In this document: positions 1 through 64,000 of the stretch, piece after piece
Position numbering within the stretch: position 1 is the first letter of the stretch
How the letters are laid out: each line of letters starts with the position of its first letter
Assembly: GCA_018654745.1 (NCBI GenBank)
Contig: JABILA010000006.1
Coordinates: forward strand, 18,598 to 82,597
Length of the DNA stretch: 64,000 nucleotides
Source: Alphaproteobacteria bacterium
Lineage (GTDB): Bacteria > Pseudomonadota > Alphaproteobacteria > UBA2966
Direction of reading: 5' to 3'
Translations under genes and position numbers: made by a program
Notes under the pieces: model-generated
Databases searched by the model: none
What the model was told of the DNA's origin: nothing
What the model saw: the letters and a program-made list of their open reading frames with translations, nothing else

Positions 1-207
1 GAACGTCAGCGTCGGGATGTCACAATCGATTTCATCCAGAGCCAGACGATCCAGAACAAAAAAAACATCGAGCAAATGACCCAGGAACAAAGACTGGAAC
101 ATATCGACGGCCTCAACAAGATGATTGCCGATCCAGCCCTGGCCGCGGCCTTCCTCAGTCGTAACAACATGTTTGACGCCTTGAAGCGGGCGGCAGAAAT
201 CACCTGA
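1..207 (+). CDS. C-terminal fragment of an unidentified protein; gene start lies upstream of the window
   Basis: Frame +1 is open from the window edge to TGA at 205-207 (...IDGLNKMIADPALAAAFLSRNNMFDALKRAAEIT*). The next gene starts 14 nt downstream on the same strand. No family recognised. Confidence 0.25.
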   Translation, partial: ERQRRDVTIDFIQSQTIQNKKNIEQMTQEQRLEHIDGLNKMIADPALAAAFLSRNNMFDALKRAAEIT

Positions 208-220
208 CACCGGATGCTAT

Positions 221-970
221 ATGACCGCACCACCTAATCCTCCGACATATGGCTGGCGCGCCAAGTTAGGGGTCATAGTGCCGCCCACAAATACGGTTAA
301 TGAAGCCGAGTGGAACCTGGCTGTACCCGATGGGGTAACGGTACACGCGGCCCGTATGACCCTGCACACTGACACCACTTCCGTGGAAGGTTTGAACGCG
401 TTACATCGCGATCTGGCCGAAGCCGTGCACAGCCTGAAACCGGCTGGTGTTGCAGCCATCGCCTATGGCTGTACGGCAGGATCCATGATCACACCGCGGC
501 ACGCCCTGGCCGAAAAAATGTCTGGCGAAGTTGATTTGCCTTGTGTGACAACGGCCGCCGCAATCGTCGATGCTCTGGAAGTCGTCAGGGCCAAAAAAAT
601 CGCTGTTGCCACACCTTACGACAAACGCCTTAACGATCACGAAGTTGAATTTCTGACCAGTCAAGGTCTAGAAGTACTGGCAATCGAGGGGTTGGGGTTG
701 GGCGCAAATGGTCCGGCGGAATATCCCTTGATTCACCGTGTCCCGAAATCACGTATCCTCGAACTCGCGAGATCGGTTGATCGATCCGGGGCAGACGCCC
801 TGGTCATTAGCTGTACAGATTTTCCAACTTTTGGACTGATTGAAGAACTGGAATCTGAATTGGGAAAACCTGTCATCACAAGTAATCAGGCGACCTTGTG
901 GGCGACGTTGCACGCGGCAGGGATCGGCGACAAGTTACCAGAGCTCGGGCAATTGTTTCGGGATTTCTGA
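221..970 (+). CDS. Asp/Glu/hydantoin racemase superfamily protein (maleate isomerase / arylmalonate decarboxylase-like)
   Basis: 249 aa. N-terminal 'LGVIVPPTNTVNEAEW' and overall size match the maleate cis-trans isomerase/AMDase fold. ATG at 221. Confidence 0.6.
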   Translation: MTAPPNPPTYGWRAKLGVIVPPTNTVNEAEWNLAVPDGVTVHAARMTLHTDTTSVEGLNALHRDLAEAVHSLKPAGVAAIAYGCTAGSMITPRHALAEKMSGEVDLPCVTTAAAIVDALEVVRAKKIAVATPYDKRLNDHEVEFLTSQGLEVLAIEGLGLGANGPAEYPLIHRVPKSRILELARSVDRSGADALVISCTDFPTFGLIEELESELGKPVITSNQATLWATLHAAGIGDKLPELGQLFRDF

Positions 971-1001
971 AACAGAACCGGACAACAAACAGGCGACATT
1001 C

Positions 1002-1850
1002 ATGACAACCACATTTCAATATCCGTCCCTTCGCGATCGTACCGTTATTGTCACCGGTGGCGGTCAGGGGCTGGGACGCGAGATGGCATTGGCCCTGATT
1101 GCACAGGGTGCAAATGTGGTCATCACAAGTGTATCTGACACCGCCAGCAGGGATCAAACGACGAGGGACGCACAGGCATTGGGTGCAGACAGCGGCGATG
1201 TTCTGGCCTTGAAAGCTGACGTTGCGAACTGGGCCGATTGCCAAAATGTCGTTGATCAGGCTCGACAGAAATTTGGGGCCATCCACGCGTTGATTAACAA
1301 TGCCGGTCGCGGCATGCGTCTGATTTCAGAAACTTTCAACTCTATCCCGACAAAGTTCTGGGAGGCAGATGTCGACGCCTGGCGGACAGTGATGGACATC
1401 AATATCAACGGCACATTCCTGATGTCGAAAGCTGTTATGCCTGAGTTTTTGAAACAGAATTCTGGACGCATCATCAATATTTCGACGAGTGATATCACGA
1501 TGGTACGTGGTGGCTATTCCCCCTATGGGCCTTCCAAGACGGCCATCGAGGCCTGCTCGGTTGCCTGGGCGCAGGAGTTGACCGACACCGACATCACCGT
1601 AAATGTCTTACTGCCAGGCGGTGCTTCCGACACCGCATTGCTGCCGGACAGCCCGGACAAAAAGGGGGCAGACGGTAACTTGTTGCCGCCGGCGATCATG
1701 CGGGAACCGGCTTTGTGGCTCTGTTCGGATCAGTCAAATGGCGTTTCAGGTCGACGCTTCATTGCCCGTAACTGGAACGCCGACCTGCCACCTGACGAGG
1801 CCGCAGCAGGTGCCATGGAGGCACAAGCTGCAAAGCCAAAAGTCATGTAA
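1002..1850 (+). CDS. short-chain dehydrogenase/reductase (SDR) family oxidoreductase
   Basis: The ORF track gives 840..1850, but the SDR fold begins at Met 1002 (MTTTFQYPSLRDRTVIVTGGGQGLGREMA = TGxxxGxG Rossmann motif). A YxxxK catalytic region is present (YSPYGPSK). Confidence 0.75.
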   Translation: MTTTFQYPSLRDRTVIVTGGGQGLGREMALALIAQGANVVITSVSDTASRDQTTRDAQALGADSGDVLALKADVANWADCQNVVDQARQKFGAIHALINNAGRGMRLISETFNSIPTKFWEADVDAWRTVMDININGTFLMSKAVMPEFLKQNSGRIINISTSDITMVRGGYSPYGPSKTAIEACSVAWAQELTDTDITVNVLLPGGASDTALLPDSPDKKGADGNLLPPAIMREPALWLCSDQSNGVSGRRFIARNWNADLPPDEAAAGAMEAQAAKPKVM

Positions 1851-2129
1851 GATACTGGAATATGTTATCCCTACTTAATGTTCACCCAGCGAAGCTGAAA
1901 GAAGTTATCTGCTCGCTGAACAAGATCAATATTGCTGCGCACACTCCATGAAAGTGCTTGTTGATGCAGCGGTATGAAAGGCAGCTCTGCCTTGAATATT
2001 GTGTGCACTTCGTCGATCATGGCCTGACGTTTGGGCTGATCAACTTCAACAGAGATCTGGTCCAGCGGTCCAGCCCAACAGATAAAGATTTGTATCGCGG
2101 GCCTTGTATTTGCAGCAAACCGCTGCGGG

Positions 2130-3209
2130 TTACAGTCCCTGCTGCATGGTCAGGCGGATAAACTCCGCCCGCTTGATCGGACCACCGGAATTCTGGTTAG
2201 GGAATTGTTTGTTCCAGGCATTCATCTTGACGGATAAATTGCACAAGGCAGAACCTATCTCGGTATGGTTTTCCTGAACGATACCCTGGAAACGCTTAAA
2301 GCGTTTAGCGTCAATGTTGTCCCACATTTTCGACGTTTGTGCTTCGAAATCATGGAAGCGGTCTGAAGCCCCGGTGTTCATGCTGGAAAACTTGTCATAG
2401 ACAGCATCGCAGGTTTTCATCAAGGTCTTGTCTTGCTTCAAGGTTCGATTTTCCATGATGTCATCGACGGAATAACAAAAGTCGGTGAAAGCAGACTGAA
2501 CGGATTCCCAGCATTCCCGGAAATAGGCGACAGACAAATAGATATCACCAAAATCTTCCAGGAAGACAGGCACTTCCTCGAGGCCAATACCAAGTTTGTC
2601 CGACATCATTTTCAGTTTGGCAATTGCCTGACGCTTGTCCGGGTGTCGAAAAAGCTCCACCACGTCACCATAATTTTTGACGCCTTCATTACCGTCGCCA
2701 AAAACTTCAAGAATAACGCGCTGGGTAAATGCTGACATATAGCGATGCAGTTGCACCTGCTTGGCCGCTGAAAGCCGCAGGCTTTCGTGATCATCGACAC
2801 GAATTCCAAGTTTACGCAATTCGATCCGCAGGCTGTACACATCATATGAATGAAGCTTGGCAAGCTTTGTCAGCATTTTGACATCGTCAGAGCCAATATT
2901 GGTATAGACCTGACCAATAGCGCTGACGGGCAGCTGACCACTGCCCATTTTGTCACCTTCAAACAGCTCGATGACGCTTTCAAGTTTGGCGTTCTTGATC
3001 ATACGCGTCCGCCCGAGACTTTTGCTCTCGAAGGGAATAACGCGAAGCGGCAGGGTATGAATGGAATCGCGATCGTGATCCGAATCCTGATCGGGTTCTT
3101 GAACCGCAGCGTTCTGCGCCGTGAAGTCTGCTTCTGCAGCGAGTGTCATGTTTGCCCCCGGGCTTTGACTCTCAATTGTTGCCGTCATCATAGTGATAAA
3201 CAGGAACAA
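2130..3209 (-). CDS. hypothetical protein (orphan, no recognisable family); acidic low-complexity N-terminus
   Basis: 359-aa ORF sitting downstream and co-directional with the response regulator and hybrid histidine kinase. Local GC is visibly lower (about 47%) than the flanking genes. No TM segment or signal peptide seen. Alternative starts at Met7/8 or Met21. Confidence 0.45.
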   Translation of the reverse strand: MFLFITMMTATIESQSPGANMTLAAEADFTAQNAAVQEPDQDSDHDRDSIHTLPLRVIPFESKSLGRTRMIKNAKLESVIELFEGDKMGSGQLPVSAIGQVYTNIGSDDVKMLTKLAKLHSYDVYSLRIELRKLGIRVDDHESLRLSAAKQVQLHRYMSAFTQRVILEVFGDGNEGVKNYGDVVELFRHPDKRQAIAKLKMMSDKLGIGLEEVPVFLEDFGDIYLSVAYFRECWESVQSAFTDFCYSVDDIMENRTLKQDKTLMKTCDAVYDKFSSMNTGASDRFHDFEAQTSKMWDNIDAKRFKRFQGIVQENHTEIGSALCNLSVKMNAWNKQFPNQNSGGPIKRAEFIRLTMQQGL

Positions 3210-3334
3210 GACCAGTAATTAACGAGACAATGAGTGGAACAAATAAATTAACTAAAGTTAACGCCAAATGTTTACTTGCGGACAACTTGAAAACATCCAG
3301 GTAACGGTTGAAATAGCGACATATTTTACATGGA

Positions 3335-4045
3335 TCAGGGGACGTAAGTGTATCCGGCACCACGAACCGTTTTGATGGCCTGTGGCTTGCCAGGGTCTCG
3401 TTCGACCTTGCGGCGCAGGCGGGCAATCCGGATATCAATAGATCGGTCAAAGGGGTCCCAGTTTTTGTTGTGGGCCAGTTCCATCAATTGATCGCGTGTG
3501 AGTACCCTGTTGGGTCGTTCAACAAAGGCTCGCATCAAGTCATATTCCATGGCCGTTATGGCAATTTCCTCGCCACTGGCATCAAACAGACTTCGGCCAT
3601 GAACATCAAAATGACAGGTACCGAACCGGACCCGCTGTTTGTCTTCGGCACTTTCCGAGGTTGCCGAGTTTGTTCTCATGCGTCTGAGAACTGATTTCAC
3701 CCGGGCATAAAGTTCCCGCATGTCGACCGGTTTGGCCAGATAGTCGTCGGCCCCGACTTCAAGACCCACAATCCGATCAATAACTTCCCCGGCAGCTGTC
3801 TGGAAAATGATGGCGACATCTGACGTTTCACGCAAATAGCGCGCCAGTGTCAAACCATCCTCCCCCGGCATGGCAATATCCAGAATGACCAGGTCTACAG
3901 GTTCCCCCAAAGACATGATTTCCTTCAACGCTTCGCCACCTGTTGCAGGCGTTACGCGAAAACCCTTGAGTTCAAGATATTCCTGCAGGGTATCTCGCAA
4001 ATCCTGCTCGTCATCGACGACGACTATGTGATCTTTCCTGGCCAT
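3335..4045 (-). CDS. OmpR/PhoB-family two-component response regulator (REC + winged-helix DNA-binding)
   Basis: N-terminal receiver (VVVDDEQDLRDTL...DLVILDIAMPGEDGL) and C-terminal winged helix (RLRRKVE...TVRGAGYTY). Confidence 0.85.
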   Translation of the reverse strand: MARKDHIVVVDDEQDLRDTLQEYLELKGFRVTPATGGEALKEIMSLGEPVDLVILDIAMPGEDGLTLARYLRETSDVAIIFQTAAGEVIDRIVGLEVGADDYLAKPVDMRELYARVKSVLRRMRTNSATSESAEDKQRVRFGTCHFDVHGRSLFDASGEEIAITAMEYDLMRAFVERPNRVLTRDQLMELAHNKNWDPFDRSIDIRIARLRRKVERDPGKPQAIKTVRGAGYTYVP

Positions 4046-4136
4046 TATGAATATCCTCGCGGCAGGAGCCCCTTTATCCGGCCATTATTAAAGTGTTTGA
4101 ATTCAGAAGCTGAACCCGGTCCCCCACATTCTTGCA

Positions 4137-4541
4137 TCAAGATGGCGCGCCATCAAACAAGTTGACTTCAAATGGCATTTTCACTTTCAGGAACCTTGAT
4201 TCGGGCAAGGGCCTGGCATTAGGTGACTTGTATTCACAGCGCCGATCCAGAGCCGGTTTTGGTCCACACGTCACAAATGTTGCATCCGTCCGCGACATGC
4301 CGATATCACTCAAGGTCCGGGGATCAAGATACTGGAACGATTGTCCGGCCTTGCGGGCCTGGTGGACGTCGTGGGCATCTTTCACTTTTCCCCAGATAAA
4401 ACGCGATGCTGTATCAACCGCATCCAGATAGAGATCAATATTGTTGCGCCGTCTCGCCCACGCCGCACCAACAACTGCACTATTCGTTCGACTGCGTGTC
4501 GATCCGATTTCAGCTTCCTTGCCATTTACATAAACAAACAT
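4137..4541 (-). CDS. hypothetical small protein with a weak DUF1127-like '...LSDIGMSRTD' motif
   Basis: 134-aa ORF between the histidine kinase and the response regulator on the same strand. The motif L-x-DIG-x-SR-x-D resembles the C-terminal signature of DUF1127 proteins, but here it is followed by about 55 more residues. Coding status uncertain. Confidence 0.25.
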   Translation of the reverse strand: MFVYVNGKEAEIGSTRSRTNSAVVGAAWARRRNNIDLYLDAVDTASRFIWGKVKDAHDVHQARKAGQSFQYLDPRTLSDIGMSRTDATFVTCGPKPALDRRCEYKSPNARPLPESRFLKVKMPFEVNLFDGAPS

Positions 4542-4696
4542 GACGTATTCCTTATCCCCTAGATCGTTTTCAATGACCCCTGAGTCATTGGTCGCAAAGT
4601 AAACATAGAGGGCGGGGATTTCAGGATGGTGTCGAAATCAGCTGTTTATTGTTTCAATTGTTTCAGTTTTACCAAAATCGCATCATTTCTGCTGCT

Positions 4697-7600
4697 TCAA
4701 GCCTGCGTTAACAGGGTTACCAGGTTTCGCACTTCTTTCGGCGTAATCGGTTTTTCGATATGTGGTCGCCCCGATTCTTTCAGAAATGAAGCAATATCAC
4801 TGCTGAGGGTATCCCCGGTTACAAAGGCGATCCGGTCGACAAGTTCCGGATGTTTGTCTCGCAAGGCACCCAACAACCACGGACCATCATAGTCCGGCAT
4901 CCGCAGATCACTCAGGATGACATCAAAATCCGTTAGCCCGACCGCATCAAGTGCGCGTTGGCCATTGTTCCTGATCAAGGTTTCATGACCGTCCAACTGC
5001 AATATTTCGGCGATCAGTTCGGCGACTTCAGGCTCGTCATCAACGATCAAAACGGCCAAGGTCTTTGGACCCTTGGCATTCTCCAGGGTCAGGTCCCCGC
5101 CTTCAGGGGCGGCAGTGCCGACGGGCAGCCGGATCGTAAAACTGGCTCCCCGACCTGGTTGGCTGAACAATTTGATCTTGCCGCCATTGGCTTCGATTAA
5201 CCTGTGACACAAGGCCAGACCTATGCCCGTGCCTTCACCGACTTCCTTGGTGGTAAAAAATGGCTCAAATATACGACGCCTGATTTCGTTCGGCACTCCG
5301 GGGCCATTGTCCTTCACCTTGATCACAACATGCTCGCTGCCGTCGCTGTAACCGCTGGTGATACGCACGCGACGACTACTGCCTTTCTGACGCAAGGCAT
5401 GCTCGGCATTCATAATCAAATTGGTCAGCACTTGCGTGATTTGATCCGGGTCAACATTCACGTTCGGCAGGGCCGTTGAGAGATTTGTCGAGACGTCGAT
5501 ATTGGCACCACGCAGGGAATAGCTGGTTAGCTCGAGCGCCAGATCAATCATGTTGTTGGCGTCCGCCTGCACCCGATCCCGGGTTTGTTGCCGGGCCATG
5601 GCCAGGAATGTTTTGACAATGCGGGCGCAGCGATCTGCGGCTTTGCCAATCCGCTCGGCCCGTGCTGCCACCTTTGGATCATCTGCAGTTTCCTGCAATA
5701 ACAAGGTCTGGCCCACGACAACCGAAAGGGGATTATTCAGCTCGTGTGAAACACTCGCCAGCAATTCACCCATTGCGACCATCTTTTCGCTGACATGCAT
5801 GACTTCGCGCTGGCGTGCCATTTCATCCTGCAAGGCCCGCATCTCCGTCAGATCAAATATGGTCGATACAATGAGTTTTTCTTCCTGATAGGACATCAAT
5901 CTGGCAGCGTAAGAAGACCAGAATGACGTTCCATCTGCTTTCATGAATTCGATCTCTCTGTCGTTTACTTCGCCATCATTCAGAAGTTCCTGCCAGATTT
6001 CCCTGCGCTCCTGAGGGTTGGCCCAATAGTCCGTCGCGACGATGCCCGGCCCCATATCTCCGCGCTGAAAGAGTTCTTTGGATTTTGGACTTTCATAAAG
6101 AACAACGGCATCCTCCCCCCGGCTCACTGTGATGGGAATCGGTGATGCTTCCAGAATTTGACGCACAGACTCTTCGCTGTCTCTCAGCGCATTTTCCATA
6201 GTCTTGCTTTTGGTGATGTCTGTCAGGGTTATGACAAACCCTTTTTGTCGGGTCGGATGACAGGAATACAGGAACCAGCGGTCATCGTTTTGCAATCGAA
6301 ATTCAAAGTCACGCACGGACTTTCGGTTGCCGTCCTTGTCAAAGTGCATGGCAAAAAATGATTCCAGCATTTCGCCGTGCGCATAATAGTCGCCCCGGTC
6401 TGATCCTTCCCTGATCAGATCTTCATAGCTGGCACCGGGCACAAGGTTTTCGCGACTGGTGGTATTGAAGTCCAGATACTGGCTATTGCAAGTGATCAGT
6501 TTGCCATTGTGATCAAAAAGAGCGAAGCCTTCTGACAAGGCTTCAATCGCATCTTCAAGAATATCATTGGCCTTCTTCAAGGACCCTTCCCGTTCCAATT
6601 GTTCGGAAAGATCCATGATGCTGGTGATATGCATATCGCGGCCATTGATATTGACCAGCTTCGAATTGCAGGTAATCCAGTAGGTCGATCCGTCTTCACG
6701 GCGGTAATGGATCGGATAATCTCTCAGTTCACCGCTTTCCCTCAGGGCCTCAATAAACGCAGGGCGATCATCAGGATTGGCATAAAGTTCCTGAACATGG
6801 AAAGCATCATCACTGTATTCATCACGGCCAAACATCCTGGATGCCGCGGGGCTTTCGTAAACAACCCTGCCGGTTTCAAAATCCACAAGGATGGCAGGCA
6901 GCGGATGGTTTTCGACCAGGGTTCGGAAATGAATTTCACTGTCTCTCAATTCTTCTTCGACATGTTTTTGCAGCGAAATATCCGTACTGACGGCCGATTG
7001 ACCACCGAGCGATGTGGCATCAAGGGTGATCAGTATCCATTCACCCGTCGTCATCCTGACTTCGACAGACTTGCCAGTGCTCTCCGTCATGACCTGCAAT
7101 ATTTTTTCAGCCATTTCTTCAGACTGAACAACCGGGCTACCTTCGAAGATTGCAAACTTCGGCATGATGGCGTCGACCAGATGTCGAAACGGTTGCCCCA
7201 GAAAATGGGCGCACTCATGTCCGGTAACTTCGGCCAGCGGATTGTTGATCGCAATAATGTTTCCGTCTTTCGATGTCAGAACGAAACCGCTGACCAGACT
7301 GTCGATTGCGTCCGTGTAGTCCTGATTCATATCCTCGAGCGCAAGAACGCTTTCGTCATATTTTTGCCGCAGGGTAATCTCGGCGCTGATATCAACCAGG
7401 CAGCCCTGAAAAAGCGTTGGCCCGCTGGCAGTGGTATTCATCGCAGTCAGTTGATCCCTGAACCAGATCCAGTCGCCTTTGCCATTCCGGAGGCGATATT
7501 CAACGCTGGTCGTTTCGTTCGTCGCAAGATCACGAACGGCCGCTTCATAGGCTGCCCGATCCAGACTATTGATCTGCTGGTTTAACCAGGAGGGATCGAC

Positions 7601-7831
7601 TTCGAAATTTTCGGGATCATAATCAAGTATTGCCCCGGCATTCGGACTGACAAATTGTACGTCGGCACTTTGGCTTATCAAAGACTGATAAATGATGACC
7701 GGTGTGGCCGCTAACAGCTGAAGCATATGGGGGCTCAATATGTCCTGATCCGGCATATTATCGTTCACGTCTGAAGAATTTGACGAAGTCATTTTCTGAT
7801 CCTCTGGCTGATCAACAACAACGTTTTCCAA
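4697..7831 (-). CDS. hybrid sensor histidine kinase: multiple PAS/PAC domains + HisKA + HATPase_c + C-terminal receiver; cytoplasmic (no TM)
   Basis: 1044 aa. Repeated PAS-like blocks are visible. HisKA H-box ([15 protein letters not shown]), ATPase G-boxes (DNGPGVP...GTGIGL) and a C-terminal REC ([13 protein letters not shown]...[12 protein letters not shown]). Confidence 0.85.
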
Positions 7832-8067
7832 TCAGGATCGTCGCCGGATCAAGGCCCCACAGTCATATGTATTGATCATAAATATACAGGCAATTTCGGT
7901 CTCGTGTCCCGGCGCATCTGCAAATGAAACAATTGAAACCATTTCGCATCGTAACGGTCGCAATACAGAAACACACCTTCCCTATCTTCCAATTATCCAC
8001 TGGGGACACCCTCTTGGGGACAGCATGAGATCAATCTTGAATTCGATCAAAACAGTACGAGGGAACA

Positions 8068-9000
8068 ATGAACTTTTTTGTAGCAGACCAGACAACCGAA
8101 CGATTTGCCCGATGCATTGCAGCATCACAGCGCGTGAACTGGGACATCCAGACCGATGTTATTCGCGGGCGTAAATTTGACATCGGACATAAATTTTTGC
8201 CCGACGGCCTTTCAAAAGTTGAAGACATGGTGTTTCTCACCGAAACTGAAAGACGTTATGTCAGTCAAATTCAGGGCCGCACCTATGCCAATGTTTTTGG
8301 CCTGGTCGAGCGCTTTATTAACGCCAAGATTCTCGAAGTAGGACAGGATCACGTGCTTGGTGATCAGGTAGCTATGGAAGCCGTTGTTCGCTTCAGCAAT
8401 GAAGAGTTGAAGCATCAGGAATTGTTCCGCCAAATTGATCGCATGTGCGAAGAGGTTATGCCTGCGGGTTACAGTTTTGCGCCTGATCCCAACGACGTTG
8501 CGAAAGCGGTTCTAAGTAAAGGCACCTGGGCTGTATTGGCCCTGACGCTGGATATTGAATTGTTTACCCAGACACACTACCGGGAAAGCATTGATCCAAA
8601 CGATACCTTGTCACCTTTGTTCAAGGACGTTTTTTTGTATCACTGGAAAGAAGAAAGTCAGCACGCGATCATCGACGAACTGGAGTGGGTTCGGCATGAC
8701 GCCAGCGTTTCAGCGGAAGAACGCGACACAGGTGTTACCGAGTTCATTGAACTTGTAGGCGCGGTAGACGGTATCCTCCAGGGTCAGGCTGCAGCTGACG
8801 CCGCATACTTCGCTGAGACTTGCGGTCGGCAGATGGCAGCAGAAGAAGTGGTCGCCGTGGAAAGCGGCATGTTGGCGGCGTATCGCTGGCAGTACATTTT
8901 CTCCGGTGCCCAGCACCCCCATTTTGGCAAAGTGCTTGGCGGTATGATTACAGCTGAACAAGGCGAGCGCATTCAAAGCGCGCTCGGCAGTATCGGTTAA
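8068..9000 (+). CDS. ferritin-like diiron oxygenase, AurF (p-aminobenzoate N-oxygenase)-like family
   Basis: 310 aa with two ExxH motifs (EELKH, EESQH) plus upstream carboxylates (TETERRY) in the arrangement typical of AurF/CmlI-type diiron proteins. RBS GAGGGA upstream of ATG 8068. Confidence 0.55.
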   Translation: MNFFVADQTTERFARCIAASQRVNWDIQTDVIRGRKFDIGHKFLPDGLSKVEDMVFLTETERRYVSQIQGRTYANVFGLVERFINAKILEVGQDHVLGDQVAMEAVVRFSNEELKHQELFRQIDRMCEEVMPAGYSFAPDPNDVAKAVLSKGTWAVLALTLDIELFTQTHYRESIDPNDTLSPLFKDVFLYHWKEESQHAIIDELEWVRHDASVSAEERDTGVTEFIELVGAVDGILQGQAAADAAYFAETCGRQMAAEEVVAVESGMLAAYRWQYIFSGAQHPHFGKVLGGMITAEQGERIQSALGSIG

Positions 9001-9083
9001 TCCGAAACACATCATGAAAGCCGGCCCGGCAATCAAACCGGGCTGGCGGCCATATCATCTACACATCAAAAGGAAACAAGAAC

Positions 9084-9656
9084 ATGTCCGCAATCGCATC
9101 TGCAGATTACCCGAATATCGTCAACGGTATCGACGTCGACGCCGTTCAGGCCCTGGCGCAACAAGTGTCAGACGACCCCGCCACGGGACAAACACACTGG
9201 CAGGTGACCAGCGCCTGGCAAGGTCAAACCCACAGCCAATCGAAAGTGTCCGCTTATTCTTTGGGCGGCGAAAAGATTGCCCGTGATTTTACAATCGACA
9301 TTGATGAACCCGAAGAACTCGGGGGCAGCAACCAGTTTGCCAATCCGCAGGAGTACCTCATTTCGGCACTCAACGCCTGCATGATTGTTGGCTACACTGC
9401 CCTTTGCGCCCTGAATGGCATTCGCATCGACAAACTGGAGATTACCACCGAGGGCGACATTGATCTTCGAGGCTTTCTTGGACTTGATGCCGATGTGTCA
9501 CCTGGCTACGACAGCCTGGAATACACCGTTACAATCAAGGGGGATGCCAGCGAGGAAAAGTTCAGGGAGATACATGAGATGGTGACGGCAACTTCACCGA
9601 ATTTCCACAACATCTCTACACCCGTTGCCCTTCAGCCGACATTTATTGTCGAATAG
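9084..9656 (+). CDS. OsmC/Ohr-family (peroxiredoxin-like) protein
   Basis: 190 aa. OsmC-like signature region (EYLISALNACMIVGYTALCALNGI). RBS AAGGAAA upstream. Confidence 0.75.
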   Translation: MSAIASADYPNIVNGIDVDAVQALAQQVSDDPATGQTHWQVTSAWQGQTHSQSKVSAYSLGGEKIARDFTIDIDEPEELGGSNQFANPQEYLISALNACMIVGYTALCALNGIRIDKLEITTEGDIDLRGFLGLDADVSPGYDSLEYTVTIKGDASEEKFREIHEMVTATSPNFHNISTPVALQPTFIVE

Positions 9657-9679
9657 GCAAACAACTCAAGATTAGAAGA

Positions 9680-9710
9680 ACGGCTGCTATTTTTTATGGT
9701 AGCCGTTTTT
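9680..9710. terminator. bidirectional Rho-independent terminator between the convergent OsmC-like and NDH-2 genes
   Basis: ACGGCTGC-TATTTTTTATG-GTAGCCGT hairpin followed by TTTTT, with an A/T run on the other strand. Confidence 0.5.
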
Positions 9711-9728
9711 CATTTTGAACGCCGGAAG

Positions 9729-10919
9729 TTATGTCGATTGTACCTGTGGATCAAAGGCGATGAAGTCATAGATCGCAGCCTCGCCAGCCTCGGGCGGCGG
9801 AGGGTAGATCAGTTTTTCATTGATGTTCCGCTTGAGTGTTTTTGCCTCTTCTCCGGTTTTGGAAACTTCACGCTCCCACCCCGTTGTGAAAACGGCACCC
9901 ATAGGGCCCAGGTCCATACAGGTCACATAACGTTCCTGCTGATATTTTCGCATGGCCTTATTCGTTAAATCCCGCACAGCATTATGCCCGGCGTGCTGAC
10001 CCAGCTTGAGCGCATGTTGGCAGGACATCATCGAGACGTGCTGATCATCCGTCATGGCCCTGGCGACATCCCCGGCAACGAACACAGAAGGGAAATCGTC
10101 GAGTTTCAGGAATTCGTTTACAGCAAGCCTTCCGGTTTCGTCCAACGGCGTATCAAAACATCTGGTCAGTGGACTGGCTTCAAGACCGGTTGCGAAGATC
10201 ACCGTGGACGTTTTGATAACTTCGCCGCTTTCCAATGTCAGGCCTTGCGCATCAAGGGACGTTACTGAAACGCCTGTTTTCACCTCAATCGAACAGCTTG
10301 CCAGGGTTGAATTAATTATTGGCCTGGCACTGTCACCCAATCCCTCTCCGACATCCGCTGCCTGGTCGAGCAGGACAATCCTTGCACTTTTCCCAAATTG
10401 GCCCCGTAGTTCTGTTGCTGTTTCAATACCTGTAAAACCGGCACCCACAACCACAAAGGTCGAAGAAGCTTCACAGCTATCCTTATCCAGATTGCCAAGA
10501 TGCTTATCAAGCCTGGCCGCCCCTTCATAACTGTCGTTGTCAAATCCGTATTGCAGAGCGCCTGGAATGGGCAATTTGCGCAATTGACTACCGGTGGCAA
10601 GGATGAGGCTGTCCCATGACAGGTTTTGGTCGCCGTCATTGTTTTGCAGGTTCAGCATCTTTGTGGATGGATCAATGTTTGAGACTTCGGCAACCCTGAA
10701 CCCGACATCGATGGCCGCCAATAGCGGCGACAGGGGAACCCGCATTTCTTCCTTTGCCCCTTGATAAAGTCGGGGACGAATGACCAAAGCCGGGTCTTTG
10801 CTGATCAAGGTTATTGCCATTTCTTGTGCCGATAGACCCTGGCGGTTGCGCTCGGCTGCAGCACTCATGGCCGCCCACACACCGGCGAACCCACCACCCA
10901 CAATCACGATATTTTTCAT
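9729..10919 (-). CDS. FAD/NAD(P)-binding oxidoreductase, type II NADH dehydrogenase (NDH-2)-like
   Basis: 396 aa. Two Rossmann dinucleotide motifs (IVIVGGGFAGVWAA and FVVVGAGFTGIE). Confidence 0.75.
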   Translation of the reverse strand: MKNIVIVGGGFAGVWAAMSAAAERNRQGLSAQEMAITLISKDPALVIRPRLYQGAKEEMRVPLSPLLAAIDVGFRVAEVSNIDPSTKMLNLQNNDGDQNLSWDSLILATGSQLRKLPIPGALQYGFDNDSYEGAARLDKHLGNLDKDSCEASSTFVVVGAGFTGIETATELRGQFGKSARIVLLDQAADVGEGLGDSARPIINSTLASCSIEVKTGVSVTSLDAQGLTLESGEVIKTSTVIFATGLEASPLTRCFDTPLDETGRLAVNEFLKLDDFPSVFVAGDVARAMTDDQHVSMMSCQHALKLGQHAGHNAVRDLTNKAMRKYQQERYVTCMDLGPMGAVFTTGWEREVSKTGEEAKTLKRNINEKLIYPPPPEAGEAAIYDFIAFDPQVQST

Positions 10920-10980
10920 TTCTTCTGCTCCGTCAATTAATCATTGCCAGCGATTACAACATTTGCAAAAATGAAAATCT

Positions 10981-11028
10981 ATATGCAATTTATGCAATTG
11001 GATTCGCAAATATGCAATTTACAAACAA
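10981..11028. promoter_or_regulatory. tripled ATGCAATT(T/G) direct repeats in the divergent NDH-2/LysR intergenic region (candidate LysR operator)
   Basis: ATATGCAATTT-ATGCAATTG-GATTCGCAAATATGCAATTT. The last copy overlaps the LysR start codon. Confidence 0.35.
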
Positions 11029-11935
11029 ATTGTCCTGGGACGACTACCGATATGTGTTGGCTATATTCAGAGCACAGGGGGTAACAGGTGCTGCGGCCGA
11101 TATGGGTGTGAACGTATCAACTGCTTTTCGGCGGTTGGACAAAATCGAAGCCATTGTAAGAACGATGCTGTTTGATCGCCAGCGCGGCGGGTACGTGCCG
11201 ACAGCGGCTGGACAGGAAGTTGTCCGGGCTGCAGAGATCATGGAGCAAGCGGCATTTTCTGCCGATCGCACTGTCAGCGGTCATGATCAGGACCTGACCG
11301 GTGAATTGCGTATTACAGCAACCGAAACCATGGCTGTTTGTTTTCTGACCCGGCACATGAAATCGTTTCGGCAAAAGCATCCTGGCCTGACGGTAAATAT
11401 CAGCAGCGAGAACCGGGTTCTCAGCCTGGCCGAGCGAGAAGCCGACATCGCCCTGAGGCCCAGACGCCCGACAGACGAAGCCCTGGTTGGCCGCAAGATC
11501 GCGAATTTACGCTGGGGGATATATGGACGCTCTGACCGGATAAAGGAAATTCCCGGAACAAAGAAACTGAAGGACCTGTCTGACCTTGCGGGGCAACAAT
11601 TCGTTGTCTGGGACGGTGGGGCGCTGGCGAAAGAAACTGAAGACTGGATGGTCGACAATATTCCGGACGTCGACCTGGTGCTTCGATCAAGCAGTCTGAT
11701 TACCAATGCCCAGGTCGCGGCAACAGGGGCTGCCCTGACATTGCTGCCTTGCATCGTTGGCACGATCTGGCAAGATCTTGAGCCTGTCATCAGTCCGTTA
11801 AAAGACAACGAGAAATCCGGCGAACTCTGGCTGGCCTTTCATGAAGACATGCGTCACAACGCCCGCGTCCGGGCACTTGTTGAACATATAGCCGAGGCAG
11901 CATCAGAAGACACCGCTTTGTTTGAGGGTCGCTGA
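11012..11935 (+). CDS. LysR-family transcriptional regulator
   Basis: Start moved to Met 11012 (ORF track 10814). N-terminal HTH (LSWDDYRYVLAIFRAQGVTGAAADMGVNVSTAFRRL) plus a LysR substrate-binding domain. Divergent from the NDH-2 gene. Confidence 0.8.
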   Translation: MQFTNKLSWDDYRYVLAIFRAQGVTGAAADMGVNVSTAFRRLDKIEAIVRTMLFDRQRGGYVPTAAGQEVVRAAEIMEQAAFSADRTVSGHDQDLTGELRITATETMAVCFLTRHMKSFRQKHPGLTVNISSENRVLSLAEREADIALRPRRPTDEALVGRKIANLRWGIYGRSDRIKEIPGTKKLKDLSDLAGQQFVVWDGGALAKETEDWMVDNIPDVDLVLRSSSLITNAQVAATGAALTLLPCIVGTIWQDLEPVISPLKDNEKSGELWLAFHEDMRHNARVRALVEHIAEAASEDTALFEGR

Positions 11936-12027
11936 CGACGATCTTTTTAAAGGCCACTGCATTCCATCTTGCTGCCGAATGCGCAAGGATAGTTTGATCG
12001 TCGTAGATACAGTTCGGGAAATGTCTC

Positions 12028-12792
12028 ATGAAAAAAGTTGTTGTCGTCACCGGCGCCGCGCGCGGTATTGGCCTCGCGACGTCTAAAAAATTCCTCGCCG
12101 AAGGCTGGCAGGTTATCATGATCGATATTGATGGCGCAGTCCAAACCACGGCCAGAAATTCACTCGACGCGGATGACCTTACACTGGCAATTGAATGTGA
12201 TGTCTCGGAACCAGAGCAGGTTACACTTGCTGTCGAAGAAGGCCTCGCCAGGTTTGGCCGGATCGATGCCCTGGTGAACAATGCCGGCATCGCCGTCTTC
12301 AAGCCTGTTGTTGAAACCAGTTTCGAAGAATGGTCGCGTGTTCTGGCCGTAAACCTGAACGGCCCTTTCATCTGTACCCAGGCTTGTGTTCCGGCGATGA
12401 TGGCCAATGGTGGCGGCAGCATTGTCAATATTACCTCTATCTCTGGCACCCGGGCATCGATGTTGCGCGTCGCCTATGGCACCAGCAAAGCCGCCTTGAT
12501 GCATTTGACGAAACAACAAGCGGCAGAACTTGGCAATCATGGCATCAGGGTCAACGCCGTCTCCCCCGGTCCGGTCGACACAGCCATGGCAAAGGAAGTC
12601 CATACTGCGGATATACGCGCTGATTATCATGACGCCATCCCTTTGAACCGTTACGGCACCGAAGAAGAACTGGCCGAAGCTGTGTATTTTCTGTCCAGTG
12701 ACAAGGCCAGCTATATCAATGGTCACACCCTGAATGTGGATGGTGGCTTTGCCGCCACCGGCATTGGACTTCCGAGTATTCGCACGACTTGA
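12028..12792 (+). CDS. SDR family oxidoreductase
   Basis: MKKVVVVTGAARGIGLA (TGxxxGxG), NNAG, YGTSKAAL (YxxxK). Confidence 0.8.
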   Translation: MKKVVVVTGAARGIGLATSKKFLAEGWQVIMIDIDGAVQTTARNSLDADDLTLAIECDVSEPEQVTLAVEEGLARFGRIDALVNNAGIAVFKPVVETSFEEWSRVLAVNLNGPFICTQACVPAMMANGGGSIVNITSISGTRASMLRVAYGTSKAALMHLTKQQAAELGNHGIRVNAVSPGPVDTAMAKEVHTADIRADYHDAIPLNRYGTEEELAEAVYFLSSDKASYINGHTLNVDGGFAATGIGLPSIRTT

Positions 12793-13069
12793 CGCAGTAT
12801 CGCCTGTCGCTTTGGCCGATCAGAAATCGCTGATCTGGCTGAGCAGTTTTGCATAGAAAATGTCAAAAATGGGCTGATAAGGCCCTCTGAAGTCATCAAA
12901 TCAACCTGAATCTGACTTTTTGACCCACGAATGATCATTTCGTGGGGGGCTGATTCCGTGAACAATTCAATATAGTTACCGCACTGCAGCGTAATATTAA
13001 GTAATATTATTCGCTTTATTAAATATTATTTATTGACACATTAGATTTTGCCAGCCTATCCTCCTGCCC

Positions 13070-13093
13070 GAAATCGATTTCAGGTCCTGAAAT
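13070..13093. promoter_or_regulatory. overlapping perfect palindromes GAAATCGATTTC / ATTTCAGGTCCTGAAAT upstream of the sugar ABC operon (candidate operator)
   Basis: The sequence is self-complementary. It lies about 190 nt upstream of the SBP start in a 490-nt AT-rich intergenic region that also contains a TTGACA hexamer at 13033-13038. Confidence 0.3.
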
Positions 13094-13284
13094 TTATTTC
13101 AGTCGGCAACGCAAAAATAACAGTCCCTGGTTCAGACCGCATTGCCGATCAAAACAAAGGAATTTTGAACCAGGGGGGGTTAAGCGAAATTTATCGAAGG
13201 GCGTGCCGGGCTGGCCAAGGGGAAGTTACCAATCAACCGGTTCTGCACGCAGCCAACAGGCAAATTTACAACAGGAGATTAATC

Positions 13285-14295
13285 ATGAGTATTAAAAAAG
13301 CACTTCTTGGCGCAACAGTCGCGCTGGTGGCTGGACTGGCCACACAATCTGCAACCGCTGGAACCAAATTCGCATGTGAGCCGGGCGAAACCTACATCAT
13401 GAACGTGATGGTTTCGAGCCACCCATACTGGGTGCCTGTCTATCAGGGCTACAAACAGGCAGCACAGGCCATGGGCTGTGAAGTCATTTTCTCAGGCACA
13501 CCTGACTATGACATCACCAAGCAAATCGCTTCTTTCGAACAGGATCTGGCCAAGAAGCCTGCCGGCATCCTGTTGCACCCGATGAATGCTGACCCGTTCA
13601 TTGAGCCGATTAACCGCGCCATCAAAAACGGCACTCAGGTCGTGACTTTTGCGGCAGATTCGCCCAAATCAAACCGGGTTTCCTACATCACTTCCGACAA
13701 CCTCGCCGAAGCCAAATATGCGGCCGACGAAATCGCCGGTCTGATGGGCAAAAAAGGTGAGTATGGTGTTCTGGAAAATCCAGGTCAGTCAAACCATGAC
13801 TTGCGCGTCACAGCCTTCATCGCCTACATGAAGAAAAACTACCCGGACATGAAACTGGTTGGCCGTCAGGCAACAAACCAGGATGCGTCCAAAGCTTATA
13901 CTGCAGTATCATCCATGATCCAGGCCAACCCGAAACTTGGCGCGCTGTGGATCCCTGAAGCTGGTTCTGCTGAAGGTGCTGTTGCAGCCGTTCTGGAAGC
14001 AAAAGCAAAAGTCATCATCATGCATGCTGACGTTACACCCGTAACGCTGGAGCACATCAAAGCCGGTAACATCCACAAGGCCTTGAACCCGAACCAGGGC
14101 ATGCAAGGTTACATGGGTTTCATGCTGACTTTCATGGCCACACGTTCCGGCCTGATCGACCCCTTCAACGACTACAAGCGTACAGGCTTCAACCCGATGG
14201 GCGTGCCTTTTGTTGACAACGGTTTCGCCGTCATCACCAAAGCCAATGCCGACGATTTTGAACTCGGTACATACATGAAGGGTCGCTCTCAGTAA
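13285..14295 (+). CDS. sugar ABC transporter periplasmic substrate-binding protein (periplasmic-binding-protein type I fold)
   Basis: Start moved to Met 13285, with AGGAGA RBS 7 nt upstream. Signal peptide (MSIKKALLGATVALVAGLATQSATA) followed by a ribose/galactose-type SBP body. Confidence 0.8.
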   Translation: MSIKKALLGATVALVAGLATQSATAGTKFACEPGETYIMNVMVSSHPYWVPVYQGYKQAAQAMGCEVIFSGTPDYDITKQIASFEQDLAKKPAGILLHPMNADPFIEPINRAIKNGTQVVTFAADSPKSNRVSYITSDNLAEAKYAADEIAGLMGKKGEYGVLENPGQSNHDLRVTAFIAYMKKNYPDMKLVGRQATNQDASKAYTAVSSMIQANPKLGALWIPEAGSAEGAVAAVLEAKAKVIIMHADVTPVTLEHIKAGNIHKALNPNQGMQGYMGFMLTFMATRSGLIDPFNDYKRTGFNPMGVPFVDNGFAVITKANADDFELGTYMKGRSQ

Positions 14296-14456
14296 GCGAC
14301 TTCTTTCGACCGGACTGCTGTCCGCCGGACTTGAACTTCCTCCCTGTAGTTCAATCTGGCGGGCAGCAACCCTCCCCCCTTTATCCATTTACATAGTTCG
14401 CGACTTCGGCAGCGATGTTGTCTCCGCGCGAACTTTGCAAATCGAAAGTCAGGGCC

Positions 14457-16016
14457 ATGTCACCGCAAACAGTGTTGAAAATTTCGAAAATCAGCAAATC
14501 GTTCGGCGCCACGCAGGCCCTGAACGCGGTTGATTTTGAACTCCGCACCGGCGAAATCCACGCCCTGGCCGGAGAGAATGGCGCTGGCAAATCGACGCTG
14601 ATGAACATCATTGACGGCATTCATCAACCGGACAGCGGCGACATCTATATCCACGGGAAAAAGGTCAATATCTCGTCGCCGGCAGAAGCCCAGCAAATGG
14701 GCATAGGGTTTGTTCATCAGGAAATCGCCCTGTGTCCCGATATCACCGTGGCAGAAAATATCTTCATGGCGCAAACCAACGCCAGCAAATCCATCCTGAT
14801 GAATTACAGTGATCTTCACACAAAGGCCCGTGAGGTCTTTGCACAATTAAGCCCCATTGATCCGGGAACACTGGTCAAGAATCTTTCAATTTCCAACCAG
14901 CAACTCGTTGAGATCGCCAAGGCCCTGACGCTTGATTGTCGCATCCTGATTCTGGATGAACCAACTGCGGCACTGACGGAGACCGAAGCGCAGGTTTTGT
15001 TCAGAATCATGAAAAACCTGACCGCCAATGGCATTTCGATCATTTACATCTCTCATCGCATGGTCGAAATTTTTGAAAACTGTGACCGTGTTTCTGTCTT
15101 CCGGGATGGCCAGCATATCGTCACCAATGACGTGGCCGACATCACGCCCGATGACGTCGTTAACAGTATGGTCGGACGTGTTATCGACAATCTTTATCCA
15201 CCCAAACAATCAGACGCTGAGGTGACTGGCGAGGTCATTCTGAAAGTTGACAATTTCTGTGAAGCCAGTCGTTTCAGGAACGTCTCCTTCAACGTCAATC
15301 GCGGTGAAATCCTGGGGATGGCCGGATTAATCGGGGCTGGCCGCAGTGAAATTGCCAAGGGGATCTGCGGTCTGGAAGGCGAAGCCGTCACCGGCGATTT
15401 ATCGCTGGAAGACCAACCCATGGAAATCAGGAACTATCAGGACAGCATTGCCAATGGCATGGTCTATCTATCCGAAGATCGCAAAGGCGATGGTGTTTTT
15501 CTTGATCTCTCAATCGCCGCCAATATCTCGGCTTTGTCAGTTGAGCAAGTTTCCACGAACCTGGGCATTGTCGATAATGCCCGGGAAGCCAGCCAGGCAC
15601 TGACACTCGGGGAACGACTGAACCTCAAATACGGACACATCAATCACCCGGTGTCTTCCTTAAGCGGCGGCAACCAACAAAAAGTCGCCATCGCCAAAAT
15701 GTTGTCGGTCAATCCGAAGGTGATCTTCCTGGATGAGCCGACCCGCGGCGTCGATGTTGGTGCCAAATCCGAAATTCACAAAATCCTGCGCGACCTGGCC
15801 CGCGATGGTGTGGGCATCATCGTTATTTCTTCAGAGCTGCCGGAACTGATCGGCCTGTGTGATCGCGTCATGGTCATCCGGGATGGGATCATCAGTGGTG
15901 AAGTCGACGGCGATCAGATGACGGAAGAAAACATCATGCATCTGGCATCAATCGCCCAGACAGAAGCGCTGGCGAGCACACGACCAGAGCAATATAAAAC
16001 GGGGACACCATTATGA
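14457..16016 (+). CDS. sugar ABC transporter ATP-binding protein with duplicated ATPase domains
   Basis: Two Walker A sites (GENGAGKST, plus a degenerate [10 protein letters not shown]) and signature LSGGNQQK. Typical of RbsA/MglA-type ATPases. Confidence 0.85.
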
Positions 16017-17050
16017 GTACTCTAGAAGCGACCCTCACTGCTGGTCCAGGACAACCAGGCCAATCAGGACAACCGGAGCACAGACAGGACGTCAGTGCCA
16101 TGGCCCGGTTAAAGCGCATTGCAAGCATGCGCGAAACCGGCCTGATCGTTATTATCGCAATCCTTTTCATCGTGATGTCTTTTGCTTCTCCCTATTTTCT
16201 GACATGGGTGAACATGCGAGCCATGACCATGGCTTTTGCGGTTGAAGGTATTGTCGTTGTCGGCATGACCATCTTGCTGATTTCGGGCGGCATTGATCTG
16301 TCCGTGGGGTCTGTAGTGACTTTTGCCATGGTCCTTGCTGGTTGGTTATTTCTGAACGGCGTCGATCCGTGGACGGCCTCGGCGATTACGATTGTCGCCT
16401 GTGCAGGTGTTGGTGGGGCCATGGGCTGGTGTGTGACCCGGATCGGGCTGCATCATTTTATTGTCTCATTGGCTTTCATGGTGATCGCCCGTGGTGCCTG
16501 TTTGCTGATTACCCAAGGTCGCCCGTTGGGCCTGTATACCTTGCCCGCGGAGTTCAAGTTTATTGGTCAGGGCGCCATCGGCCCTGTCCCCTTTGTCATA
16601 ATATTGTTTGTCGTGTTGGTTATCGTCTTCGACTTCATGCTGCGCCGAACAACAATTTTCCGGAAGGTATTCTACACAGGCAGCAACGAAAAAGCGGCAG
16701 CCTATTCCGGTATTCGAACCAAGAAGGTGGTCTTCCTGTCGACCGTTCTATGTTCGACCCTTTGTGGCATCGCAGGCGTAATCTATATGGCGCGCTTCGC
16801 GTCTGCACCGCCGCATTTTGGTCTTGGCATGGAATTGAACGTCATTGCGGCAGCGGTCATCGGGGGCGCCAGTCTGAACGGCGGCGTCGGCACAATCCTG
16901 GGTGCCATTCTCGGCGCTGTGTTGCTTTCGGTCGTGACCAGTTCGCTGGCCCTGCTGGATGTCTCGGTCTACTGGCAGGATATCATTCGCGGCTCAATTC
17001 TTCTGGCTGCGGTATCCTTTGACCACATGCTGAACAAGAAAAAAGCCTGA
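16013..17050 (+). CDS. sugar ABC transporter permease (RbsC/branched-chain type)
   Basis: ATGA overlap with the upstream ATPase gene. Multi-TM hydrophobic protein of 345 aa. Confidence 0.85.
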
Positions 17051-17070
17051 TCAGTAGCGACGACCAGATT

Positions 17071-18039
17071 ATGACTGATGTTCAAACATACGAATCGGCC
17101 CGACAGATTTACCGCGTCTTGATGATGCATTATGTCGAGCAAATGAAGCAGTCCGATATTGCTGTCGAAATGAAACTGTCGACGGCCAAGGTCAATCGCC
17201 TGATCAAGCAAGGCCGCGATCAGGGTATGCTTGAAATTTCGGTGAACACGCCGTGGCAGCCACAATTTGATCTGGAAAACCGCATCGCTGATGTCAGTGG
17301 CCTGGTTGACGCCGTCATCACGCCAACCCTGTCAGAGCAAACCGACATTGTTCTGAAGTCTGTTGGCCAGGCTGCCGCTTTGTACTTACTGGAAAACCTG
17401 AAGGACGGGGACACGATTTGTATCTCTGGTGGTCGCGGCGTCAGCGCTGTCATTGAGGCCCTGAGGCCGGAGAGGAAATACGACGTAACCGTTGTTCCGG
17501 CAACCGGAGGCGTGCAAGGCAAGCTTTATACAGACGTCAATTACGTTGCCGCACAGATGGCTGAAAAGCTGGGCGGTACGGCCTTCCAGATCCATGCGCC
17601 CTTGTTTGCAGAAACAGCCGAACAAAGAGACATGTTGCTTGCCATGAGCCAGGTGAAGGAAGTTCTTGATCGTGCCCGTGAAGCAACGATAGCCATCGTC
17701 GGTATTGGCTCCATCTTGCCAGAAAGTTCCAGTTTCTTTGATCTATATGAAGGCGCGGAGCAAGACCGGAAAAGCATCGTGGGCGGTGGCGCAGTTGCAG
17801 AAATGCTTGCCCATCTGGTCGACCGGCGCGGCAGTCCAGGTCCCTATGACCTGAATGACCGCATCATTGGGTTAACGCTGCCAGAAATGCACAAAATCCC
17901 ACTATCAATCGGCGTCGCCGCTGGTGCCGACAAGGCCGTACCAATCCACTGCGTTCTGCAAGGACAACATATCAAGGTGCTTGTTTCAGACGAAGCAACC
18001 GCCAACCTGGTTTTGAAAAAATATCATGAGGAAAAGTAG
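17071..18039 (+). CDS. SorC/DeoR-family sugar-binding transcriptional regulator
   Basis: N-terminal HTH (QSDIAVEMKLSTAKVNRLIKQGR) plus a C-terminal sugar-phosphate-binding domain. Sits in the same operon as the transporter and catabolic genes. Confidence 0.75.
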   Translation: MTDVQTYESARQIYRVLMMHYVEQMKQSDIAVEMKLSTAKVNRLIKQGRDQGMLEISVNTPWQPQFDLENRIADVSGLVDAVITPTLSEQTDIVLKSVGQAAALYLLENLKDGDTICISGGRGVSAVIEALRPERKYDVTVVPATGGVQGKLYTDVNYVAAQMAEKLGGTAFQIHAPLFAETAEQRDMLLAMSQVKEVLDRAREATIAIVGIGSILPESSSFFDLYEGAEQDRKSIVGGGAVAEMLAHLVDRRGSPGPYDLNDRIIGLTLPEMHKIPLSIGVAAGADKAVPIHCVLQGQHIKVLVSDEATANLVLKKYHEEK

Positions 18040-19056
18040 ATGACTGATACCGCCACTATGGAAAGACCATCTGTCACCACGCGCAAGCTTGGGCAAACAG
18101 ATATCGACGCATCTGTTGTCGGCCTGGGAACCTGGGCCATTGGCGGCTGGATGTGGGGTGGAACGGACGAGGACCTGTCCATCAAGGCGATCAAGGCAGC
18201 CCTTGATACCGGGGTATCCCTGATAGATACAGCCCCTGCGTACGGTATGGGCCGATCAGAAGAAATCGTCGGCAAAGCAATTGAAGGCCGTCGCGACGAA
18301 GTTGTCCTGGCAACCAAATGCGGTCTGGTCTGGCATACCCAACAAGGCAATCATTTTTTCGACAATGATGACAAGCCGGTCCATCGGCATCTCGGCGCTG
18401 ACTCCATTCGCTATGAGCTGGAACAAAGCCTGAAACGTCTACGTACTGATTACATCGACCTTTACATCACGCATTGGCAAGACCCGACAACACCTGTTGC
18501 CGAAACCATGGGTACGTTGATGGAACTGAAGGCAGAAGGAAAGATCAGGGCCATCGGCGTCAGCAACGTCAGCCCCGATGACCTGAAATCCTATGTGGCG
18601 GAAGGCCCTGTGGACGCCATTCAGGAGAAATACAGCATGCTGGACAGGGATATCGAGGATACCTTGCTTCCGCTGTGTGCAGAACATGGCATTTCAACGT
18701 TAAGCTACTCTTCTCTGGCCCTGGGGTTGTTGTCCGGCAAGATCGGGCCTGACCGTACATTTGACGGGGATGACCTTCGCATTGGCGACCCACGCTTCAG
18801 TCCGGCCAATCGAGAGAAAATTGCTTCGCTGTTTGACGAAATCCGGCCCATTGCAAAAAGTCTGGATGCAACCCTGGCGCAACTGGTAATTGCCTGGACA
18901 TTATCGCAACCCGGCATTACGTATTCTTTATGTGGTGCCCGCAATCCTGAGCAAGCATCGGAAAACGCTGTCGCCGGGTCCCTGGTGTTGTCTCCTGATC
19001 AAATTACCAAAACGGGTGCGGCTGTTGATCGATACCTCAAGGATATGGACGCCTAG
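18040..19056 (+). CDS. aldo/keto reductase
   Basis: 338 aa. AKR motifs (GLGTWAIGG...IDTAPAYG). Confidence 0.85.
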   Translation: MTDTATMERPSVTTRKLGQTDIDASVVGLGTWAIGGWMWGGTDEDLSIKAIKAALDTGVSLIDTAPAYGMGRSEEIVGKAIEGRRDEVVLATKCGLVWHTQQGNHFFDNDDKPVHRHLGADSIRYELEQSLKRLRTDYIDLYITHWQDPTTPVAETMGTLMELKAEGKIRAIGVSNVSPDDLKSYVAEGPVDAIQEKYSMLDRDIEDTLLPLCAEHGISTLSYSSLALGLLSGKIGPDRTFDGDDLRIGDPRFSPANREKIASLFDEIRPIAKSLDATLAQLVIAWTLSQPGITYSLCGARNPEQASENAVAGSLVLSPDQITKTGAAVDRYLKDMDA

Positions 19057-19082
19057 AGAAGATCCGGACCGAGGAAACAAAC

Positions 19083-20825
19083 GTGGCAAATCTGCAAAGG
19101 GCAAAACAACTCACGAACCTGAAGGGCAATACGAACCCTTCGGTTCTGATTGTTGGTGGCGGCATCAATGGCATCGGCCTCTATCGCGACCTGGCCCTGC
19201 AGGGTGTCGATGTGTTGCTGGTGGAGCAAAAGGATTTTTGCAGCGGCGCAAGTGCAGCCCTTTCGCGCATGGTTCACGGCGGCTTGCGTTATCTTGAGCA
19301 AGGCGAATTCAGGCTGGTGCGGGAATCTCTGGAGGAGCGAAATATCCTTCTACGCAATGCCCCGCACTATGTAAAACCCTTGCCGACAACCATTCCTGTA
19401 TTTGATTATGCTTCCGGCATCATGAACGCCCTGCTGCGTTTCCTCGGGCTTTCGGAAAAACCCGGCAGGCGGGGGGCCCTGGTCATCAAGCTTGGTCTGA
19501 CCTTGTATGACTTTTTTACCCGAACCCGACGCGAAACGCCGACCCATAACTTCCAGGGGCAAAAGGAAACTTTTCTGCGCTGGCCGGAATTGCATCCTGA
19601 CGTCAAATGCAGCGCAACCTATTTCGATGCCTGGGTGACCTATCCCGAACGTCTGGGCCTGGAGATGGTTATGGATGTTGCACAAACCGATACAGCGGCC
19701 ATGGCCGTCAATTACATGTCTGTCGCATCGTCAGATGGTAAGTCGGTCACCTTGCGCGATGAAGTATCCGGGGAAGAGATTTCGGTTGAGCCCGGCATTG
19801 TCGTGAACGCCACCGGGGCCTGGATTGATCTTACCAACGGTGCCCTTCAGGGTGGTGACAATGAACCCGCAAAGAAAATGGTAGGGGGCACCAAAGGCTC
19901 TCACCTGATCATCAGGAACGACACTTTATTAAAGGCCGTCGGTCAGCAAATGGTTTATTACGAAAACCAGGACGGCCGTATCTGCATACTATTTCCCTAT
20001 TTTGGCAATGTTCTGGTGGGATCAACAGACATCAGGATTGATGACCCCACAGATGTGCGCTGCGAAGAGGAAGAACGCGACTACATCCTGCAGTCCCTGG
20101 CGTTTGTTTTTCCAAAAATTGTCATTCAACCCGACGAAATTCTCTATACATTTTCCGGCGTTCGCCCTCTGGAATACAGTGACAGCTCTGTGACCGGTGG
20201 CATCTCGCGTGACCATTCCTGCCGGACCTTGCCTGATTCACCACAGCGTGATTTTCCTGTCCTGTGCATGATTGGTGGCAAGTGGACCACTTTTCGCGCC
20301 TTCGGTGAGCAGGTGGCAGATAAGATTCTAGACATCCTGAACAGCAAACGGAAAAGTCACACGAATAGTATTCCCATCGGCGGGGGCAAGGACTTTCCGC
20401 GCGACCATGGTGATTTTGAAAACTGGATTTCTGATCTGAGAGATCGATCAGGTATGGATGAGGCCAGGTTGCGCAGGTTAATCGACAGATATGGCAGCAA
20501 GGCAGAAAGCCTGATCGGCTATATGAAACAATCAACAGACAAGGCGCTGATCAGCGACCCTTCCTATAGCCAGCGTGAATTGCTGCATATTATCGAACAG
20601 GAAAACGTTACCTGCCTTGAGGATATATTGCTGCGGCGTACGTCCCTTGCCATTTCCGGAGGCCTTTCCACGGCCCTGATTGATGAAGTTCTGGCCATTA
20701 TGGCGAACGCACGCGGCTGGAACCAGACCCGGACCACATCGGCGCGTCAGGAATTTCTTGCACGGCTTTCAAAACAGCATGCCGTCACGCTTGAGGCCGC
20801 CGAACCACAACCCGTTAACGCATAA
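19083..20825 (+). CDS. FAD-dependent glycerol-3-phosphate dehydrogenase-like (GlpD/EryB-like) polyol-phosphate dehydrogenase
   Basis: 580 aa. N-terminal FAD motif (VLIVGGGINGIGLYRDLALQGVDVLLVEQ) and the GlpD C-terminal domain. Confidence 0.8.
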   Translation: MANLQRAKQLTNLKGNTNPSVLIVGGGINGIGLYRDLALQGVDVLLVEQKDFCSGASAALSRMVHGGLRYLEQGEFRLVRESLEERNILLRNAPHYVKPLPTTIPVFDYASGIMNALLRFLGLSEKPGRRGALVIKLGLTLYDFFTRTRRETPTHNFQGQKETFLRWPELHPDVKCSATYFDAWVTYPERLGLEMVMDVAQTDTAAMAVNYMSVASSDGKSVTLRDEVSGEEISVEPGIVVNATGAWIDLTNGALQGGDNEPAKKMVGGTKGSHLIIRNDTLLKAVGQQMVYYENQDGRICILFPYFGNVLVGSTDIRIDDPTDVRCEEEERDYILQSLAFVFPKIVIQPDEILYTFSGVRPLEYSDSSVTGGISRDHSCRTLPDSPQRDFPVLCMIGGKWTTFRAFGEQVADKILDILNSKRKSHTNSIPIGGGKDFPRDHGDFENWISDLRDRSGMDEARLRRLIDRYGSKAESLIGYMKQSTDKALISDPSYSQRELLHIIEQENVTCLEDILLRRTSLAISGGLSTALIDEVLAIMANARGWNQTRTTSARQEFLARLSKQHAVTLEAAEPQPVNA

Positions 20826-20834
20826 GGAAAGAAA

Positions 20835-21677
20835 ATGTATCTCGCAAAGAAGGTTCGGATGAACCGTTTGTTTGGCAAAGGAAAGTGTCTGGATGTCGCC
20901 ATAGATCATGGTGTCTGTAACGAACCATCATTTCTGGACGGACTGGAAGATATTGCCAAGGTTGTCGGGCAATTGGTTGAAGCCGGACCTGATGCTATCC
21001 AGATGAATTACGGCCAGTCAGATTTACTGCAAAACATTGATGGCAAGAAAAAACCAGCCCTTGTCATGCGCACAGACATGGGCAACCCCTACAACAAGGT
21101 TGCCCACCGCGTGATGTGGTCCCTGATGCAAAATGCGGAGGAGCCCATTTTGGCCGCCCTGCAAATGGATGCAGCTTGTGTCGTCATCAATCTGTTCATG
21201 GTGCCGGATGAACCCGATCTTTTCCGGCAATGCGTCAAGAATATTTCCACCATCCGCAATGAATGTGAAAAATACCACATGCCCTTGATGATCGAACCTC
21301 TGGTCATGCAGTCCAATTCGGAACGCGGCGGTTACATGGTGGACGGCAATACAGATGACATTGTGACATTGGTCCGCCTCGCCCGTGAAATGGGGGCCGA
21401 CATTGTCAAAGCCGACCCAACTAATGAAGCAGCAGATTTCCACAAGGTTGTCGAAGCCGCACGCTGTCCTGTCCTGGTACGGGGCGGCGGCAAGGAGGAT
21501 CTGAAAACCGTATTCAGGAAATCACATGCCCTGATGGAACAGGGGGCCATGGGCATGGTCTATGGTCGCAATATTTATCAGCATGATAATCCCTCTCGCG
21601 TTGTCAAATCCCTGATGGCCATGATCCATGACGGTGCCACAGGAGATGACGCCTGGGCCTTGTACGAAGCGTCCTGA
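20835..21677 (+). CDS. class I aldolase of the DhnA/LsrF/AroA' (DeoC/LacD) family
   Basis: N-terminus (RLFGKGKCLDVAIDHGVCNEP) matches the AroA'/LsrF pattern. Schiff-base Lys region GADIVKAD. 280 aa. Confidence 0.7.
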   Translation: MYLAKKVRMNRLFGKGKCLDVAIDHGVCNEPSFLDGLEDIAKVVGQLVEAGPDAIQMNYGQSDLLQNIDGKKKPALVMRTDMGNPYNKVAHRVMWSLMQNAEEPILAALQMDAACVVINLFMVPDEPDLFRQCVKNISTIRNECEKYHMPLMIEPLVMQSNSERGGYMVDGNTDDIVTLVRLAREMGADIVKADPTNEAADFHKVVEAARCPVLVRGGGKEDLKTVFRKSHALMEQGAMGMVYGRNIYQHDNPSRVVKSLMAMIHDGATGDDAWALYEAS

Positions 21678-21705
21678 CCACAGGCAGCAACGGAGACGTA
21701 TCAGG

Positions 21706-23211
21706 ATGGGATCATATTTACTGGGACTGGATGCCGGAAACACTGTCACCAAGGCAGTGTTGTTTGATACGGCTGGCAACCAGGTCGCCTCCCACGCTTG
21801 TCCTGGCACGTCTCAACATCCTGAACCTGGCCACGTTGAACGCTCCTTGCCCGATCTTTGGCAACAGGCCAGCGAGGCCATCAGGATTTGTATCGAACGG
21901 TCTGGAGTTGATCCGTCGCAAATCCTGGGCGTCGGCTGCAGCGGGCACGGTAACGGCCTCTATCTGCTGGACAAACAAAACCTGCCATTGCTGGGTATCC
22001 AGTCGCTCGACAGTCGTGCGGTCGAAACAGTTGATGAATTTGCAGCGGACGGGCGCGATGATCTGATTTATGACATCTGCCTGCAAAAACCGTGGCCCTC
22101 ACAGACGGCGACCCTTCTGGCCTGGCTAAAACGCCATGCCCCCGACATTTACGCCCAAACCGGGACAGCGTTTTTGTGCAAGGACTATCTGAGATTTTGT
22201 CTGACCGGGACAATCGGCAGTGACTATTCGGATATGAGTGGCTGCGGCCTGCTGCGCCTTCCGTCTCTGGAATATGATCAGGAATTGCTGACGCACTATG
22301 GTCTGGAGGATTGCCCGAACCTGCTGCCGCCCCTGTCTCAATCGACAGATATTATTGGCAAGGTCACGCCAGAAGCGGCCGAACAAACCGGCTTGCAGGC
22401 CGGCACGCCGATGGTCGCAGGTCTCTTTGATATTGTTGCAAGTGCGCTTGGTGCAGGCACCACACAACCTGGTCAGGCCTCCATCGTCGCAGGGACCTGG
22501 AGCATCAATCAGGTGGTTGTTGAACAACCCGTTTCCGATCCCTCAATCTTCATGGCCGCGGCAATTTCCCCTGACAGGTTTGTTGAAGCCGAAGCCAGTG
22601 CCACCTCTGCGACAAACCTTGCCTGGATGGTACGCGAATTTTTGACAGATAATGACATGCAGGCGGATGAGAGCACTGTACTGGCGCATTGCAATGAACT
22701 GGTTGCTGGCGTCGAGTTAGTTCCAGGTTTGCCGATCTTTCATCCCTTTATATATGGCTCTGGTAGCAATGGTTCAGCCCGGGCCGGTTTTTACGGTATC
22801 GGCGGCTGGCACACACGCGCGCACATGATCCACGCGATTTATGAAGGCGTGGTTTTTGGACATCTTCAGCACATAGCAAAGTTGAGAAACGCCGGTGTCG
22901 ACTTTAACAGCGCCACCTTGTCAGGTGGTGCATCACGCAGCCCGATCTGGCCGCAGATGTTTGCGGACATCCTGGATGTTGAAGTTACGGTTTCCGAGTG
23001 TACCGAGACAGGTGCCAAAGGCGCCGCCATTGCGGCAGGTGTCGGACTTTCCCTGTTCGCGGACCTGACTGCGGGTACTGCAGCTATGTCACAAGGCGAT
23101 CACAGCTATTATCCTGATCCTCTTAAACAGCAGATTTATTGGCAACGCTTTGAAATATTTGAAAAATTGTGTGCTTCCATGACCGCCATCTGGGAAAAAC
23201 TGGCGGAATAA
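21706..23211 (+). CDS. FGGY-family carbohydrate/polyol kinase
   Basis: Start moved to Met 21706 (GGAG RBS). N-terminal LGLDAGNTVTKAVLFD (FGGY N-domain) plus the C-domain. Confidence 0.8.
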   Translation: MGSYLLGLDAGNTVTKAVLFDTAGNQVASHACPGTSQHPEPGHVERSLPDLWQQASEAIRICIERSGVDPSQILGVGCSGHGNGLYLLDKQNLPLLGIQSLDSRAVETVDEFAADGRDDLIYDICLQKPWPSQTATLLAWLKRHAPDIYAQTGTAFLCKDYLRFCLTGTIGSDYSDMSGCGLLRLPSLEYDQELLTHYGLEDCPNLLPPLSQSTDIIGKVTPEAAEQTGLQAGTPMVAGLFDIVASALGAGTTQPGQASIVAGTWSINQVVVEQPVSDPSIFMAAAISPDRFVEAEASATSATNLAWMVREFLTDNDMQADESTVLAHCNELVAGVELVPGLPIFHPFIYGSGSNGSARAGFYGIGGWHTRAHMIHAIYEGVVFGHLQHIAKLRNAGVDFNSATLSGGASRSPIWPQMFADILDVEVTVSECTETGAKGAAIAAGVGLSLFADLTAGTAAMSQGDHSYYPDPLKQQIYWQRFEIFEKLCASMTAIWEKLAE

Positions 23212-23225
23212 ATCTAAACACAATA

Positions 23226-25160
23226 TCAGCTCTGTGCCGCCTTCTTCCTGTTCAGTTGATAGTTTTCGAATTTCGGTGACCGGGTCATCGACCAGTAATC
23301 AACCAACCGCCATGGCATGACCGAAAATACGCGCCCGGCTTTGTTCCGGTAATAGGTCGACATGCCGGGATGAGACCAGACCATTTGCTCATGTTCGGCA
23401 TCTACTTTGCGCACATAATCATCCAATGCTTCCGGTTTGACATCGATCGATGCCAGATCCTCGGTGACAATCTTCTCAAGGCAAACAGCAATATAATTGG
23501 CCTGACATTCAGCGGTGAAAATTGCGCTGCCCCCATGCCCCAATCCGGTATTTGGCCCTTGCATACAAAACAGATTGGGGAAGTCCGGGACCGTTATCCC
23601 GATATAGGCTGTGGGGTTCTCGTCGGCCCAGGCGTCCTCCAGTCGACGACCACCCAGTCCCGCAATATTCAAACGTGACGCCATTTCCGTGATCTTGAAC
23701 CCTGTCGAATAAATGACAACATCAGCCGGATGGTGCTGGTCATCACAGGTCTTTATCCCGGTTTGATCAAAATGCTCAATGCCCTCCGTAACCAGTTCGA
23801 CATTGTCTTTTCGCAGCGATTTATACCAGCTGTTATCCAGCAGGATGCGCTTGCCATAGGGTGGATAGGTCGGTGTACATTTTCCAATCAGGTCAGGACG
23901 GCCTTCCAGTTCCTGTTCGATATGGCGGGTCATCTCCTGACGATGGCGGTCGTTGGCCCTGTTCAGGGAACGTGCGGGATGCGGCCATGTCGGATCAATT
24001 CGAAGTGATGGTAACAGACCATCGCCATAGCGCCACAACATTGTAAATCGATACCAGGCGGCATAAAGCGGTACGTTCTTCAGCAGCCATTGTGCACCTT
24101 CGGGAAGGGCATCCTGATAACGGGGAATGGGGCGCACCCATTGGGCGCTGCGTTGATATACGGCAAGAGACGCGACATCGTTCGCAATCTCCGGCACGAT
24201 TTGCATGGCCGATGCGCCGGTCCCGATAATCGCGACATGTTTGCCTTTCAAGTCCGTTCCCGACGGCCATCGCGCCGTGTGAAAACTTGTGCCCTGAAAG
24301 TCATCGGCACCTTTCAACGATGGCATGGAAACCTGGCTAAGCTGTCCAATGGCGCTGACAACCGCCATGGCCTCAAGCCGCTCTTCGCCATCGTTCGTTG
24401 ACAATGTGACCTGCCAGCAAGACTTTTCCTGATCCCAGAAAGCCGCGGTTACCCGGGTCTCGAACCGTATCGCCTGGCGTAAATCCAGTTCTTCGGAAAT
24501 GCACTCAAGATAATCCTGAATCTCTGATCGCGGTGAAAAATTCCGGCTCCAGGAATATCGGTTGCCAAAAGAATATGAATAGGCGTGATTAGGCGTATCA
24601 ACAGCGCAACCAGGATATGTGTTTTCAAACCAGGTTCCGCCAACCTCAGTGTTTCGCTCGACGGTAATATAGTTGATGCCCATTTTTTGTAGCCGGTATC
24701 CAAGCGCCAGGCCACTTGCACCGGCACCGACAATAACGACTGGCCGGGTCTGTTTCTCATGTCCCGATGTGACCTCGACAGAATCTGTAGCCTCCGGCGT
24801 AAATCCCATTTGCTCGCGCATCATGGGGGCATATTCCGGTGGCACGGCTTCGCTGAGACAAGTACTCATCATCTCAACCATCAGATCATCACCAGGAACC
24901 TCAATCGCAGTAGCCTGATCAGCCCGTGACAATAGTTCAACCGCAGCAGCCCTGATCTCAGATTGAATATGTTCAGGAAAACCAGCCGCTTCATCTGCAA
25001 TCAAACTGACATCACGCGCAGGGCGAAAAGGCTCAGATAACCAACGACGATCACCTGATATCTGAAACAAGACCATCAGCAATACCCGTAAATCAGCAGA
25101 TTGAACTGCCGTTGCTAACGCAGCAGTATACCGCACTTTCTGATCGAGCATATTTGTCAC
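23226..25160 (-). CDS. Baeyer-Villiger (class B flavoprotein) monooxygenase with N-terminal extension (HAPMO-like)
   Basis: 644 aa. Rossmann VVIVGAGASGL, BVMO fingerprint FQGTSFHTARWP and a second GTGASA motif. About 140-aa N-terminal extension as in 4-hydroxyacetophenone monooxygenases. Confidence 0.8.
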   Translation of the reverse strand: MTNMLDQKVRYTAALATAVQSADLRVLLMVLFQISGDRRWLSEPFRPARDVSLIADEAAGFPEHIQSEIRAAAVELLSRADQATAIEVPGDDLMVEMMSTCLSEAVPPEYAPMMREQMGFTPEATDSVEVTSGHEKQTRPVVIVGAGASGLALGYRLQKMGINYITVERNTEVGGTWFENTYPGCAVDTPNHAYSYSFGNRYSWSRNFSPRSEIQDYLECISEELDLRQAIRFETRVTAAFWDQEKSCWQVTLSTNDGEERLEAMAVVSAIGQLSQVSMPSLKGADDFQGTSFHTARWPSGTDLKGKHVAIIGTGASAMQIVPEIANDVASLAVYQRSAQWVRPIPRYQDALPEGAQWLLKNVPLYAAWYRFTMLWRYGDGLLPSLRIDPTWPHPARSLNRANDRHRQEMTRHIEQELEGRPDLIGKCTPTYPPYGKRILLDNSWYKSLRKDNVELVTEGIEHFDQTGIKTCDDQHHPADVVIYSTGFKITEMASRLNIAGLGGRRLEDAWADENPTAYIGITVPDFPNLFCMQGPNTGLGHGGSAIFTAECQANYIAVCLEKIVTEDLASIDVKPEALDDYVRKVDAEHEQMVWSHPGMSTYYRNKAGRVFSVMPWRLVDYWSMTRSPKFENYQLNRKKAAQS

Positions 25161-25385
25161 AGTGGCATCATCCCCCTTTAATCGGCTCCTTCAATCCCGA
25201 AGCCCATCCGATGCCAACCAGCATGCCACAAGCACAACATGAAGCAAGATGACAAACATTTGTCGATGCACATACTTCAATAGACTGGATGCAATTGTCT
25301 TGATGCGACTGACTGGCCTGACTTATGCTGTCTCCACGCAGCAACCCGCTGTCCAGCCAATAAACGCATTCAAGGGAAATAGATT

Positions 25386-26087
25386 ATGTTTGAAGGTAAA
25401 CCTGTAAAGGAAGACGCCGCCCGTGTGTTTGAAGTAATCCGTAATGGTGGTGTTGCCATTTTCCCGGTCAGTGTTGGATATGCCATCGTTGGTCATGCAG
25501 ACGATGCTATTGAGCGTATGTACAAGGCGAAGGAGCGTTCCTTCGACAAACCCTGTGGGAACTTTGGCGATTGGGAACTGTTCAATGCAATTGTGGAAGT
25601 CTCCGACCAGGCCCGCGAAATAGTCCGCGTGATCACACAGGATCATGACCTGCCTTTTTCAATTGTTGGCCCCTTCATCGCCGACAACCCTGTTGCCAAA
25701 AGCCTGCCGCCTTTCTCCTTCAAGAATTCAACCAAGCTTGGCACCATGGACCTGTTGATGAATGCTGGCCCCCTTCATGACGAAATCGCCCGACTGGCGC
25801 GAGAAAATAATTTTGCAGTTGTCGGATCATCTGCAAATGTCTCTCTGACGGGCAGCAAGTTTGTCTTTGAGGATATCGAGGCCCAGGTGCGTGATGTTGC
25901 CGATATCACCATCGACTACGGCCTGGTGCCTTACCATAACGATCAAGGTCTGGGCAGCACGATCATTGATCTGGTGTCCTATGAAACAATTCGCGTCGGC
26001 TGTGTCTACGATCAGATTTGTGACATTATCAAGGATGGATTTGATGTTGACCTGAAAGCAATTACAGCTGCCAAAGCTGCTGGCTAG
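25386..26087 (+). CDS. YrdC/Sua5/TsaC-family (L-threonylcarbamoyladenylate synthase-like) domain protein
   Basis: 233 aa. YrdC-domain N-terminus (VIRNGGVAIFPVSVGYAIVGHADDAIERMYKAKERSFDKP). Confidence 0.65.
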   Translation: MFEGKPVKEDAARVFEVIRNGGVAIFPVSVGYAIVGHADDAIERMYKAKERSFDKPCGNFGDWELFNAIVEVSDQAREIVRVITQDHDLPFSIVGPFIADNPVAKSLPPFSFKNSTKLGTMDLLMNAGPLHDEIARLARENNFAVVGSSANVSLTGSKFVFEDIEAQVRDVADITIDYGLVPYHNDQGLGSTIIDLVSYETIRVGCVYDQICDIIKDGFDVDLKAITAAKAAG

Positions 26088-26194
26088 AGCGTTTCCGGGC
26101 TTAACGGAAACGCAGTTTTGCTTTTAACTCAAGGTGCGCTCCAAATTTTAATGCAGAAGCGATTCCGTTTAAGTCGGAATCGCCCTGGGTCCAG

Positions 26195-27214
26195 CTACAA
26201 GGTCTGGCGATACTTTTCTGCATCCCAGTTCACCAGCTGTTTTTCTTCCTCTTCCGTGAGGTAACGAACGGCTGCAGATGCGGGCACGCGACGCACGACC
26301 TCAGCCAGCGCTTTCAGCATTTCCACGCCGCCAGCGACAAGGGATTTGTGGTGCACAACGCCTACACCCTTCAGGGCGACAGCTTTGGGCCGCAGGGGAT
26401 CGCCCGACGGAGATTGGACAAACTCTGCAAGTTCACCAAGGGTTTGCGTACCTTCGATACCACTGCCCAGGAAAACAACATGATCAGGATAGAGCGAACC
26501 ACCGCAGGCCAGATCAAATCCACTGGCGACCAACCCGGACTGATGGATTATCTCTGCATCGGCCACAACAAAATCTGTCCCGGCGCAAGCATCCGACAAA
26601 ATCTGACGGGACGGTTCGATAATCGGGACTGCCTTTGTTTCAAGTCTGTCTTCAACATCCTGCATTAATTCCCGGGCTTCAACGGGGCTATCTCCACCAA
26701 CGACCAGTCCGTGGTTCTGGATCACCAGAACGTCGCATTGTTTTATCGCCAGTTGTTTGGCGACAAGCCGGGTAAGCGGCATACCTGGCTGGGAATAAGG
26801 GATAAATCCCCAGCGAATGCCATCAAGCTTCCTGGCCAAAATATCTGCGGTATTCTGTTGAACGGCGTGGACAATTGCGTTGATGGAATGAGTGTGAAAA
26901 ACCACTCGATGATGCATAAGGGAATGTAGCGTCGTTTCGATAGAGGGGCGTAACCCGACCGGGCCAATAGATAATGCGGCACCTTCAACGGGATCATCAC
27001 AATTGTCTTCGATGTTCCGGTTCACCCGGGCTGGATCAACAGCAACAAAAACATCATCTGTGTCTGCATGTTGCAACCATTTCCCCGACGCCTTAACCCA
27101 CATCAGGTTGCCGTCAATCTTGATAGACGTATTCCCGCCAGCGCCCTGGATCAGCAAAGGATCAGCCCCCAGGGCCTGTGACACACTTAAGAAATCTGGA
27201 GAAATATCAACCAT
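26195..27214 (-). CDS. class II aldolase/adducin-family protein (stand-alone YuxG N-domain-like)
   Basis: 339 aa. GAGGNTSIK and HTHS zinc-ligand region. Paralogous to the N-domain of the downstream aldolase-SDR fusion. Confidence 0.65.
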   Translation of the reverse strand: MVDISPDFLSVSQALGADPLLIQGAGGNTSIKIDGNLMWVKASGKWLQHADTDDVFVAVDPARVNRNIEDNCDDPVEGAALSIGPVGLRPSIETTLHSLMHHRVVFHTHSINAIVHAVQQNTADILARKLDGIRWGFIPYSQPGMPLTRLVAKQLAIKQCDVLVIQNHGLVVGGDSPVEARELMQDVEDRLETKAVPIIEPSRQILSDACAGTDFVVADAEIIHQSGLVASGFDLACGGSLYPDHVVFLGSGIEGTQTLGELAEFVQSPSGDPLRPKAVALKGVGVVHHKSLVAGGVEMLKALAEVVRRVPASAAVRYLTEEEEKQLVNWDAEKYRQTL

Positions 27215-27230
27215 TTACAGTTCTTTCAAA

Positions 27231-28079
27231 TTACAATGTGCGAGAGACCCAGGTTGGCGAAACACCACCTTCAAACAATTCCGATTGTGCAGTGGGCATG
27301 ATATCGACGCCGTCGAAAAGAGCCTGATGAATGCCGGTCAAAACAAGAAAGGTATCAAAGCCTGCATTATGGGCACCCACAACATCATGGTCGTAAGAAT
27401 CGCCCACAAACAAAGGCCTGATACACCCACAAGCCTTTAAACGCTCTTGCACGATGTCATAAACAAAAGGATAGGGTTTGCCGACCCAGATCACCTTGCC
27501 GCCTGCCTCTTCATATCCTTTTGCAATCATGCCTGTGCTGGCCACCAACTCTGCGCCACCCAGTGCAGCGAAATCGGGATTACTACACAGCAGTGGTTTA
27601 CCGGCAGAGATGAGATGCGGTAGCAAATCCGTCTGCCAGGTCCCGACAAGATTTGCTGGCATGCCGGACAAATAGACAAAATTACATGCATTGAGATCAC
27701 CCACGATCTGGAGTCCGTCAATCTCCGCCGACAGTTCATCAGAAGCTTCATTCGGGCTGGCGATGTGGTAACAGTTTGCACCCATGTCTTTTACGAGATC
27801 ACGCAAGTGGTGGGCTTTCGCGACTTCCCCTGATGTAACGACATCGTCTATCAAATCACCGTCAATGCCGAGAGACACAAGGCGATCAAGATTTGCGTTG
27901 GCACTTCGACCGCTGTTGCTGAGCACAAGGATCGACTTGCCTTGACTATGCAAATGTTGAAGAACATTTGTCACATTCGGGTACAGCGCGTTGCCATCGT
28001 GCAGAACACCAAATTGGTCAAATACAAAGCCATCATATTGTTCGGCAACCTGCAGCAAACCCTGAACGACGGCACTCAC
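27231..28079 (-). CDS. HAD-superfamily subfamily IIA hydrolase (sugar-phosphate phosphatase-like)
   Basis: 282 aa. DxD-type N-terminus (FVFDQFGVLHDG) and C-terminal GDSYDHDVVGAHNAG. Confidence 0.7.
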   Translation of the reverse strand: MSAVVQGLLQVAEQYDGFVFDQFGVLHDGNALYPNVTNVLQHLHSQGKSILVLSNSGRSANANLDRLVSLGIDGDLIDDVVTSGEVAKAHHLRDLVKDMGANCYHIASPNEASDELSAEIDGLQIVGDLNACNFVYLSGMPANLVGTWQTDLLPHLISAGKPLLCSNPDFAALGGAELVASTGMIAKGYEEAGGKVIWVGKPYPFVYDIVQERLKACGCIRPLFVGDSYDHDVVGAHNAGFDTFLVLTGIHQALFDGVDIMPTAQSELFEGGVSPTWVSRTL

Positions 28080-29353
28080 GACCCTACCGCACCGTGCAGG
28101 GCGATCAGAGCCGCACCAAACGCAGGTTCGGTTTCTGCTGCCGCGATTACTTTTGTCCCGAGAATTCGTTCTCGAACCTTAAGCCAGACCGGATTTTGAC
28201 TGCCCCCGCCCGAGGTTTTGATCAATGTCGGGTATGGCACACCATGGGCCTGCATCAGGTCAAATCCTCTTTTTTCGATGCGCGCAATCGATTCGAACAG
28301 ACCCGCCAGGAAAAGGGCAGGATCATCAGGTCGGGGCTCGGTTCGGCTTTCAAGACCAGCGTCTGATATGGGAAAGCGCTCACCCTTTGAGGCCAACGGG
28401 TAATAATCCAGACCCGTGGCAACATCGGGATCGATCTTCAGCGACAATGCGGACATCTCTTCCGGTGTGAAGTGTTTCAATAACGCACCGCCACCAGTGT
28501 TGCTGGCCCCGCCCGCAATCCAGTTTTCAAATAGCCGATGGCTGTAGATACCAAAGCTGGGCACATCAACCCTTTCGGGTGAAACCGATTTTATTACCAA
28601 AGTCGTTCCTAATGAGGTCACGGCCGTGCCAGGCGAAAGATTGTCCAGGCCACTGGCCGCGATAAAGGCAGCCGTGCCGTCCGTTGTGCCTGTAAATATT
28701 CGACAATCGTCGGAAAATCCAAATTCGTCAGACATCATTTCGGTCACTCTGCCAACAGAGGTCGCCGGAGGATAAACAACCGGCAAAGCATCCGATTGGA
28801 ACGGCAGCGCCGTGGGGTCAAACAGCCAGTCGGCTGTTGATGGATCATAACCCAGCTTCAAGGCATTATTCTGATCACTGAAATCAAAGCGGCCTGAAAG
28901 ATTTCCGGCGAGCCAGTCTGCCTGGTGGACGACATGAAAATCTGCTGGCTGATCCACTGACCACAAATCCAGCACACGACCGAGCGTTGGCGGAATTTCC
29001 TCGCCATCTACAAGCGAACGTCCCTCGAGTAAATCGATGGATTCTTTTGATGGCAGTTCGTTGTAGAACTTCGGTGCGGACAGGGGCACACCTGCGTCGT
29101 CACATAACAAGACCGTGCCGGATTGGCCGTCCACCGCGATCCCGTCGACCTGATCCAGGCTGATTTGCCCCGACAGGTTTTCAAGAATACTGTTTACCCC
29201 AGCCTTCCAGGCCTGAGGATCACGTGCTTCATCTGCATCGGAAAACCTGATGTCCGCATTGGCAACTGTATTGGCCTGTTGATCAATACAAATGCCACGC
29301 AAGCCCGACGTACCAGCATCCAGACCCAAATAGAGTTGTTTGGTTGAAATCAC
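28076..29353 (-). CDS. FGGY-family carbohydrate kinase (short form)
   Basis: 425 aa. LYLGLDAGTSGLRGICID N-terminus. 4-nt overlap with the HAD gene. Confidence 0.75.
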   Translation of the reverse strand: MISTKQLYLGLDAGTSGLRGICIDQQANTVANADIRFSDADEARDPQAWKAGVNSILENLSGQISLDQVDGIAVDGQSGTVLLCDDAGVPLSAPKFYNELPSKESIDLLEGRSLVDGEEIPPTLGRVLDLWSVDQPADFHVVHQADWLAGNLSGRFDFSDQNNALKLGYDPSTADWLFDPTALPFQSDALPVVYPPATSVGRVTEMMSDEFGFSDDCRIFTGTTDGTAAFIAASGLDNLSPGTAVTSLGTTLVIKSVSPERVDVPSFGIYSHRLFENWIAGGASNTGGGALLKHFTPEEMSALSLKIDPDVATGLDYYPLASKGERFPISDAGLESRTEPRPDDPALFLAGLFESIARIEKRGFDLMQAHGVPYPTLIKTSGGGSQNPVWLKVRERILGTKVIAAAETEPAFGAALIALHGAVGS

Positions 29354-29363
29354 TTAACCTCTC

Positions 29364-31319
29364 TCAGATTACCCGGTCGTTGCCACCGTCGACAGGTAGC
29401 TGTGCGCCGGTTGTTGCGGGCAAGGTGCCATCGATAAATGCACAAACGGCAAGCGCCACATCACGTGATTTTATTTCAGCTTTCAAGAGATTCCGCGTTT
29501 TATATTCATCGATTGTCAAACCATATCGTGCCGCCGATGTTGCGAGGGCTTCCGGTGTCCAGAGCCTGGTATCAAATACGGCGTCAGGATGCACGGCATT
29601 TACTGTCACGCCTTCCGGTGCCAGTTCCAGTGCGGCAACGCGCATGAGTTGGGTAAGGCCTGCTTTTGATACGGAATAAGCTGCGGCACCACCACCTGGT
29701 GCGGCCACATTACGTGAGCCAATGACAACAATCCCCGGATTGATGCCGTGACGAAGGAAGGGCACGGCCTGCTTGATCAACTTTCGATGAGAACTGAGGT
29801 TAACAGCCAGTATGGCATCCCAGTCCTCGTCCCCGAGAGTTTCGATCTTGGCCCCGGTTCGAAATATTCCGGCGTTCGACACGACAATATCCAACCCACC
29901 ATAATTGTCGACAACATACGCCAATGCATTTGCCACAGCGGCTTCATCCGTCAGATCGAGGACAAGACCTTCGTACCCTGGTTTGGACATTGTCTCCGAT
30001 ATGGAGGGATCAATGTCGAGGCCAATGACAACAGCCCCTTTTTCAAACAGAACCTCTGCACAAGCCTGACCAATGCCTGCTGCGGCCCCACTGACGACCG
30101 CGATTTTGCCTGTTAATTCAGAAGCAGGTTTCTGGCGTTTGAGCTTCGCTTGCTCCAGTTCCCAATATTCCAGATCCCGCAAGTCCTGTTCGCCAAGCCC
30201 CTGCCAATCACCGATCTGATCTGCATAATACATGGCCTCCAGCGTTGTGTCGGCAACATCGGCGGAGACAGAGGCTCGTTTAAGATTGGGGCCAAAACTG
30301 CGGCAGCGACCATCTTCAAACAACGCCCAATGAGGAAACGGTGCCAACATGGTTAAATCAGCATCTTCTGCCCGACCAAAATAGCCGACATATTCCGAAC
30401 GGAATGCCGCCAGTCCACTTTCCGGATCGTCGCCCAGCATCGCGGGGTAAGGCTTGTTGTGAATGACATGTTCCGGGGTCAGCGTACCTTTACGCAACAA
30501 TGCACCATATCTTTGTACATTGGATCCAGGGATGGACTTTGATTTTCGTGAAATCACCGCACCGCCAGCGAGATCGCTAACCCCTTTTCGGGCTGCAGCG
30601 ACACCGACCGGATCACCTGCGTCCGTTTGGGTGAATTCAGCCCTGCCGTAATTGTTACGCAACCAGGCTTCTGCTTCATCCACAACAAGGATCATTTTTT
30701 CATAAGACCTGAAGGCGTCATCATCGAATGTGAAGACACCGTGGTTTTCCGAAATGACAGCGTCATATGCTGACAGGTCCGTGTTGGCGATGACATCACG
30801 GAACTGGATCGCCAGATCGAAGCCCGGTTTGATATAGGGCAGAACCAGAACCCGGTCGCCGTATATCTCTGCGAAACGTTCCTTGCCGCCTGGTGTATTT
30901 GAAATCGTCAGAATGGCGTCTGCATGAGAGTGATCGACAAACTTGAACGGTATCAATGCATGCACAATTGCTTCGATGGACGCCGCTGCCGCTGATGCAT
31001 CCAGACGGGCACAGAGAACTTCATTGACCATGTCAGCGTCACTGAGGCTTTCCAGGCCAGCCAGTTTCAACACACGCCGCAGGTCCAGAGCGGTAAAGCC
31101 TTCCGGCCCCATAGACGCCAGATCAAAGCCGCTGGCCTTGACCCATATGATGTCCAGTTTTTCCCCGAACCTGTCGGTGTGTGTCGATTTGACGGAGGTA
31201 TTGCCGCCACCATGCAGCACCAGCGCCGTATCAGCACCGATCAGTCGTGATGAATAGGCCCGCAAATCCAGGTCAGTTTTTGCCTGTGCTGCGTCTGTGT
31301 TGTTCCAACGGGATTGCAT
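29364..31319 (-). CDS. bifunctional class II aldolase-like / short-chain dehydrogenase (RhaD-ADH / YuxG-type)
   Basis: 651 aa. N-terminal aldolase-like domain (VLHGGGNTSVK, DHSHA) fused to a C-terminal SDR (KIAVVSGAAAGIGQA; YSVSKAGL). Confidence 0.8.
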   Translation of the reverse strand: MQSRWNNTDAAQAKTDLDLRAYSSRLIGADTALVLHGGGNTSVKSTHTDRFGEKLDIIWVKASGFDLASMGPEGFTALDLRRVLKLAGLESLSDADMVNEVLCARLDASAAAASIEAIVHALIPFKFVDHSHADAILTISNTPGGKERFAEIYGDRVLVLPYIKPGFDLAIQFRDVIANTDLSAYDAVISENHGVFTFDDDAFRSYEKMILVVDEAEAWLRNNYGRAEFTQTDAGDPVGVAAARKGVSDLAGGAVISRKSKSIPGSNVQRYGALLRKGTLTPEHVIHNKPYPAMLGDDPESGLAAFRSEYVGYFGRAEDADLTMLAPFPHWALFEDGRCRSFGPNLKRASVSADVADTTLEAMYYADQIGDWQGLGEQDLRDLEYWELEQAKLKRQKPASELTGKIAVVSGAAAGIGQACAEVLFEKGAVVIGLDIDPSISETMSKPGYEGLVLDLTDEAAVANALAYVVDNYGGLDIVVSNAGIFRTGAKIETLGDEDWDAILAVNLSSHRKLIKQAVPFLRHGINPGIVVIGSRNVAAPGGGAAAYSVSKAGLTQLMRVAALELAPEGVTVNAVHPDAVFDTRLWTPEALATSAARYGLTIDEYKTRNLLKAEIKSRDVALAVCAFIDGTLPATTGAQLPVDGGNDRVI

Positions 31320-31326
31320 TGCTGGT

Positions 31327-32556
31327 TTACGCCTTGCTGCTATCGATCAATTTGACCAACTCGTCGATACAACGCTCAACAAACACCGGATCTTCGGCAC
31401 CGGCTTCAACCTCGATCAGAGGAATATTGTTGGGCAGCATCTCCCGCACGGCCTGATGAAAGGCCGCGTCGCTTTCGGCGTCATACAAGACCCCACCTTC
31501 AACGGAATAGCTGCTGATACCTTTTGTCGGCAAAACGAAAACGGTATTTGATTTGGCATCTTTCAAACGATCACGAATTTCTTCCATCATTCGGACCAGT
31601 TCCGGACCCGTTGTTCGCGGCACGAAAATCACCGGATTATGGTAGCTATATAGACGGTCCTTATAGGCGTCAGGCACCGTATTCGGCTCGTCTAACATAA
31701 TGCCGATGTGGTCCACACCACCTGGCACAACCACCTGCGGAATACCCAGTTTGCCCGCGACCGTCAGGCGATTCTCGTCAGCTGCACGGATACCGCCAAA
31801 CAGGGCATCTGTAATGTCACCCAGGGCATAGTCAAAGACGGCGGTGATGAAGCCTTCTTTCATCAATTGTTCCATGGCCCGGCCACCGGCCCCCACAGCG
31901 TGAAAGACAATGGCTTCATATCCGCGCTCGGCGAGCAATTCAATTGCGTGCATGGACCCCTGGGTCAAAACACCAAGGTTGGTGATGCCGACCACTGGCT
32001 TACTGGCGTCAAACTCGATCTTGATCGCCGCGTCGGCCATGCCAACAATTGCCCCCGCTGCATTTGAGAGTATTTTACGGAAAAACGGGTTCAGGCCGAG
32101 AATATCACTGACAGAGAACATCATCGTGATGTCCTTGATGCCGACATAACCCGAGGTGTCACCAGAGGCCATTGTCGATAACATCAACTTGGGGAAACCA
32201 TAAGGCAACGCCTGCATGACCTGGCAGCAATTGTTCGTTCCCTGAGTGCCACCCAGGCTAATTACACCATCAACCTTGTTGGCTGTAATCAGGTCCAGCA
32301 TGGTATCCGTTGCACCCCGTACCATGACATCGGAGGCTGTTTCCCGTGAAGGATTATCCCGCAAGACGGCAAGTTCCGTACCACCCTTACTGGCGATTTC
32401 AGCATTGCTTATGTCTGCAGGTGCGGCAGCATCTCCAACGACACCAATATCGATTAACAAGGCCTTGCCACCCATGCGAACGATTTCATCCCGCAGGTAA
32501 ATGCATTCCGCACCTTTGGTATCCAGCGTCGCCAATACTGCAATTGTTTTTGACAT
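31327..32556 (-). CDS. UPF0261-family protein (Tm-1 N-terminal domain-like, putative nucleotide-binding)
   Basis: Start moved to Met 32556 (GGGAG RBS), giving 410 aa. The MSKTIAVLATLDTKGAE N-terminus and glycine-rich loops are typical of UPF0261. Confidence 0.65.
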   Translation of the reverse strand: MSKTIAVLATLDTKGAECIYLRDEIVRMGGKALLIDIGVVGDAAAPADISNAEIASKGGTELAVLRDNPSRETASDVMVRGATDTMLDLITANKVDGVISLGGTQGTNNCCQVMQALPYGFPKLMLSTMASGDTSGYVGIKDITMMFSVSDILGLNPFFRKILSNAAGAIVGMADAAIKIEFDASKPVVGITNLGVLTQGSMHAIELLAERGYEAIVFHAVGAGGRAMEQLMKEGFITAVFDYALGDITDALFGGIRAADENRLTVAGKLGIPQVVVPGGVDHIGIMLDEPNTVPDAYKDRLYSYHNPVIFVPRTTGPELVRMMEEIRDRLKDAKSNTVFVLPTKGISSYSVEGGVLYDAESDAAFHQAVREMLPNNIPLIEVEAGAEDPVFVERCIDELVKLIDSSKA

Positions 32557-32584
32557 GATATTGCTCCCTTGCTGTTCAGAGGAC

Positions 32585-33445
32585 CTATTTGGAGAATTTG
32601 AGGGCTGTAAATTCGTTGGCGGCCTCTGTGACGGCGCGCTCAATCGGCAGGCGTTCTGTAGATGACCCGGTCCAGAAACCATGCCCCGACGTGTGATCCA
32701 GCATGTACTGGGCATCATCCGGTGTTTCCATCGCCGCACCGTGGCCAACCAGGATCACATCCGGGTCGATTTTACGAACTGCTGCGTAGACATCTTCAGA
32801 TTCAGCAGCTGTGTCTTCGATGGTCGAGCCATTGTCATAACCGGTCAGGCCACCCTTGGTGGTTCCGGCGTGATAACAAAAAATGTGAGGACGCGCGCCT
32901 TCGACGATGGCGAGGCTGTCTTCTTTGGTAAAGGCCAGACCGATGGATACCATGTCCATTTCTTCACGCGCCAGTTTCAGCATCTCGATTTCATTTTGCA
33001 GGGTGACGCCCGTGCTGGTCAGGACGTTGTAGATTTCGCTGTCCTTGTCGACGTAACTAATGGAAGGGCCAATGTTGGAAACCGAATTCACACCCATATC
33101 CTTGCATTCCTGCAGAACCATCCGCATGTCTTTCAAGGGATCATTTGCATTCAGACAAGCACAAACAAAGGCCTTGCCATCGAGCGCTGGCATAATGTCT
33201 TCTCGTGTATAGGTCAGGGTTTGTTTGTTGCTGTCCAGGATCGGCCACATCATCGACATTGTGCCCATGCCGTTTGCACGCAACCGCGCACCTGAAAAAG
33301 TATTGATGCAATCTGTTCCCGCGCGCTCCAGCAATTTGGCCACCAAACCGCTACCGGCACTGGAAATCATAATCGGCTCGTGACGATCAACCTTGCCTTT
33401 CAGGTTGGCAAGAATTTGTTCTGTCGAAATACGCTTGGTAATCAT
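32585..33445 (-). CDS. phosphoenolpyruvate-hydrolase-like TIM-barrel protein (Tm-1 C-terminal domain-like)
   Basis: 286 aa. Immediately upstream of the UPF0261 gene, the classic split version of the Tm-1 two-domain architecture. Confidence 0.6.
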   Translation of the reverse strand: MITKRISTEQILANLKGKVDRHEPIMISSAGSGLVAKLLERAGTDCINTFSGARLRANGMGTMSMMWPILDSNKQTLTYTREDIMPALDGKAFVCACLNANDPLKDMRMVLQECKDMGVNSVSNIGPSISYVDKDSEIYNVLTSTGVTLQNEIEMLKLAREEMDMVSIGLAFTKEDSLAIVEGARPHIFCYHAGTTKGGLTGYDNGSTIEDTAAESEDVYAAVRKIDPDVILVGHGAAMETPDDAQYMLDHTSGHGFWTGSSTERLPIERAVTEAANEFTALKFSK

Positions 33446-33460
33446 GGGTCTTCTCCTGAG

Positions 33461-34312
33461 TTAAGAATGAACCGAAGCGTCCGCCGACAGGCGATGCACT
33501 TCCAGAAACTGTTTGATATTTTGGGTGACCGCCGATTTGTGCGCTTCGGGCTCAAGATACTTTGGCGGGGCGTGAAAATAGGTGGCATTGGCCAGGGCAC
33601 CGCAAATCTCACGGGCGATCATGGCCGGATGCAACGGGTCGGCGTTGTTGCCAACCACAAGTGCCGGTACCGCGATGGTTTGCAAAACACCCAGACGCGA
33701 AACGGGCCGGTCGGCAACAAGGGTTGGCAAAACCATTGCTGCCGCCTCTGCCTGAGGTCGCTCCATCGCGCCCACCAAAGAAGAAGCACAGGATGGATTA
33801 TCGATTTCAGCAGACATATATACCGGATGGGATCGGAGTTTTTCGCGGGCAACGTCTGGACCTGATTGTGCGATCCAGTTGCCAATGTCCTCAATGACAC
33901 CAAGGTGGGGCCGACCAGGTTGATCCAGCCACGCCGGACGCACAAGAAACATGGCTTGAACCAGGTCAGGCCGCATGAGTGCGAGAGCCAGGGCAATCCC
34001 GGAGCCCATGGATATGCCCCCGGCAATGACTTTTTCGATACCAAGGTGATCCAGCAAAGCGGCGGCGATATCGGTGTAGACTTCAAAGCCCACCTGTTCG
34101 GACAAGGGCCGCGATGCAGACAATTCGCTGTCGCCGTGCCCGGGCATATCTACCGAAATCAACCGATACCCTTCCAGGGCATCCAGTGCAGCTGATGCCT
34201 GGCGGCGGTCGGCTGTCAGGCCATGCATAAACAGCACGTCAGGGCCATGACCAGTTACGTCATAGTTCACATCACTTTCGTTGTACCTGAAACTGGCCAC
34301 AAATTCCCCCAA
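33461..34312 (-). CDS. alpha/beta-fold hydrolase
   Basis: HGLTADRR... and nucleophile elbow GISMGSG. 283 aa. First gene of the seven-gene operon. Confidence 0.75.
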   Translation of the reverse strand: MGEFVASFRYNESDVNYDVTGHGPDVLFMHGLTADRRQASAALDALEGYRLISVDMPGHGDSELSASRPLSEQVGFEVYTDIAAALLDHLGIEKVIAGGISMGSGIALALALMRPDLVQAMFLVRPAWLDQPGRPHLGVIEDIGNWIAQSGPDVAREKLRSHPVYMSAEIDNPSCASSLVGAMERPQAEAAAMVLPTLVADRPVSRLGVLQTIAVPALVVGNNADPLHPAMIAREICGALANATYFHAPPKYLEPEAHKSAVTQNIKQFLEVHRLSADASVHS

Positions 34313-34433
34313 GGATGGTTTCCCAGAGTCCGGAGTTTAGGGGTAAACGATGTTTCAGGATTTTACGTGTCGCGGGAGTTTTATAACTATTCGCTCATTA
34401 CCGCCAAAATTTGAGCCTTGATTATGTCGATGA

Positions 34434-35141
34434 TCACTTTTGGCCCCAGGTTGCCCGATACCTTTTTGGCGATTGCTCAAAAAAACGACTGAACTGTCGG
34501 GTGAAGTAGCTCTGGTCGTTAAACCCGCAAGCAAGTGCAATTGTCACAATCGGCTCGTCCGTCGAAATCAACATTTTCGATGCGGCCTGCAAGCGAGTGC
34601 GCAAAACAAATTCCTGGGGGGATAGTCGAAATTGTGCCCGGAAGCGTTTTCTGAAATGACTATCCGACAGGCAGGCGATTTGCGCCAGTTCCCGAACATC
34701 AATCCTGTCGGCGACATGATCCTGAATATGATCAATAACGTCGCGGAATTGTTGATATTCATCTGGCAATTGTTCCGACCGTGAAAGCACGCGCGTGGTG
34801 CCCATCAATCCGGCAACATTCCCTTCCACCCCCGTCAATGGCAGTTTGTTGGTCGAAACCCAGATCAGGTGCCCGGTCTCGTCGACGATCAATTCGGTTC
34901 GATTGATGATACGGCGGTTGTTGTCGATGACGTTGCGGTCATCCTGATAAATCATCTCGGCGATACGGGGAGGATAGAAATCACCATCGGTCGCACCGTA
35001 GACTTCAGCCTGGTTGCGAAAATTCAACAGCCTTAAACAGGCCGTGTTACACATCACCCAACGGCAATTGCTGTCCTTGATATAGAAATAGATGTCGGGC
35101 AGCAGATCGAACATTTCTTCGACGTTGCCGCGATCGCGCAA
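34434..35141 (-). CDS. AraC-family transcriptional regulator with N-terminal PAS-like sensor
   Basis: C-terminal AraC HTH pair (LAQIACLSDSHFRKRFRAQF...GFNDQSYFTRQF) plus an N-terminal PAS-like region. Confidence 0.75.
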   Translation of the reverse strand: MRDRGNVEEMFDLLPDIYFYIKDSNCRWVMCNTACLRLLNFRNQAEVYGATDGDFYPPRIAEMIYQDDRNVIDNNRRIINRTELIVDETGHLIWVSTNKLPLTGVEGNVAGLMGTTRVLSRSEQLPDEYQQFRDVIDHIQDHVADRIDVRELAQIACLSDSHFRKRFRAQFRLSPQEFVLRTRLQAASKMLISTDEPIVTIALACGFNDQSYFTRQFSRFFEQSPKRYRATWGQK

Positions 35142-35342
35142 TCCGGACAGGAATCTGGTGACAAATTTTTCCAGGACAGAACCTTTTTGGAATGATTTGT
35201 TTATCTGGTCCGCAGTCTATCAGCGCAGCGAGCCGATGCAAAAGTCGATTGTAAGATATCATCACCCCACGGTTACATGTTATCTTCGGAACGTATCCAC
35301 AACAGCAATCGCCCCTAATTCACAACGGACTCCCGACAAGCG

Positions 35343-36410
35343 ATGAACGACCCGACAATCCGCCAGCGAAAACTGGATCATGTTGATCTGGCCATGAACG
35401 ACGCCGCGGTTTCTGGCGTTGATGCAGGCTGGTCTGATGTCACCCTGGTGCCGGTTGCCCTGCCCAATCTAAATCCAGGTGATGTGGATCCTGGTTGCAC
35501 CTTTCTGGGCAAATCACTGGGGGCACCTGTATTCATCGCCGGTATGACGGGCGGACATCCTGATCTTGAAAAAGTTAATCTGGCCCTGGCGATAGCGGCA
35601 CAGGATCATGGCGTTGCCATGGGCGTGGGAAGCCAACGCGCTGCACTTGTCGATGAAGAGCTGGTTCAATCCTTCGCTGTCGTCCGACAACAGGCCGCTG
35701 ATGTCTTTATTTGTGGGAACATTGGAATTTCACAAATTCTGGATGGTCAGGCAGGCAAGGATGTTCTGAACAAACTGGTTGATATGATCCGGGCTGATGC
35801 CCTTGCCGTACATATCAATGTCTTGCAGGAACTTGTGCAGCCGGAAGGAGAGATCAATCTCGGAAAGGCCTATGAAGGACTTGCAGAAATGGTTGCAACT
35901 TCGCCGGTTCCGGTGGTTGTCAAGGAAACGGGATGTGGCATCGACCGGGAAACGGCGAGCCGCTTGGCGGAAACAGGAATTGCTGCACTTGATGTCGGGG
36001 GCATGGGTGGCACCAGTTTCACGGCTATCGAAGGATTACGCGCCAGCTCGGCACAGGATCATGAGGGCGCGCGACGGGCCAGGACATTTGCCATCTGGGG
36101 CATTCCAACAGCTTGCAGCGTCCTCGAAGTCGCCAATGTCGGACTGCCTGTAATTGCCACGGGCGGCATCTCGGATGGCCTGCAGGCGGCGAAAGCATTA
36201 TCGCTCGGCGCTCAGCTCGCCGGTATAGGTCGAAAAATGCTGACTGCCGCCATCCAGGGCCCGGAGCAGGCAAGTGCTGAACTCGGTCGTATCATTGAGG
36301 AAATCAGAATTAGCCTGGCCCTTTCCGACTGCCGCAATTTGGATGAATTCAATTCCCGGACACCCGTCTTAACCGGCACCGTTGCACAATGGGATGCTCG
36401 CGCAAAATAA
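35343..36410 (+). CDS. fni: type 2 isopentenyl-diphosphate delta-isomerase (FMN-dependent, IDI-2/Fni)
   Basis: RKLDHV N-terminal motif, AGMTGG, VGSQ, VHINVLQELVQPEG, VVVKETGCG, DVGGMGGT, ATGGI. Collinear with the IDI-2 signature blocks. Confidence 0.8.
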   Translation: MNDPTIRQRKLDHVDLAMNDAAVSGVDAGWSDVTLVPVALPNLNPGDVDPGCTFLGKSLGAPVFIAGMTGGHPDLEKVNLALAIAAQDHGVAMGVGSQRAALVDEELVQSFAVVRQQAADVFICGNIGISQILDGQAGKDVLNKLVDMIRADALAVHINVLQELVQPEGEINLGKAYEGLAEMVATSPVPVVVKETGCGIDRETASRLAETGIAALDVGGMGGTSFTAIEGLRASSAQDHEGARRARTFAIWGIPTACSVLEVANVGLPVIATGGISDGLQAAKALSLGAQLAGIGRKMLTAAIQGPEQASAELGRIIEEIRISLALSDCRNLDEFNSRTPVLTGTVAQWDARAK

Positions 36411-36569
36411 CTTCTGCTGGCTGACATGGCTGAGAGGTTATTAAAATGATCTGGATCACAACCGGATTGAGGTAAACCGGCCATACGAGCAGCAAATCTT
36501 CACTTATGGACAAGAGAACCCGCCAATCTGATTGACTGATCAGTGGTTTCCGTCCTAAATATCCGCCAG

Positions 36570-36710
36570 CTTGAAGGTACCGTTTCCGAAGACATTGTCG
36601 CTCGGGGACGGATTAAACGGGAAGACAGGTTTTAATCCTGCACTGCCCACGCAACGGTGAACCTCCTGATCGGGGCAAGTCCGGAACCGGCCTCTGAGTG
36701 AAGACCTTTT
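36570..36710 (+). promoter_or_regulatory. cobalamin (AdoCbl) riboswitch aptamer upstream of cobU-cobT-cobS
   Basis: Contains ...AACGGGAAGACAGGTTTTAATCCTGCACTGCCCACGCAACGGTGAACC... (B12 box GCACTGCCCACGCAACGGTGA) followed by the AAGTCCGGAACCGGCC element. Confidence 0.75.
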
Positions 36711-36819
36711 TGATCGCGCGATGGGTGCGAACGGGGGATCACGCAGCCAGGGTTTTTCCACATCAGGTAAAATATCTGCTTCGTCATCTTGCCGCGTTCC
36801 CGGATGACAGACGCCCTGG

Positions 36820-37401
36820 ATGAGCAACGTGATGAACGCTTCGGCAAACAATGAACTGACTTTTATTTTCGGCGGCGCCCGTTCGGGCAAAAGCCGCTTT
36901 GCTGAATCGTTTGCGCTGTCACAGGCATCCGAAAAGAACCTTGAACCCATTTATGTGGCGACGGGTGAAATTCGGGATGAAGAAATGCGTCAGCGCATTG
37001 AGCATCATCAAAAAAGTCGCGACCCCCGCTGGCAAACACTTGAAGAACCCTTGCGATTGAGCGAATTGATCCTTCGTGAGAGTACGACGGAAAGAGTGTT
37101 GTTGATCGACTGTCTGACGCTTTGGCTGAGTAATCAGCAGGAACAACAGGCAAATATATCAACCGAAACGCTGTCCCTTTGTCAGGCCCTTCAACAGGCC
37201 AAAGGTCCCATCGTCCTGGTAAGCAACGAAGTTGGCCTGGGGATCGTCCCGGCCAACGAACTCGCGCGCCACTTCCGTGATGAGGCTGGTCGCCTGAACC
37301 AGGCAATCGCCGCTGTTTGTCAAAATGTCTATCTCGTCGCCGCGGGATTGACCCTCCCCCTCAAAACCAACAATGTCCCTTTGGGACCGGAGATCCCCTG
37401 A
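36820..37401 (+). CDS. cobU: adenosylcobinamide kinase / adenosylcobinamide-phosphate guanylyltransferase
   Basis: P-loop FIFGGARSGKS and the CobU/CobP fold. Alternative start at 36832. Confidence 0.85.
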   Translation: MSNVMNASANNELTFIFGGARSGKSRFAESFALSQASEKNLEPIYVATGEIRDEEMRQRIEHHQKSRDPRWQTLEEPLRLSELILRESTTERVLLIDCLTLWLSNQQEQQANISTETLSLCQALQQAKGPIVLVSNEVGLGIVPANELARHFRDEAGRLNQAIAAVCQNVYLVAAGLTLPLKTNNVPLGPEIP

Positions 37402-38424
37402 ATGTCAAAACTTTCTTTTATTTCTGCTGCAGATCTGGCCGCCGCCCTTGCTTCCATGCCCGAAGCAGATGATGCCGCAGCTTCACTGGCCCGCGCGCGC
37501 CAGGAACAACTGACCAAACCCGTCGGCTCGCTGGGCCGCCTGGAAGAACTCGCCATCTGGATGGCATCGTGGCAAGGACAGGAAAAGCCGCAACTGGAAA
37601 ACCCGGCCTGTCTGGTATTTGCCGGCAACCATGGTGTCGCCGCGCGCGGTGTTTCTGCTTATCCCCCGGAAGTGACCTTTCAAATGGTCATGAATTTCGA
37701 AGCCGGTGGTGCCGCCATCAACCAGTTGACCAATCTTGCTGATGCAACCTTGAAAGTGACAGCCCTGGATCTGGATACCCCGACCCAGGACTTCACCCAA
37801 ACCGCCGCCATGACTGAGGCCGAATGCTGTGCCGCATTGCAGGCAGGCGCCGACGCTGTGCCTGACAATGCAGACATGGTTCTGGTCGGTGAAATGGGTA
37901 TCGGCAATACCACGGCCGCAGCAGCCGTTTGCAACGCTGTTTTTGGTGGCGCTGCCACCGACTGGATTGGCCCTGGAACCGGTGTCGACGACAAAGGTAT
38001 GGCAATCAAAAAAGAAACTGTTACAACGGCCATTGCCTTGCACGGTGACAATCAAACCAGTGCCTTTGAATGTCTGCGCACAGTCGGTGGACGTGAACTG
38101 GCGGCTATTGCTGGTGCCGTCATCGAGGCACGCCATCGTGGTATTCCGGTTCTTTTGGATGGCTATATTTCAACGGCAGCGGCTTCGGCATTGACCCGCG
38201 ATAACCCTGCCGCCCTGGATCATGCAATTATTTCCCACGTGTCCATGGAACCCGGCCACAAGCGACTGGCTGAAAAACTCAATCAACGCCCTGTACTGGA
38301 TCTGGATTTGCGTCTTGGTGAAGCCAGTGGTGCAGCAATTGCCCTGCTGATCGTCCGGGCGGCACTTGCAACGCACAATGGCATGGCCACATTCGGGGAA
38401 GCCGGTGTCAGTACGGCATCATAA
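37402..38424 (+). CDS. cobT: nicotinate-nucleotide--dimethylbenzimidazole phosphoribosyltransferase
   Basis: 340 aa. PVGSLGRLEELAIW and GEMGIGNTT motifs of CobT. Confidence 0.9.
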   Translation: MSKLSFISAADLAAALASMPEADDAAASLARARQEQLTKPVGSLGRLEELAIWMASWQGQEKPQLENPACLVFAGNHGVAARGVSAYPPEVTFQMVMNFEAGGAAINQLTNLADATLKVTALDLDTPTQDFTQTAAMTEAECCAALQAGADAVPDNADMVLVGEMGIGNTTAAAAVCNAVFGGAATDWIGPGTGVDDKGMAIKKETVTTAIALHGDNQTSAFECLRTVGGRELAAIAGAVIEARHRGIPVLLDGYISTAAASALTRDNPAALDHAIISHVSMEPGHKRLAEKLNQRPVLDLDLRLGEASGAAIALLIVRAALATHNGMATFGEAGVSTAS

Positions 38425-39181
38425 CCACCTCCAGGATTTGGCAGCAGCCTTTGTCCTGCTGACCAGAATTCCGCTGCGCTGGGATCGGTTCTCCGATGGC
38501 TCACCCGATTTCAACCGGGCCGTCTGGGCTTTCCCTGTCGTCGGCGCGTTCGTCGCTATTGTAGCAGCGGTGACATTTGCCATGGCGACCAGCTTCGGGC
38601 TTCCCGGGCTGGTCGCTGGCGCATTGGCAATCGTGGCAATGGTTTTGTTAACAGGGGCCTTTCATGAAGATGGGCTCGCCGATGTTGCAGATGGTTTCGG
38701 TGGCGGTAAATCCTTGCCCCGGAAACTGGAGATCATGCGTGACAGCCGCGTCGGTGCTTATGGCGTCATCGCCATCGTCCTGGCCATGATCTTGCGCGTT
38801 AGCGGCTTGTCCGTGCTTGCGGCTGGCGATGCTGCCTCTGCCTTGATCGTCTCGGCCATGCTGTCGCGCCTGATGATGGTTTATATCATGCGCTATATGC
38901 CCCCGGCCCGTAAGGATGGCCTGGCACATGATACCGGCAAACCGGAAATGCCACAGTTGCTGACAGGCACAGTTCTGACATTTGTTGTCTGTCTTTTTCT
39001 GCTGGGGCCATCGACAACGGTTGCCTGCTTCATTGTCGCTTTCGTCGCCTGTGTTGCGATCGGCGGTTTGGCAATGCACCAGATCAACGGTTTTTCCGGC
39101 GATGTCCTGGGAGCATCCCAACAGATAACAGAGATCGCCGTACTGTTGTTCCTCGTTGGAAGCTGGGGAGCCGCTGCATGA
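38366..39181 (+). CDS. cobS: adenosylcobinamide-GDP ribazoletransferase (cobalamin synthase)
   Basis: Integral membrane protein. LTRIPLRW N-terminal motif, HEDGLAD, DSRVGAYG. True start uncertain (overlaps the cobT 3' end). Confidence 0.8.
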   Translation: MQRTMAWPHSGKPVSVRHHNHLQDLAAAFVLLTRIPLRWDRFSDGSPDFNRAVWAFPVVGAFVAIVAAVTFAMATSFGLPGLVAGALAIVAMVLLTGAFHEDGLADVADGFGGGKSLPRKLEIMRDSRVGAYGVIAIVLAMILRVSGLSVLAAGDAASALIVSAMLSRLMMVYIMRYMPPARKDGLAHDTGKPEMPQLLTGTVLTFVVCLFLLGPSTTVACFIVAFVACVAIGGLAMHQINGFSGDVLGASQQITEIAVLLFLVGSWGAAA

Positions 39182-39885
39182 GCAATTTCGAGAGCATTCA
39201 ACTGTCTGACGCAGGCCTGAATTTACAGGCGGCATTCAATATCGCCGATCTGCCAGATCATGTTACAAAAACCCTTGGCACCCATTGTGAAGATTTCGGG
39301 GCGTTCCATCAGCTTTTGCTTGTGGCTCACGGTGGGCGCGCCATGTGGGAGGCTGTCAGCAACACAGGCTTTACCACGGATAATCCCATAGACGAGCATG
39401 CCGTAAACGCTGTTGGGCAATATTTCGAAACAGAGCATCCCGACAGTAATTATGAAATTGTCTATCCCGGCAATTTCCCTATCGGCCTGCGAGATCTGGG
39501 TGATCTGGCTGGCTGGCATCACGACAGCCCTTTCCGCGTCGGCATTCACGCCGATTGGGGTACCTGGTTTGCCTATCGCGCGGTCATTCTGACTGACACC
39601 AATTTCACACCGACCGTCGCGACCCCAACGATCTCGCCTTGCGACGAATGTATCGACAAACCTTGTATTTCTATCTGTCCGGCTAAAGCGGTGGCAGAAG
39701 AAGCTCTTGATCTGGAGAGATGTCTGGATCATCGCCTGCTGGAGAAATCCAGTTGTGTTGATACGTGCCTGTCACGCCTCGCTTGTCCGGTTGGGGCTGA
39801 ACACCGCTATACGAAGGACCAGGTCAACTATCACTATGGTCGGTCCATGAAAGTTATTCGTGAGTTGCGACGACCCCGGTCCTGA
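39178..39885 (+). CDS. uncharacterised Cys-rich (putative Fe-S/metal-binding) protein co-transcribed with cobU-cobT-cobS
   Basis: 235 aa. ATGA overlap with the cobS stop. C-terminal cysteine clusters CDECIDKPCISICP and CLDHRLLEKSSCVDTCLSRLACP. No family recognised. Confidence 0.4.
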   Translation: MSNFESIQLSDAGLNLQAAFNIADLPDHVTKTLGTHCEDFGAFHQLLLVAHGGRAMWEAVSNTGFTTDNPIDEHAVNAVGQYFETEHPDSNYEIVYPGNFPIGLRDLGDLAGWHHDSPFRVGIHADWGTWFAYRAVILTDTNFTPTVATPTISPCDECIDKPCISICPAKAVAEEALDLERCLDHRLLEKSSCVDTCLSRLACPVGAEHRYTKDQVNYHYGRSMKVIRELRRPRS

Positions 39886-39911
39886 CGGAACCGCCGCGGG
39901 ATATCTAGTAT

Positions 39912-40535
39912 CTAAAAATCGAGACCGCGTGCAGCTTTGATGCCTGCATCAAACGGGTGTTTGACCTTTTTCATTTCAGTGACCAGGTCAGCGGCATCCA
40001 TCAATATCTCCGGTGCATCCCGTCCGGTGACAATGACATGTGTTCGCTTGCTGCGACTTTGCAATCCGGTAACGACCTCGGCAGCATCAAGGTATTCATG
40101 ACGCAACACGATATTCAACTCGTCCAGCATTACCAGATCGTAGTCCCCGCTTTGCATCATTTCCAATGAGACCTGCCAGGCCTTTTGTGCCGCCGCGATG
40201 TCACGCTCCCGGTCCTGGGTTTCCCAGGTAAAGCCCTCTCCCATAACTTCATATCGGACAAGGTCGCCCAGTTTTGCGAAAAATTGCTTTTCGCCGGTTT
40301 TCCAGTTTCCTTTGACATATTGAACAATACCAACCGTATGCCCCCAACCGATTGCCCGGATAACGGTACCAAAGGCGGCTGTTGATTTACCTTTGCCCTC
40401 ACCGGTATTCACCACCAGCAAACCATGATCCGTTTTGGATTTGGTTTTCATGGTGGCGCGGTGTTCTGCCTGGCGTTCTTTCATCGACTCTGTGTGAGTT
40501 TGGTTCACAGCGGTTTCGTTTTTACTTTCGGTCAT
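39912..40535 (-). CDS. cobO: cob(I)yrinic acid a,c-diamide adenosyltransferase (CobO/BtuR type)
   Basis: LVVNTGEGKGKSTAAFG P-loop. 207 aa. Last gene of the minus-strand cob/btu operon. Confidence 0.85.
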   Translation of the reverse strand: MTESKNETAVNQTHTESMKERQAEHRATMKTKSKTDHGLLVVNTGEGKGKSTAAFGTVIRAIGWGHTVGIVQYVKGNWKTGEKQFFAKLGDLVRYEVMGEGFTWETQDRERDIAAAQKAWQVSLEMMQSGDYDLVMLDELNIVLRHEYLDAAEVVTGLQSRSKRTHVIVTGRDAPEILMDAADLVTEMKKVKHPFDAGIKAARGLDF

Positions 40536-40553
40536 CTTTCGATCCTTTAGAAT

Positions 40554-41576
40554 TCAAGAACAAGTATCAAGGGCGGATTCAAGGCGCAAGAACTGATCGT
40601 TCGTCGCAGGCAATCCAAATCGCAAATATTGATCATCTTCAACAAATGACCGGACGTATATACCGTTGCGAGCCAGCGTCTCGGCAATTTCGGCTGCTTC
40701 CTCAGATCGGGTCAGACAAAATAGATCGGTCGATCCAGATATCTGTAACCCGGCCTGAGATAATATATCTCGCAAACGGTCGCCATCCTGTTTCAGTCGT
40801 TGGCGCGTCTGAACAATCCAGCTTTCATCTCGCAGCGCATGACCGGCAATCAGCAGGGCCGGGCCGTTTACCTGCCATGGCCCCAGCATATCACGCATTT
40901 CTTCCCGTAGAGCCCCGGCGGCCCGGAACATACCGATTCGCAAACCGGCAAGTCCGAAGAACTTTCCAAGAGAGCGCAGCAGGACAATATTTGAAGGCAA
41001 TGTTCGACCCGCAAGCGATTGTTCTGGCAAAACATCACAGAAGGCTTCATCAACGATCAGGAAACTGTCCTGATCACGTAAACGCGCTGCCAGTGCAATA
41101 AGGTCGTCCGGATCAAACAGGTGCCCGTCCGGGTTGTTGGGATTGGTTACGATCAAGACCTGTCGCGCTGGAAACGGCCGCTGGAAAAGCTCAGTTGCAT
41201 CTATGCGGGATACAGGTCTGCCGGCCTTTTGCCAGACCCTGACATGCTCACCATAGGTTGGGTCCGGCAAACAGACACCGTAATCGGGAAACAGGTTTGG
41301 CAACAGATTGATCACGGCCTGTGACCCTGCAGCCAGCGTCCATTCATCCGGGGTCCCGGTTTTCAGATAGCCGGTCCAGGCGTCGTGGCAAAAATTAAAT
41401 CCATTCTGATTCGGTAAATATGTCGTCGCTGCCATGATGTCATTCGGCGACACATTGTCTTGCCACGGCCAAGGCCGTGGGTTCAATCCGGTTGACAAAT
41501 CCAGCCAGGGTTTGGGCGCTTCAGGATATCGCACCTGTATTCGAGACAATTCACCGCCATGCCTGATTGCCGTCAT
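40554..41576 (-). CDS. cobC: L-threonine-O-3-phosphate decarboxylase (aminotransferase class I/II fold; CobC in P. denitrificans naming, CobD in Salmonella naming)
   Basis: Start set at Met 41576, which forms an ATGA overlap with the upstream gene stop (the ORF track extends to 41618). PLP-enzyme fold with LRSLGKFFGLAGLRIG (Lys). Confidence 0.8.
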   Translation of the reverse strand: MTAIRHGGELSRIQVRYPEAPKPWLDLSTGLNPRPWPWQDNVSPNDIMAATTYLPNQNGFNFCHDAWTGYLKTGTPDEWTLAAGSQAVINLLPNLFPDYGVCLPDPTYGEHVRVWQKAGRPVSRIDATELFQRPFPARQVLIVTNPNNPDGHLFDPDDLIALAARLRDQDSFLIVDEAFCDVLPEQSLAGRTLPSNIVLLRSLGKFFGLAGLRIGMFRAAGALREEMRDMLGPWQVNGPALLIAGHALRDESWIVQTRQRLKQDGDRLRDILSQAGLQISGSTDLFCLTRSEEAAEIAETLARNGIYVRSFVEDDQYLRFGLPATNDQFLRLESALDTCS

Positions 41577-42526
41577 GCGAAGCTCCAACCTGTCAGAGCC
41601 AAAACCATAATCAGCCATGCGGAAACGGTAATGCGGATGGCCCGCGATAAGGATTGATTATTTGTATCACCACCCGTCCCGAACCACGCCCCATCGACAA
41701 CCAGATTATCGGGGTAAGTGCGTGGCCCCCCAAGGCGCACATCAAGGGCTCCTGCCATGGCGGCTTCGGGCCAGCCCGCGTTGGGTGAAGCGTGTAACCT
41801 GGCTTGTTGCCAGGCCGTTGAAAGCGCCTGTCTGCCGCGCCCCGGAACAATCGCAGCACCCGCAAACAAAATTGCTGTCAGTCGTGCAGGCACCAGGTTC
41901 ATCACATCATCCAGACGTGCCGCAGCCCAGCCAAAGTACAAATAGCGATCGTTGCGATGACCGATCATGCTGTCGGCTGTATTGACCATTTTATAAACCA
42001 GAAGTCCGGGTAATCCGGCCACCAGAAACCAGAAAGCCGGTGCGGTCACGCCATCTGAAAAGTTCTCGGCCAGGCTTTCAATCGCGGCCCGGCTAATCGC
42101 GGCTTCATCCAGTTGATCCGTCTCACGCCCTATGATTTTGCCAACAGCGGTGCGCGCCGGGTCAAGGTCGGAAGTTTTTTCCAGGGCCACCCGCACCTCT
42201 TCGACATGGTCATAGAGACTGCGGGCAGCCATCAGTATGGCGACGATCACAACGAGGATCAGTGCGCCCGCTTCCAATTGCGACAAGGCAAGTTCAATTC
42301 CAAGGCCGATCAGGGTCATGACTAAAATGGCAGCAACAATAACGACGATACCACCCATTCGCCTGGCGTCAGGCTGCCAGTCGGTCCGGTTCAACCAGCG
42401 TTCCCCCGTCATCAGGAAACCAGACATCAGAACAACCGGGTGCGGCAGCTTCTGATAGATCCACTTTGGCTCCCCCGCCAGGGCATCCAGGCCAAGGGCC
42501 AGAGCCAAAATGAGACTTACGCTCAT
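41573..42526 (-). CDS. cobD: adenosylcobinamide-phosphate synthase (CobD/CbiB)
   Basis: Membrane protein of 317 aa. CbiB-type N-terminus (LILALALGLDALAGEP). Confidence 0.85.
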   Translation of the reverse strand: MSVSLILALALGLDALAGEPKWIYQKLPHPVVLMSGFLMTGERWLNRTDWQPDARRMGGIVVIVAAILVMTLIGLGIELALSQLEAGALILVVIVAILMAARSLYDHVEEVRVALEKTSDLDPARTAVGKIIGRETDQLDEAAISRAAIESLAENFSDGVTAPAFWFLVAGLPGLLVYKMVNTADSMIGHRNDRYLYFGWAAARLDDVMNLVPARLTAILFAGAAIVPGRGRQALSTAWQQARLHASPNAGWPEAAMAGALDVRLGGPRTYPDNLVVDGAWFGTGGDTNNQSLSRAIRITVSAWLIMVLALTGWSFA

Positions 42527-43989
42527 GACGACATGGCCTTGTACAACGCGTCGATATCAAGGTGCTGTTCCATGGCCTCAGCCAGCACATCCAGAGCCTC
42601 GTCTACGCGGTGCCCATATCTGGTTTGATGTTGTACGCCGCCGCGAAACGGGGCCAGATATCGCGCCCGAAACAGATCATCGCTGAACAATCCGTGCATA
42701 TATCCGCCTGCAACAGTGCCATCCGCCGAGCAAGCGCCGGGGCTGCGGCCATCGACTTGCAGGAAGGGCCGTTGATCGACATCGGGTCCAACCGTCAGCC
42801 CCACATGGATTTCGTATCCTGTGGCAGAACAATCAAAGGTCGGACAATGGGCGGTTGTCTGTTGAACTGTTTTCCCGGGCTTCATGGTTGTTGAGACATC
42901 GAGCAAACCAAGCCCATTGATTGACATCGGCGCGCCATCCACTCCATCCGGGTCGTCTATACGATGGCCCAGCATTTGATAGCCGCCACAAATGCCCAAT
43001 ACGTGACCGCCGCGTCGATTGTGGGCAAGCAAGTCAATGTCCCAGCCTTGTTCGCGCATGAAACCCATATCAGCAGTCGTCGATTTTGTGCCTGGGATCA
43101 TGACAATTCGCGCCTCGGCGGGTAGTGGCTGGCCGGGCGGAATAAAGCGGACGGTCACATCGGGTTCCGCTTGCAACGGGTCGACATCATCGAAGTTCGC
43201 GATCCGTGACAGCATGGGAACAGCAACAAGAATATCGTTTTGCCCGGTGGCCTGACTTTGTTCCAGAACAACCGCGTCTTCTGCTGGCAGTTCGCGGACG
43301 GCAGGGACATGAGGCAACACACCAAACGATGGCCACGCCGTTCGGTCTTCAATCGCCTTCAAACCTTCATCAAACAGGCTGAGGTCACCGCGAAATTTGT
43401 TGATCAAAAAACCGCAAATCAGTTTTTGTTCTTCCGGTGCCAGCAAGGATCCTGTGCCCACGAGCGAGGCAATCACACCGCCACGATCAATATCCCCGAT
43501 CAAAACAACTGGCGTATTGGTCGCGGTCGCAAACCCCATATTGGCAATATCCCCTGCCCTGAGGTTAATTTCCGCAGGACTTCCCGCCCCTTCGACCAGG
43601 ACAATATCTGCCCGGTTTTTTAGAATTTCAAAACTCTCGATGACAGTTTCTAGCAAAGCCTGACGATGGGAGCGATAATATTCCGCGCCGACAGTGTCGG
43701 TCACTTTGCCGCGCACAACGACTTGAGATCCGACATCTGATTGCGGCTTTAATAATACCGGGTTCATATGAACATCTGGCTCGACCTTGCAGGCAACGGC
43801 TTGCAAAGCCTGGGCGCGACCAATTTCGCCGCCGTCTGGCGTTACGGCAGCATTATTGGACATGTTCTGGGGCTTGAAAGGCAATACCTTATGGCTCCTG
43901 TTCAGAAATACCCTGCACAGCCCGGCCACAATCACGGATTTGCCGACATCCGACCCTGTACCCTGAAACATCAAGGTTCTGGCGGTCAT
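42523..43989 (-). CDS. cobQ: cobyric acid synthase
   Basis: 488 aa. N-terminal ATPase (FQGTGSDVGKS) plus a C-terminal glutamine amidotransferase (ICGGYQMLG). Confidence 0.9.
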   Translation of the reverse strand: MTARTLMFQGTGSDVGKSVIVAGLCRVFLNRSHKVLPFKPQNMSNNAAVTPDGGEIGRAQALQAVACKVEPDVHMNPVLLKPQSDVGSQVVVRGKVTDTVGAEYYRSHRQALLETVIESFEILKNRADIVLVEGAGSPAEINLRAGDIANMGFATATNTPVVLIGDIDRGGVIASLVGTGSLLAPEEQKLICGFLINKFRGDLSLFDEGLKAIEDRTAWPSFGVLPHVPAVRELPAEDAVVLEQSQATGQNDILVAVPMLSRIANFDDVDPLQAEPDVTVRFIPPGQPLPAEARIVMIPGTKSTTADMGFMREQGWDIDLLAHNRRGGHVLGICGGYQMLGHRIDDPDGVDGAPMSINGLGLLDVSTTMKPGKTVQQTTAHCPTFDCSATGYEIHVGLTVGPDVDQRPFLQVDGRSPGACSADGTVAGGYMHGLFSDDLFRARYLAPFRGGVQHQTRYGHRVDEALDVLAEAMEQHLDIDALYKAMSS

Positions 43990-44786
43990 GACGAGCCTGG
44001 CAGAACCGTCCTGTCTGATCGATCAATCAGGGTCAGGAAAGATGTTCCGTTATGTTCGGTCCTTGCCATGCGGACACCATAAGCCTGGTCCAGCCGCTGA
44101 TCGGTAAAGACTTCGTCCGGTGTGCCTTTGGCCAAAACATCGCCGTCATGCAAAAGGAATATCCTGTCGCAGTAACGTTGCGCCAGAGACAGATCGTGAA
44201 GCACAATTACGATGCCATGATCCTGTTGCGCCATCTCGGCAAGAATATCGAGAACCTGCAGCTGGTGGTATGGATCAAGTGCAGCAACCGGTTCATCCGC
44301 CAGTAAATAAGGTGCGCCAACCGCGATGGCCCGCGCCAGCAAGGCACGCGCTTTCTCACCACCCGACAATGTCGTCGCGATGCGGTGGCGAAGCCCGATC
44401 ATGTCGGTTACCTCAAGGGCGTGTTCAACCACATCCATATCAGCCTGTGTCGGTTTGCTCCAGGGGGCAAGGTGTGGTGTACGTCCGATCCCCACCAGTC
44501 TTTCCACCGGTAACATCCAGTGCATCTCGGCCCCTTGCGGCGCATAAGCGACTTTGCTGGCGATCTGGCGCGGCGTCATCTCTGACGTTGGCTGTCCATC
44601 GATGACAACATTTCCTGTCGGGCTTTTAATAATGCCGAGGACCGAACGCAACAAACTGCTTTTGCCCGACCCGTTCGCACCGACCAGGCCGACAAAGCTG
44701 CCGCGCTCGACCGAGAAGGATACATTTTCGAGCACCTTGTTATCGCCAAAGGTGACGCTGATATCGTTCGCTTCAAGCTTGCTCAC
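43986..44786 (-). CDS. btuD: ABC transporter ATP-binding protein, iron-siderophore/cobalamin (FecE/BtuD) type
   Basis: GTG start at 44786 with GGGAGA RBS and a GTGA overlap with the permease stop. The ORF-track N-terminal extension to 45050 overlaps the permease gene and is rejected. Walker A GANGSGKSS, signature LSGGE. Confidence 0.8.
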   Translation of the reverse strand: MSKLEANDISVTFGDNKVLENVSFSVERGSFVGLVGANGSGKSSLLRSVLGIIKSPTGNVVIDGQPTSEMTPRQIASKVAYAPQGAEMHWMLPVERLVGIGRTPHLAPWSKPTQADMDVVEHALEVTDMIGLRHRIATTLSGGEKARALLARAIAVGAPYLLADEPVAALDPYHQLQVLDILAEMAQQDHGIVIVLHDLSLAQRYCDRIFLLHDGDVLAKGTPDEVFTDQRLDQAYGVRMARTEHNGTSFLTLIDRSDRTVLPGSS

Positions 44787-45799
44787 CGGATTGTCTCCCG
44801 TGCGCGATATATGATGTAGAGAAATACTGGCGCGCCAATGAAAGCCGTCAAAACGCCCAACCGCAACTGGGTGTGTCCCAAGGGCAAGCGTGTGGCGATG
44901 TCTGCAAGGGTCAATAATATCGCACCACCGATGGCACTTGGCAGCAAAATGTTGCGGGGTTCCGATCCGAAAATCGCCCGCATGATATGGGGGACCACAA
45001 GTCCGATAAAGGCGATTGAGCCGCAGACAGCGACAGACGCGCCAACACACAAGGCTGTACCCAGAACAATCGTCCAGCGCATGCGGTTAATCTTGACGCC
45101 CAGCGAATGCGCCGCATCTTCCCCCAGGGCCAGGGCATTTAATCCTTGACCAACAGTTGCCAGTAACGCCCAGCCAACCAGCACAAATGGCAACATCATC
45201 ATCAAATCTTCGGTGGTCCGGTTCTCAAGTGAGCCCAACAGCCAGAACACCATGTCCCGCAGGGACATAGGGGTCGGCGCAAAATTCATCACCAGCGAGA
45301 TACAGCCCGTTGCAAGCGAACTTATGCCAATGCCCGAGAGGATCAGGGTCAGAACCCGGCCGTCCCTAGATGCCAGTGCAAACAGCATGACAATTGCAAT
45401 AAAGGAAGTTCCCATGGCCATAACCGGTATGGCGTAAATCCACATGGCGGAAAGACCAAGGTAAATAGCTGTTACAGCCCCGAGCCCGGCACTGGCCGAA
45501 ACGCCAATGATGCCAGGGTCCGCCAGAGGATTGCGCAACAAGCCTTGTAGTGCGGCACCGGACAATCCCAGGGATGCTCCGGCACACAGGCCAATCAGGA
45601 CGCGGGGTAGTCTGAGTTCCTGAACAATCGTCGTCAGGGCAATATCGGCACTGCCAAATAATCCGGCGATAACCTCACCGCTTTGCAACGGGGCCTGGCC
45701 AAAAAACAGTGAACCAAACGCACAGGCCAGAAGCAACATGAAAGCTGCAGGCAATCGAAAATGTAGCCACACCGGGTTTGTCGCCTGGGCCTGGATCAC
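44783..45799 (-). CDS. btuC: FecCD-family ABC permease (BtuC-like)
   Basis: 338-aa multi-TM protein with the FecCD family pattern. Confidence 0.85.
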   Translation of the reverse strand: MIQAQATNPVWLHFRLPAAFMLLLACAFGSLFFGQAPLQSGEVIAGLFGSADIALTTIVQELRLPRVLIGLCAGASLGLSGAALQGLLRNPLADPGIIGVSASAGLGAVTAIYLGLSAMWIYAIPVMAMGTSFIAIVMLFALASRDGRVLTLILSGIGISSLATGCISLVMNFAPTPMSLRDMVFWLLGSLENRTTEDLMMMLPFVLVGWALLATVGQGLNALALGEDAAHSLGVKINRMRWTIVLGTALCVGASVAVCGSIAFIGLVVPHIMRAIFGSEPRNILLPSAIGGAILLTLADIATRLPLGHTQLRLGVLTAFIGAPVFLYIIYRARETIR

Positions 45800-46677
45800 G
45801 AGGACTTCCCCCTGGATTGTTGCGCGGCTTTGATCGCGTTGAGCTTGTCGACAACAAATTCTGCCGCGTCAACAAACGTAAAGGCCCGGCACGCCAACAA
45901 TCGACCCGGCACGAATATAGTCGGAATGTCCTTGAACATGCGTTTGACCACGGGATGGCGAAGCAGGCCCCAGTCAGAATGATGCACCGCTTTGCTGTCA
46001 AAAAAAGCGCCGATGATTACATCAGGCGGATCGACGATTAATGCTTCCAGTGGCAGGGTCCGCCAACCTTTCAGTCCCATGTCCGCAACCGCATTTCGCA
46101 TACCGGCCAGTCTGATAACTTCATCACCAAATGTCCCGGCGGCAGCCGTTGTGCCTCCCGCGGATAAATATATGGCGCGAAGTTTGCCCGTGCTGGACTG
46201 CTGTAGTTTTTGCAATCTGGCTTTGTAGACCTTGATGAATTCCTCACCAGCCTTTTCCCGCCCAAAGACCTTGGAAAACATCGCTACATTCTGGAAAACA
46301 TCATCGGTCTTCAGACCGGTTCTGGCTGAAACAACCTTTATGCCTGCCTGCTTCAGGTACGATCGCATACTGGCATTACCGCCCCAGTAGCGGATGACGA
46401 CATCAGGCTGCACATAAAGAAATTCTTCAATGCTGCCGGTTGTTCTTGGCAGCCCTTTGGCCCTGGATTTGTAGAAGGAATAATCCTGAATGGCCCGGTG
46501 CGACAGTGACGCAATTTGACTTCTGTCCGCCAGAGCCAATGCATATTGGTCCGAACAGTGATCCAGCGAGGAAATCCGTGGTAGCGCGTCCTGTGCCCGT
46601 GCAGGTTCCGCAACTAGTACAAAGGCGGTTGCCATCAATGCCGCCATCTGAATTCCCAAAGAGAAATCTATTTTCAC
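45796..46677 (-). CDS. btuF: periplasmic substrate-binding protein of the cobalamin/iron-siderophore ABC type (BtuF-like)
   Basis: Signal peptide plus a class III SBP body. Lies between cobB and btuC in a riboswitch-controlled operon. Confidence 0.75.
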   Translation of the reverse strand: MKIDFSLGIQMAALMATAFVLVAEPARAQDALPRISSLDHCSDQYALALADRSQIASLSHRAIQDYSFYKSRAKGLPRTTGSIEEFLYVQPDVVIRYWGGNASMRSYLKQAGIKVVSARTGLKTDDVFQNVAMFSKVFGREKAGEEFIKVYKARLQKLQQSSTGKLRAIYLSAGGTTAAAGTFGDEVIRLAGMRNAVADMGLKGWRTLPLEALIVDPPDVIIGAFFDSKAVHHSDWGLLRHPVVKRMFKDIPTIFVPGRLLACRAFTFVDAAEFVVDKLNAIKAAQQSRGKSS

Positions 46678-48020
46678 CCAAGTACTCCGTTGTTCTTGCC
46701 GCTTTTGAATATATCAGCAATCGCTGCAGGACAGGAGGGGAAATAGAAATGCACGTAACTGGCAACAAGGTTACCTACTGAATAGATCGCTTCACCTGGT
46801 TTGTTCAGTCGAACGGAAGTGGCACGTGCAACTGATTCAAGCGGTGTTTCCAGGGAGGAATAATGAAAGGTATGTCCGCGCAAAACACCGCTGGACATCG
46901 CCAGAGACTGTGCGCCAATTGCCGACAGTTTCGAATTGAGCTTGCCATGCCCAGGCAAAAGGCCTGCCATCTCCGCTTTTTTTCCGTCGACGCCTTCCAG
47001 AATATCCAGCAAATACAACAGGCCACCACATTCAGCCAAAATCGGGGTACCGGCTTCGTGTGCTGCCTTCATCGCAATTTTCATGGCAAGGTTTTGAGCC
47101 AGCTGATCCAGATGTAATTCCGGGTATCCACCAGGCAACCAGATCGCATCGCATTCCGGCAGCGTAATATCATTCAATGGTGAAAAGAATTTAACCTCCG
47201 CGCCCATGGCTTTGAGGCAACGAATGTTCGCAGCATAGGCAAATGAAAAGGCAGCATCATTTGCACAGGCAATGGTCATGCCCTCCAGATGTTGATCTAC
47301 AACATTCGGCTCACCGGAAACAAATTCGATTTCCTGCGGCAATTCGGCAAGCCGGGTCCCTTCGATCTGTTCAGCCAGGCGATCCAGCCGAACGTCCAGG
47401 TCTGAAATCTCGGCAGCCTGGAACAGACCAAGATGGCGGTCAGGCAGAACGGCTTCATTATCTCGCAGCATATGACCAAGATAGGGCACACCATCCGTTA
47501 GTGTTTCCGAAAGCATATCTGCATGCCCTGGACTGCCAACCTTGTTCGCCATAACACCGGCAAATGCCAATTCAGGATCATAGGTCGTAAATCCATGCAC
47601 AATCGCGCCAAAGCTTTGTGCCATGCCGCTGGCATCAACGGTCAACAAAACAGGCAGACCAAATTTCTTTGCAAGATCAGCACTGCTGGGGCTGCCGTCA
47701 TAAAGACCCATCACGCCTTCCACCAGGATCAGATCTGACTGGCTTGCAGCATCAGCCAATAGGGTCTGACAGGTCTCTTCGCCAACCATCCACAGATCAA
47801 GTTGCTCAACTCCGGCGCCACTTGCTTTTTCGAGGATCGTGGGATCGATAAAATCCGGCCCTGTCTTGAAGACCCGGACCCGCCGCCCCTGGTTGCGGTG
47901 GTATCGGGCCAGGGCAGCGGTGACCGTCGTTTTCCCCTGATTGGATGCAGGTGCCGCAACCATCATCGCCGGGCAACTTGCCCGGCGATCCGTTGAAGCT
48001 TCTTGAGCAGTCACTGACAT
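46674..48020 (-). CDS. cobB: cobyrinic/hydrogenobyrinic acid a,c-diamide synthase (CobB/CbiA)
   Basis: 448 aa. N-terminal ATPase (APASNQGKTTVTAAL) plus a C-terminal GATase domain. Confidence 0.85.
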   Translation of the reverse strand: MSVTAQEASTDRRASCPAMMVAAPASNQGKTTVTAALARYHRNQGRRVRVFKTGPDFIDPTILEKASGAGVEQLDLWMVGEETCQTLLADAASQSDLILVEGVMGLYDGSPSSADLAKKFGLPVLLTVDASGMAQSFGAIVHGFTTYDPELAFAGVMANKVGSPGHADMLSETLTDGVPYLGHMLRDNEAVLPDRHLGLFQAAEISDLDVRLDRLAEQIEGTRLAELPQEIEFVSGEPNVVDQHLEGMTIACANDAAFSFAYAANIRCLKAMGAEVKFFSPLNDITLPECDAIWLPGGYPELHLDQLAQNLAMKIAMKAAHEAGTPILAECGGLLYLLDILEGVDGKKAEMAGLLPGHGKLNSKLSAIGAQSLAMSSGVLRGHTFHYSSLETPLESVARATSVRLNKPGEAIYSVGNLVASYVHFYFPSCPAAIADIFKSGKNNGVLG

Positions 48021-48022
48021 CG

Positions 48023-49882
48023 TTAGTCCGCGTCTGGAACGTAGCGCAATCTGAGGAAATAATTGCGCTCGTCCTGGTTAAAGAATGAGGCCGTTTGATA
48101 GTCTTCGTCGAAGATATTGTTGGCACTCAATTCGACACTCCAATTGGGCTTGATCGCATAGGCACCGCGAAGATCAACCGTTTTGTAAGCGTCCAGCTTC
48201 CGGCTGTTGCTGGCGTTATCATACGCCACACCTGCATAACGCAATGTTGCACCGGCCTTGAAGTCATCAATTTGTCGACTGACCGTCACATTCGTTTGCC
48301 ATTTGGGCCGTCGTGTCAGCTGGTTATCTCGATTGGATCCGTCTGCGCGATTTTTGGCATCAATATAATTGGCGTTGCCATTTATATCCCACTTGGCCCA
48401 TGTCATGCGACCTTCAGCTTCGACGCCCCGAATGCGGGCTGAATTGATGTTGCCGGCCAATGATGTGTCTGAATCAAACGCGATCAGGTCTTTGACGTTT
48501 GTCTGGTAGGCGTAAACCGCCCAGGTACCAAGGCTTTGTGTACCGCGTACACCAACTTCATAGGACCTGGATTCTTCCGGCCTGTTTGAGGTCGAGCCGA
48601 AACCCGGAAAATACAATTCATTGAACGTTGGTGCATTATAGGCTGTGCCATAGCTCGCCAACACTTCCAGATCAGGCCGTATGTTATAGCCCCAGGCAAG
48701 ACTTCCTGTGTAATGATTGCCAAATTGCTCGTTATCGTCACCGCGCAAACTGAGCTGCGTATTGTGATCGCCAAATTCACCTATGTACTGACCAAATGCA
48801 CCATAGTTGTACCGCTCGGTCTCTGCATAGGACGTGGTGCTGTCGACTTTATCGTTCAGATAGTCCACGCCAACAACAACCGTATCCGTGTCGGAGACGC
48901 TGACGTTGTTTTGCCAACTGACATTGTCCCGCACGGTATTAAACTTTGAGGAAAAGGCACCGTTAAAATAGTTACTGCCCAAATCCCAGCTGCGCGCAGC
49001 TGTAACCTTGATGTCCCAGATGTCGTTGATACCTTTATCGGCATTTACACCCAGCAGGCGCTGTTTGTCCTTCGAGGAATTCTGTGAACTGCCATCAAAT
49101 TCCGTTGTATCGTTGGCAACCTGAGCCAGCAGTTCCAGCTCAAAATCATTTTCGAATTCATGCGATACGCTGCCCGAAAACGATCGTTGTTTATAGCCAT
49201 CCTTGTCCGTTTCGATAACACGACATCCGCTGGCAGGTTTGGTCTGACCATCGCCACAACTGTTGAACCCGTCCGAACGACGAAAGCCAACATTGGCGGC
49301 GAATTGGGTCTTGCCGGAACTGCCGGTTATGCCTGTATTGGCTTCTACAGTGTTGTGACTGCCATAACCGATGGAGCCGGAATGTCTGGTTTTTTTGCTG
49401 CCCTTGCGGGTGAATATCTGAACAACACCGCCAATGGCACTTGATCCATAAAGATGCGACCGCGGGCCCCGAACGATCTCGATACGTTCAATCTGGTCAA
49501 CCGGGATGTGCTGAAGTGAAACCTGACCGGACGTTGCCGATCCGACACGAGCGCCATCAATAAGGACCAGAACGTGATTGTTTTCAGAACCACGCAGGGA
49601 AATTGTTGTGGATTTACCAAGGCCACCACTGTTGACCATCGATATACCTGGTAAATCCCGTACCAGATCCTGAATATCCTTGGGCTGCTTTTCTTCGATC
49701 GCTTCACGGGTGATGACGGTCACCGGTGACAAACTTTCATCAACGGTTTGGGCGATCCTGGAACCGGTTACAATGATTTCCTTGTTCGCGGAAATGTCTG
49801 CCGCCTGGGCAGCTAATGGCAGGACCATGGAACCGGCAACAATTACCAGTTTCCAGCCCAGGCCTTGGGTCGAAATCTTCAT
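48023..49882 (-). CDS. btuB: TonB-dependent outer-membrane receptor, vitamin B12/corrinoid type (BtuB-like)
   Basis: Signal peptide, TonB box (EIIVTGSR), plug domain and a C-terminal aromatic residue (F) after the 22-strand barrel region. Directly downstream of a B12 riboswitch. Confidence 0.85.
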   Translation of the reverse strand: MKISTQGLGWKLVIVAGSMVLPLAAQAADISANKEIIVTGSRIAQTVDESLSPVTVITREAIEEKQPKDIQDLVRDLPGISMVNSGGLGKSTTISLRGSENNHVLVLIDGARVGSATSGQVSLQHIPVDQIERIEIVRGPRSHLYGSSAIGGVVQIFTRKGSKKTRHSGSIGYGSHNTVEANTGITGSSGKTQFAANVGFRRSDGFNSCGDGQTKPASGCRVIETDKDGYKQRSFSGSVSHEFENDFELELLAQVANDTTEFDGSSQNSSKDKQRLLGVNADKGINDIWDIKVTAARSWDLGSNYFNGAFSSKFNTVRDNVSWQNNVSVSDTDTVVVGVDYLNDKVDSTTSYAETERYNYGAFGQYIGEFGDHNTQLSLRGDDNEQFGNHYTGSLAWGYNIRPDLEVLASYGTAYNAPTFNELYFPGFGSTSNRPEESRSYEVGVRGTQSLGTWAVYAYQTNVKDLIAFDSDTSLAGNINSARIRGVEAEGRMTWAKWDINGNANYIDAKNRADGSNRDNQLTRRPKWQTNVTVSRQIDDFKAGATLRYAGVAYDNASNSRKLDAYKTVDLRGAYAIKPNWSVELSANNIFDEDYQTASFFNQDERNYFLRLRYVPDAD

Positions 49883-50004
49883 GAAGATACTCCGTTCGTT
49901 CGCCTTGAATGGCGTTAATTACGAACGGCGATGTCAGGGGTGTCAGGGATGCGGTCAAAAAACCATATCATTCCTGCCGAGCCGCCCCACGCAGCGCCGC
50001 AATG

Positions 50005-50235
50005 AAATACGTTTGGCCGGTCTCCGGACTTGCGAGGTAACCAGAACACTTGCTCTGATAATTGAACCGCACCTTCCCATGACAAATATTCAGTCACAGT
50101 GGTCGTCTTGCGGCCCATACAATCGCTTACCGTTGCGGGGGCAGTGCTGGAATTGCGGACCGTATCAAGTGGTCAACTCACCAGCTTCCCGTTTATCGCC
50201 GTACTTACGAAAGCATCGACGATCACCAAAAGTAG
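50005..50235 (-). promoter_or_regulatory. cobalamin riboswitch (minus strand) controlling the btuB...cobO operon
   Basis: Minus-strand sequence ...AACGGGAAGCTGGTGAGTTGACCACTTGATACGGTCCGCAATTCCAGCACTGCCCCCGCAACGGTAAGC...AGTCCGGAGACCGGCC. Near-consensus B12 box. Confidence 0.8.
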
Positions 50236-50237
50236 AG

Positions 50238-50272
50238 GCAGTATTTAGAGAACTTGCCCTGATATTGTCAAG
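50238..50272 (-). promoter_or_regulatory. candidate sigma70 promoter for the minus-strand riboswitch/btuB operon
   Basis: Minus strand TTGACA-18 nt-TAAATA, immediately upstream of the riboswitch aptamer. Confidence 0.3.
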
Positions 50273-50317
50273 CGCCATCACAACTGCCCTGGAATGAAAC
50301 CAATTGACGAAAATATC

Positions 50318-50485
50318 CTTTGGCACTAGAACCGATGAGTTCATTGGTGCTGGCATATCGGCTGAGCAAGACGATGCCAGATAATCGGGAAGCGGGTTCA
50401 AGTCCCGCGCTACCCACGTAACGGTGAGGAATTTGTGCCACGAGGCACAGTTTCACAGTCCGGAACCGGCCATTGAAATTTGATC
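50318..50485 (+). promoter_or_regulatory. cobalamin riboswitch (plus strand) controlling the cobN-like/exbB-like/DUF2149 operon
   Basis: ...AATCGGGAAGCGGGTTCAAGTCCCGCGCTACCCACGTAACGGTGAGG...AGTCCGGAACCGGCC. Variant B12 box. Divergent from the minus-strand riboswitch. Confidence 0.7.
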
Positions 50486-50641
50486 TCAAACAAGGTGCGT
50501 TGGGCGCCAGAGGATTCTGATGAATTGTTTTTCTGACTGCTATTCCGCATCAACGCCAAAGCTGGCGTTACGGATTTGTGCGTCAATCAAGCTGCATCTG
50601 TCGTCTGACTGCTTGTCCACTTCAATGGAAGTAACACAGCA

Positions 50642-53600
50642 ATGTCAAAAACGGGATGGCTTGCAGGCCTGATCTCAATATTTCTGATCACTGCGACAGC
50701 CAATGCAAAAGAACGCATATTTGGCGTCGTCTCTGATCGTTCTGCAGCCGAACTTGCTTCGGGTGCCGCACTATTTCTGACGCAACAGCCGAATTTTTCA
50801 ATCGCCCTGAGAACACCAACACAATTTTCGGGCATGAGCGATGCCGACATTGTAAAAGAGATTAAATCTGCTGATGCCGTCTTCAGTGGCGCTGTTTTTG
50901 GCGATCAGGTCAGCCGACTTATGCGCCTTGTCAAACAGGCTGGCAAACAAAGACCCTTTCTCGGCATCAATTCAGATCATCGCCTTGTTCGCCTCTCCCA
51001 GGATCAAAAAGGGATGCTGTTTTCTGGTGTCTCCAGCAGTGATATCCGCGAACTGGCCAAGGGGCCGAGGGAGGCCGAAAGTTATCTGGCATGGCATGAA
51101 CGCCGCCGCACAGCCAATCCCCGTCAGGCAACATGGATTGACGCAAAATCCTATTGGCAGGCAAGGGGTCGCAACAACCTGGCGTCATTTTTTGCTGTCA
51201 TTGCGCGTGCCATCAAACCAGGTGTTGCCCCTGGAAAGCTTGTTCCCCGGGCCGATGTCAGAACCTGGTTTGATGGCCGTATGGTCGAAAATCCGGGGAA
51301 GCTATTGCCTGTGAAGAAGCCATGGATTGCGATCATTGACCACGATACCGGGGATCGCAGCGGCGATATCGACACAACGGAACAGCTTTGCAAAAAGGCA
51401 AATGATGCAGCATTGAATTGCGTTGCCTTTTTTGCCCGTTGGGGTGCGGCAAGTGGTGAAGCCTTGCTGATGATTGAAAAATTGGCAAAAACCAGCCCCC
51501 TGCAAGGCGTTGTGTCCTTGCAGGACTTTGTCATTGGCGGTGGCGACGCGCGTGCAACTGCACTTGAGACAATCGAACGTCTGGATGTGCCTGTGATCAA
51601 GGGAATTCGGCTTACCGAGGCGACCGAAGATGCATGGGCTTTTTCTACGGATGGCCTGCCCTGGAAGTCCGTTCACTACAGGGTATCAATGCCCGAACTT
51701 CAGGGCGTTAGCCAACCCATCGTCATGGCAGCGGCAACTCCGGTTAATATTGATCCTGTTACCGGCGTTCGTCTTGTCTCGACGATGCCGATTGATGAGC
51801 AGATTTCTTTGGCAATAGACAGATTGGCCGCCTGGCAGCGATTGGGGGCAACGCCGAACAAGGACAAGAAGGTCGCCATTGTTTATTACAATCACCCTCC
51901 GGGTCGCCACAACATTGGTGCCGACAATCTGGATGTACCGGCGTCCCTGTTCGAGATTCTGAACCGCCTCAAAGCTGCCGGATACAATACCGGCCTCTTG
52001 CCAAAATCATCAAAGGACTTGCTCGATCTTATCCAGGACCGGGGTGTGAACCTGCCTGAGGATCGTGCCGCGATTGCGGATATGTCGAACAGGGTCGTGC
52101 GCGTATCTACTCCTGAATATCGCTCCTGGTTTGAGAAATTACCAAAAATATTACAGGCAGAAATGGCGGGTGGACCGTTGTCATTTCTGGCGGCACGCGT
52201 CAGTGACGCGCTTGAAAAACAACAATTGCAGGCTGCCCGTAAACTGATAGATCGAATAACTGCCGATGTCAGACATGTGCTGGATGGTGCAGATCACCCG
52301 GCGAAAAAGCGCGCCATCAATCTGCTGGAACAATTGAATACGGCATACGACGTCTGGCATGAAAACCCGGCTCTGCCTTCTGCGAAGCAGAAAGCCATGA
52401 AATTAACCCGGGCGCTCATCAAGACAGGTATCGAAGGCCTGCGCGGCTGGGGAGAAGCCCCGGGTGAGATCATGACCTACAAGGGTGACATCCTTTTGCC
52501 GGGAATCACATTTGGCAATGTGTTCATTGGCCCCCAACCCCCACGTGGTTGGGAGCTTAACGAGGAATTGCTTCACGCCAACATGAGCTTTCCGCCGCCG
52601 CACCAATATATGGCCTTCTATTTCTGGCTGAAATATGCCCACAAGGCGGACGCCATTGTTCATCTTGGTCGACATTCGACCTATGAATTTTTACCACGGA
52701 GAAGCGTTGGCGTGGGACCTGCGGACTATTCCTGGCACATCGCCTCAACCATTCCCGGAATTTATCCCTACATCGTCGACGGTGTCGGTGAGGGTATTCA
52801 GGCCAAAAGACGCGGCCTGGAAGTCATGATCGACCACCTGACGCCGCCCCTGAGCGCAACGCCCTTGTACGACGAATTGCTTGAGTTGCGCCAACTAATT
52901 GAAACCTATGAGGCCGCCAATGGGGAAGGTCAGTCCTCCGTTCGAACCAGATCCCTGGACGCGATGCGTTTGAAGATCGATGCCCTCAATTTGAAGGAGG
53001 AACTTTCAGCTTCCATGGATGCTGAACTGAAAATTCGGGGCATAACCTTTGATCAGGCGGATGGGGAGTTTCTGGTGCATGAGGTCGGGCACTATTTGAC
53101 CAAACTGCAAGAAGATTTTATGCCGCTGGGTCTTCACGTATTTGGCCGCGACTGGAGCGACAAGGCAGTCAACGTCATGTTGGACTCCATGCTGCAGGGT
53201 GATCAGAAGAAATCTGGCGAATCCGATCTCTGGAGAGCCAACCTAAAAAAATCTCCTGCTGCGGAAATCAAATCCCTGCTGCAAGCGCTGGAGGGAAAAT
53301 TTGTATCACCCGGCAAGGGAAATGATCCCATTCGAACTCCGGAGTCCTTGCCCACCGGTCGCAATTTCTTTGCCCTTGATGGCTCGGTACTACCAACCCG
53401 TCTGGGTCATGCTCTTGGCGTCGAACTGGCAACCAAATCCGATACAGGTTCGCGTAATACCGAAGATGGTCGGGAAGCGATAATTTTGTGGGCATCCGAT
53501 ACGGTCCGGGACGAAGGCGCCATGATTGCCTTTGGCTTACAATTGCTGGGCGTTGAGCCCCAATGGAACAGTCGCGGTATCGTCCGGGGTGTAAAACGCA

Positions 53601-55003
53601 TGGCGCTGAAAGACGAACAAGTTCGTAAAGATACAGTTTTCATAACATCCGGGTTGTTTCGTGATCTTTACGGTCAGCAACTGGCGCTGTTGGATAATGC
53701 TGTATTGCTGGCCCTCGATGGTGCGTCGCAAACAATCCGGAATACTTACCCGAAACTCGGACCCGCCCTTGATGCAGCCCTGGATCCCCTGGGCACATCG
53801 GTTTCAAACGGCGGTGAAAATCTCACACAGAACGAAGTTGCAGCCCACTGGGTTAAGGATGCACTTGCCGAATTGCAAGCCGGCGTTGATGCAGCGAAGG
53901 CTGGCAGGCAAGCAGGCATGCGTATCTTCGGAACCGCCCCTGGCAGCTATGGCGCAGGTGTGAACCGGTTGGTTGAACGCTCCGGTGCCTGGGAAGACCG
54001 CAAGGAACTGGGTGCCGCCTATATCAAGCGCATGGGACATGCCTATGGTATGAATCGACAAGGTGTTGCGTCGCAGGAAACCTTCAAACGAAATCTGGCG
54101 CGAGTGGAAAATACCTACCTGGGACGCGGCAGTAATCTCTATGGTTTCATCGATAACAATGACGCCTTCGACTATCTAGGCGGCCTCAGTCTCGCCGTTG
54201 AAACCCTGACCGGATCAGCGCCCAATAATCGCGTCATTCATCATGCAGACCCAAACAACGCGTCCATGGAACCTTTGACGTCGGCCTTGTTGGCTGAATT
54301 GCGCGGTCGGTTCCTGAATCCGGAGTGGCTAAAGCCCCTGATGAAACACGACTATGCCGGGGCCCGAACCATGGGATCGGAATTTATGGAATATCTGTGG
54401 GGCTGGCAGGTGACCAATCCCGACATCATCACCAGTCGGGTCTGGGACGATGTCAAAGATGTCTATCTGGATGACAAATACGGCCTTGGCCTGGACGAGT
54501 TTCTAGAGTCAGGACAGAACATTCACGTCAAAACCAACATGATGGCAATTATGTTGGTATCGGCACAAAAAGGATTCTGGACACCGGACGAAAAGACACT
54601 TGATGATTTGTCAAAAGAGTTCGTCGAAAAGATTTTGGAAAACGGTTTACCCGGAAGTGGTCACACCACACCGGATCATCCCATGTTCAAATGGATCACC
54701 CCCCGCCTTGATGTAGCGACGGCAAAAGCATTGGAAGAACTATTGGATTCTGCCCGTTTACCAATGCCGGAAGTGACGCCAACGATTACCACTGTTCAGG
54801 AAGTTGAAGTTACAGAAATCGAACCCCAACCTCGCGAGCCTGAAGAACCCAAATCCCGCAACCCCGAACAAGGTGACCCCGAAGAAGTGCTGGAGGCTGA
54901 CATCCCCGACTATGGCATCTGGCTACTGCTCCTGATGTCGGGCGTTCTTGTTTTTGGCGTCGTCAATGGCCGCCGTTCTATTCGCCGTGGAGGCATCAAA
55001 TGA
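50642..55003 (+). CDS. CobN/Mg-chelatase-like large protein with N-terminal signal peptide and C-terminal membrane anchor (HmuS-like periplasmic (de)chelatase candidate)
   Basis: 1453 aa. Signal peptide MSKTGWLAGLISIFLITATANA. CobN-family blocks (e.g. PTGRNFFALDGSVLPTRLGHALG...LQLLGVEPQWN). C-terminal TM helix (GIWLLLLMSGVLVFGVV). Preceded by a B12 riboswitch. Confidence 0.8.
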   Translation: MSKTGWLAGLISIFLITATANAKERIFGVVSDRSAAELASGAALFLTQQPNFSIALRTPTQFSGMSDADIVKEIKSADAVFSGAVFGDQVSRLMRLVKQAGKQRPFLGINSDHRLVRLSQDQKGMLFSGVSSSDIRELAKGPREAESYLAWHERRRTANPRQATWIDAKSYWQARGRNNLASFFAVIARAIKPGVAPGKLVPRADVRTWFDGRMVENPGKLLPVKKPWIAIIDHDTGDRSGDIDTTEQLCKKANDAALNCVAFFARWGAASGEALLMIEKLAKTSPLQGVVSLQDFVIGGGDARATALETIERLDVPVIKGIRLTEATEDAWAFSTDGLPWKSVHYRVSMPELQGVSQPIVMAAATPVNIDPVTGVRLVSTMPIDEQISLAIDRLAAWQRLGATPNKDKKVAIVYYNHPPGRHNIGADNLDVPASLFEILNRLKAAGYNTGLLPKSSKDLLDLIQDRGVNLPEDRAAIADMSNRVVRVSTPEYRSWFEKLPKILQAEMAGGPLSFLAARVSDALEKQQLQAARKLIDRITADVRHVLDGADHPAKKRAINLLEQLNTAYDVWHENPALPSAKQKAMKLTRALIKTGIEGLRGWGEAPGEIMTYKGDILLPGITFGNVFIGPQPPRGWELNEELLHANMSFPPPHQYMAFYFWLKYAHKADAIVHLGRHSTYEFLPRRSVGVGPADYSWHIASTIPGIYPYIVDGVGEGIQAKRRGLEVMIDHLTPPLSATPLYDELLELRQLIETYEAANGEGQSSVRTRSLDAMRLKIDALNLKEELSASMDAELKIRGITFDQADGEFLVHEVGHYLTKLQEDFMPLGLHVFGRDWSDKAVNVMLDSMLQGDQKKSGESDLWRANLKKSPAAEIKSLLQALEGKFVSPGKGNDPIRTPESLPTGRNFFALDGSVLPTRLGHALGVELATKSDTGSRNTEDGREAIILWASDTVRDEGAMIAFGLQLLGVEPQWNSRGIVRGVKRMALKDEQVRKDTVFITSGLFRDLYGQQLALLDNAVLLALDGASQTIRNTYPKLGPALDAALDPLGTSVSNGGENLTQNEVAAHWVKDALAELQAGVDAAKAGRQAGMRIFGTAPGSYGAGVNRLVERSGAWEDRKELGAAYIKRMGHAYGMNRQGVASQETFKRNLARVENTYLGRGSNLYGFIDNNDAFDYLGGLSLAVETLTGSAPNNRVIHHADPNNASMEPLTSALLAELRGRFLNPEWLKPLMKHDYAGARTMGSEFMEYLWGWQVTNPDIITSRVWDDVKDVYLDDKYGLGLDEFLESGQNIHVKTNMMAIMLVSAQKGFWTPDEKTLDDLSKEFVEKILENGLPGSGHTTPDHPMFKWITPRLDVATAKALEELLDSARLPMPEVTPTITTVQEVEVTEIEPQPREPEEPKSRNPEQGDPEEVLEADIPDYGIWLLLLMSGVLVFGVVNGRRSIRRGGIK

Positions 55004-55458
55004 GCATTTACACATCTGCCATGTTCCTGACAGGCGCGACACACAGTTTTGTCGGCTGGTTGCTTTATCCCGTCATTGCCGCCCTGATCGTGCTGGTCAC
55101 AATGTCCCTGTTTGAAATCGGCACATCAATCGGTGAACGTTTCTGGGGCCTGAAAGAGATGCGCAAGCAAAGCCTGGATCTTGTCCAGGCACATGGCCGT
55201 CGCCGCATTGAACGAGCCGATCTTCTGGCCCGCATCGCACCAATGTTGGGCTTGATGGGAACCTTGATTCCATTGGGACCGGGGTTAGCCGGTCTCGGCC
55301 AGGGTGATCTTGGTGCCCTGACGGATGCGATCATGATCGCCTTCGACACTACTGTTCTTGGTCTGTTGGCGGGTGCCATCGGATTTGCCATTGGTCGCTT
55401 GCGGCGACGTTGGTACGACGAGTTGATGGACCTGATGGAAAACGGAGAAACACTATGA
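55000..55458 (+). CDS. MotA/TolQ/ExbB-family proton-channel protein (short form)
   Basis: ATGA overlap with the cobN-like stop. 152 aa with three TM segments and the MotA/ExbB C-terminal pattern (LGLMGTLIPLGPGLAGLG). Confidence 0.7.
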   Translation: MSIYTSAMFLTGATHSFVGWLLYPVIAALIVLVTMSLFEIGTSIGERFWGLKEMRKQSLDLVQAHGRRRIERADLLARIAPMLGLMGTLIPLGPGLAGLGQGDLGALTDAIMIAFDTTVLGLLAGAIGFAIGRLRRRWYDELMDLMENGETL

Positions 55459-55754
55459 CCGCGCGGAAGTGGCGATCCAGCCGGTTCACCGCACAGGATG
55501 ACGAACCCCTTGGTCCCCTCGCCAACCTTGTTGATATCATGCTGGTGTTCGCCTGCGGATTAATCGCGGCATTGTTTGCGCTCAGTCCTGATCTGGCGAA
55601 AAACCTGTCGCAAAAATCTGTAACAATCAGCGAAGGTCGCGAATTACCCGAGTTGCCTGAAGGATATGGCAAGGGTGGCGCAGGCCTGACACCGCTGGGA
55701 CAGGTCTATCGCGATCCAAAAACCGGCAAGCTTATTTTGATCGGACAGGAATAG
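55455..55754 (+). CDS. small DUF2149-like membrane protein (ExbD-like partner)
   Basis: Start moved to Met 55455 (ATGA overlap, GGAGAAA RBS). About 99 aa with a single TM segment (LANLVDIMLVFACGLIAALFAL). This family typically accompanies CobN-like + MotA/ExbB genes. Confidence 0.5.
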   Translation: MTARKWRSSRFTAQDDEPLGPLANLVDIMLVFACGLIAALFALSPDLAKNLSQKSVTISEGRELPELPEGYGKGGAGLTPLGQVYRDPKTGKLILIGQE

Positions 55755-56430
55755 CCGAAGATTGATTTTGGTTCTGGTTTGGGTTTTGGTTCAGGTACTG
55801 GACACTCCAGGTTATGCTTTGATTGTCGCTTGAATTTTCGGAAGAGACATAGCGCGTCGTCCGGGTCAGGGACAATGGATCGATCTGAAGGCGCAATGCC
55901 TGTTCGGGCGTAAGGTCAAGTGCAAGCGCGACGGCGGCCCGAATAACACCGGCGTGGGCAACGACCACAATATTTTCAACGCCCGAAAAGTCTTCGTGGT
56001 CGCAAAGAGCGATTATTTCCTTCTGGACGCGGGATGCCATCGTGGCAAAACTCTCACCGTCTGGCGGCGCGGTATTGCCCGGATCTCGCCAAAATTCGGC
56101 GGCATCCCTGATGGCTGGTGTGTCGTAAGACTGTTCTTCCCAGGCGCCAAAATCCTGCTCCACAAATGCCGGGTTGATGTCTGGCACGACATCCGGATTG
56201 TGCGAAACCTGTAACAATGCCTCTGCTGTCTGTCGGCACCGGGACATGGGAGATACAATCCAGCTTGCCTTCTCAGGGAGTGACAGGGCAAAACCCTTGA
56301 GACATTCCTGGTCAGGCAATATGGCAGGCACATCCGTGGACCCAATCATGCAACCAGACCGGCCTGTGGGGGCATGTCGTATCCACCACCAGTTTAGATT
56401 TTGATTCGTCTGACTGTCAGCGCCGCTCAC
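55732..56430 (-). CDS. histidine phosphatase (phosphoglycerate-mutase-like) family protein; possible alpha-ribazole-5'-phosphate phosphatase
   Basis: RHAPTG (RHG-type) catalytic motif near the N-terminus. GTG start at 56430 forms a GTGA overlap with the upstream methyltransferase stop. NQ-rich C-terminal tail encoded by a hexanucleotide repeat. Adjacent to the cob region. Confidence 0.5.
   Translation of the reverse strand: MSGADSQTNQNLNWWWIRHAPTGRSGCMIGSTDVPAILPDQECLKGFALSLPEKASWIVSPMSRCRQTAEALLQVSHNPDVVPDINPAFVEQDFGAWEEQSYDTPAIRDAAEFWRDPGNTAPPDGESFATMASRVQKEIIALCDHEDFSGVENIVVVAHAGVIRAAVALALDLTPEQALRLQIDPLSLTRTTRYVSSENSSDNQSITWSVQYLNQNPNQNQNQSSAIPVRSK
55766..55796. repeat. tandem hexanucleotide repeat (GTTYNG)x5
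   Basis: GTTTTG GTTCTG GTTTGG GTTTTG GTTCAG. Encodes NQNPNQNQNQ at the C-terminus of the minus-strand phosphatase ORF, at the convergent junction with the DUF2149 gene. Confidence 0.5.
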
Positions 56431-57284
56431 GGGGCGTTCTGCGTCGACTTGCGTGCCAGAAACCTGCCGCCGCCAAGGTGGCCTTTTTCGATTTGATCGA
56501 CATAAAGCGTGTAGACACGATCCCATCGTCGAAAGGCCTCGATGCCCAAAAGATCAATCGTTTGGGCTTCAAGACCGCGATACATCTCCAGACGCTGGCG
56601 TAATATGACACCCCATCGAGCACCCAGGTCTTCTATGTCCTCAACCACACATCCAGATGCTTCCAGCAGCTCCCGATACCCTGCCAGGGTCCCTAACTCG
56701 CTATAGCCAAGACCTTGCTCCAGGACTTCCCGGTGATCAGCACGTAACCCTGTGCACTCAAGAATGTCTGTGAAGGCAAGATAGCCACCCACTTTGGTCA
56801 CACGGACACATTCTGCTATCAATCGCTTTTTATCAGGAATATGGCACCAGGCTTCCTGGCCGATAACCACATCAAATTTCTGATCCGGAAACGGATTTTC
56901 GAGAGCATTGGCGACCTGGAAATCGACCTGGCCTGACATTTTTGTCATTTCCGTCAGCCGCTTTGCACCCTCAACCCGGCTTTGCGTCAAATCAATTCCC
57001 GTGACTGTGCAGCCGTAATTATGGGCAAGATATCGTGCCGGTCCCCCCATTCCGGAAGCAACATCAAGGACATGACTATCGGTCTTTATGCCCGCAGATT
57101 GTGCCAACTTGTCGATGGCTTCAACGCCATCGTAATGGTCCATATCGTAATTCTGGAGAATATCTTCGTTCAAGGTCGACAGGTCGATATCATCCAGTTT
57201 CAACTTGTCGACAATTTGCTGCTCATTGATCGGATGCGCGTCATAGATATCCACGACGCTGCGGGCATGCGCTTCAATGCTCAT
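56427..57284 (-). CDS. class I SAM-dependent methyltransferase, phosphoethanolamine/sarcosine N-methyltransferase-like
   Basis: SAM motif I (VLDVASGMGGPARYL), post-I acidic residue (GIDL) and motif II/III (FDVVIGQEAWCHIPDKKRL...VGGYLAFTD), closely resembling PEAMT-type domains. Confidence 0.7.
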   Translation of the reverse strand: MSIEAHARSVVDIYDAHPINEQQIVDKLKLDDIDLSTLNEDILQNYDMDHYDGVEAIDKLAQSAGIKTDSHVLDVASGMGGPARYLAHNYGCTVTGIDLTQSRVEGAKRLTEMTKMSGQVDFQVANALENPFPDQKFDVVIGQEAWCHIPDKKRLIAECVRVTKVGGYLAFTDILECTGLRADHREVLEQGLGYSELGTLAGYRELLEASGCVVEDIEDLGARWGVILRQRLEMYRGLEAQTIDLLGIEAFRRWDRVYTLYVDQIEKGHLGGGRFLARKSTQNAP

Positions 57285-57501
57285 AGGTGCTCCTGAAAAT
57301 CCCGAAGATAATGTTCAAACGTGCTCAATACATAATCGATCGCTGGATGCGACAGCATGAATTGAGATGACCATAATCATATCCGTGTTCGACGGAAAAA
57401 CGAAGCCACGCTTTTTTCAGGGAAACAGAATTACGTTCTGGAAGCAGGGCTTGGCTATCTCTACTATGACAATTAATCGCCAAACCCTGCTGATCAGAGC
57501 C

Positions 57502-58590
57502 TTAGTCCAGAGTGATGTTATATTTGTCCAGCATCTCCAGAATTTCAGGGTCATCGTAATAGACCCTCAGTTTTCCTTTTTCGACACAAATTTCATCGTC
57601 GATATAGATCGTTGGCCGTTGAATCCACTGGTCAAGGTGGATGCCCGGATTGACCGTTCGGTTCCTGTCGACGCTCATGCCCACTGCTGTGTGCAAGGCT
57701 CCTGCGTGACGATGCGCTTCCATATGCGTGCCGTCTTCCAGGAAGATGCGGGTCTTGGGGTTCAGCCCGATCATGAATTCACCAATGTGAAGCGCGTCCG
57801 GACCGAACTTGTCTGGCAACTTGCGGAAGAAATCTACAACTTCGTCATCACCTTCCATATCAACAACACGACCGCCTTTGATCACGAACTTCAGCGGCGT
57901 CTTCAAACGGCCTTTGAAAGTGTGGGCAGCGTCATAATACATGACACCTTCGGCGGTCCATTCAGGCCAGACACCAACGACGCCAAAGCCGCCGGCGAAA
58001 TTGCCAAACTTGTTCATCCATGAATCCGCACCCTGCGCGAATGATCCAAGCGGTGCTGCTGTACCATGCCAGCCAACAACATTTTCATCAGGATTATTTA
58101 TTTCGCCGGTGACATTTGTGCCCTTGTCACAAGTGATTGTGATGCGTTTGCCGCCGCACCATTGGGCCGCAACTTTCTGCGTCACCTTGAAGATAATTTC
58201 TGCCGGGAACCGGGCACCTTCGGACTCAAGGGCATCCGTCGTGGTAGAGGCATACATGCCCAAATACCGGGCACCGGCCGCATTGGCAGCAAACCGCGAA
58301 TCCGTATGGCTGATGGTATAATTAAGCGGCGCAAAAATGACATCGGCCTTCAGCATCGCAGCCGCAACGGACGCCGGTGGCTCCTGGTTCGGCAGGGTCT
58401 GCATAGGAATGATAACCGTCGTTACATTTGCACCGACCTGAGCACAAACTGTTGCAACAGCCTCAGCATTCGTAAAGTCGCAGGAAGTATCCGTGATAAT
58501 CAGAACTTCTTCGCCTCGTTTCACGTCGACCCAGTTGATACAGGCATTGTGGGCACCTTCGATTATCCGGGTTAATTTCAGGGGGTTCAT
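57502..58590 (-). CDS. aminopeptidase T (M29)-like / NicX (2,5-dihydroxypyridine dioxygenase)-like family protein
   Basis: Start at Met 58590 (AAGGAG RBS), giving 362 aa. Family-like N-terminus and His-rich C-terminal region (EAHRHAGALHTAVG). Family assignment is tentative. Confidence 0.5.
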   Translation of the reverse strand: MNPLKLTRIIEGAHNACINWVDVKRGEEVLIITDTSCDFTNAEAVATVCAQVGANVTTVIIPMQTLPNQEPPASVAAAMLKADVIFAPLNYTISHTDSRFAANAAGARYLGMYASTTTDALESEGARFPAEIIFKVTQKVAAQWCGGKRITITCDKGTNVTGEINNPDENVVGWHGTAAPLGSFAQGADSWMNKFGNFAGGFGVVGVWPEWTAEGVMYYDAAHTFKGRLKTPLKFVIKGGRVVDMEGDDEVVDFFRKLPDKFGPDALHIGEFMIGLNPKTRIFLEDGTHMEAHRHAGALHTAVGMSVDRNRTVNPGIHLDQWIQRPTIYIDDEICVEKGKLRVYYDDPEILEMLDKYNITLD

Positions 58591-58960
58591 TAATAGCTCC
58601 TTGTCTGGATTTAGGGGCGAAGAGGACTTTAATCTTGCCAAAATGGCAAAAGAGCCTCTTAATGGTAGGACCTTTTAAAGATTAGCCCATTAAAGCCAGG
58701 TCGAATTGGAGAGTCAAACGAAAAACTGCTGCCTTCAGAATGTTCAATGCTTTTGAAGTGATGCCACAGGTCAGTTTCAATGGATTTGACCCAGGCACTT
58801 TACCTTTTACCTGTTCGTATCTATTCCAGATACAAATTGGCTGATGCATAATCGATTTCATCTGAATTGAACGACGCAGTTAATATGTTACTTCTCAAGG
58901 GCTTGCCGCCAATCCGTGTTTCTGCATCAGCCTGAAGCACAAAAACAAGAGACACTGAAA

Positions 58961-59692
58961 ATGTTTGAACCTCTGGAACGTCGCAAAAAAGCCTACGAAG
59001 AAGTGGCTGACAAAATTCGCGACCGAATACTGCAAAAAGAGGTTAAATTGAATGATCGGCTGCCATCCGAACGGGAAATGGCTGAACAGTTTGTAGTCAG
59101 CCGTGTGGTTGTTCGCGAAGCCATACGATCACTGGAACTGACCGGGTTTGTCATCGTCAAAAAGGGCGTCAAAGGCGGGGCTTTTGTCGCTCAGGAATAT
59201 GACCGACCCCTGATCAGTTCCATACGACATATGGTCAGCGCAGGCGAAGTACAACTGGACGACCTGTTTGCTGTACGCCTTCTGGTCGAACCCTTTGCAG
59301 CAGAGCATGTCGCCAGAAATGGATCGGATGAAGATGTTTCGAAACTCGGGGAAATACTTGAACTGGCCGAGGATGCCTCAAACAAGGGAGAGCTGGTACG
59401 GCCCTTGAATTTTCGTTTTCACCGACAGATCGTTCAGCTATCCGGAAACGCCATTCTCAGTGCGGTTGGTGAAACAACGCTGACGTTGCTAACCGACTTC
59501 CTTCAGGATCTTCCATCCTCGGAAGTCTCGCCACAGCACCTTTCTTTTCACAGTGATATACTGGCAGCGATCCGGGAAAAGGATGAAAAAACCAGCGGCG
59601 AGCTGATCCGCGCTGACATAGATATGCTCTGGCAAAGTGTGCGGTCCCTGATCAAATCTGACCAGTTACTTGCAACGGCCTCGCGGAGGTAA
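58961..59692 (+). CDS. GntR-family (FadR/FCD subfamily) transcriptional regulator
   Basis: N-terminal wHTH (DRLPSEREMAEQFVVSRVVVREAIRSLE) plus an all-helical FCD domain. Divergent from the NicX-like operon. Alternative upstream start at 58916. Confidence 0.75.
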   Translation: MFEPLERRKKAYEEVADKIRDRILQKEVKLNDRLPSEREMAEQFVVSRVVVREAIRSLELTGFVIVKKGVKGGAFVAQEYDRPLISSIRHMVSAGEVQLDDLFAVRLLVEPFAAEHVARNGSDEDVSKLGEILELAEDASNKGELVRPLNFRFHRQIVQLSGNAILSAVGETTLTLLTDFLQDLPSSEVSPQHLSFHSDILAAIREKDEKTSGELIRADIDMLWQSVRSLIKSDQLLATASRR

Positions 59693-59760
59693 AACTCATG
59701 CTGGCGCACTTTGTTGCCGCCAAATACCAGGTCCGTGCAGAGCGCCGTTTTCCCGATCAA

Positions 59761-60189
59761 TCAATCACGAACAACCAGAACCGAGCAATTTGCATGGCGG
59801 ACAACCCGCGCCGCATTGGGACCCAGCAAATAGTCTTCCATGCTTGGGCGATGAGATCCCATAACGACAAGGTCAACGGACACTTCTTCGGCAACCCGGA
59901 GAATTTCTTCATAGGGTGTCCCGGTTCCAACGATGTGCTGGACCGGTATGCTGTCGGGAATATTGTCGGATGTCCAGGCATGCAGCTTTTCGATGGCCAG
60001 GTCCTGGGCTTGCTTCTTGTGATCTTTCGGAAAGAAACTTCCAACAATGCTCATGCCAAAATCTGGAACCACGACCATGGCGTGGATAGTGGAGCCAAAT
60101 GCCTGGGCATATTCGACAGCGGTGGGCAAGGATTTTTGCCAGGTGCTGTCATGTTCCAGATCAACGGCCAGAAGGATGTGTTTATACAT
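59761..60189 (-). CDS. universal stress protein (UspA family)
   Basis: 142 aa. MYKHILLAVDL... and C-terminal GSHRPS...LGPNAARVVRHANCSVLVVR. Confidence 0.8.
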   Translation of the reverse strand: MYKHILLAVDLEHDSTWQKSLPTAVEYAQAFGSTIHAMVVVPDFGMSIVGSFFPKDHKKQAQDLAIEKLHAWTSDNIPDSIPVQHIVGTGTPYEEILRVAEEVSVDLVVMGSHRPSMEDYLLGPNAARVVRHANCSVLVVRD

Positions 60190-60204
60190 GTGTCTGATCT
60201 CCGT

Positions 60205-63033
60205 TCAGGTTGCCGGTGCCGTTGCGGTATCGACCGGGATGACCCTGCGTCGGCGCTGCATGACAATGATAAAGCCCAGCAACAACAAGGCTGGAATGAA
60301 GATGAGTTGCTTGGGTGGCTGTACCGCTGGGGCCATGACTGTCAGGATTTTCTGCTCAAAGTCCAGTCCGGCTTTTTGGGCCGGGCTGTCGAAAGCAGCA
60401 TTGTCGATGACAACGGCACCGTCTTCAACCAGCAATTCCAGACCATAAGCCTCGAGACGTTCCTGGCCGGTTGCTTCTTGCCCAACGGTCATCAGGGCCG
60501 TGAAGACAATAGGATCACCCACATCATTTTCGCCCTGAACAATCAGGCGAATTTCTGATCCCGGCGTCGCTTTGCCCACGACTTCAGAAATAGCCGCCGG
60601 TTTTTCTTCCGTGAATGGCGCCACGATCATATCCATCCAGAAACCGGGTCTGAATAAACTGAAGGCGACCAACACCAGGGCAACAGATTCCCATAATTTT
60701 GATCGAGCCAGAAAATACCCCTGGGTCCCGGCCGTGAACAAGAGTATCGCGGCCGTCGCGACAATGAAGACAATAACGCCTTGAACGATCGTCACATCAA
60801 TCAACAAAAGTTCCGTGTTGAAGATGAACAAAAACGGCAACAAGGCCGTGCGCAAGCTGTAGACAAAGGCCACGACGCCGGTCCTGATCGGATCGCCACC
60901 GGAGACAGCTGCTGCCGCGAAGGAGGCAAGACCCACCGGCGGCGTCACATCAGCCATGATGCCGAAATAGAAGACGAACAAGTGCACAGCGATCAGAGGA
61001 ACGATCAATCCGTTTTGCTGCCCCAGGCTGACAATCACAGGTGCCAACAAGGACGACACAACGATATAGTTTGCTGTTGTTGGCAGTCCCATGCCGAGGA
61101 TCAAACTGAGGATGGCCGTAAATATCAGGATCAGCAATATCTGGCCCTGAGCCAGAAATTCAACCAGTTCAGCCAGCACAAGTCCGACACCGGTTTGCGA
61201 AACGGTGCCAACGATGACACCGGCAGCAGCTGTCGCAATACCAATGCCGATCATATTGCGGGCACCTGCAATCAAGCCATCAATCAGTTCGGAAAATCCT
61301 TGTTTGATCCGGCCATCCAGCGCTTCCTTGCGGAACATGGCAAATATTGTGCGCTGGGTCAGCAAGATGAAAATCATCAAGGCCACCGCCCAGAAAGCTG
61401 ACAGCTCCGGCGACAGACGCTCAACCATAAGACACCAGATCAGCACTCCAACAGGTAGCAAGAAATGCAATCCAGCCATAACGGTCGGGCCGGGTTCCGG
61501 CAAGGCCACAATCGGCGCATTGGGATCGTCAACGACCAGGTCCGGATAGGCGGCGCACTTTGAAATCAGCGCCACATAAACCGCCAGTATTACCGCACCC
61601 GCAATCCACGGTGTTAATTGGGCACCGGCCAATTCGCGGACAGTATTGATTACATAAAATGTTCCAAAGGCACCGATCACGATATTGCAAAGAATGATGC
61701 CGCCCGTGGAGATCATCTTCTCGCGCGTACCTGCCTCCGCCTTGGAGGCAATCGTTTTCAGCACACCGAATTGCAGCAAGACCAGGGCTGCAATAACAAA
61801 GACCCGGTTAAGATTGCTTTCCAGCAGATTGAAAGCCTCGGATAAATAGTAAAGCCCACCGCCCATGGCGATGATCCCCGCAAGGGTAATGCCCAGGGAC
61901 ATCAAGGCCAGTTTTGCCGGTTTGGGCTCCGTCGCCCGTGGCAGGCCCTGCATGTTCATCTTCATGGCTTCAAGGTGTACAATATAGACCAGAGCGATGT
62001 AGGAAATGATCGCCGGGACAAAGGCATGTTTGACGACTTCGAAGTAACTGATGTCGACATATTCAACCATCAAAAATGCAGCAGCGCCCATCACTGGTGG
62101 CATAATCTGTCCGTTGACGGAGGAGGCAACTTCCACTGCACCACTTTTTTCAGCTGAGAACCCAACCCGCTTCATCATCGGAATTGTAAATGTTCCGGTG
62201 GTCACAACATTTGCAATGGATGATCCGGAAATCAGACCTGTCATTCCAGAGGCAACCACCGCTGCCTTGGCCGGACCACCGCGCATGTGGCCCATAAGTG
62301 AAAATGCGACCTTGATGAAATAGTTGCCAGCACCGGCTTTGTCGAGCAAGGCACCAAAGAGCACAAACAGGAAGACGAGCCCGGTTGAAACACCGAGTGC
62401 AATTCCGAATACACCTTCAGATGACAACCACTGATGGTCTGCGACAGCACCAAAACTGGCACCTTTCCAGGCAAGAATGCCTGGCGCGTAAGGGCCAAGA
62501 AATGTATAGCCGAGGAAGAATATTGCGACCACCATCAAGGGTGGACCCAGGGCCCTACGTGTCGCCTCCATCAGCACCACAATGCCTGCACAGGCGACAA
62601 AAATATCAAGCGTATTTGGATTTCCGGGCCTGTCCGAGAGGCGCGTGCCCAACAGATTGTCGATGAAGACGCTGTCGAAGACGAACAGATACATCGTCAC
62701 GCAAATACCGGCGATTGCCAGTAGCCAGTCCACCAGCGGAATTCGATTGCGCGGTGAGTTCTTGAAAGCCGGATAGGCCAGGAAAGCCAAAAGAAATGAG
62801 AACGCCAGGTGAACCGGGCGGGCTTCCTTGCCGGAAAACACGCCAAAATGAAACATGAAGGGCAGCGGTGAGGCGATCCAGATTTGCCACAGAGACCAGA
62901 TCAATGCGGTTGCCGCGAGAAACTTTACAATATTCGGATTGTCAGGTACCCGCCCACCAGTATCGGTCGAGGCAACCAGATCCTCCAGTTCTTCCGAACT
63001 GAGCGGTCCGCTTGATTGTTCCGTATTACTCAT
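60205..63033 (-). CDS. TAXI-type TRAP transporter fused permease (DctQ/DctM fusion)
   Basis: 942-aa polytopic membrane protein with the characteristic TRAP fused-permease N-terminus. Immediately downstream of a TAXI solute receptor gene. Confidence 0.8.
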   Translation of the reverse strand: MSNTEQSSGPLSSEELEDLVASTDTGGRVPDNPNIVKFLAATALIWSLWQIWIASPLPFMFHFGVFSGKEARPVHLAFSFLLAFLAYPAFKNSPRNRIPLVDWLLAIAGICVTMYLFVFDSVFIDNLLGTRLSDRPGNPNTLDIFVACAGIVVLMEATRRALGPPLMVVAIFFLGYTFLGPYAPGILAWKGASFGAVADHQWLSSEGVFGIALGVSTGLVFLFVLFGALLDKAGAGNYFIKVAFSLMGHMRGGPAKAAVVASGMTGLISGSSIANVVTTGTFTIPMMKRVGFSAEKSGAVEVASSVNGQIMPPVMGAAAFLMVEYVDISYFEVVKHAFVPAIISYIALVYIVHLEAMKMNMQGLPRATEPKPAKLALMSLGITLAGIIAMGGGLYYLSEAFNLLESNLNRVFVIAALVLLQFGVLKTIASKAEAGTREKMISTGGIILCNIVIGAFGTFYVINTVRELAGAQLTPWIAGAVILAVYVALISKCAAYPDLVVDDPNAPIVALPEPGPTVMAGLHFLLPVGVLIWCLMVERLSPELSAFWAVALMIFILLTQRTIFAMFRKEALDGRIKQGFSELIDGLIAGARNMIGIGIATAAAGVIVGTVSQTGVGLVLAELVEFLAQGQILLILIFTAILSLILGMGLPTTANYIVVSSLLAPVIVSLGQQNGLIVPLIAVHLFVFYFGIMADVTPPVGLASFAAAAVSGGDPIRTGVVAFVYSLRTALLPFLFIFNTELLLIDVTIVQGVIVFIVATAAILLFTAGTQGYFLARSKLWESVALVLVAFSLFRPGFWMDMIVAPFTEEKPAAISEVVGKATPGSEIRLIVQGENDVGDPIVFTALMTVGQEATGQERLEAYGLELLVEDGAVVIDNAAFDSPAQKAGLDFEQKILTVMAPAVQPPKQLIFIPALLLLGFIIVMQRRRRVIPVDTATAPAT

Positions 63034-63116
63034 GAGCCTTATTCCCCCGGTCTCAAATTATCGTTTATGTCATCAAGAAAAACGGGGTGGCATTAACGCC
63101 ACCCCGTATAAAGAAC

Positions 63117-64000
63117 CTACATCCAGCCCTTTTCCTTATAGTAACGCAACGCACCTTCATGAAGAGGTGCAGACAAGTTGTTTACAATCATCTTCTTTGG
63201 ATCAAGGTGAGCAAATGCCGGATGCATCTTGCGGAAACGTTTGATGTTTTCGAACACGGCCTTAACGATCTGATAAACCGTATCAGCGTCAGTGGCTGTT
63301 GAAGATACAAACGTGGCACCAACACCAAAGGTGGTGACATCTTTGTCTGTTCCCTTGTACATACCACCCGGAATTGTCGCCATGGCATAGTAGCCATTAT
63401 CAGCGGCAAGTTTCTGGATGACCGCGTTGTCGACATTGACGATCACTGCGTCACAGGATGTTGTGGCTTCCTTGATGGAACCGTTCGGGTGGCCCACTGT
63501 GAAAACCATCGCATCGATCTTGTTGTCACACAAGGCAGCTGACTGCTCGGATGATTTCAGTTCTGACGCGAGGGCAAAGTCGGACATTTTCCAGCCCATC
63601 TTTTCCATCACAACTTCCATGGTGCCACGCTGGCCAGAACCCGGGTTACCGATGTTGACGCGTTTACCTTTCAGGTCATCAAAGTTCTTGATTCCGCTAC
63701 CGGCGCGGGCAACAACTGTGAAGGGTTCAGGGTGGACCGAAAATACAGCCCGCAAGCCTTTGAAGGCACCGTCCGGAAACTGCTTGGGTGCCGTACCATT
63801 GTAACCGTGATACTGCCAATCAGACTGGGCGACACCCATATCAAGGTTTTTAGCCCGGATGCCATTGATGTTCTTGGTGGAGCCACCGGTCGTGTGGGTA
63901 CATTTGATGTCGTGCTTCTTGGTGCCCCGGTTTACAAGTTTGCAGATCGCGCCGCCCACTTGATAATAAACACCTGTCTGACCACCGGTACCAATCGTAA
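63117..64000 (-). CDS. TAXI-family TRAP transporter solute-binding protein (5' end beyond the window)
   Basis: The minus-strand reading frame continues open to the window edge (…TIGTGGQTGVYYQVGGAICK…), a typical TAXI N-terminal block. The ORF-track Met at 63959 is internal. Confidence 0.75.
   Translation of the reverse strand, partial: TIGTGGQTGVYYQVGGAICKLVNRGTKKHDIKCTHTTGGSTKNINGIRAKNLDMGVAQSDWQYHGYNGTAPKQFPDGAFKGLRAVFSVHPEPFTVVARAGSGIKNFDDLKGKRVNIGNPGSGQRGTMEVVMEKMGWKMSDFALASELKSSEQSAALCDNKIDAMVFTVGHPNGSIKEATTSCDAVIVNVDNAVIQKLAADNGYYAMATIPGGMYKGTDKDVTTFGVGATFVSSTATDADTVYQIVKAVFENIKRFRKMHPAFAHLDPKKMIVNNLSAPLHEGALRYYKEKGWM

Follow-up and report, generated by a model that had tools for sequence, protein, structure and literature searches.

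The segment from 2130 to 7831 of the window, the whole 64,000-nucleotide stretch of DNA analysed here, appears to hold two separate things (probability about 0.7): a native signalling module, whose output is likely to be a divergently transcribed di-iron/OsmC gene pair together with the module itself, and an independent gene for a 339-residue protein. The gene set comprises a multi-PAS hybrid histidine kinase, a small ORF, an OmpR-type response regulator, and the 339-aa gene, all four lying in series on the minus strand as a sequence-only reading of this DNA had described.

The kinase gene (4697..7831, minus strand) encodes 1044 residues, or 1031 if translation begins at ATG 7792, which may be the true start. 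Its Pfam domains are PAS_3, PAS_9, PAS_7, PAS, HisKA, HATPase_c, and Response_reg, with H696 (in SHELNNP) and the receiver aspartate D975 both present. No transmembrane or other hydrophobic segment was found in the protein, which is therefore cytoplasmic, and the earlier description of a cytoplasmic 1044-aa hybrid kinase with several PAS domains holds. The regulator (3335..4045, minus strand, 236 residues) is a member of the OmpR/PhoB family with receiver and winged-helix domains (Response_reg, 92 bits; Trans_reg_C, 78 bits), and it displays the acidic pair D11/D12, D56 in VILD, and K105 in LAKP. Between these two genes, the small ORF (4137..4541, minus strand) encodes a basic protein of 134 residues (pI 9.6) that we assign as an extended DUF1127 (YjiS-like) protein. 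The window copy scores 17.1 bits against a Pfam cut-off of 23.3, whereas its ortholog in locus L005 reaches 31.5 bits, and five loci share the conserved motif WA.RR..D.Y..A...W...LDDRTLxDIGxSR.

The conserved unit is the multi-PAS hybrid kinase, followed by the DUF1127 protein, followed by the OmpR-type regulator. Locus L089 (regulator 82% identical) carries a 318-aa gene, then kinase, DUF1127, regulator, and a methyltransferase-like gene, and in L085 (77%) the order is OsmC, 310-aa gene, then kinase, DUF1127, regulator, and Trypco2. Kinase, small ORF, regulator, globin, and cyclase genes follow one another in L086 (73%), and in L087 (63%) the order is kinase, regulator, DUF1127, with the DUF1127 gene downstream of the regulator; its position in L085, L089, and the P0002 and P0004 contigs is that of the window. 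This module is far more widespread than the adjacency of regulator and 339-aa gene, and other genes lie downstream of it elsewhere. On its other side, divergent from the kinase, lies a plus-strand gene (8068..9000) for a predicted di-iron carboxylate (AurF-like) protein of 310 residues, in which E81, E113xxH116, E164, and E196xxH199 are invariant in 15 homologs. The family numbers more than 8000 homologs, and in L005, L085, L089, and the P0002 contig, too, the gene neighbours the kinase. An OsmC-family gene (9084..9656, plus strand; OsmC Pfam score 53.7 bits) follows 83 nt downstream on the same strand, and the pair recurs in L085 and the P0002 contig.

The 339-aa gene (2130..3149, minus strand) belongs to a family of its own. 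It had been listed as a 359-aa ORF (2130..3209), a length that we reject: in the closest relative the stretch 3209-3149 is not conserved and contains an indel and a stop, NCBI annotates a near-identical protein as 339 aa, and the alignment places the start at ATG 3149, where the ATG and its RBS-like GGGGG are conserved. The protein had also been called unrecognisable, which stands in that the 359-aa ORF matched nothing in Pfam or NCBIfam and a PDB search returned no relative. It is not an orphan, however. Homologs with E below 1e-3 number at least 266, and not one of them has a Pfam domain; clustering the family at 50% identity gives 577 representative clusters, and a check of its taxonomic distribution found it in 535 or more species genomes, almost all of them Rhodospirillales. 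Only part of the acidic N-terminus noted before is of low complexity: some 23 residues vary and are predicted to be disordered, but the N-terminus also carries the near-invariant family motif D-x-DRDS-x-H-x-LPL. In a confident AF2 model (pLDDT 85.8, pTM 0.82) of this soluble protein, the disordered N-terminus is followed by a small α/β domain and a long three-helix bundle. The commonest location of the family is between fmt/def and truA, and the fmt/def - truA/dapE interval holds a homolog in ~30 of 70 distant loci. In four Azospirillum species a homolog closes the gene run regulator, flagellin, flaF, flbT, flaG, and DUF1217, a lateral-flagellar operon inside a flagellar cluster; in 88 other fetched loci and in the window, the homolog has no flagellar genes nearby. 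From this single-genus context, a flagellum-associated accessory or regulatory role would be the best functional lead for the family.

What the module controls is suggested by a short tandem direct repeat. Box 1 (4648..4665, minus strand), TGAAACAAT-TGAAACAAT, lies 106 nt upstream of the DUF1127 ATG, and this 18-mer is conserved exactly and at the same position in L005, L085, L086, and L089/L090, where its flanks diverge. Box 2 (7925..7942, plus strand), TGAAACAATTGAAACCAT, has one mismatch, with 0.15 such matches expected by chance; it lies in the divergent spacer, 125 nt upstream of the 310-aa gene and facing it, and an equivalent box precedes the orthologous gene by 122-125 nt in L005, L085, and L089. 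The box is always intergenic, 75-108 nt ahead of the DUF1127 gene or 122-125 nt ahead of the 310-aa gene, and in L086 a further one precedes the globin gene. The 339-aa gene has no TGAAACAAT box in its upstream region, and the best half-site there is not conserved in L005. Because boxes precede the DUF1127-regulator genes and the 310-aa/OsmC genes and none precedes the 339-aa gene, the likely output is the di-iron/OsmC pair and the module itself; the 310-aa gene is thus a probable, putative target, and Box 1 a probable regulator site that would serve autoregulation. The box is assigned to the regulator by co-occurrence, and it might instead serve another factor, or be a promoter or RNA element travelling with the module. 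Its 9-bp period is unusual for OmpR-family sites, where 10-11 bp is usual, and most of the 120 matches to the 18-mer in an unbiased metagenome scan are not next to a related regulator, the pattern that chance matches would give in so large a database. We consider such an origin improbable, given that in 1.19 Mb of fetched loci every mismatch-free copy of the 15-mer core lies next to the module, at a fixed distance from a start codon and in the orientation of the downstream gene, within spacers that have otherwise diverged. The same scan also found the box beside regulators of only 51-55% identity, all of which share the recognition helix DRSIDIRIxRLRxK that is invariant in every box-linked homolog, and sites recognised by winged-helix response regulators of the OmpR/PhoB family characteristically take the form of tandem direct repeats.

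The 339-aa gene is most likely monocistronic, driven by its own promoter, and functionally separate from the module, the two having become neighbours through rearrangement. The spacer upstream of it (3150..3334, minus strand) contains its promoter region, in which TATTTGTT..CTCAT, TAATTACTGG (~3211-3220), CTATGAT (3187-3193), and GGGGG (3155-3159) are conserved across six loci; in the alignments these promoter and 5' elements are kept whatever gene lies upstream. A search of 3150-3334 for structured RNA was negative (z +0.91), as was an Rfam search. Homologs at 64-76% identity sit without the kinase-DUF1127-regulator module, and in L088 the SBP-OEP-YaaD synteny downstream of the homolog is kept while the upstream gene is different. 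Directly downstream of the 339-aa gene in the window is the remnant of a family-5 ABC substrate-binding protein gene (1871..2062, minus strand), consisting of the last 63 codons and the stop without a start codon; its translation matches residues 464-526 of an intact 526-aa ORF at the equivalent position in L005 with 86% identity, and intact SBP_bac_5 genes lie downstream of the homolog in L088 and the P0004 contig. The earlier suggestion that the 339-aa protein is the output or target of the module is unlikely, also in the form of a clade-specific output. The two genes are indeed adjacent on the same strand in the window, L005/L096, and the P0002 and P0004 contigs (homolog 73-82% identical), and the gene at the equivalent position in L086, downstream of the regulator, carries a box. 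No terminator-like site or stable hairpin was predicted between regulator and 339-aa gene, so read-through from the box-controlled DUF1127-regulator promoter could couple the two. The direct repeat GTTAAC-N4-GTTAAT (3247-3262), built with the 10-bp period that OmpR-family sites typically show, might be another type of site for the regulator, through which it would control the 339-aa gene; it is common to the window and L005, absent from homologs without the module, and the GTTAAY repeat is unique within the window and fetched loci. Against this, the GTTAAY block is supported by two sequences only, and the adjacency is confined to a narrow clade with regulators at least 92% identical, amounting to a single evolutionary event among close relatives. 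The family is far wider than the adjacency, the core promoter elements of the gene travel into loci that have no module, and the box is missing from its upstream region.

Nor is the segment a foreign island; it is ordinary native alphaproteobacterial chromosome. The lower GC that had drawn attention to it is real but small: 0.502 in 2130-7831 versus a window mean of 0.525, within the lowest ~1% of equal-sized windows here (sd 0.012), with the 339-aa gene the lowest of 52 genes at 0.487. That gene nevertheless has a GC3 of 0.559 (window mean 0.561) and a codon-usage score of 0.107, higher than the average of 0.088, both native values, together with the lowest GC2 in the window (0.344), which ascribes the deficit to amino-acid composition, not foreign DNA. 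The spacer described as very AT-rich does have a GC of 0.352 at 3210-3334, or 0.389 over the true spacer 3150-3334, yet it is unremarkable among the 22 spacers of the window (mean 0.462, sd 0.058), four others of which lie at 0.31-0.41. The GC dip of the segment thus results from amino-acid composition and AT-rich spacers; in GC3 and codon usage it cannot be told apart from the remainder of the window. Horizontal acquisition of a low-GC island that carried in a novel orphan gene would account for these minima, and the truncated remnant abutting the 339-aa gene shows that some rearrangement did occur here. It is nonetheless very improbable and already largely refuted: no tRNA genes were found, the flanking ORFs scanned contain no integrase or transposase Pfam domains, and no phage homologs of the 339-aa protein were found, its plasmid matches being confined to Azospirillum chromid-like replicons. 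The whole arrangement, flanks included, is syntenic in related genomes, and the widespread 339-aa family is vertically distributed over Rhodospirillales with a core-genome site between fmt and truA.

For the native module, we propose that the PAS domains would respond to a signal in the cytoplasm, perhaps redox or oxygen, and that the kinase would phosphorylate the regulator. The regulator is predicted to bind the tandem repeat TGAAACAAT-TGAAACAAT, acting at Box 1 on the DUF1127-regulator genes and thus on its own expression, and at Box 2 on the divergent operon, where it may control the di-iron carboxylate protein and OsmC. By analogy with small DUF1127 proteins that contact PhoR, the DUF1127 protein probably modulates the kinase directly. 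The kinase lacks an HPt domain and the locus encodes no HPt partner, leaving the phosphotransfer route from this hybrid kinase to the regulator uncertain.

The module resembles OmpR/PhoB-family systems with hybrid PAS kinases (TorS/TorR, ArcB/ArcA, EnvZ/OmpR) in the PAS, HisKA, HATPase_c, and receiver domains of its kinase, the receiver and winged helix of its regulator, and a tandem direct-repeat site in neighbouring promoters, as in tor, pho, and ArcA boxes. It differs in its soluble, HPt-less kinase, its 9-bp repeat period, and the DUF1127 gene between kinase and regulator. Among NCBIfam models the regulator scores best against OmpR, TorR, and ArcA, but the top match (OmpR, 232 bits) falls below the cut-off of 331; with no equivalog cut-off reached, none of the named systems contains an ortholog of it. 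The 310-aa protein shares the invariant E, ExxH, E, ExxH pattern with AurF-like/ferritin-like di-iron carboxylate oxygenases, and OsmC, a peroxiredoxin-like protein, is encoded downstream of it; it differs from them in matching AurF only weakly (14.9 bits, cut-off 29.6) and in having no PDB sequence relative that we could find. The 339-aa protein aligns over its full length, at 35-82% identity, with Rhodospirillales 'hypothetical proteins' (WP_014415083, Pararhodospirillum photometricum; WP_014249885, Azospirillum lipoferum 4B) and shares their motifs DRDS-x-H-x-LPL, GSGQ, SYDVYSLR, and FLEDYGD. The copy in the window, one of a paralogous subgroup with identities of at least 64%, lies beside a two-component system, in contrast to most members, between fmt/def and truA, and to those of Azospirillum, at the end of the flagellin-flaF-flbT-flaG-DUF1217 operon. 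The closest known counterparts of the DUF1127 protein are small proteins such as A. tumefaciens SDP1-3, E. coli/Salmonella YjiS, and R. sphaeroides CcaF1. Binding of small DUF1127 proteins to the sensor kinase PhoR, which adjusts the output of a two-component system, is on record (PMC12501420). The window protein, the one module copy below the Pfam cut-off, has in common with them a basic, arginine-rich character and the C-terminal LDDRTLxDIGxSR. They are under 50-70 residues, whereas the module versions have N- and C-terminal extensions and measure 108-136 residues, and the gene here is part of the operon that encodes a cytoplasmic PAS hybrid kinase and its two-component partner, instead of lying in trans.

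The four minus-strand reading frames between positions 2130 and 7831 are present in the order described by the sequence-only reading, with a multi-PAS hybrid kinase (4697-7831), a small ORF (4137-4541), an OmpR-type regulator (3335-4045) and a gene that ends at position 2130. A 328-aa ORF on the plus strand (6599-7585), like the other ORFs that run antisense to the kinase, was set aside as a shadow of the kinase gene. While the gene order held, the interpretation of the segment as a low-GC island with an orphan gene did not. The drop in GC is real, at 0.502 versus 0.525 for the window, and puts the segment in the lowest ~1% of equal-sized windows (sd 0.012). The shift is small, and the coding sequences are compositionally typical. 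GC3 lies between 0.549 and 0.566 for the kinase, the regulator and the last gene, against a window mean of 0.561; the value for the last gene alone is 0.559 (mean 0.561, sd 0.034, 52 ORFs of the window). Scored against the rest of the window, the synonymous-codon usage of this gene reaches 0.107 versus an average of 0.088, and the kinase and regulator likewise score at or above the mean, so that the proposed sliding-window GC and codon-usage check returned a native-like pattern. The last gene has the lowest second-position GC in the window (0.344). The spacer that separates it from the regulator (3150-3334) has a GC of 0.389, against an average of 0.462 (sd 0.058) for all 22 spacers of the window; four other spacers fall at 0.31-0.41. 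With typical GC3 and codon usage, so small a GC shift does not indicate foreign DNA. The window lacks tRNA genes, Pfam places metabolic or regulatory domains but no integrase or transposase domains in the flanking ORFs that were scanned, no phage homologs of the last gene's product were found, and synteny of the arrangement extends to the relative loci L005/L096 and to contigs P0002 and P0004. Taken together, these observations speak against a horizontally acquired island, and 2130-7831 is an ordinary native chromosomal segment.

The kinase (1044 residues) contains PAS_3, PAS_9, PAS_7 and PAS domains followed by HisKA (residues 687-750, with H696), HATPase_c (794-904) and a C-terminal Response_reg domain (927-1038, with D975), and thus all the elements of a hybrid-type kinase: the phosphoacceptor histidine, the ATPase and the receiver aspartate. 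It lacks a hydrophobic segment (maximum 19-residue Kyte-Doolittle score 1.21) and is therefore cytoplasmic. An alternative start at ATG 7792, as called in one relative, would give a protein of 1031 residues. No HPt domain was found in the kinase or in the flanking ORFs scanned (221-1850 and 8068-14295). Two routes are conceivable: the DHp domain phosphorylates the regulator without an intermediate, the receiver serving as a phosphate sink or regulatory domain, or phosphate passes through an HPt protein encoded elsewhere. The regulator (236 residues) combines a receiver (Response_reg, 92.1 bits, residues 7-117) with a winged helix (Trans_reg_C, 78.4 bits, residues 158-233), and the acidic pair D11/D12, D56 in VILD and K105 in LAKP can be read from its sequence. 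Its top NCBIfam models are OmpR, TorR and ArcA, and it stays below every equivalog cut-off. An assignment as an E. coli-type OmpR ortholog was rejected, since the score of 232.4 bits compares with an equivalog cut-off of 331 for NF007005; judged by these profile scores, the regulator is a member of the OmpR/PhoB family and not an OmpR ortholog.

The small ORF between the two encodes a basic protein of 134 residues (pI 9.6, 9.7% arginine) with a sub-threshold match to DUF1127 (YjiS-like, PF06568). Against a gathering cut-off of 23.3 bits, the window protein scores 17.1, the L089 ortholog 23.0 and the L005 ortholog 31.5; precomputed DUF1127 matches exist for the L085 ortholog (weak) and for L087. 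The window protein carries YLDPRTLSDIGMSR, and its C-terminal motif L-D-D-R-x-L-x-D-I-G-x-x-R aligns with five orthologs, LDDRTLxDIGxSR being common to five loci in the alignment. Compared with the L005 ortholog, it differs by in-frame indels and keeps the core, which argues for a genuine coding gene. In L086, a 66-aa ORF in the gap between kinase and regulator (6764-6964) aligns with the N-terminal half of the DUF1127 proteins and lacks the DUF1127 motif; it may be truncated or miscalled.

This core recurs in relatives whose regulators are 63-82% identical to that of the window, while the downstream genes differ. In L085 (77% regulator identity), OsmC and 310-aa genes diverge from the kinase, DUF1127 and regulator genes, which are followed by a Trypco2 gene; L089 (82%) has a 318-aa gene divergent from the same three genes and a methyltransferase-like gene after them. 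L086 (73%) shows the kinase, the small ORF and the regulator, followed by globin and cyclase genes, and in L087 (63%) the DUF1127 gene comes after the kinase and regulator.

A candidate regulator site accompanies the module. The box is an 18-nt tandem repeat, TGAAACAAT-TGAAACAAT, located at 4648-4665 on the minus strand in the spacer between the kinase and DUF1127 genes. The exact 18-mer is found at the same position in L005, L085, L086 and L089/L090, although the window and L005 have diverged in the rest of this spacer. On the plus strand, a second box with a single mismatch occupies 7925-7942, 125 nt upstream of a divergent 310-aa gene (0.15 expected by chance); its counterpart stands 122-125 nt upstream of the 310-aa ortholog in L005, L085 and L089. 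Across the 1.19 Mb of loci fetched, perfect matches to the 15-mer core are found beside the module and nowhere else. A metagenome scan for the 18-mer listed mostly unrelated contigs, as expected for a database of that size, and the matches listed include several loci where the box sits beside a regulator of 51-55% identity. All box-linked regulators have the recognition helix DRSIDIRIxRLRxK in common. Sites of the OmpR/PhoB family usually repeat every 10-11 bp; the period of this box is 9 bp, and locus L147 has three 9-mers in tandem.

The divergent gene (8068-9000, plus strand) encodes a 310-aa protein without a Pfam domain, from a very large and highly conserved family: its homologs exceed 8000, and many share 67-70% identity. 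All 15 sequences compared (66-85% identity) keep E81, E113, H116, E164, E196 and H199, which form an E/ExxH/E/ExxH metal-ligand pattern. Its match to AurF is weak (14.9 bits, E 0.015, below the PF11583 cut-off of 29.6), and a few homologs carry a precomputed PF11583 match. From the invariant glutamates and histidines and the weak AurF match, we predict a di-iron carboxylate protein. An OsmC-family gene follows (9084-9656, plus strand), and the conserved 310-aa/OsmC pair runs divergently from the kinase, with the module box in front of it. A second exact box in L086 (7810-7827) is found upstream of the globin and adenylate/guanylate cyclase genes (7981-9492), which fits an oxygen- or redox-related regulon. 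A cytoplasmic cue sensed by the PAS domains would trigger kinase activity and then phosphorylation of the regulator; the phosphorylated regulator may then bind the box, resulting in expression of both the di-iron/OsmC pair and the DUF1127-regulator pair. Such a predicted regulon would link a widespread, unstudied kinase and regulator to an exact box and a di-iron/OsmC pair, and points to a role in the redox or oxidative-stress response of marine alphaproteobacteria.

The last gene of the series was read from sequence as a 359-aa orphan (2130-3209). Its start is ATG 3149: close homologs begin with MT(L/I)AAEAD, the closest genome does not keep the stretch from 3209 to 3149 (it has an indel and a stop there) but does keep GGGGG and the ATG, and NCBI annotates a near-identical protein at 339 aa. 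The gene therefore spans 2130-3149 on the minus strand. The earlier statement that no family could be recognized is borne out in one sense, as the protein has no match in Pfam, NCBIfam, PADLOC or PHROGs, Foldseek against the PDB gave a best E-value of 0.68, and a profile search of PDB sequences gave 0.05. It is no orphan, though: a first search returned at least 266 homologs, none with a Pfam domain, and a profile search of 1.84 billion representatives yielded 577 clusters, made up almost entirely of single-domain proteins 320-370 aa long. Relatives turned up in at least 535 of the species-representative genomes scanned. Nearly all of these belong to Rhodospirillales, including Pararhodospirillum, Rhodospirillum, Caenispirillum, Roseospira, Magnetovibrio, Thalassospiraceae and many marine MAGs, a distribution that is spread across the order and not patchy. 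Conservation begins at D-x-DRDS-x-H-x-LPL and includes the near-invariant GSGQ, SYDVYSLR and FLEDYGD. The protein is soluble with a pI of 5.8. An AlphaFold2 model from 69 sequences (pLDDT 85.8, pTM 0.82), built from ATG 3191, 14 residues upstream of the true start, and with its first 30 residues disordered, shows a small alpha/beta domain followed by connecting helices and by three long ones of 35-44 residues. A Pfam scan of all 69 aligned members gave no consistent weak match, the longer homologs contain no informative domain fusion, and a literature search found no mention of the accessions of family members. The family is real, conserved and unmatched among solved structures. With at least 535 species, a core-genome location and a confident fold, this uncharacterised family is a reasonable target for structural genomics.

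Is the 339-aa gene an output or target of the signalling module, as had been proposed? This is unlikely, because no box lies upstream of it and the adjacency exists only in close relatives. The single 7/9 half-site upstream was rejected, being in the wrong orientation and not kept in L005. The order kinase-small ORF-regulator-339-aa gene is confined to P0002, P0004 and L005/L096 (339-aa homologs 81%, 73% and 82% identical), and homologs of 64-76% identity are placed elsewhere. At L088, the downstream SBP_bac_5, OEP and YaaD genes are retained and a short-chain dehydrogenase gene stands upstream instead, which shows that the two-component block was joined on secondarily. Of the 70 more distant loci, about 30 are flanked by fmt/def downstream and by truA, dapE and dapD upstream, a core housekeeping neighbourhood. 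Six loci with differing upstream genes keep the same upstream region, with TATTTGTT..CTCAT, TAATTACTGG and CTATGAT as well as the G-run and the initial eight codons, so the 339-aa gene has its own promoter. Transcriptional read-through from the regulator, or a second class of regulator site, could couple the two genes all the same; there is no terminator or stable structure between them (folding of the spacer is no better than that of shuffled sequence), and a GTTAAC-N4-GTTAAT direct repeat (3247-3262) is shared by the window and L005 and unique in the window and the fetched loci, which keeps such coupling in play. Given the missing box and the gene's own upstream elements in loci with other neighbours, we consider it improbable, and the independently expressed gene is the reading we retain.

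The first eight codons (ATGACACTCGCTGCAGAAGCAGAC; 3126-3149, minus strand) are near-invariant at the DNA level, third positions included. This holds in L002, L003, L005, L006 and L088, where the proteins are only 64-82% identical and the upstream G-run is kept; the pattern suggests a translation-initiation constraint or a regulatory RNA target. Rfam gave no match in 1800-8200. Among 64 family loci, a search for a shared upstream motif returned enriched k-mers that seem to come from the start of the divergent truA coding sequence and not from a regulatory site. Several MAGs have two copies of the gene, among them CAYFKJ01 (L007, L012), JBLXFH01 (L059, L065) and SHVQ01 (L039, L049). In JBLXFH01 and SHVQ01, one copy is in the fmt/truA/dapE neighbourhood and the other elsewhere, and the CAYFKJ01 copies are without those neighbours; the paired copies indicate that the family diversified by duplication. 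Directly downstream in the window, 1871-2062 (minus strand) holds the last 63 codons of a family-5 ABC substrate-binding gene, 86% identical to the C-terminus encoded by the intact 526-aa gene that L005 has at this position; about 1.4 kb has been lost here in the window lineage.

A functional lead comes from plasmids. Among 72,556 plasmids searched, homologs occur only on Azospirillum chromid-like replicons, at 35-37% identity over the full length. In A. brasilense, A. lipoferum, A. ramasamyi and A. oryzae (L211-L214), the homolog is last in a same-strand run of response regulator, flagellin, flaF, flbT, flaG and DUF1217 genes, 35-40 nt after the preceding gene and inside a plasmid-borne flagellar cluster. 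The family could be an unrecognised cytoplasmic flagellar component, a reading based on the paralog next to an OmpR-type regulator here and the Azospirillum homolog six genes downstream of an OmpR-family regulator. Neither flagellin, FlaF, FlbT, FlaG, DUF1217 nor FliI is encoded near the homolog in loci L001-L090 or in the window; confined to a single genus, the linkage is a lead and not a conclusion.

The DUF1127 protein can be compared with known systems. Binding of small DUF1127 proteins to the sensor kinase PhoR, with tuning of the Pho response, was recently shown for proteins from A. tumefaciens and E. coli (PMC12501420), and by analogy the most economical inference is that the window protein modulates its kinase. 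A literature search returned no description of DUF1127 genes embedded in two-component operons. The conserved kinase-DUF1127-regulator order provides independent genomic support for DUF1127 proteins touching sensor kinases, and the kinase and DUF1127 protein described here form a natural cognate pair for testing that contact. Where its gene lies between those of a PAS hybrid kinase and the regulator, an extended DUF1127 protein could even be a built-in third component of the signalling system; taken jointly, this proposal and the flagellar or motility role of the 339-aa family are rather doubtful. If true, the PhoR finding would be generalised to a hard-wired kinase-modulator design, with a box regulon comprising a di-iron oxygenase and OsmC.

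Follow-up and report, generated by a model that had tools for sequence, protein, structure and literature searches.

A conserved eight-gene operon of an alphaproteobacterium that probably degrades a sugar or sugar alcohol through a route used by no characterised pathway

The window, a stretch of 64,000 nt of alphaproteobacterial DNA, contained an eight-gene operon that, judging from its sequence, probably breaks down a sugar or sugar alcohol via a route used by no characterised pathway. The genes encode a binding protein (SBP), an ATPase and a single permease of an ABC importer, a SorC/DeoR-type regulator, an aldo-keto reductase (AKR), a GlpD-like FAD dehydrogenase, a DhnA-type class I aldolase and an FGGY kinase, in this order (Table 1). 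We give about an even chance to the following reading: the operon is induced by its substrate, a neutral sugar or sugar alcohol that most likely has five or six carbons and may be deoxygenated, and degrades it by way of the kinase, the GlpD-like enzyme and the aldolase.

Table 1. Genes and candidate regulatory sites of the operon region (window coordinates)
Feature	Position	Strand	Support and remarks
Classical SDR gene, directly 5' of operon region	12028-12792	+	Pfam adh_short
Promoter-like site	13033-13062	+	TTGACA, 18-nt spacer, TATCCT; consensus scan 10/12, pattern match only
Palindromic operator candidate 1, cGAAATCGATTTCa	13069-13082	.	TGAAAT-N2-ATTTCA scan
Palindromic operator candidate 2, TGAAATTTATTTCA	13088-13101	.	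TGAAAT-N2-ATTTCA scan
SBP gene	13285-14295	+	Pfam Peripla_BP_4, 1.4e-53
ABC ATPase gene	14415-16016	+	Pfam ABC_tran, two matches
Single ABC permease gene	16013-17050	+	Pfam BPD_transp_2, 7.9e-37
SorC/DeoR-type regulator gene	17071-18039	+	Pfam Sugar-bind, 2.3e-58; N-terminal HTH
AKR gene	18040-19056	+	Pfam Aldo_ket_red, 2.8e-70
GlpD-like FAD dehydrogenase gene	19083-20825	+	Pfam DAO and DAO_C; start codon uncertain
DhnA-type class I aldolase gene	20835-21677	+	Pfam DeoC/LacD, 1.8e-53
FGGY kinase gene	21706-23211	+	Pfam FGGY_N and FGGY_C; mechanical ORF from 21628

The ORF list and Pfam bore out the original prediction on all eight ORFs, in their existence, plus strand, coordinates, order and family assignments. 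The intergenic distances were −4 to 28 bp, with the sole exception of 119 bp behind the SBP gene, and the permease start overlapped the ATPase stop by 4 nt. These short gaps fit a single transcription unit. A ribosome-binding site and start codon were visible for the SBP gene. The kinase probably starts at the ATG at 21706, which is preceded by a GGAG ribosome-binding site.

Of 85 loci from other genomes and plasmids, 69 had the eight genes in exactly this order; 58 of these carried an additional GMC oxidoreductase gene and 11 did not. These loci spanned different orders and classes, and the block was kept across alpha- and gammaproteobacteria. With the same order in so many loci, the arrangement is not due to chance. 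The aldolase was encoded in 501 species genomes. The carriers were marine and plant-associated bacteria, model rhizobia among them, with orthologues on pSymB of S. meliloti (SMb20504-SMb20496) and on pRL12 of R. johnstonii. No published function for either set of orthologues was found in the literature; their presence in model rhizobia makes the function of the operon directly testable there.

The original prediction held that the phosphorylated ketose produced by the GlpD-like enzyme is cleaved directly by the DhnA/LsrF-family aldolase. Comparative genomics was consistent with this. In one Rhizobium locus (L005), the GlpD-like gene (9268-11016) and the aldolase gene (10989-11831) overlapped, which suggested that the two enzymes catalyse coupled consecutive steps. 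This overlap, the fixed synteny and the lineage-specific aldehyde and alcohol dehydrogenases and MmsA (see below) support direct cleavage.

In the route that we propose, the CUT2 ABC system would bring in the substrate, and the FGGY kinase would phosphorylate a terminal CH2OH, giving an R-CHOH-CH2-O-P end that mimics sn-glycerol-3-phosphate. The GlpD-like flavoenzyme would oxidise the hydroxyl beside the phosphate ester to yield a ketose-1-phosphate, with the electrons probably passing to quinone. The aldolase would form a Schiff base at the keto group and cleave the molecule into DHAP and a C2 or C3 aldehyde. The AKR, which was always present, might serve in the first step (reduction of an imported aldose to the alditol) or the last (reduction of the reactive aldehyde). 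The small product would be processed further by the lineage-specific GMC oxidoreductase, Fe-ADH with or without MmsA, or Zn-ADH.

None of the eight proteins reached an NCBIfam equivalog cut-off (scores are given below as score/cut-off). The SBP, a component of a CUT2-type importer, carries a signal peptide, MSIKKALLGATVALVAGLATQSATA. It scored 82/335 with the allose, 56/337 with the ribose and 46/384 with the LsrB model, and its best PDB relatives were CbpA (7x0g) and an arabinose-binding protein (6sw4). The ATPase has two nucleotide-binding domains and matched the xylose model best (520/699). The cargo of CUT2 binding proteins and transporters is usually a neutral monosaccharide or polyol.

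The AKR was AKR11B-like and scored 295/550 with the YdjG model. Its best PDB matches were B. subtilis YhdN/GSP69 (1pz1, 270 bits) and IolS (197 bits), and it was 62-88% identical across the orthologous loci. Its role is ambiguous, and either reduction of an incoming aldose or reduction of the aldehyde product would fit.

The GlpD-like dehydrogenase was a paralogue of glycerol-3-phosphate dehydrogenase, with 296/360 for the GlpD equivalog (NF008899) and about 180 bits for PDB entries 3da1 and 2qcu. Identity was 28% to EryB and 43% to another GlpD-like protein encoded by pRL12. In rhizobia we take it to be an extra paralogue beside an existing glpD. All residues aligned to R54, Y55, H233, T270, R317, R332 and K354 of E. 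coli GlpD, presumably the catalytic and phosphate-binding set, were conserved. Such conservation would be expected just as much if the substrate were plain glycerol-3-phosphate.

This raised an alternative like the breakdown of fructose in liver, which we consider unlikely. The kinase would make a ketose C1 phosphate, the aldolase would release DHAP and glyceraldehyde (or L-glyceraldehyde-3-phosphate), and the AKR would reduce the latter to glycerol (or to sn-glycerol-3-phosphate, as in E. coli YghZ), leaving the GlpD-like protein as a dedicated glycerol-3-phosphate dehydrogenase that yields DHAP. The conserved residues at the GlpD active-site positions and the fairly high GlpD score agree with this, as does the activity of AKR11B relatives, which are reductases of small aldehydes (glyceraldehyde, methylglyoxal). 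A YghZ/GlpD bypass for L-glyceraldehyde-3-phosphate is already known; there too an AKR acts with GlpD, and in the cluster the AKR gene adjoins the GlpD-like gene. On the other hand, the GlpD score was below the equivalog cut-off, and the host presumably has glpD and glpK already, which leaves no obvious need for a dedicated copy. The cluster had no second kinase (glycerol kinase or triokinase), its kinase resembled GlpK least (122/590), and the L-glyceraldehyde-3-phosphate reductase model gave the AKR just 71/448. MmsA and the variable ADHs would be left without explanation. The cluster shares with GlpK/GlpD the pairing of an FGGY kinase with a GlpD-family flavoenzyme, but where the glycerol pathway has GlpF and GlpR, the cluster has genes for an aldolase, a sugar importer and a SorC regulator.

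The aldolase was 72-94% identical across alpha- and gammaproteobacteria. It scored 137/241 with the ADH-synthase subfamily, 108/430 with archaeal FBP aldolase and 98/297 with LsrF, and was closer to MJ0400 than to LsrF (85 vs 55 bits). The lysine of its ADIVKAD motif aligned with a lysine in each of three motifs, IVKT of MJ0400, AMKI of T. tenax FBP aldolase and IIKT of LsrF; we take these lysines to be the Schiff-base residues K184, K177 and K203, respectively. The GGGK and GRN motifs, presumably the phosphate-binding motifs of this fold, were retained. The tyrosine of YPRG in MJ0400, which we take to be the catalytic tyrosine of archaeal-type FBP aldolases, was replaced by serine (SERGG), in an alignment region that has indels. 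This replacement suggested that the chemistry could differ from simple aldol cleavage, as in LsrF. A 49%-identical paralogue in Thioclava had a sugar isomerase and a PfkB kinase as neighbours, which is the classic arrangement of aldose to ketose phosphate to aldolase.

The kinase scored 247/380 with XylB, 211/528 with LsrK and 174 bits with gluconokinase; its best PDB match was LsrK (5ya0, 173 bits). The regulator scored 156/420 with the B. subtilis DeoR model and 123/486 with LsrR.

An AI-2-like pathway, as the original prediction had offered, found no specific support. The substrate (AI-2, or a related 1-deoxy-pentulose or dione) would be phosphorylated at C5 by an LsrK-like kinase, and the AKR and the GlpD-like enzyme would replace LsrG and produce a beta-diketone phosphate, which an LsrF-like CoA-dependent thiolase would convert to DHAP and acetyl-CoA. 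The lsr system (LsrACDB, LsrK, LsrR, LsrF, LsrG) likewise has a CUT2 importer, a SorC-family regulator, an FGGY kinase and a DHAP-releasing DhnA-fold enzyme. Among solved structures LsrK came closest to the kinase, the aldolase and the regulator were recognisably related to LsrF and LsrR, respectively, and the archaeal YPRG tyrosine is absent from both the aldolase and LsrF. However, the Lsr models (LsrB, LsrK, LsrF and LsrR) all scored far below their cut-offs, and the aldolase was nearer MJ0400. The cluster has added GlpD-like and AKR genes, one permease against LsrC plus LsrD, and no LsrG gene or unassigned gap large enough for one. S. meliloti presumably already has a separate Lsr-type system. 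We attach hardly any probability to this pathway.

The likeness to the ery systems of Brucella and Rhizobium, the other model named, held at the level of superfamilies. Like ery, the cluster combines an FGGY kinase with a GlpD-family FAD dehydrogenase that would act after it, on a polyol phosphate. A SorC-type regulator is common to both, and Rhizobium ery also has a CUT2 ABC importer. Where ery has the isomerases EryC, EryH and EryI, the cluster has a class I aldolase and an AKR. As predicted, the aldolase stands in place of the Brucella isomerases; no homologue of EryC, TpiB or RpiB was present in the window. Identity to the genuine Ery proteins of R. johnstonii (formerly R. leguminosarum) 3841 was only 26-29% (EryA 26-27%, EryD 29%). 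With these low identities, no equivalog reached and no isomerase homologue, the resemblance to both ery and lsr was of superfamily level only. The nearest characterised homologues were spread over different pathways instead of coming from a single well-described one.

A variant for erythritol or threitol would use the EryA- and EryB-like enzymes to make tetrulose-1-phosphate, which would be cleaved to DHAP and formaldehyde with no isomerisation to erythrose-4-phosphate. The EryA, EryB and EryD superfamilies and an ABC importer are all in place for it, but a non-Ery FGGY/GlpD-like pair on pRL12 was much closer (39% and 43%) than the Ery proteins. The cluster and a complete ery locus lay on one R. 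johnstonii plasmid, and S. meliloti has both the cluster and ery genes, so that a tetritol cluster would be redundant. No formaldehyde-detoxification gene was linked, and the accessory enzymes pointed to C2 or C3 products. We regard this variant as very unlikely.

The gene behind the kinase was subject to non-orthologous replacement between lineages. Most alphaproteobacteria had a GMC oxidoreductase gene there. An Fe-ADH gene took its place in Kistimonas, Endozoicomonas, Hahella and one Oceanospirillales genome, and L008, L010 and L013 had a Zn-ADH gene. In the gammaproteobacterial loci L039, L045 and L056, the Fe-ADH gene was followed by a translationally coupled gene for MmsA, a CoA-acylating malonate/methylmalonate-semialdehyde dehydrogenase (TIGR01722, 696 bits against a cut-off of 448). 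MmsA also adjoined the cluster in three Devosia loci, making six linked loci. The window contained no GMC, Fe-ADH, Zn-ADH or MmsA gene, which leaves the fate of the aldehyde there without explanation. SMP-30-type lactonase genes lay behind the kinase gene in L016, L019 and L025; such lactonases would have no place in a pure polyol route.

The bona fide MmsA and the lactonases would suit an acid sugar, a reading that we find distinctly improbable. The AKR would make an L-aldonate or 2-deoxy-aldonate from a uronate or 5-deoxy-uronate, or the lactonase would open an aldonolactone. The FGGY kinase would phosphorylate C6, the GlpD-like enzyme would form a 5-keto-aldonate-6-phosphate, and the aldolase would release DHAP and malonate (or tartronate) semialdehyde, which MmsA would convert to acetyl-CoA, in parallel to IolC, IolJ and IolA. 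The similarity of the AKR to IolS and the inclusion of gluconokinases among FGGY kinases agree with this, but MmsA and the lactonase were missing from most loci and from the window, and CUT2 cargo is usually neutral. The terminal steps of myo-inositol breakdown, where a phosphorylated 5-keto compound gives DHAP and malonate semialdehyde that MmsA consumes, are comparable, and IolS is likewise an AKR11 protein. They use a PfkB kinase (IolC) and a class II aldolase (IolJ), however, and the cluster lacks IolB, IolD, IolE and IolG.

The preferred kinase-GlpD-aldolase route may also be compared with the L-fucose, L-rhamnose and D-arabinose pathways of E. coli (FGGY ketose kinase, FucO/AldA). There too a ketose-1-phosphate yields DHAP and a short aldehyde, which is handled by an Fe-ADH or aldehyde dehydrogenase, as in the gammaproteobacterial versions of the cluster. 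They rely on an isomerase and a class II aldolase, whereas the cluster lacks an isomerase, has a reductase and a flavin dehydrogenase, and encodes an aldolase of class I.

The promoter-like site lay within an AT-rich intergenic spacer, about 220 nt in front of the SBP gene. The two palindromes, 19 bp apart, were immediately 3' of its −10 hexamer and 5' of the SBP gene. Of 76 orthologous loci, 58 had TGAAAT-N2-ATTTCA, with at most one mismatch, 5' of the SBP gene, compared with 1% of shuffled upstream regions; the window held three matches against 0.4 expected. Tandem palindromes with the 19-bp spacing were also present in L007, L014, L039 and L042. The first palindrome is probably a binding site of the SorC regulator, which is a probable repressor of the operon. 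Repression would be exerted at these operators, with release probably by a phosphorylated intermediate, by analogy with DeoR, CggR and LsrR.

The SDR gene in front of the operon matched only generic NCBIfam subfamilies. It possibly encodes an accessory alcohol dehydrogenase, and its membership in the system is uncertain. In the closest relative (L006), an 87%-identical orthologue lay directly 5' of the AKR gene, without intervening genes for a transporter or regulator.

Eight consecutive ORFs on the + strand spanned positions 13285–23211, and the Pfam assignments of all eight agreed with the gene families listed in the original prediction (see table). The intergenic gaps were −4, 20, 0, 26, 9 and 28 bp, with an additional one of 119 bp after the binding-protein gene. 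At the 3' end, the stop codon of a convergent flavin-monooxygenase-like gene lay 14 bp from that of the kinase. The ORF order, the gaps and the promoter-like site were all compatible with one operon. A classical SDR gene and a LysR regulator gene lay directly upstream of the cluster. The convergent gene itself (flavin-monooxygenase/BVMO-like, 644 aa, 23226–25160, − strand) was also present in L006, the closest relative of the window.

Positions and features of the cluster, its promoter region and the cobalamin genes in the window
Feature	Position	Strand	Remarks
Promoter-like site TTGACA-18-TATCCT	13033-13062		Pattern match
Palindrome cGAAATCGATTTCa	13069-13082		Candidate operator 1; directly after the -10 hexamer
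Palindrome TGAAATTTATTTCA	13088-13101		Candidate operator 2; 19 bp from cGAAATCGATTTCa
Sugar-binding protein	starts at ATG 13285	+	Peripla_BP_4; AGGAG ribosome-binding site; typical signal peptide
ABC ATPase		+	Two-domain (Pfam)
Permease		+	BPD_transp_2; only permease ORF in the cluster
Regulator		+	SorC-type; Sugar-bind domain and HTH
Aldo-keto reductase (AKR)		+	Pfam assignment
GlpD-family flavoenzyme		+	DAO and DAO_C
Class I aldolase		+	DeoC/LacD (DhnA-type), Pfam 1.8e-53
Kinase	most likely from ATG 21706	+	FGGY (Pfam); mechanical ORF start 21628; ATG 21706 consistent with the 501-aa orthologue in L006
cobT-like	37402-38424
cobS	38366-39181
CobB/CobQ-type amidotransferase, first	42523-43989
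CobB/CobQ-type amidotransferase, second	46674-48020
TonB-dependent receptor	48023-49882
cobN	50642-55003

None of the eight proteins reached an NCBIfam equivalog cut-off, and the cluster did not qualify as an ery, lsr, glp or xyl system. The kinase scored (score/cut-off) 247/380 with XylB (TIGR01312), 211/528 with LsrK and 122/590 with GlpK; its best solved relative was LsrK (173 bits). The aldolase scored 137/241 with the ADH-synthase subfamily, 108/430 with archaeal FBP aldolase, 98/297 with LsrF and 124/299 with another equivalog in the same test; its best solved relative was MJ0400. The AKR was of the AKR11B type (Bacillus subtilis YhdN, 270 bits; IolS, 197 bits; YdjG model, 295/550). The regulator scored 156/420 with the B. 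subtilis DeoR model and 123/486 with LsrR.

The cluster had been called "erythritol-type", which would require orthology with the Ery proteins. A survey of ery loci (Geddes et al.; PMC3599248) used identity cut-offs of 46% (EryA), 65% (EryB) and 44% (EryD) for homologues. The window proteins were only 26–27%, 28% and 29% identical, respectively, to those of Rhizobium johnstonii 3841, below all three cut-offs. With the R. johnstonii queries, no tblastn match at E ≤ 1e-5 was obtained for EryC, TpiB (EryH) or RpiB (EryI) in the 64-kb window; the cluster encodes a class I aldolase and an AKR instead. Moreover, in R. johnstonii 3841 the cluster and the ery locus were both present on pRL12. Judged from the low identities, the missing isomerase homologues and this coexistence, the cluster cannot be counted among the ery loci. 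In its front half (a kinase, then oxidation of a polyol phosphate by a GlpD-family enzyme), the predicted pathway resembles the erythritol pathway. A real tetritol route releasing formaldehyde appeared very unlikely. Nothing on an erythrulose-1-phosphate aldolase in a natural pathway was found in the literature searched.

Beside the ery locus of pRL12 there was a second DeoR-FGGY-GlpD-like set (L086, 8837–13034), whose kinase and GlpD-like proteins were 39% and 43% identical to the window pair. This pair was closer to the window pair than EryA and EryB were, which suggests a wider, uncharacterised family of kinase and GlpD-like modules. A class II fba gene by the L086 pair was considered as independent support for the kinase, GlpD-like and aldolase combination and was dropped, because fba also adjoins ery in Brucella (PMC3599248) and its position probably reflects ery-locus synteny.

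An AI-2-like function had also been raised, and found no backing in the Lsr models: LsrB scored 46/384, LsrA 438/586, LsrC 137/388 and LsrD 94/500. There was one permease; a second permease and an LsrG gene were not found, and the gaps, all ≤28 bp except the one of 119 bp, left no unassigned gene between the cluster ORFs. By the same score criteria, the cluster is not an lsr operon. LsrK was the best solved relative of the kinase, and an Lsr-like thiolase route would draw on this likeness. In view of the scores, we consider this route extremely unlikely.

The GlpD-like protein belonged to the GlpD/GlpO flavoenzyme superfamily, with the DAO and DAO_C domains and seven aligned residues kept. In the alignment with Escherichia coli GlpD (2qcu), the positions of R54, Y55, H233, T270, R317, R332 and K354 were all conserved; we take these to be the catalytic and phosphate-contacting residues of the GlpD structure paper. 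The substrate should thus end in a glycerol-3-phosphate-like group, R-CHOH-CH2-O-P, and glycerol-3-phosphate itself would be compatible too. The latter would suit a fructose-1-phosphate-like scheme in which the flavoenzyme is a true glycerol-3-phosphate dehydrogenase. The protein was below the GlpD equivalog cut-offs (NF008899, 296.5 vs 360; NF009906, 258.7 vs 352), with about 180 bits to PDB 3da1 and 2qcu, and this scheme seems unlikely.

The aldolase had the DhnA-type class I fold, as indicated by the TIM-barrel domain, the aligned lysine and the GG and GRN motifs. The lysine of its ADIVKAD segment aligned with those of IVKT (MJ0400), AMKI (Thermoproteus tenax FBP aldolase) and IIKT (LsrF), presumably the Schiff-base residues K184, K177 and K203. 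GGGK and GRN (GRNIYQ), which we assume to be the phosphate-binding motifs, were kept. The tyrosine of YPRG in MJ0400, presumably the catalytic one of archaeal-type FBP aldolases, aligned with the serine of SERGG, in a region with indels where the alignment is uncertain. This suggested a distinctive active-site loop, such that the precise chemistry should not be presumed.

An aldolase paralogue (49% identical) was found on the Thioclava plasmid p4 (L087, 9905–17292), clustered with a Gfo/Idh/MocA oxidoreductase, a D-lyxose/D-mannose-type isomerase, a PfkB kinase, an ABC importer and a LacI regulator. This gene content suggests a further, as yet unassigned pathway for a sugar, and its layout would fit ketose-phosphate cleavage by this aldolase clade. 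The "putative aldolase" pRL120027 of an INSeq study was rejected as the orthologue of the window aldolase, being 27% identical and beside a PfkB kinase gene. It probably corresponds, by annotation and position only, to the DhnA-type aldolase at 7904–9649 of L088 (pRL12, at about 26 kb), which is paired with a PfkB kinase amid Gfo/Idh/MocA and sugar-phosphate isomerase genes.

Very close relatives of the window aldolase (72–94% identity) occurred across alpha- and gammaproteobacteria, and 501 species encoded a relative when one genome of each was scanned. The order SBP-ATPase-permease-SorC-AKR-GlpD-like-aldolase-kinase was identical in 69 of the 85 loci compared; the remainder mostly lacked at least one gene or lay on short contigs, and a few had another ABC system. 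The hosts included Rhizobium, Sinorhizobium, Shinella, Phyllobacterium, Mesorhizobium, Devosia, Labrys and Pseudovibrio, as well as a candidate Spongiihabitans genome, Kistimonas, Endozoicomonas, Hahella and Osedax symbionts. The host range thus took in symbionts of sponges, corals and bone-eating worms together with the two best-studied rhizobia, in which the cluster sits on symbiosis-associated megaplasmids. No match to the region was obtained by megablast in E. coli genomes. Megablast against plasmids returned short AKR matches only, yet these pointed to syntenic loci.

The nearest relative, the metagenome-assembled Alphaproteobacteria bacterium SI053_bin31 (L006), had an aldolase 94% identical to that of the window. 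Its locus read SDR-AKR-GlpD-like-aldolase-kinase, with transporter and regulator genes (ABC and SorC) both absent, and the downstream genes were as in the window. The SDR gene found upstream of the window cluster here abuts the AKR gene.

In Sinorhizobium meliloti 1021, the GlpD-like and aldolase genes were at 518533–521175 of pSymB. The cluster ran from SMb20504 (binding protein) down to about SMb20496, as identified via neighbouring genes (SMb20505, tfxG; SMb20503, ABC ATPase; SMb20507, araG-like; SMb20494, LysR; SMb20493, SDR). The genome-scale model iGD1575 of this organism includes only the ATPase gene of the cluster, in a generic transport role. In R. johnstonii (formerly R. leguminosarum) 3841, the cluster was at 822396–833823 of pRL12 (RL_RS36690–36730). 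Our literature search found no functional work on SMb2049x/SMb2050x or on the pRL12 orthologues, the locus tags of which were guessed. SMb20316, a binding protein tested with polyols, was rejected as the SBP orthologue, since it is a member of a dihydroxyacetone-kinase cluster.

The AKR, GlpD-like, aldolase and kinase genes formed an invariant core, and the gene 3' of the kinase varied with lineage. In most alphaproteobacteria this gene encoded a choline-dehydrogenase-like GMC oxidoreductase (556 of 605). It was appended in 58 of the same-order loci and absent from the other 11, and in Phyllobacterium (L002) its start overlapped the kinase stop by 4 nt. An iron-type alcohol dehydrogenase gene followed the kinase gene in Kistimonas, Endozoicomonas, Hahella and an unclassified Oceanospirillales genome, a zinc-type one in three loci (L008, L010 and L013), and an SMP-30-type lactonase gene in three others (L016, L019 and L025). 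In L039, L045 and L056, the iron-type dehydrogenase gene was itself followed by one for a CoA-acylating methylmalonate/malonate-semialdehyde dehydrogenase (MmsA; TIGR01722 score 696, cut-off 448); at the first two of these loci the MmsA start overlapped the dehydrogenase stop. In three Devosia genomes, MmsA and LysR regulator genes directly preceded the cluster. Beyond the accessory oxidoreductases and MmsA, all other extra genes in the flanks of the 85 loci were lineage-specific. None of these accessory genes (GMC, iron- and zinc-type alcohol dehydrogenases, MmsA) was found within the 64-kb window.

Such non-orthologous replacement of one alcohol or aldehyde oxidoreductase by another, at a single position, would be expected if the aldolase frees a small aldehyde that needs detoxification or assimilation. 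E. coli offers a parallel in FucO and AldA, which follow the fuculose-1-phosphate, rhamnulose-1-phosphate and ribulose-1-phosphate aldolases. The linkage with MmsA suggests that, in at least some lineages, the small product enters a 3-hydroxypropionate/malonate-semialdehyde branch. The substrate would then be expected to have six carbons and a deoxy position, by analogy with the inositol intermediate 2-deoxy-5-keto-gluconate-6-phosphate, which yields DHAP and malonate semialdehyde. A sugar-acid version of the scheme, with malonate or tartronate semialdehyde as the product, was judged quite unlikely.

The two palindromes of the promoter region were examined for their distribution. TGAAAT-N2-ATTTCA, allowing at most one mismatch, had three matches in the 64-kb window vs 0.4 expected. 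The 10-base core GAAAT-N2-ATTTC, also with at most one mismatch, was found 5' of the SBP gene in 58 of 76 orthologous loci, a count inflated by relatedness among the loci, and in 1% of shuffled upstream regions. It ranged over Rhodobacterales, Hyphomicrobiales and Oceanospirillales, and the 19-bp tandem spacing recurred in several distant genomes. With a SorC gene in the operon and a conserved palindrome in its promoter region, the cluster conformed to a SorC/DeoR-type repressor-controlled operon, and its control would resemble that of the DeoR, LsrR and EryD systems. We infer that the SorC protein encoded in the operon probably uses this palindrome as its operator.

The third copy (GGAAATGAATTTCA, one mismatch, 6925–6938) lay inside a PAS/histidine-kinase ORF (4697–7831) and is probably a chance match. 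In L006, TGAAAT-N2-ATTTCA was not found in the spacer between the SDR and AKR genes (7096–7205), which carried a different palindrome, CCAAATAAATA-C-TATTTATTGG.

The cluster is probably a sugar or polyol catabolic operon, made up of familiar enzyme families in an undescribed combination, and its mechanism is not exotic. After import, the FGGY kinase would phosphorylate a terminal CH2OH of the substrate, and the GlpD-like enzyme would oxidise the adjacent hydroxyl in an FAD- and quinone-linked step to give a ketose-1-phosphate. Schiff-base cleavage by the aldolase would then produce DHAP and a C2 or C3 aldehyde, which the AKR and the oxidoreductases specific to each lineage would handle. Alternatively, the AKR may act first and reduce an imported aldose to the alditol, in which case the reductase and the flavoenzyme would jointly stand in for a sugar isomerase. 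The back half of this scheme, a ketose-phosphate aldolase followed by aldehyde processing, resembles the fucose/rhamnose or inositol pathways. We consider the kinase, GlpD-like and aldolase sequence as a whole to have about an even chance of being correct.

More specifically, and with somewhat less confidence than an even chance, the cluster may encode an undescribed and widespread route. An alditol derived from an aldose (or a 2-deoxy-hexitol or 2-deoxy-aldonate) would be phosphorylated and then converted to a ketose-1-phosphate by a respiratory GlpD-family flavoenzyme, where a sugar isomerase or an NAD-linked polyol dehydrogenase would be usual. A new DhnA-type clade would cleave it to DHAP and a C2/C3 aldehyde, which in several lineages would proceed via 3-hydroxypropionate/malonate semialdehyde to acetyl-CoA. 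The open-access literature searched contained no published function for the cluster, no work linking an FGGY kinase, a GlpD-like enzyme, a class I aldolase and an AKR, and no characterised pathway in which a GlpD-family flavoenzyme and a DhnA-type class I aldolase occur together with the other two.

If this route is true, it would give new specificities to four enzyme families, and a function to SMb20496–SMb20504 of S. meliloti and their homologues in about 500 species. Solving the cluster would provide metabolic models with an extra carbon source and pathway, and annotators with four new isofunctional families to supersede names that mislead, among them "class I fructose-bisphosphate aldolase" and "glycerol-3-phosphate dehydrogenase". 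It may also point to a plant- or animal-derived nutrient of host-associated bacteria. Genetic tools are available for carrier organisms, which makes the cluster directly testable.

Elsewhere in the window, a second uncharacterised carbohydrate-type cluster occupied 26195–35141 on the − strand. It comprised genes for a class II aldolase-like protein, a HAD hydrolase, a short FGGY-like kinase, a fused class II aldolase and SDR (651 aa), a UPF0261 and PEP-hydrolase-like pair, an alpha/beta hydrolase and an AraC/PAS regulator. In L006, ORFs of matching size and order came after the flavin-monooxygenase-like gene, of which Pfam confirmed the class II aldolase-like gene only. The region at 37402–55003 was devoted to cobalamin biosynthesis and salvage.

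What the first reader, a model, noticed from the sequence alone, without database searches (positions are those of the whole stretch)
26195..34312. Seven-gene operon embedding a Tm-1-like (UPF0261 + PEP-hydrolase-like TIM barrel) pair among sugar-phosphate enzymes
Seven minus-strand genes are packed with gaps or overlaps of 30 nt or less: an alpha/beta hydrolase, a PEP-hydrolase-like TIM barrel, a UPF0261 protein, an aldolase-SDR fusion (YuxG/RhaD-ADH type), an FGGY kinase, a HAD-IIA phosphatase and a stand-alone class-II-aldolase-like protein. The UPF0261/TIM-barrel pair is the split bacterial form of the plant Tm-1 architecture, and its biochemical function is unknown. Its placement between a hydrolase and a kinase/aldolase/dehydrogenase/phosphatase set argues that the pair catalyses a step, possibly an ATP-dependent phosphoryl or carboxyl transformation, in an undescribed sugar or sugar-acid catabolic route. 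A PAS-AraC regulator sits just upstream.
Basis: partly seen in the sequence, partly recalled or inferred. Interest (0 to 1): 0.72.

Follow-up and report, generated by a model that had tools for sequence, protein, structure and literature searches.

The report
Tm-1-like kinase/barrel pair feeding an aldolase
A marine alphaproteobacterium carries a real seven-gene sugar-breakdown operon in which a poorly understood enzyme pair, the split bacterial form of the plant virus-resistance protein Tm-1, most likely supplies the phosphorylated sugar that the neighbouring aldolase cleaves, which gives a testable function for a widespread family that has almost none.

Summary
A PAS-AraC regulator sits upstream, and a conserved 17-nt motif lies in the regulatory gap.

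- **Pair linkage.** In 85 loci from more than 10 phyla, the PF09370 barrel sits directly upstream of UPF0261 in 79.
- **Downstream partner.** In about half of the loci the pair is joined to an enzyme expected to release DHAP: the aldolase-SDR fusion (about 29 loci), an LsrF-like aldolase with SDR and RPE-like genes (12), or a FucA-like aldolase (Klebsiella indica).
- **Alternative front ends.** The same aldolase-SDR family (NF006196) elsewhere sits beside MtnA/MtnP, the DHAP-shunt genes (24 of 80 loci), or beside DhaK/DhaL.

I infer that UPF0261 is the kinase, on the precedent of MarK (2025). I infer that the barrel converts the phospho-sugar into a ketose-1-phosphate for aldol cleavage.

The seven genes are two separable modules. 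"Function unknown" is now outdated for UPF0261 alone. The substrate is unknown, and no enzyme activity or transcript was tested here.

Novelty: a new variant of a known pathway logic.

The parts
34434..35141 (-). PAS_4 + AraC-type HTH regulator (235 aa from TTG 35141; 226 aa from ATG 35114)
   Evidence: Pfam PAS_4 42.6 bits and HTH_18 81.3 bits. A homologue lies upstream of the pair in 21-23 of 85 loci.
34379..34395 (-). Conserved motif AGCGAATAGTTATAAAA in the AraC-hydrolase gap; a candidate operator/promoter element
   Evidence: Phylogenetic footprint across 9 loci. It is unique in the window, with 0.01 matches expected by chance. It occurs once in the same gap of L003, L006, L007, L009, L010, L086 and L087. 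Function is inferred.
33461..34312 (-). Alpha/beta-fold hydrolase (279-283 aa), first gene of the operon; accessory to the core
   Evidence: Abhydrolase_1 68 bits; only weak similarity to PcaD-type enol-lactonases (64 bits, cut-off 256). Present in 22-24 of 85 loci.
32585..33445 (-). PF09370 'PEP hydrolase-like' TIM barrel (286 aa); proposed converter (isomerase or epimerase) of a phospho-sugar
31327..32556 (-). UPF0261 / Tm-1-like ATP-binding protein (409 aa); proposed ATP-dependent sugar kinase
   Evidence: PF06792 plus PF23189. MarK structure 9mpy at E 9e-57 over the full length, and Tm-1 at E 6e-50. D12-T13-K14 and H219 are invariant in the subfamily. Kinase activity is inferred from MarK (PMC12624787).
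29364..31319 (-). Class-II aldolase + SDR fusion (651 aa), sister to the NF006196 family; proposed DHAP-releasing aldolase plus aldehyde oxidoreductase
   Evidence: NF006196 at 742 bits (cut-off 831); RhaEW model TIGR02632 at 385 bits (cut-off 568). The His130/His132/His193 triad and the N507/S535/Y548/K552 tetrad are invariant. Full-length copies lie beside the pair in about 29 loci.
28076..29353 (-). Short FGGY-family carbohydrate kinase (425 aa), accessory module
   Evidence: FGGY_N 38 bits and FGGY_C 49 bits; XylB model only 103 bits against a cut-off of 380. It co-occurs with the HAD and aldolase-like genes in L006, L007 and L012-L014.
27231..28079 (-). HAD-IIA phosphatase-type hydrolase (282 aa), accessory module; 4-nt overlap with the FGGY gene
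   Evidence: TIGR01459 at 166.9 bits (cut-off 103.75). The overlap is seen.
26195..27214 (-). Stand-alone class-II-aldolase-like protein (339 aa), resembling the non-SDR part of the fusion; accessory module
   Evidence: Aldolase_II 79.8 bits. The best NCBIfam hits are the aldolase halves of the bifunctional proteins. It keeps the H-x-H and NHG metal-ligand motifs. It is present where the fusion is absent, in L006 and L012-L013.
26160..26182 (-). 8-bp hairpin (CGATTCCG-N7-CGGAATCG) 13 nt after the last stop codon; a candidate terminator
   Evidence: Read from the sequence. It does not meet the T-run rule of the scan. A second hairpin at 26089-26113 was found by that scan.

Best explanation
The operon encodes a phosphorylative, aldolase-based route for a small sugar, most likely a deoxy-pentose, deoxy-hexose or a related ketose taken up as a monosaccharide.

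Proposed steps:
1. UPF0261 phosphorylates the sugar using ATP.
2. The PF09370 barrel, which looks like a phosphate-binding (beta/alpha)8 barrel, isomerises or epimerises the phospho-sugar.
3. The product is a 2-ketose-1-phosphate.
4. The class-II aldolase domain of the fusion cleaves it to DHAP plus a short aldehyde.
5. The SDR domain oxidises or reduces that aldehyde.

On this reading the pair does the job that MtnK or MtnP plus MtnA do in the DHAP shunt, and that RhaA plus RhaB do in rhamnose catabolism. The alpha/beta hydrolase is an accessory de-esterifying or lactone-opening step. The FGGY kinase, HAD phosphatase and aldolase-like genes form a separable accessory branch. The PAS-AraC protein probably controls the operon through the conserved 17-nt site.

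**Shown here:** gene content, spacing, conserved linkage and the alternative front ends.
**Inferred:** every enzymatic role, the order of the kinase and barrel steps, and the substrate.
For: 1. **Kinase.** UPF0261 aligns over its full length to MarK (9mpy, E 9e-57). It keeps the ATP-contact lysine natively (K14, equivalent to MarK K16 and Tm-1 K20). It also keeps the acceptor-binding G195, H219 and H306. MarK is an ATP->ADP kinase that is active without a barrel partner (PMC12624787).
2. **Pairing.** The barrel lies directly upstream of UPF0261 in 79 of 85 loci from more than 10 phyla. Gaps range from -4 to about 100 nt.
3. **The partner is one expected to release DHAP.**
   - The aldolase-SDR fusion in about 29 loci.
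   - An LsrF-like gene (NF006081, 420 bits, cut-off 297), with an RPE-like gene and an SDR 54-59% identical to the fusion's SDR domain, in 12 loci.
   - A FucA-like aldolase (NF005984, 384 bits, cut-off 264) in Klebsiella indica.
4. **Alternative front ends.** Aldolase-SDR proteins of the same family sit next to other genes elsewhere.
   - L139, L123, L162, L095, L037 and L024 all pass the 831-bit cut-off of NF006196.
   - 24 of 80 loci have MtnA beside the fusion (TIGR00512, 401 bits, cut-off 279).
   - 9 of those also have MtnP.
   - 2 loci have DhaK/DhaL.
   - Pair-linked and MtnA-linked proteins interleave in an NJ tree.
5. **A self-contained cluster.** In Celeribacter (L171) one co-directional cluster holds a ribose-type CUT2 ABC transporter, the hydrolase, the barrel, UPF0261 and the fusion. 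It contains no other kinase or isomerase.
7. **Pathway logic.** The kinase, isomerase and class-II aldolase sequence is established for 5-deoxyribose (PMC6079011).
Against: - No enzyme activity was tested, and no substrate is identified.
- About 35 of 82 non-redundant loci show the pair with no aldolase within 8 kb. In those it often lies beside DUF7133-cytochrome c and ThuA-like genes. The pair may therefore act on oxidised sugars, or on more than one pathway.
- MarK's substrates are phenols, not sugars.
- The window's fusion scores just below the NF006196 cut-off (742 against 831).
- The operon holds a second kinase (FGGY) that could make the aldolase substrate instead.
- The hydrolase has no place in the simple scheme.
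- One locus (L062) carries both MtnA with the fusion and the pair.
- The NJ tree has no support values.
Confidence: 0.5

Rival explanations
1. The pair is a single two-subunit kinase. The barrel is the substrate-binding subunit and UPF0261 is the ATP-binding phosphoryl donor, in the manner of DhaK/DhaL. No isomerisation occurs; the substrate is already a ketose, and the pair simply makes its 1-phosphate.
For: - DhaK/DhaL genes occupy the equivalent position beside the fusion, and beside the LsrF-like and RPE-like genes, in L162 and L095.
- Pairing is near-obligate, and the two are fused in plants (PMC5028733).
- In MarK the ATP and acceptor sites lie about 25 angstroms apart, which leaves the transfer mechanism open (PMC12624787).
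- The barrel's invariant loops are disordered in the model, as an interface or lid would be.
Against: - MarK is fully active alone and binds its acceptor within UPF0261 itself.
- The acceptor-site residues G195, H219 and H306 are retained here.
- Only two DhaKL loci support the analogy.
Confidence: 0.17
2. The pair phosphorylates an acidic enol, reductone or phenol-type hydroxyl, as MarK does. The target would be a product of sugar oxidation, such as a 3-keto-sugar or a diketone, or an aromatic compound. The phosphate would act as an activating handle that the HAD phosphatase later removes. The aldolase would act on a later intermediate.
For: - MarK phosphorylates phenolic hydroxyls, and in its pathway the phosphate is later removed by a phosphatase.
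- Sugar-oxidising neighbours recur: Gfo/Idh/MocA with AP_endonuc_2, ThuA-like genes, and DUF7133-cytochrome c (24 loci).
- A HAD phosphatase is present in the window.
- LsrF-type enzymes act on a phosphorylated 1,3-diketone, a point from my own knowledge of LsrF that no tool result or paper read here supports.
Against: - No carboxylase or ring-cleavage genes are linked to the pair.
- MarK's aromatic-pocket residues are replaced or lost: F283 becomes His, I285 is deleted and H348 becomes Tyr.
- The HAD gene is absent from most loci.
- FucA-like and class-II aldolase partners need ordinary ketose-1-phosphates.
Confidence: 0.15
3. The pair has no catalytic role in the sugar route. It would be a sensor, a regulator or a housekeeping function (the old 'TIM-barrel signal transduction' idea), merely co-located or co-regulated with carbohydrate genes. 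The FGGY kinase, or unlinked enzymes, would supply the aldolase substrate.
For: - The window does contain an FGGY kinase.
- Many loci have the pair without any aldolase.
- Distant UPF0261 subfamilies sit in unrelated contexts, in Haloferax volcanii and Ruegeria pomeroyi.
Against: - Linkage to DHAP-releasing enzymes recurs in different gene orders and with non-homologous aldolases across phyla.
- The Celeribacter and K. indica clusters have no other kinase.
- Barrel conservation of 64-89% identity across phyla, together with the invariant polar residues, is enzyme-like.
- MarK is a true enzyme.
Confidence: 0.1

Closest known systems
MarK (Saro_1862) of Novosphingobium aromaticivorans, the only UPF0261 enzyme with a demonstrated activity (PMC12624787; PDB 9MPY)
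   Same: Same two-domain UPF0261 fold over the full length (E 9e-57). The ATP-site D-T-K is present, and here the lysine is native. The acceptor-site Gly195, His219 and the His of the HNP motif are conserved. I therefore expect ATP->ADP phosphoryl transfer to a hydroxyl group.
   Different: MarK stands alone, without a PF09370 partner, in an acetovanillone operon with a biotin carboxylase and a phosphatase. Here the partner barrel is near-obligate and the neighbours are sugar enzymes. Of the seven MarK pocket residues, four differ here: T196 becomes Val, F283 becomes His, I285 is deleted and H348 becomes Tyr.
Tomato Tm-1 / plant Tm-1-like proteins (UPF0261 fused to a PF09370 barrel)
   Same: The same two domains, and an ATP-binding N-terminal region (E 6e-50 to 3wry/3wrw). 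The bacterial gene pair is the unfused counterpart (PMC5028733).
   Different: The bacterial genes are separate and in the order barrel then UPF0261. The known role of Tm-1 is to bind a viral replicase, and its cellular enzymatic role is unknown.
DHAP shunt / 5-deoxyribose disposal (MtnK or MtnP / DrdK, MtnA / DrdI, Ald2 / DrdA; PMC6079011, PMC10986504)
   Same: The same pathway logic: phosphorylation, isomerisation to a ketose-1-phosphate, then class-II aldol cleavage to DHAP plus an aldehyde. The same aldolase-SDR family (NF006196) is found beside MtnA and MtnP in 24 of 80 loci.
   Different: The operon has no MtnA, MtnK or MtnP homologue. The front end is UPF0261 plus PF09370. The aldolase is fused to an SDR. 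The operon also has a dedicated PAS-AraC regulator and, in relatives, sugar ABC transporters.
RhaEW / YuxG bifunctional rhamnulose-1-phosphate aldolase / lactaldehyde dehydrogenase (PMC3870299)
   Same: The same Aldolase_II plus SDR fusion architecture, with the catalytic motifs retained.
   Different: The protein scores 385 bits against the 568-bit cut-off of the RhaEW equivalog TIGR02632. No RhaA, RhaB or RhaM genes are present.
Mll9387 of Mesorhizobium loti (PDB 2P10), the only solved PF09370 protein
   Different: Only 28% identical. Lys197 of the HAGTTKGG loop, invariant in this subfamily, is not conserved in Mll9387. Mll9387 itself has no assigned function.

Membership tests
UPF0261 / Tm-1-like ATP-binding family | Both Pfam domains (PF06792 N-terminal, PF23189 C-terminal) above the gathering score | tested here: met
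   193.7 and 206.9 bits against a cut-off of 27. NF002674 subfamily at 407.8 bits against 335.
UPF0261 / Tm-1-like ATP-binding family | ATP-contacting lysine (Tm-1 K20, MarK K16) and acceptor-site His219 | tested here: met
   K14 and H219 align to these residues. Both are invariant in 16 subfamily members.
UPF0261 / Tm-1-like ATP-binding family | ATP-dependent phosphotransferase activity | not testable with these tools
   This needs an enzyme assay. The only precedent is MarK (PMC12624787).
MarK-type aromatic kinase (orthology with MarK) | Aromatic-binding pocket (T196, F283, I285, H304, H348) and an operon with the AcvCDEF carboxylase and phosphatase | tested here: not met
   V196, H283, a deletion at 285 and Y350 replace the pocket residues. 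No carboxylase genes are present in the window or in the related loci.
PF09370 (PEP hydrolase-like barrel) | Pfam model above the gathering score, and the fold of 2p10 | tested here: met
PEP mutase / isocitrate lyase superfamily (implied by the family name) | Closest structural neighbours are PEP-mutase/ICL enzymes | tested here: inconclusive
Tm-1 architecture (UPF0261 plus barrel) | Both domains in one protein, or as adjacent co-directional genes | tested here: met
   The genes are adjacent with a 28-nt gap. The same adjacency holds in 79 of 85 loci. They are not fused.
NF006196 bifunctional aldolase/SDR equivalog | Score at or above the curated cut-off of 831 bits | tested here: not met
   742 bits over the full length. 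Pair-linked relatives in Bacteroidota and Rhodothermales pass at 920 and 834 bits. The window protein is a sister clade.
RhaEW (TIGR02632) rhamnulose-1-P aldolase / dehydrogenase | Score at or above 567.75 bits, and a rha gene context | tested here: not met
   384.9 bits. No RhaA, RhaB or RhaM genes nearby.
Class-II (metal-dependent) aldolase superfamily | His-x-His plus a third His as metal ligands | tested here: met
   H130, H132 and H193 are invariant in the fusion alignment. H-T-H and N-H-G motifs are present in the stand-alone protein. Metal binding was not tested.
Classical SDR | Gly-rich cofactor-binding motif and the N-S-Y-K catalytic tetrad | tested here: met
   G411, G415, I416 and G417, and N507, S535, Y548 and K552, are all invariant.
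DHAP shunt (MtnK/MtnP, MtnA, Ald2) | An MtnA-type isomerase and an MtnK or MtnP in the cluster | tested here: not met
   tblastn with MtnA and MtnP finds nothing in the window. Only 1 of the 85 loci around UPF0261 has MtnA.
HAD-IIA TIGR01459 | Score above the cut-off of 103.75 bits | tested here: met
   166.9 bits.
FGGY xylulokinase (TIGR01312) | Score above 380 bits | tested here: not met
   102.6 bits. It is a member of the FGGY superfamily only.
Single operon | One transcript covering the seven genes | not testable with these tools
   Spacing is at most 28 nt, and internal terminator-like sites do not exceed chance. This needs RNA data.

The most novel reading that the evidence does not exclude
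UPF0261 plus PF09370 is a previously unrecognised kinase/isomerase module that spans many phyla. It replaces MtnK/MtnA (or RhaB/RhaA) at the head of DHAP-yielding deoxy-sugar catabolism. This would be the first enzymatic function for the pair. By extension it would be the ancestral cellular function of the plant Tm-1-like proteins, which would then be sugar-salvage enzymes later recruited for virus resistance.
Probability: 0.35. Interest if true: 0.8.

Novelty: new variant of a known kind. Interest (0 to 1): 0.66.

Why it matters
UPF0261/PF09370 pairs occur in bacteria, archaea, fungi and plants. Only one UPF0261 enzyme has a known activity, and that is a lone aromatic kinase characterised in 2025. 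The barrel has no known function. This operon and its relatives give a concrete biochemical prediction that can be tested at the bench: the pair makes a ketose-1-phosphate for a DHAP-releasing aldolase.

Cultured organisms carrying the system are available for the test. They include Roseibium album, Thalassotalea psychrophila, Klebsiella indica and a Celeribacter species.

Three things would follow from confirmation:
- thousands of "Tm-1-like" and "phosphoenolpyruvate hydrolase family" genes could be annotated;
- a new sugar route in abundant marine heterotrophs would be revealed;
- the native role of Tm-1 in plants would have a lead.

Tried and rejected
- **Literature.** A search for PF09370 found no paper, and the searches for 'Tm-1-like' and 'PEP hydrolase-like' found nothing on bacterial function. 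I rely on the MarK paper alone.
- **Promoter and terminator scan.** It found fewer sites than shuffled controls, so it is uninformative for operon boundaries.
- **Type-2 IPP isomerase next door.** I considered a link to 1-deoxy-xylulose phosphate. The adjacency is seen only in the window's own lineage (L086, L087) and in none of the other loci around the pair, so I dropped it.
- **Classical rhamnose pathway.** Rejected: the RhaEW model is not reached and no rha genes are present.
- **Carboxylation chemistry.** No carboxylase is linked anywhere.
- **Plasmid tblastn.** It found only paralogues of 41% identity or less, in unrelated contexts. This shows the family is diverse but says nothing about this subfamily.
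- **PDB searches.** The aldolase domains hit only the uncharacterised 3m4r. The CUT1 binding protein of L007 had no hit.
- **Barrel model.** AlphaFold reached only pLDDT 75, with the invariant loops unresolved. I therefore attempted no active-site assignment.
- **LsrF-like gene as a replacement for the aldolase domain.** Not clean: L099 and L162 have both.
- **Accessory module (FGGY, HAD, aldolase-like).** It shows faint matches to RuBP phosphatase, Ru1P aldolase and MtnB (21-41 bits). These are too weak to use.

Full report
**Observation**

The region 26195-34312 holds seven minus-strand ORFs. Pfam and NCBIfam assign them as follows, in transcription order.
- 34312-33461: an alpha/beta hydrolase.
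- 33445-32585: a PF09370 'PEP hydrolase-like' TIM barrel (187.6 bits).
- A UPF0261 protein with both family domains.
- 31319-29364: a 651-aa class-II aldolase + SDR fusion.
- 29353-28076: a short FGGY kinase.
- 28079-27231: a HAD-IIA hydrolase (TIGR01459, 166.9 bits against 103.75).
- 27214-26195: a 339-aa class-II-aldolase-like protein.

The listed UPF0261 ORF is over-extended. The real start is the ATG at 32556, behind a Shine-Dalgarno sequence, giving 409 aa. Gene calls on metagenome contigs that carry an identical barrel gene agree with this.

The spacings are 15, 28, 7 and 10 nt, then a 4-nt overlap, then 16 nt. A PAS_4 + AraC regulator (35141-34434) lies upstream on the same strand.

The consensus promoter/terminator scan was uninformative. 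An 8-bp hairpin follows the last stop codon. Co-transcription is therefore inferred from spacing, not shown.

**Origin**

The barrel is 100% identical to a protein of a marine alphaproteobacterial MAG, and the same synteny recurs in several assemblies. The window's flanks hold three things:
- a separate sugar or polyol locus at 13-23 kb;
- a flavin monooxygenase-like gene and a Sua5-like gene;
- on the other side, a type-2 IPP isomerase and cobalamin genes.

**What is known about the pair**

UPF0261 matches the structure of MarK (9mpy, E 9e-57, full length) and of Tm-1 (E 6e-50). The barrel matches only Mll9387 (2p10, E 3e-34).

MarK, published in 2025, is the first UPF0261 protein with a catalytic activity. 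It is an ATP->ADP kinase of phenolic hydroxyl groups. It is active as a homodimer without any barrel partner, and it sits in an acetovanillone operon with a carboxylase and a phosphatase (PMC12624787).

Comparison with the window protein, read from the alignment and the invariant columns:
- The D-T-K ATP site is present natively (K14). MarK acquired this lysine by mutation.
- The acceptor-site Gly195, His219 and the HNP histidine are retained.
- MarK's aromatic-pocket residues are changed: Thr196 becomes Val, Phe283 becomes an invariant His, Ile285 is deleted and His348 becomes an invariant Tyr.

I therefore treat UPF0261 here as a kinase with a different, more polar substrate. I found no paper on the function of PF09370 or of the pair.

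**Survey around UPF0261**

A scan of one genome per species returned 80 loci, all at least 52% identical to the window's UPF0261. They come from:
- Alphaproteobacteria;
- Verrucomicrobiota;
- Bacteroidota;
- Rhodothermales;
- Planctomycetota;
- Myxococcota;
- Chloroflexota;
- Acidobacteriota;
- Gemmatimonadota;
- Marinimicrobia;
- Actinomycetota.

Contig look-ups added loci from Gammaproteobacteria and from a MAG labelled Deltaproteobacteria.

BLASTP of the window's proteins against ORFs of all the loci gave these results.
- The barrel lies directly upstream of UPF0261 in 79 of 85 loci, at 64-89% identity. It is more conserved than UPF0261 itself.
- The full-length aldolase-SDR fusion is present in about 29-31 loci.
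- The hydrolase is present in 22-24 loci and the PAS-AraC gene in 21-23.
- The complete seven-gene order recurs only in Labrenzia (Roseibium) alba (L007).

The closest MAG (L006, 84% identity) has the order AraC, hydrolase, barrel, UPF0261, FGGY, HAD, aldolase-like, and lacks the fusion. L012-L014 have the FGGY, HAD and aldolase-like genes upstream of AraC and again lack the fusion. L001, L003, L009 and L010 have the fusion but not the FGGY, HAD and aldolase-like genes. The seven genes are therefore two separable modules.

**The downstream partner is an enzyme expected to release DHAP**

Clustering of the neighbouring ORFs and their annotation give three forms of partner.
- In 12 Verrucomicrobiota and Myxococcota loci the fusion is replaced by three genes. 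These are an LsrF-like class-I aldolase/thiolase (NF006081, 420 bits against 297), a ribulose-phosphate-3-epimerase-like gene, and a stand-alone SDR 54-59% identical to the fusion's SDR domain.
- In Klebsiella indica the operon is hydrolase, barrel, UPF0261 and a FucA-like aldolase (NF005984, 384 bits against 264).
- In a Celeribacter genome one co-directional cluster holds a ribose-type CUT2 ABC transporter, the hydrolase, the barrel, UPF0261 and the fusion. It contains no other kinase or isomerase.

Class-II FucA/RhaD-type aldolases and LsrF all release DHAP from a 1-phospho-2-keto substrate. That is established knowledge of those families, not a result obtained here. The product of the pair should therefore be of that kind.

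**Reciprocal survey around the fusion**

A metagenome scan with an alignment of the fusions returned 80 loci.
- Only two carry the pair.
- 24 carry, next to the fusion, a true MtnA (TIGR00512, 401 bits against 279).
- 9 of those also carry an MTA phosphorylase (NF006492, 502 bits against 437).
- Two carry DhaK/DhaL.

MtnA-linked, Dak-linked and pair-linked (Bacteroidota, Rhodothermales) fusions all pass the NF006196 equivalog cut-off. The proteobacterial clade that includes the window scores just below it (742 and 733 bits). None reaches the RhaEW model. In a neighbour-joining tree, pair-linked and MtnA-linked proteins interleave (no support values).

One aldolase-SDR family thus appears to be served by three alternative front ends. 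One of them, MtnP/MtnA, is the known DHAP shunt, in which phosphorylation, isomerisation and class-II aldol cleavage follow each other (PMC6079011; PMC10986504).

**The barrel**

**Regulation**

The gap between the AraC gene and the hydrolase gene holds a 17-nt motif, AGCGAATAGTTATAAAA (34379-34395, minus strand).
- It is conserved in Alphaproteobacteria and in Thalassotalea.
- It is unique in the window.
- It occurs once in each corresponding gap.
- Thalassotalea has a second copy upstream of a TonB-dependent receptor gene.

**Best explanation (confidence 0.5)**

- UPF0261 phosphorylates a small sugar.
- The barrel isomerises or epimerises the phospho-sugar to a ketose-1-phosphate.
- The aldolase domain releases DHAP plus an aldehyde.
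- The SDR domain processes that aldehyde.

The hydrolase and the FGGY/HAD/aldolase-like module are accessory.

Gene content, linkage and the alternative front ends are shown. All enzymatic roles, the order of steps and the substrate are inferred. A deoxy-pentose or deoxy-hexose is a guess from the family's other contexts.

**What does not fit**

- About 35 of 82 loci have the pair without an aldolase. In those it often lies beside DUF7133-cytochrome c (24 loci) and ThuA-like (16 loci) genes.
- Gfo/Idh/MocA plus AP_endonuc_2 pairs recur. The pair may therefore also, or instead, handle oxidised sugars.
- The role of the hydrolase is unexplained.
- The operon has a second kinase.
- Distant UPF0261 subfamilies (41% identity or less) sit in unrelated contexts, so nothing here extends to the whole family.

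**Verdict**

This is a new variant of a known pathway logic, built on enzyme families whose function is almost unexplored. It is directly testable in cultured bacteria.

Noticed in passing
window 34379-34395 (-); L003 20741-20756 (-): The 17-nt motif AGCGAATAGTTATAAAA is conserved in the AraC-hydrolase gap of eight loci. In Thalassotalea a second copy lies upstream of a TonB-dependent receptor gene, which suggests a small PAS-AraC regulon.
   Followed up: partly
window 13048-23211 (+): A separate co-directional carbohydrate locus. It holds a two-domain ABC ATPase, a BPD_transp_2 permease, a SorC-type regulator (PF04198), an aldo-keto reductase, a GlpD-like FAD dehydrogenase, a DeoC/LacD-family aldolase and a 527-aa FGGY kinase. 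It resembles erythritol-type or Lsr-type clusters.
   Followed up: partly
L088-L167 (e.g. L139 9218-12089, L162 6436-13592): NF006196 aldolase-SDR fusions lie next to true MtnA (24 of 80 loci) and MTA phosphorylase (9 loci). This looks like a fused-aldolase form of the DHAP shunt, and it is not mentioned in the DHAP-shunt paper I read (PMC6079011).
   Followed up: partly
L162 8539-12422; L095 912-3668: DhaK/DhaL (Dak1/Dak2) genes lie adjacent to the aldolase-SDR fusion and, in L162, to the LsrF-like and RPE-like genes. This is a third alternative kinase front end.
   Followed up: partly
L170 (Klebsiella indica) 4144-19084: Two UPF0261/PF09370 pairs lie in one 15-kb island, in opposite gene orders. 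The island also holds two FucA-like aldolases, two cupins, an IolG-like dehydrogenase, an AP_endonuc_2 epimerase-like gene and an MFS transporter, flanked by transposase genes.
   Followed up: partly
L168 (Haloferax volcanii pHV3) 2337-9209; 24 bacterial loci such as L069 11303-14479: UPF0261 genes sit beside very large heme-binding CxxCH / DUF7133-cytochrome c proteins, both in a haloarchaeon (40% identity subfamily) and in Planctomycetota, Verrucomicrobiota and Bacteroidota. The association is unexplained and spans two domains of life.
   Followed up: no
window 32585-33445 (barrel residues 51-76, 195-204, 261-267): The most conserved, fully invariant loops of the barrel are the parts AlphaFold models with pLDDT below 50. 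That is what would be expected of mobile lids or of an interface with UPF0261.
   Followed up: no
window 23226-25160 (-): A 644-aa flavin monooxygenase / Baeyer-Villiger-like protein with an N-terminal extension of about 130 residues that has no domain hit. It lies between the two sugar loci. Its best NCBIfam match is weak, to a pentalenolactone D synthase-type enzyme.
   Followed up: no
window 35343-36410 (+): A type-2 isopentenyl-diphosphate isomerase (TIGR02151, 342 bits) is transcribed divergently from the AraC gene. The adjacency occurs only in the window's own lineage, so it is probably unrelated.
   Followed up: yes
window 36820-48020: A cobalamin lower-ligand and late-biosynthesis cluster (CobU, CobT, CobS, CobO, CobD, CobQ, CbiA-like genes), with a FecCD/Peripla_BP_2-type ABC importer.
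   Followed up: no
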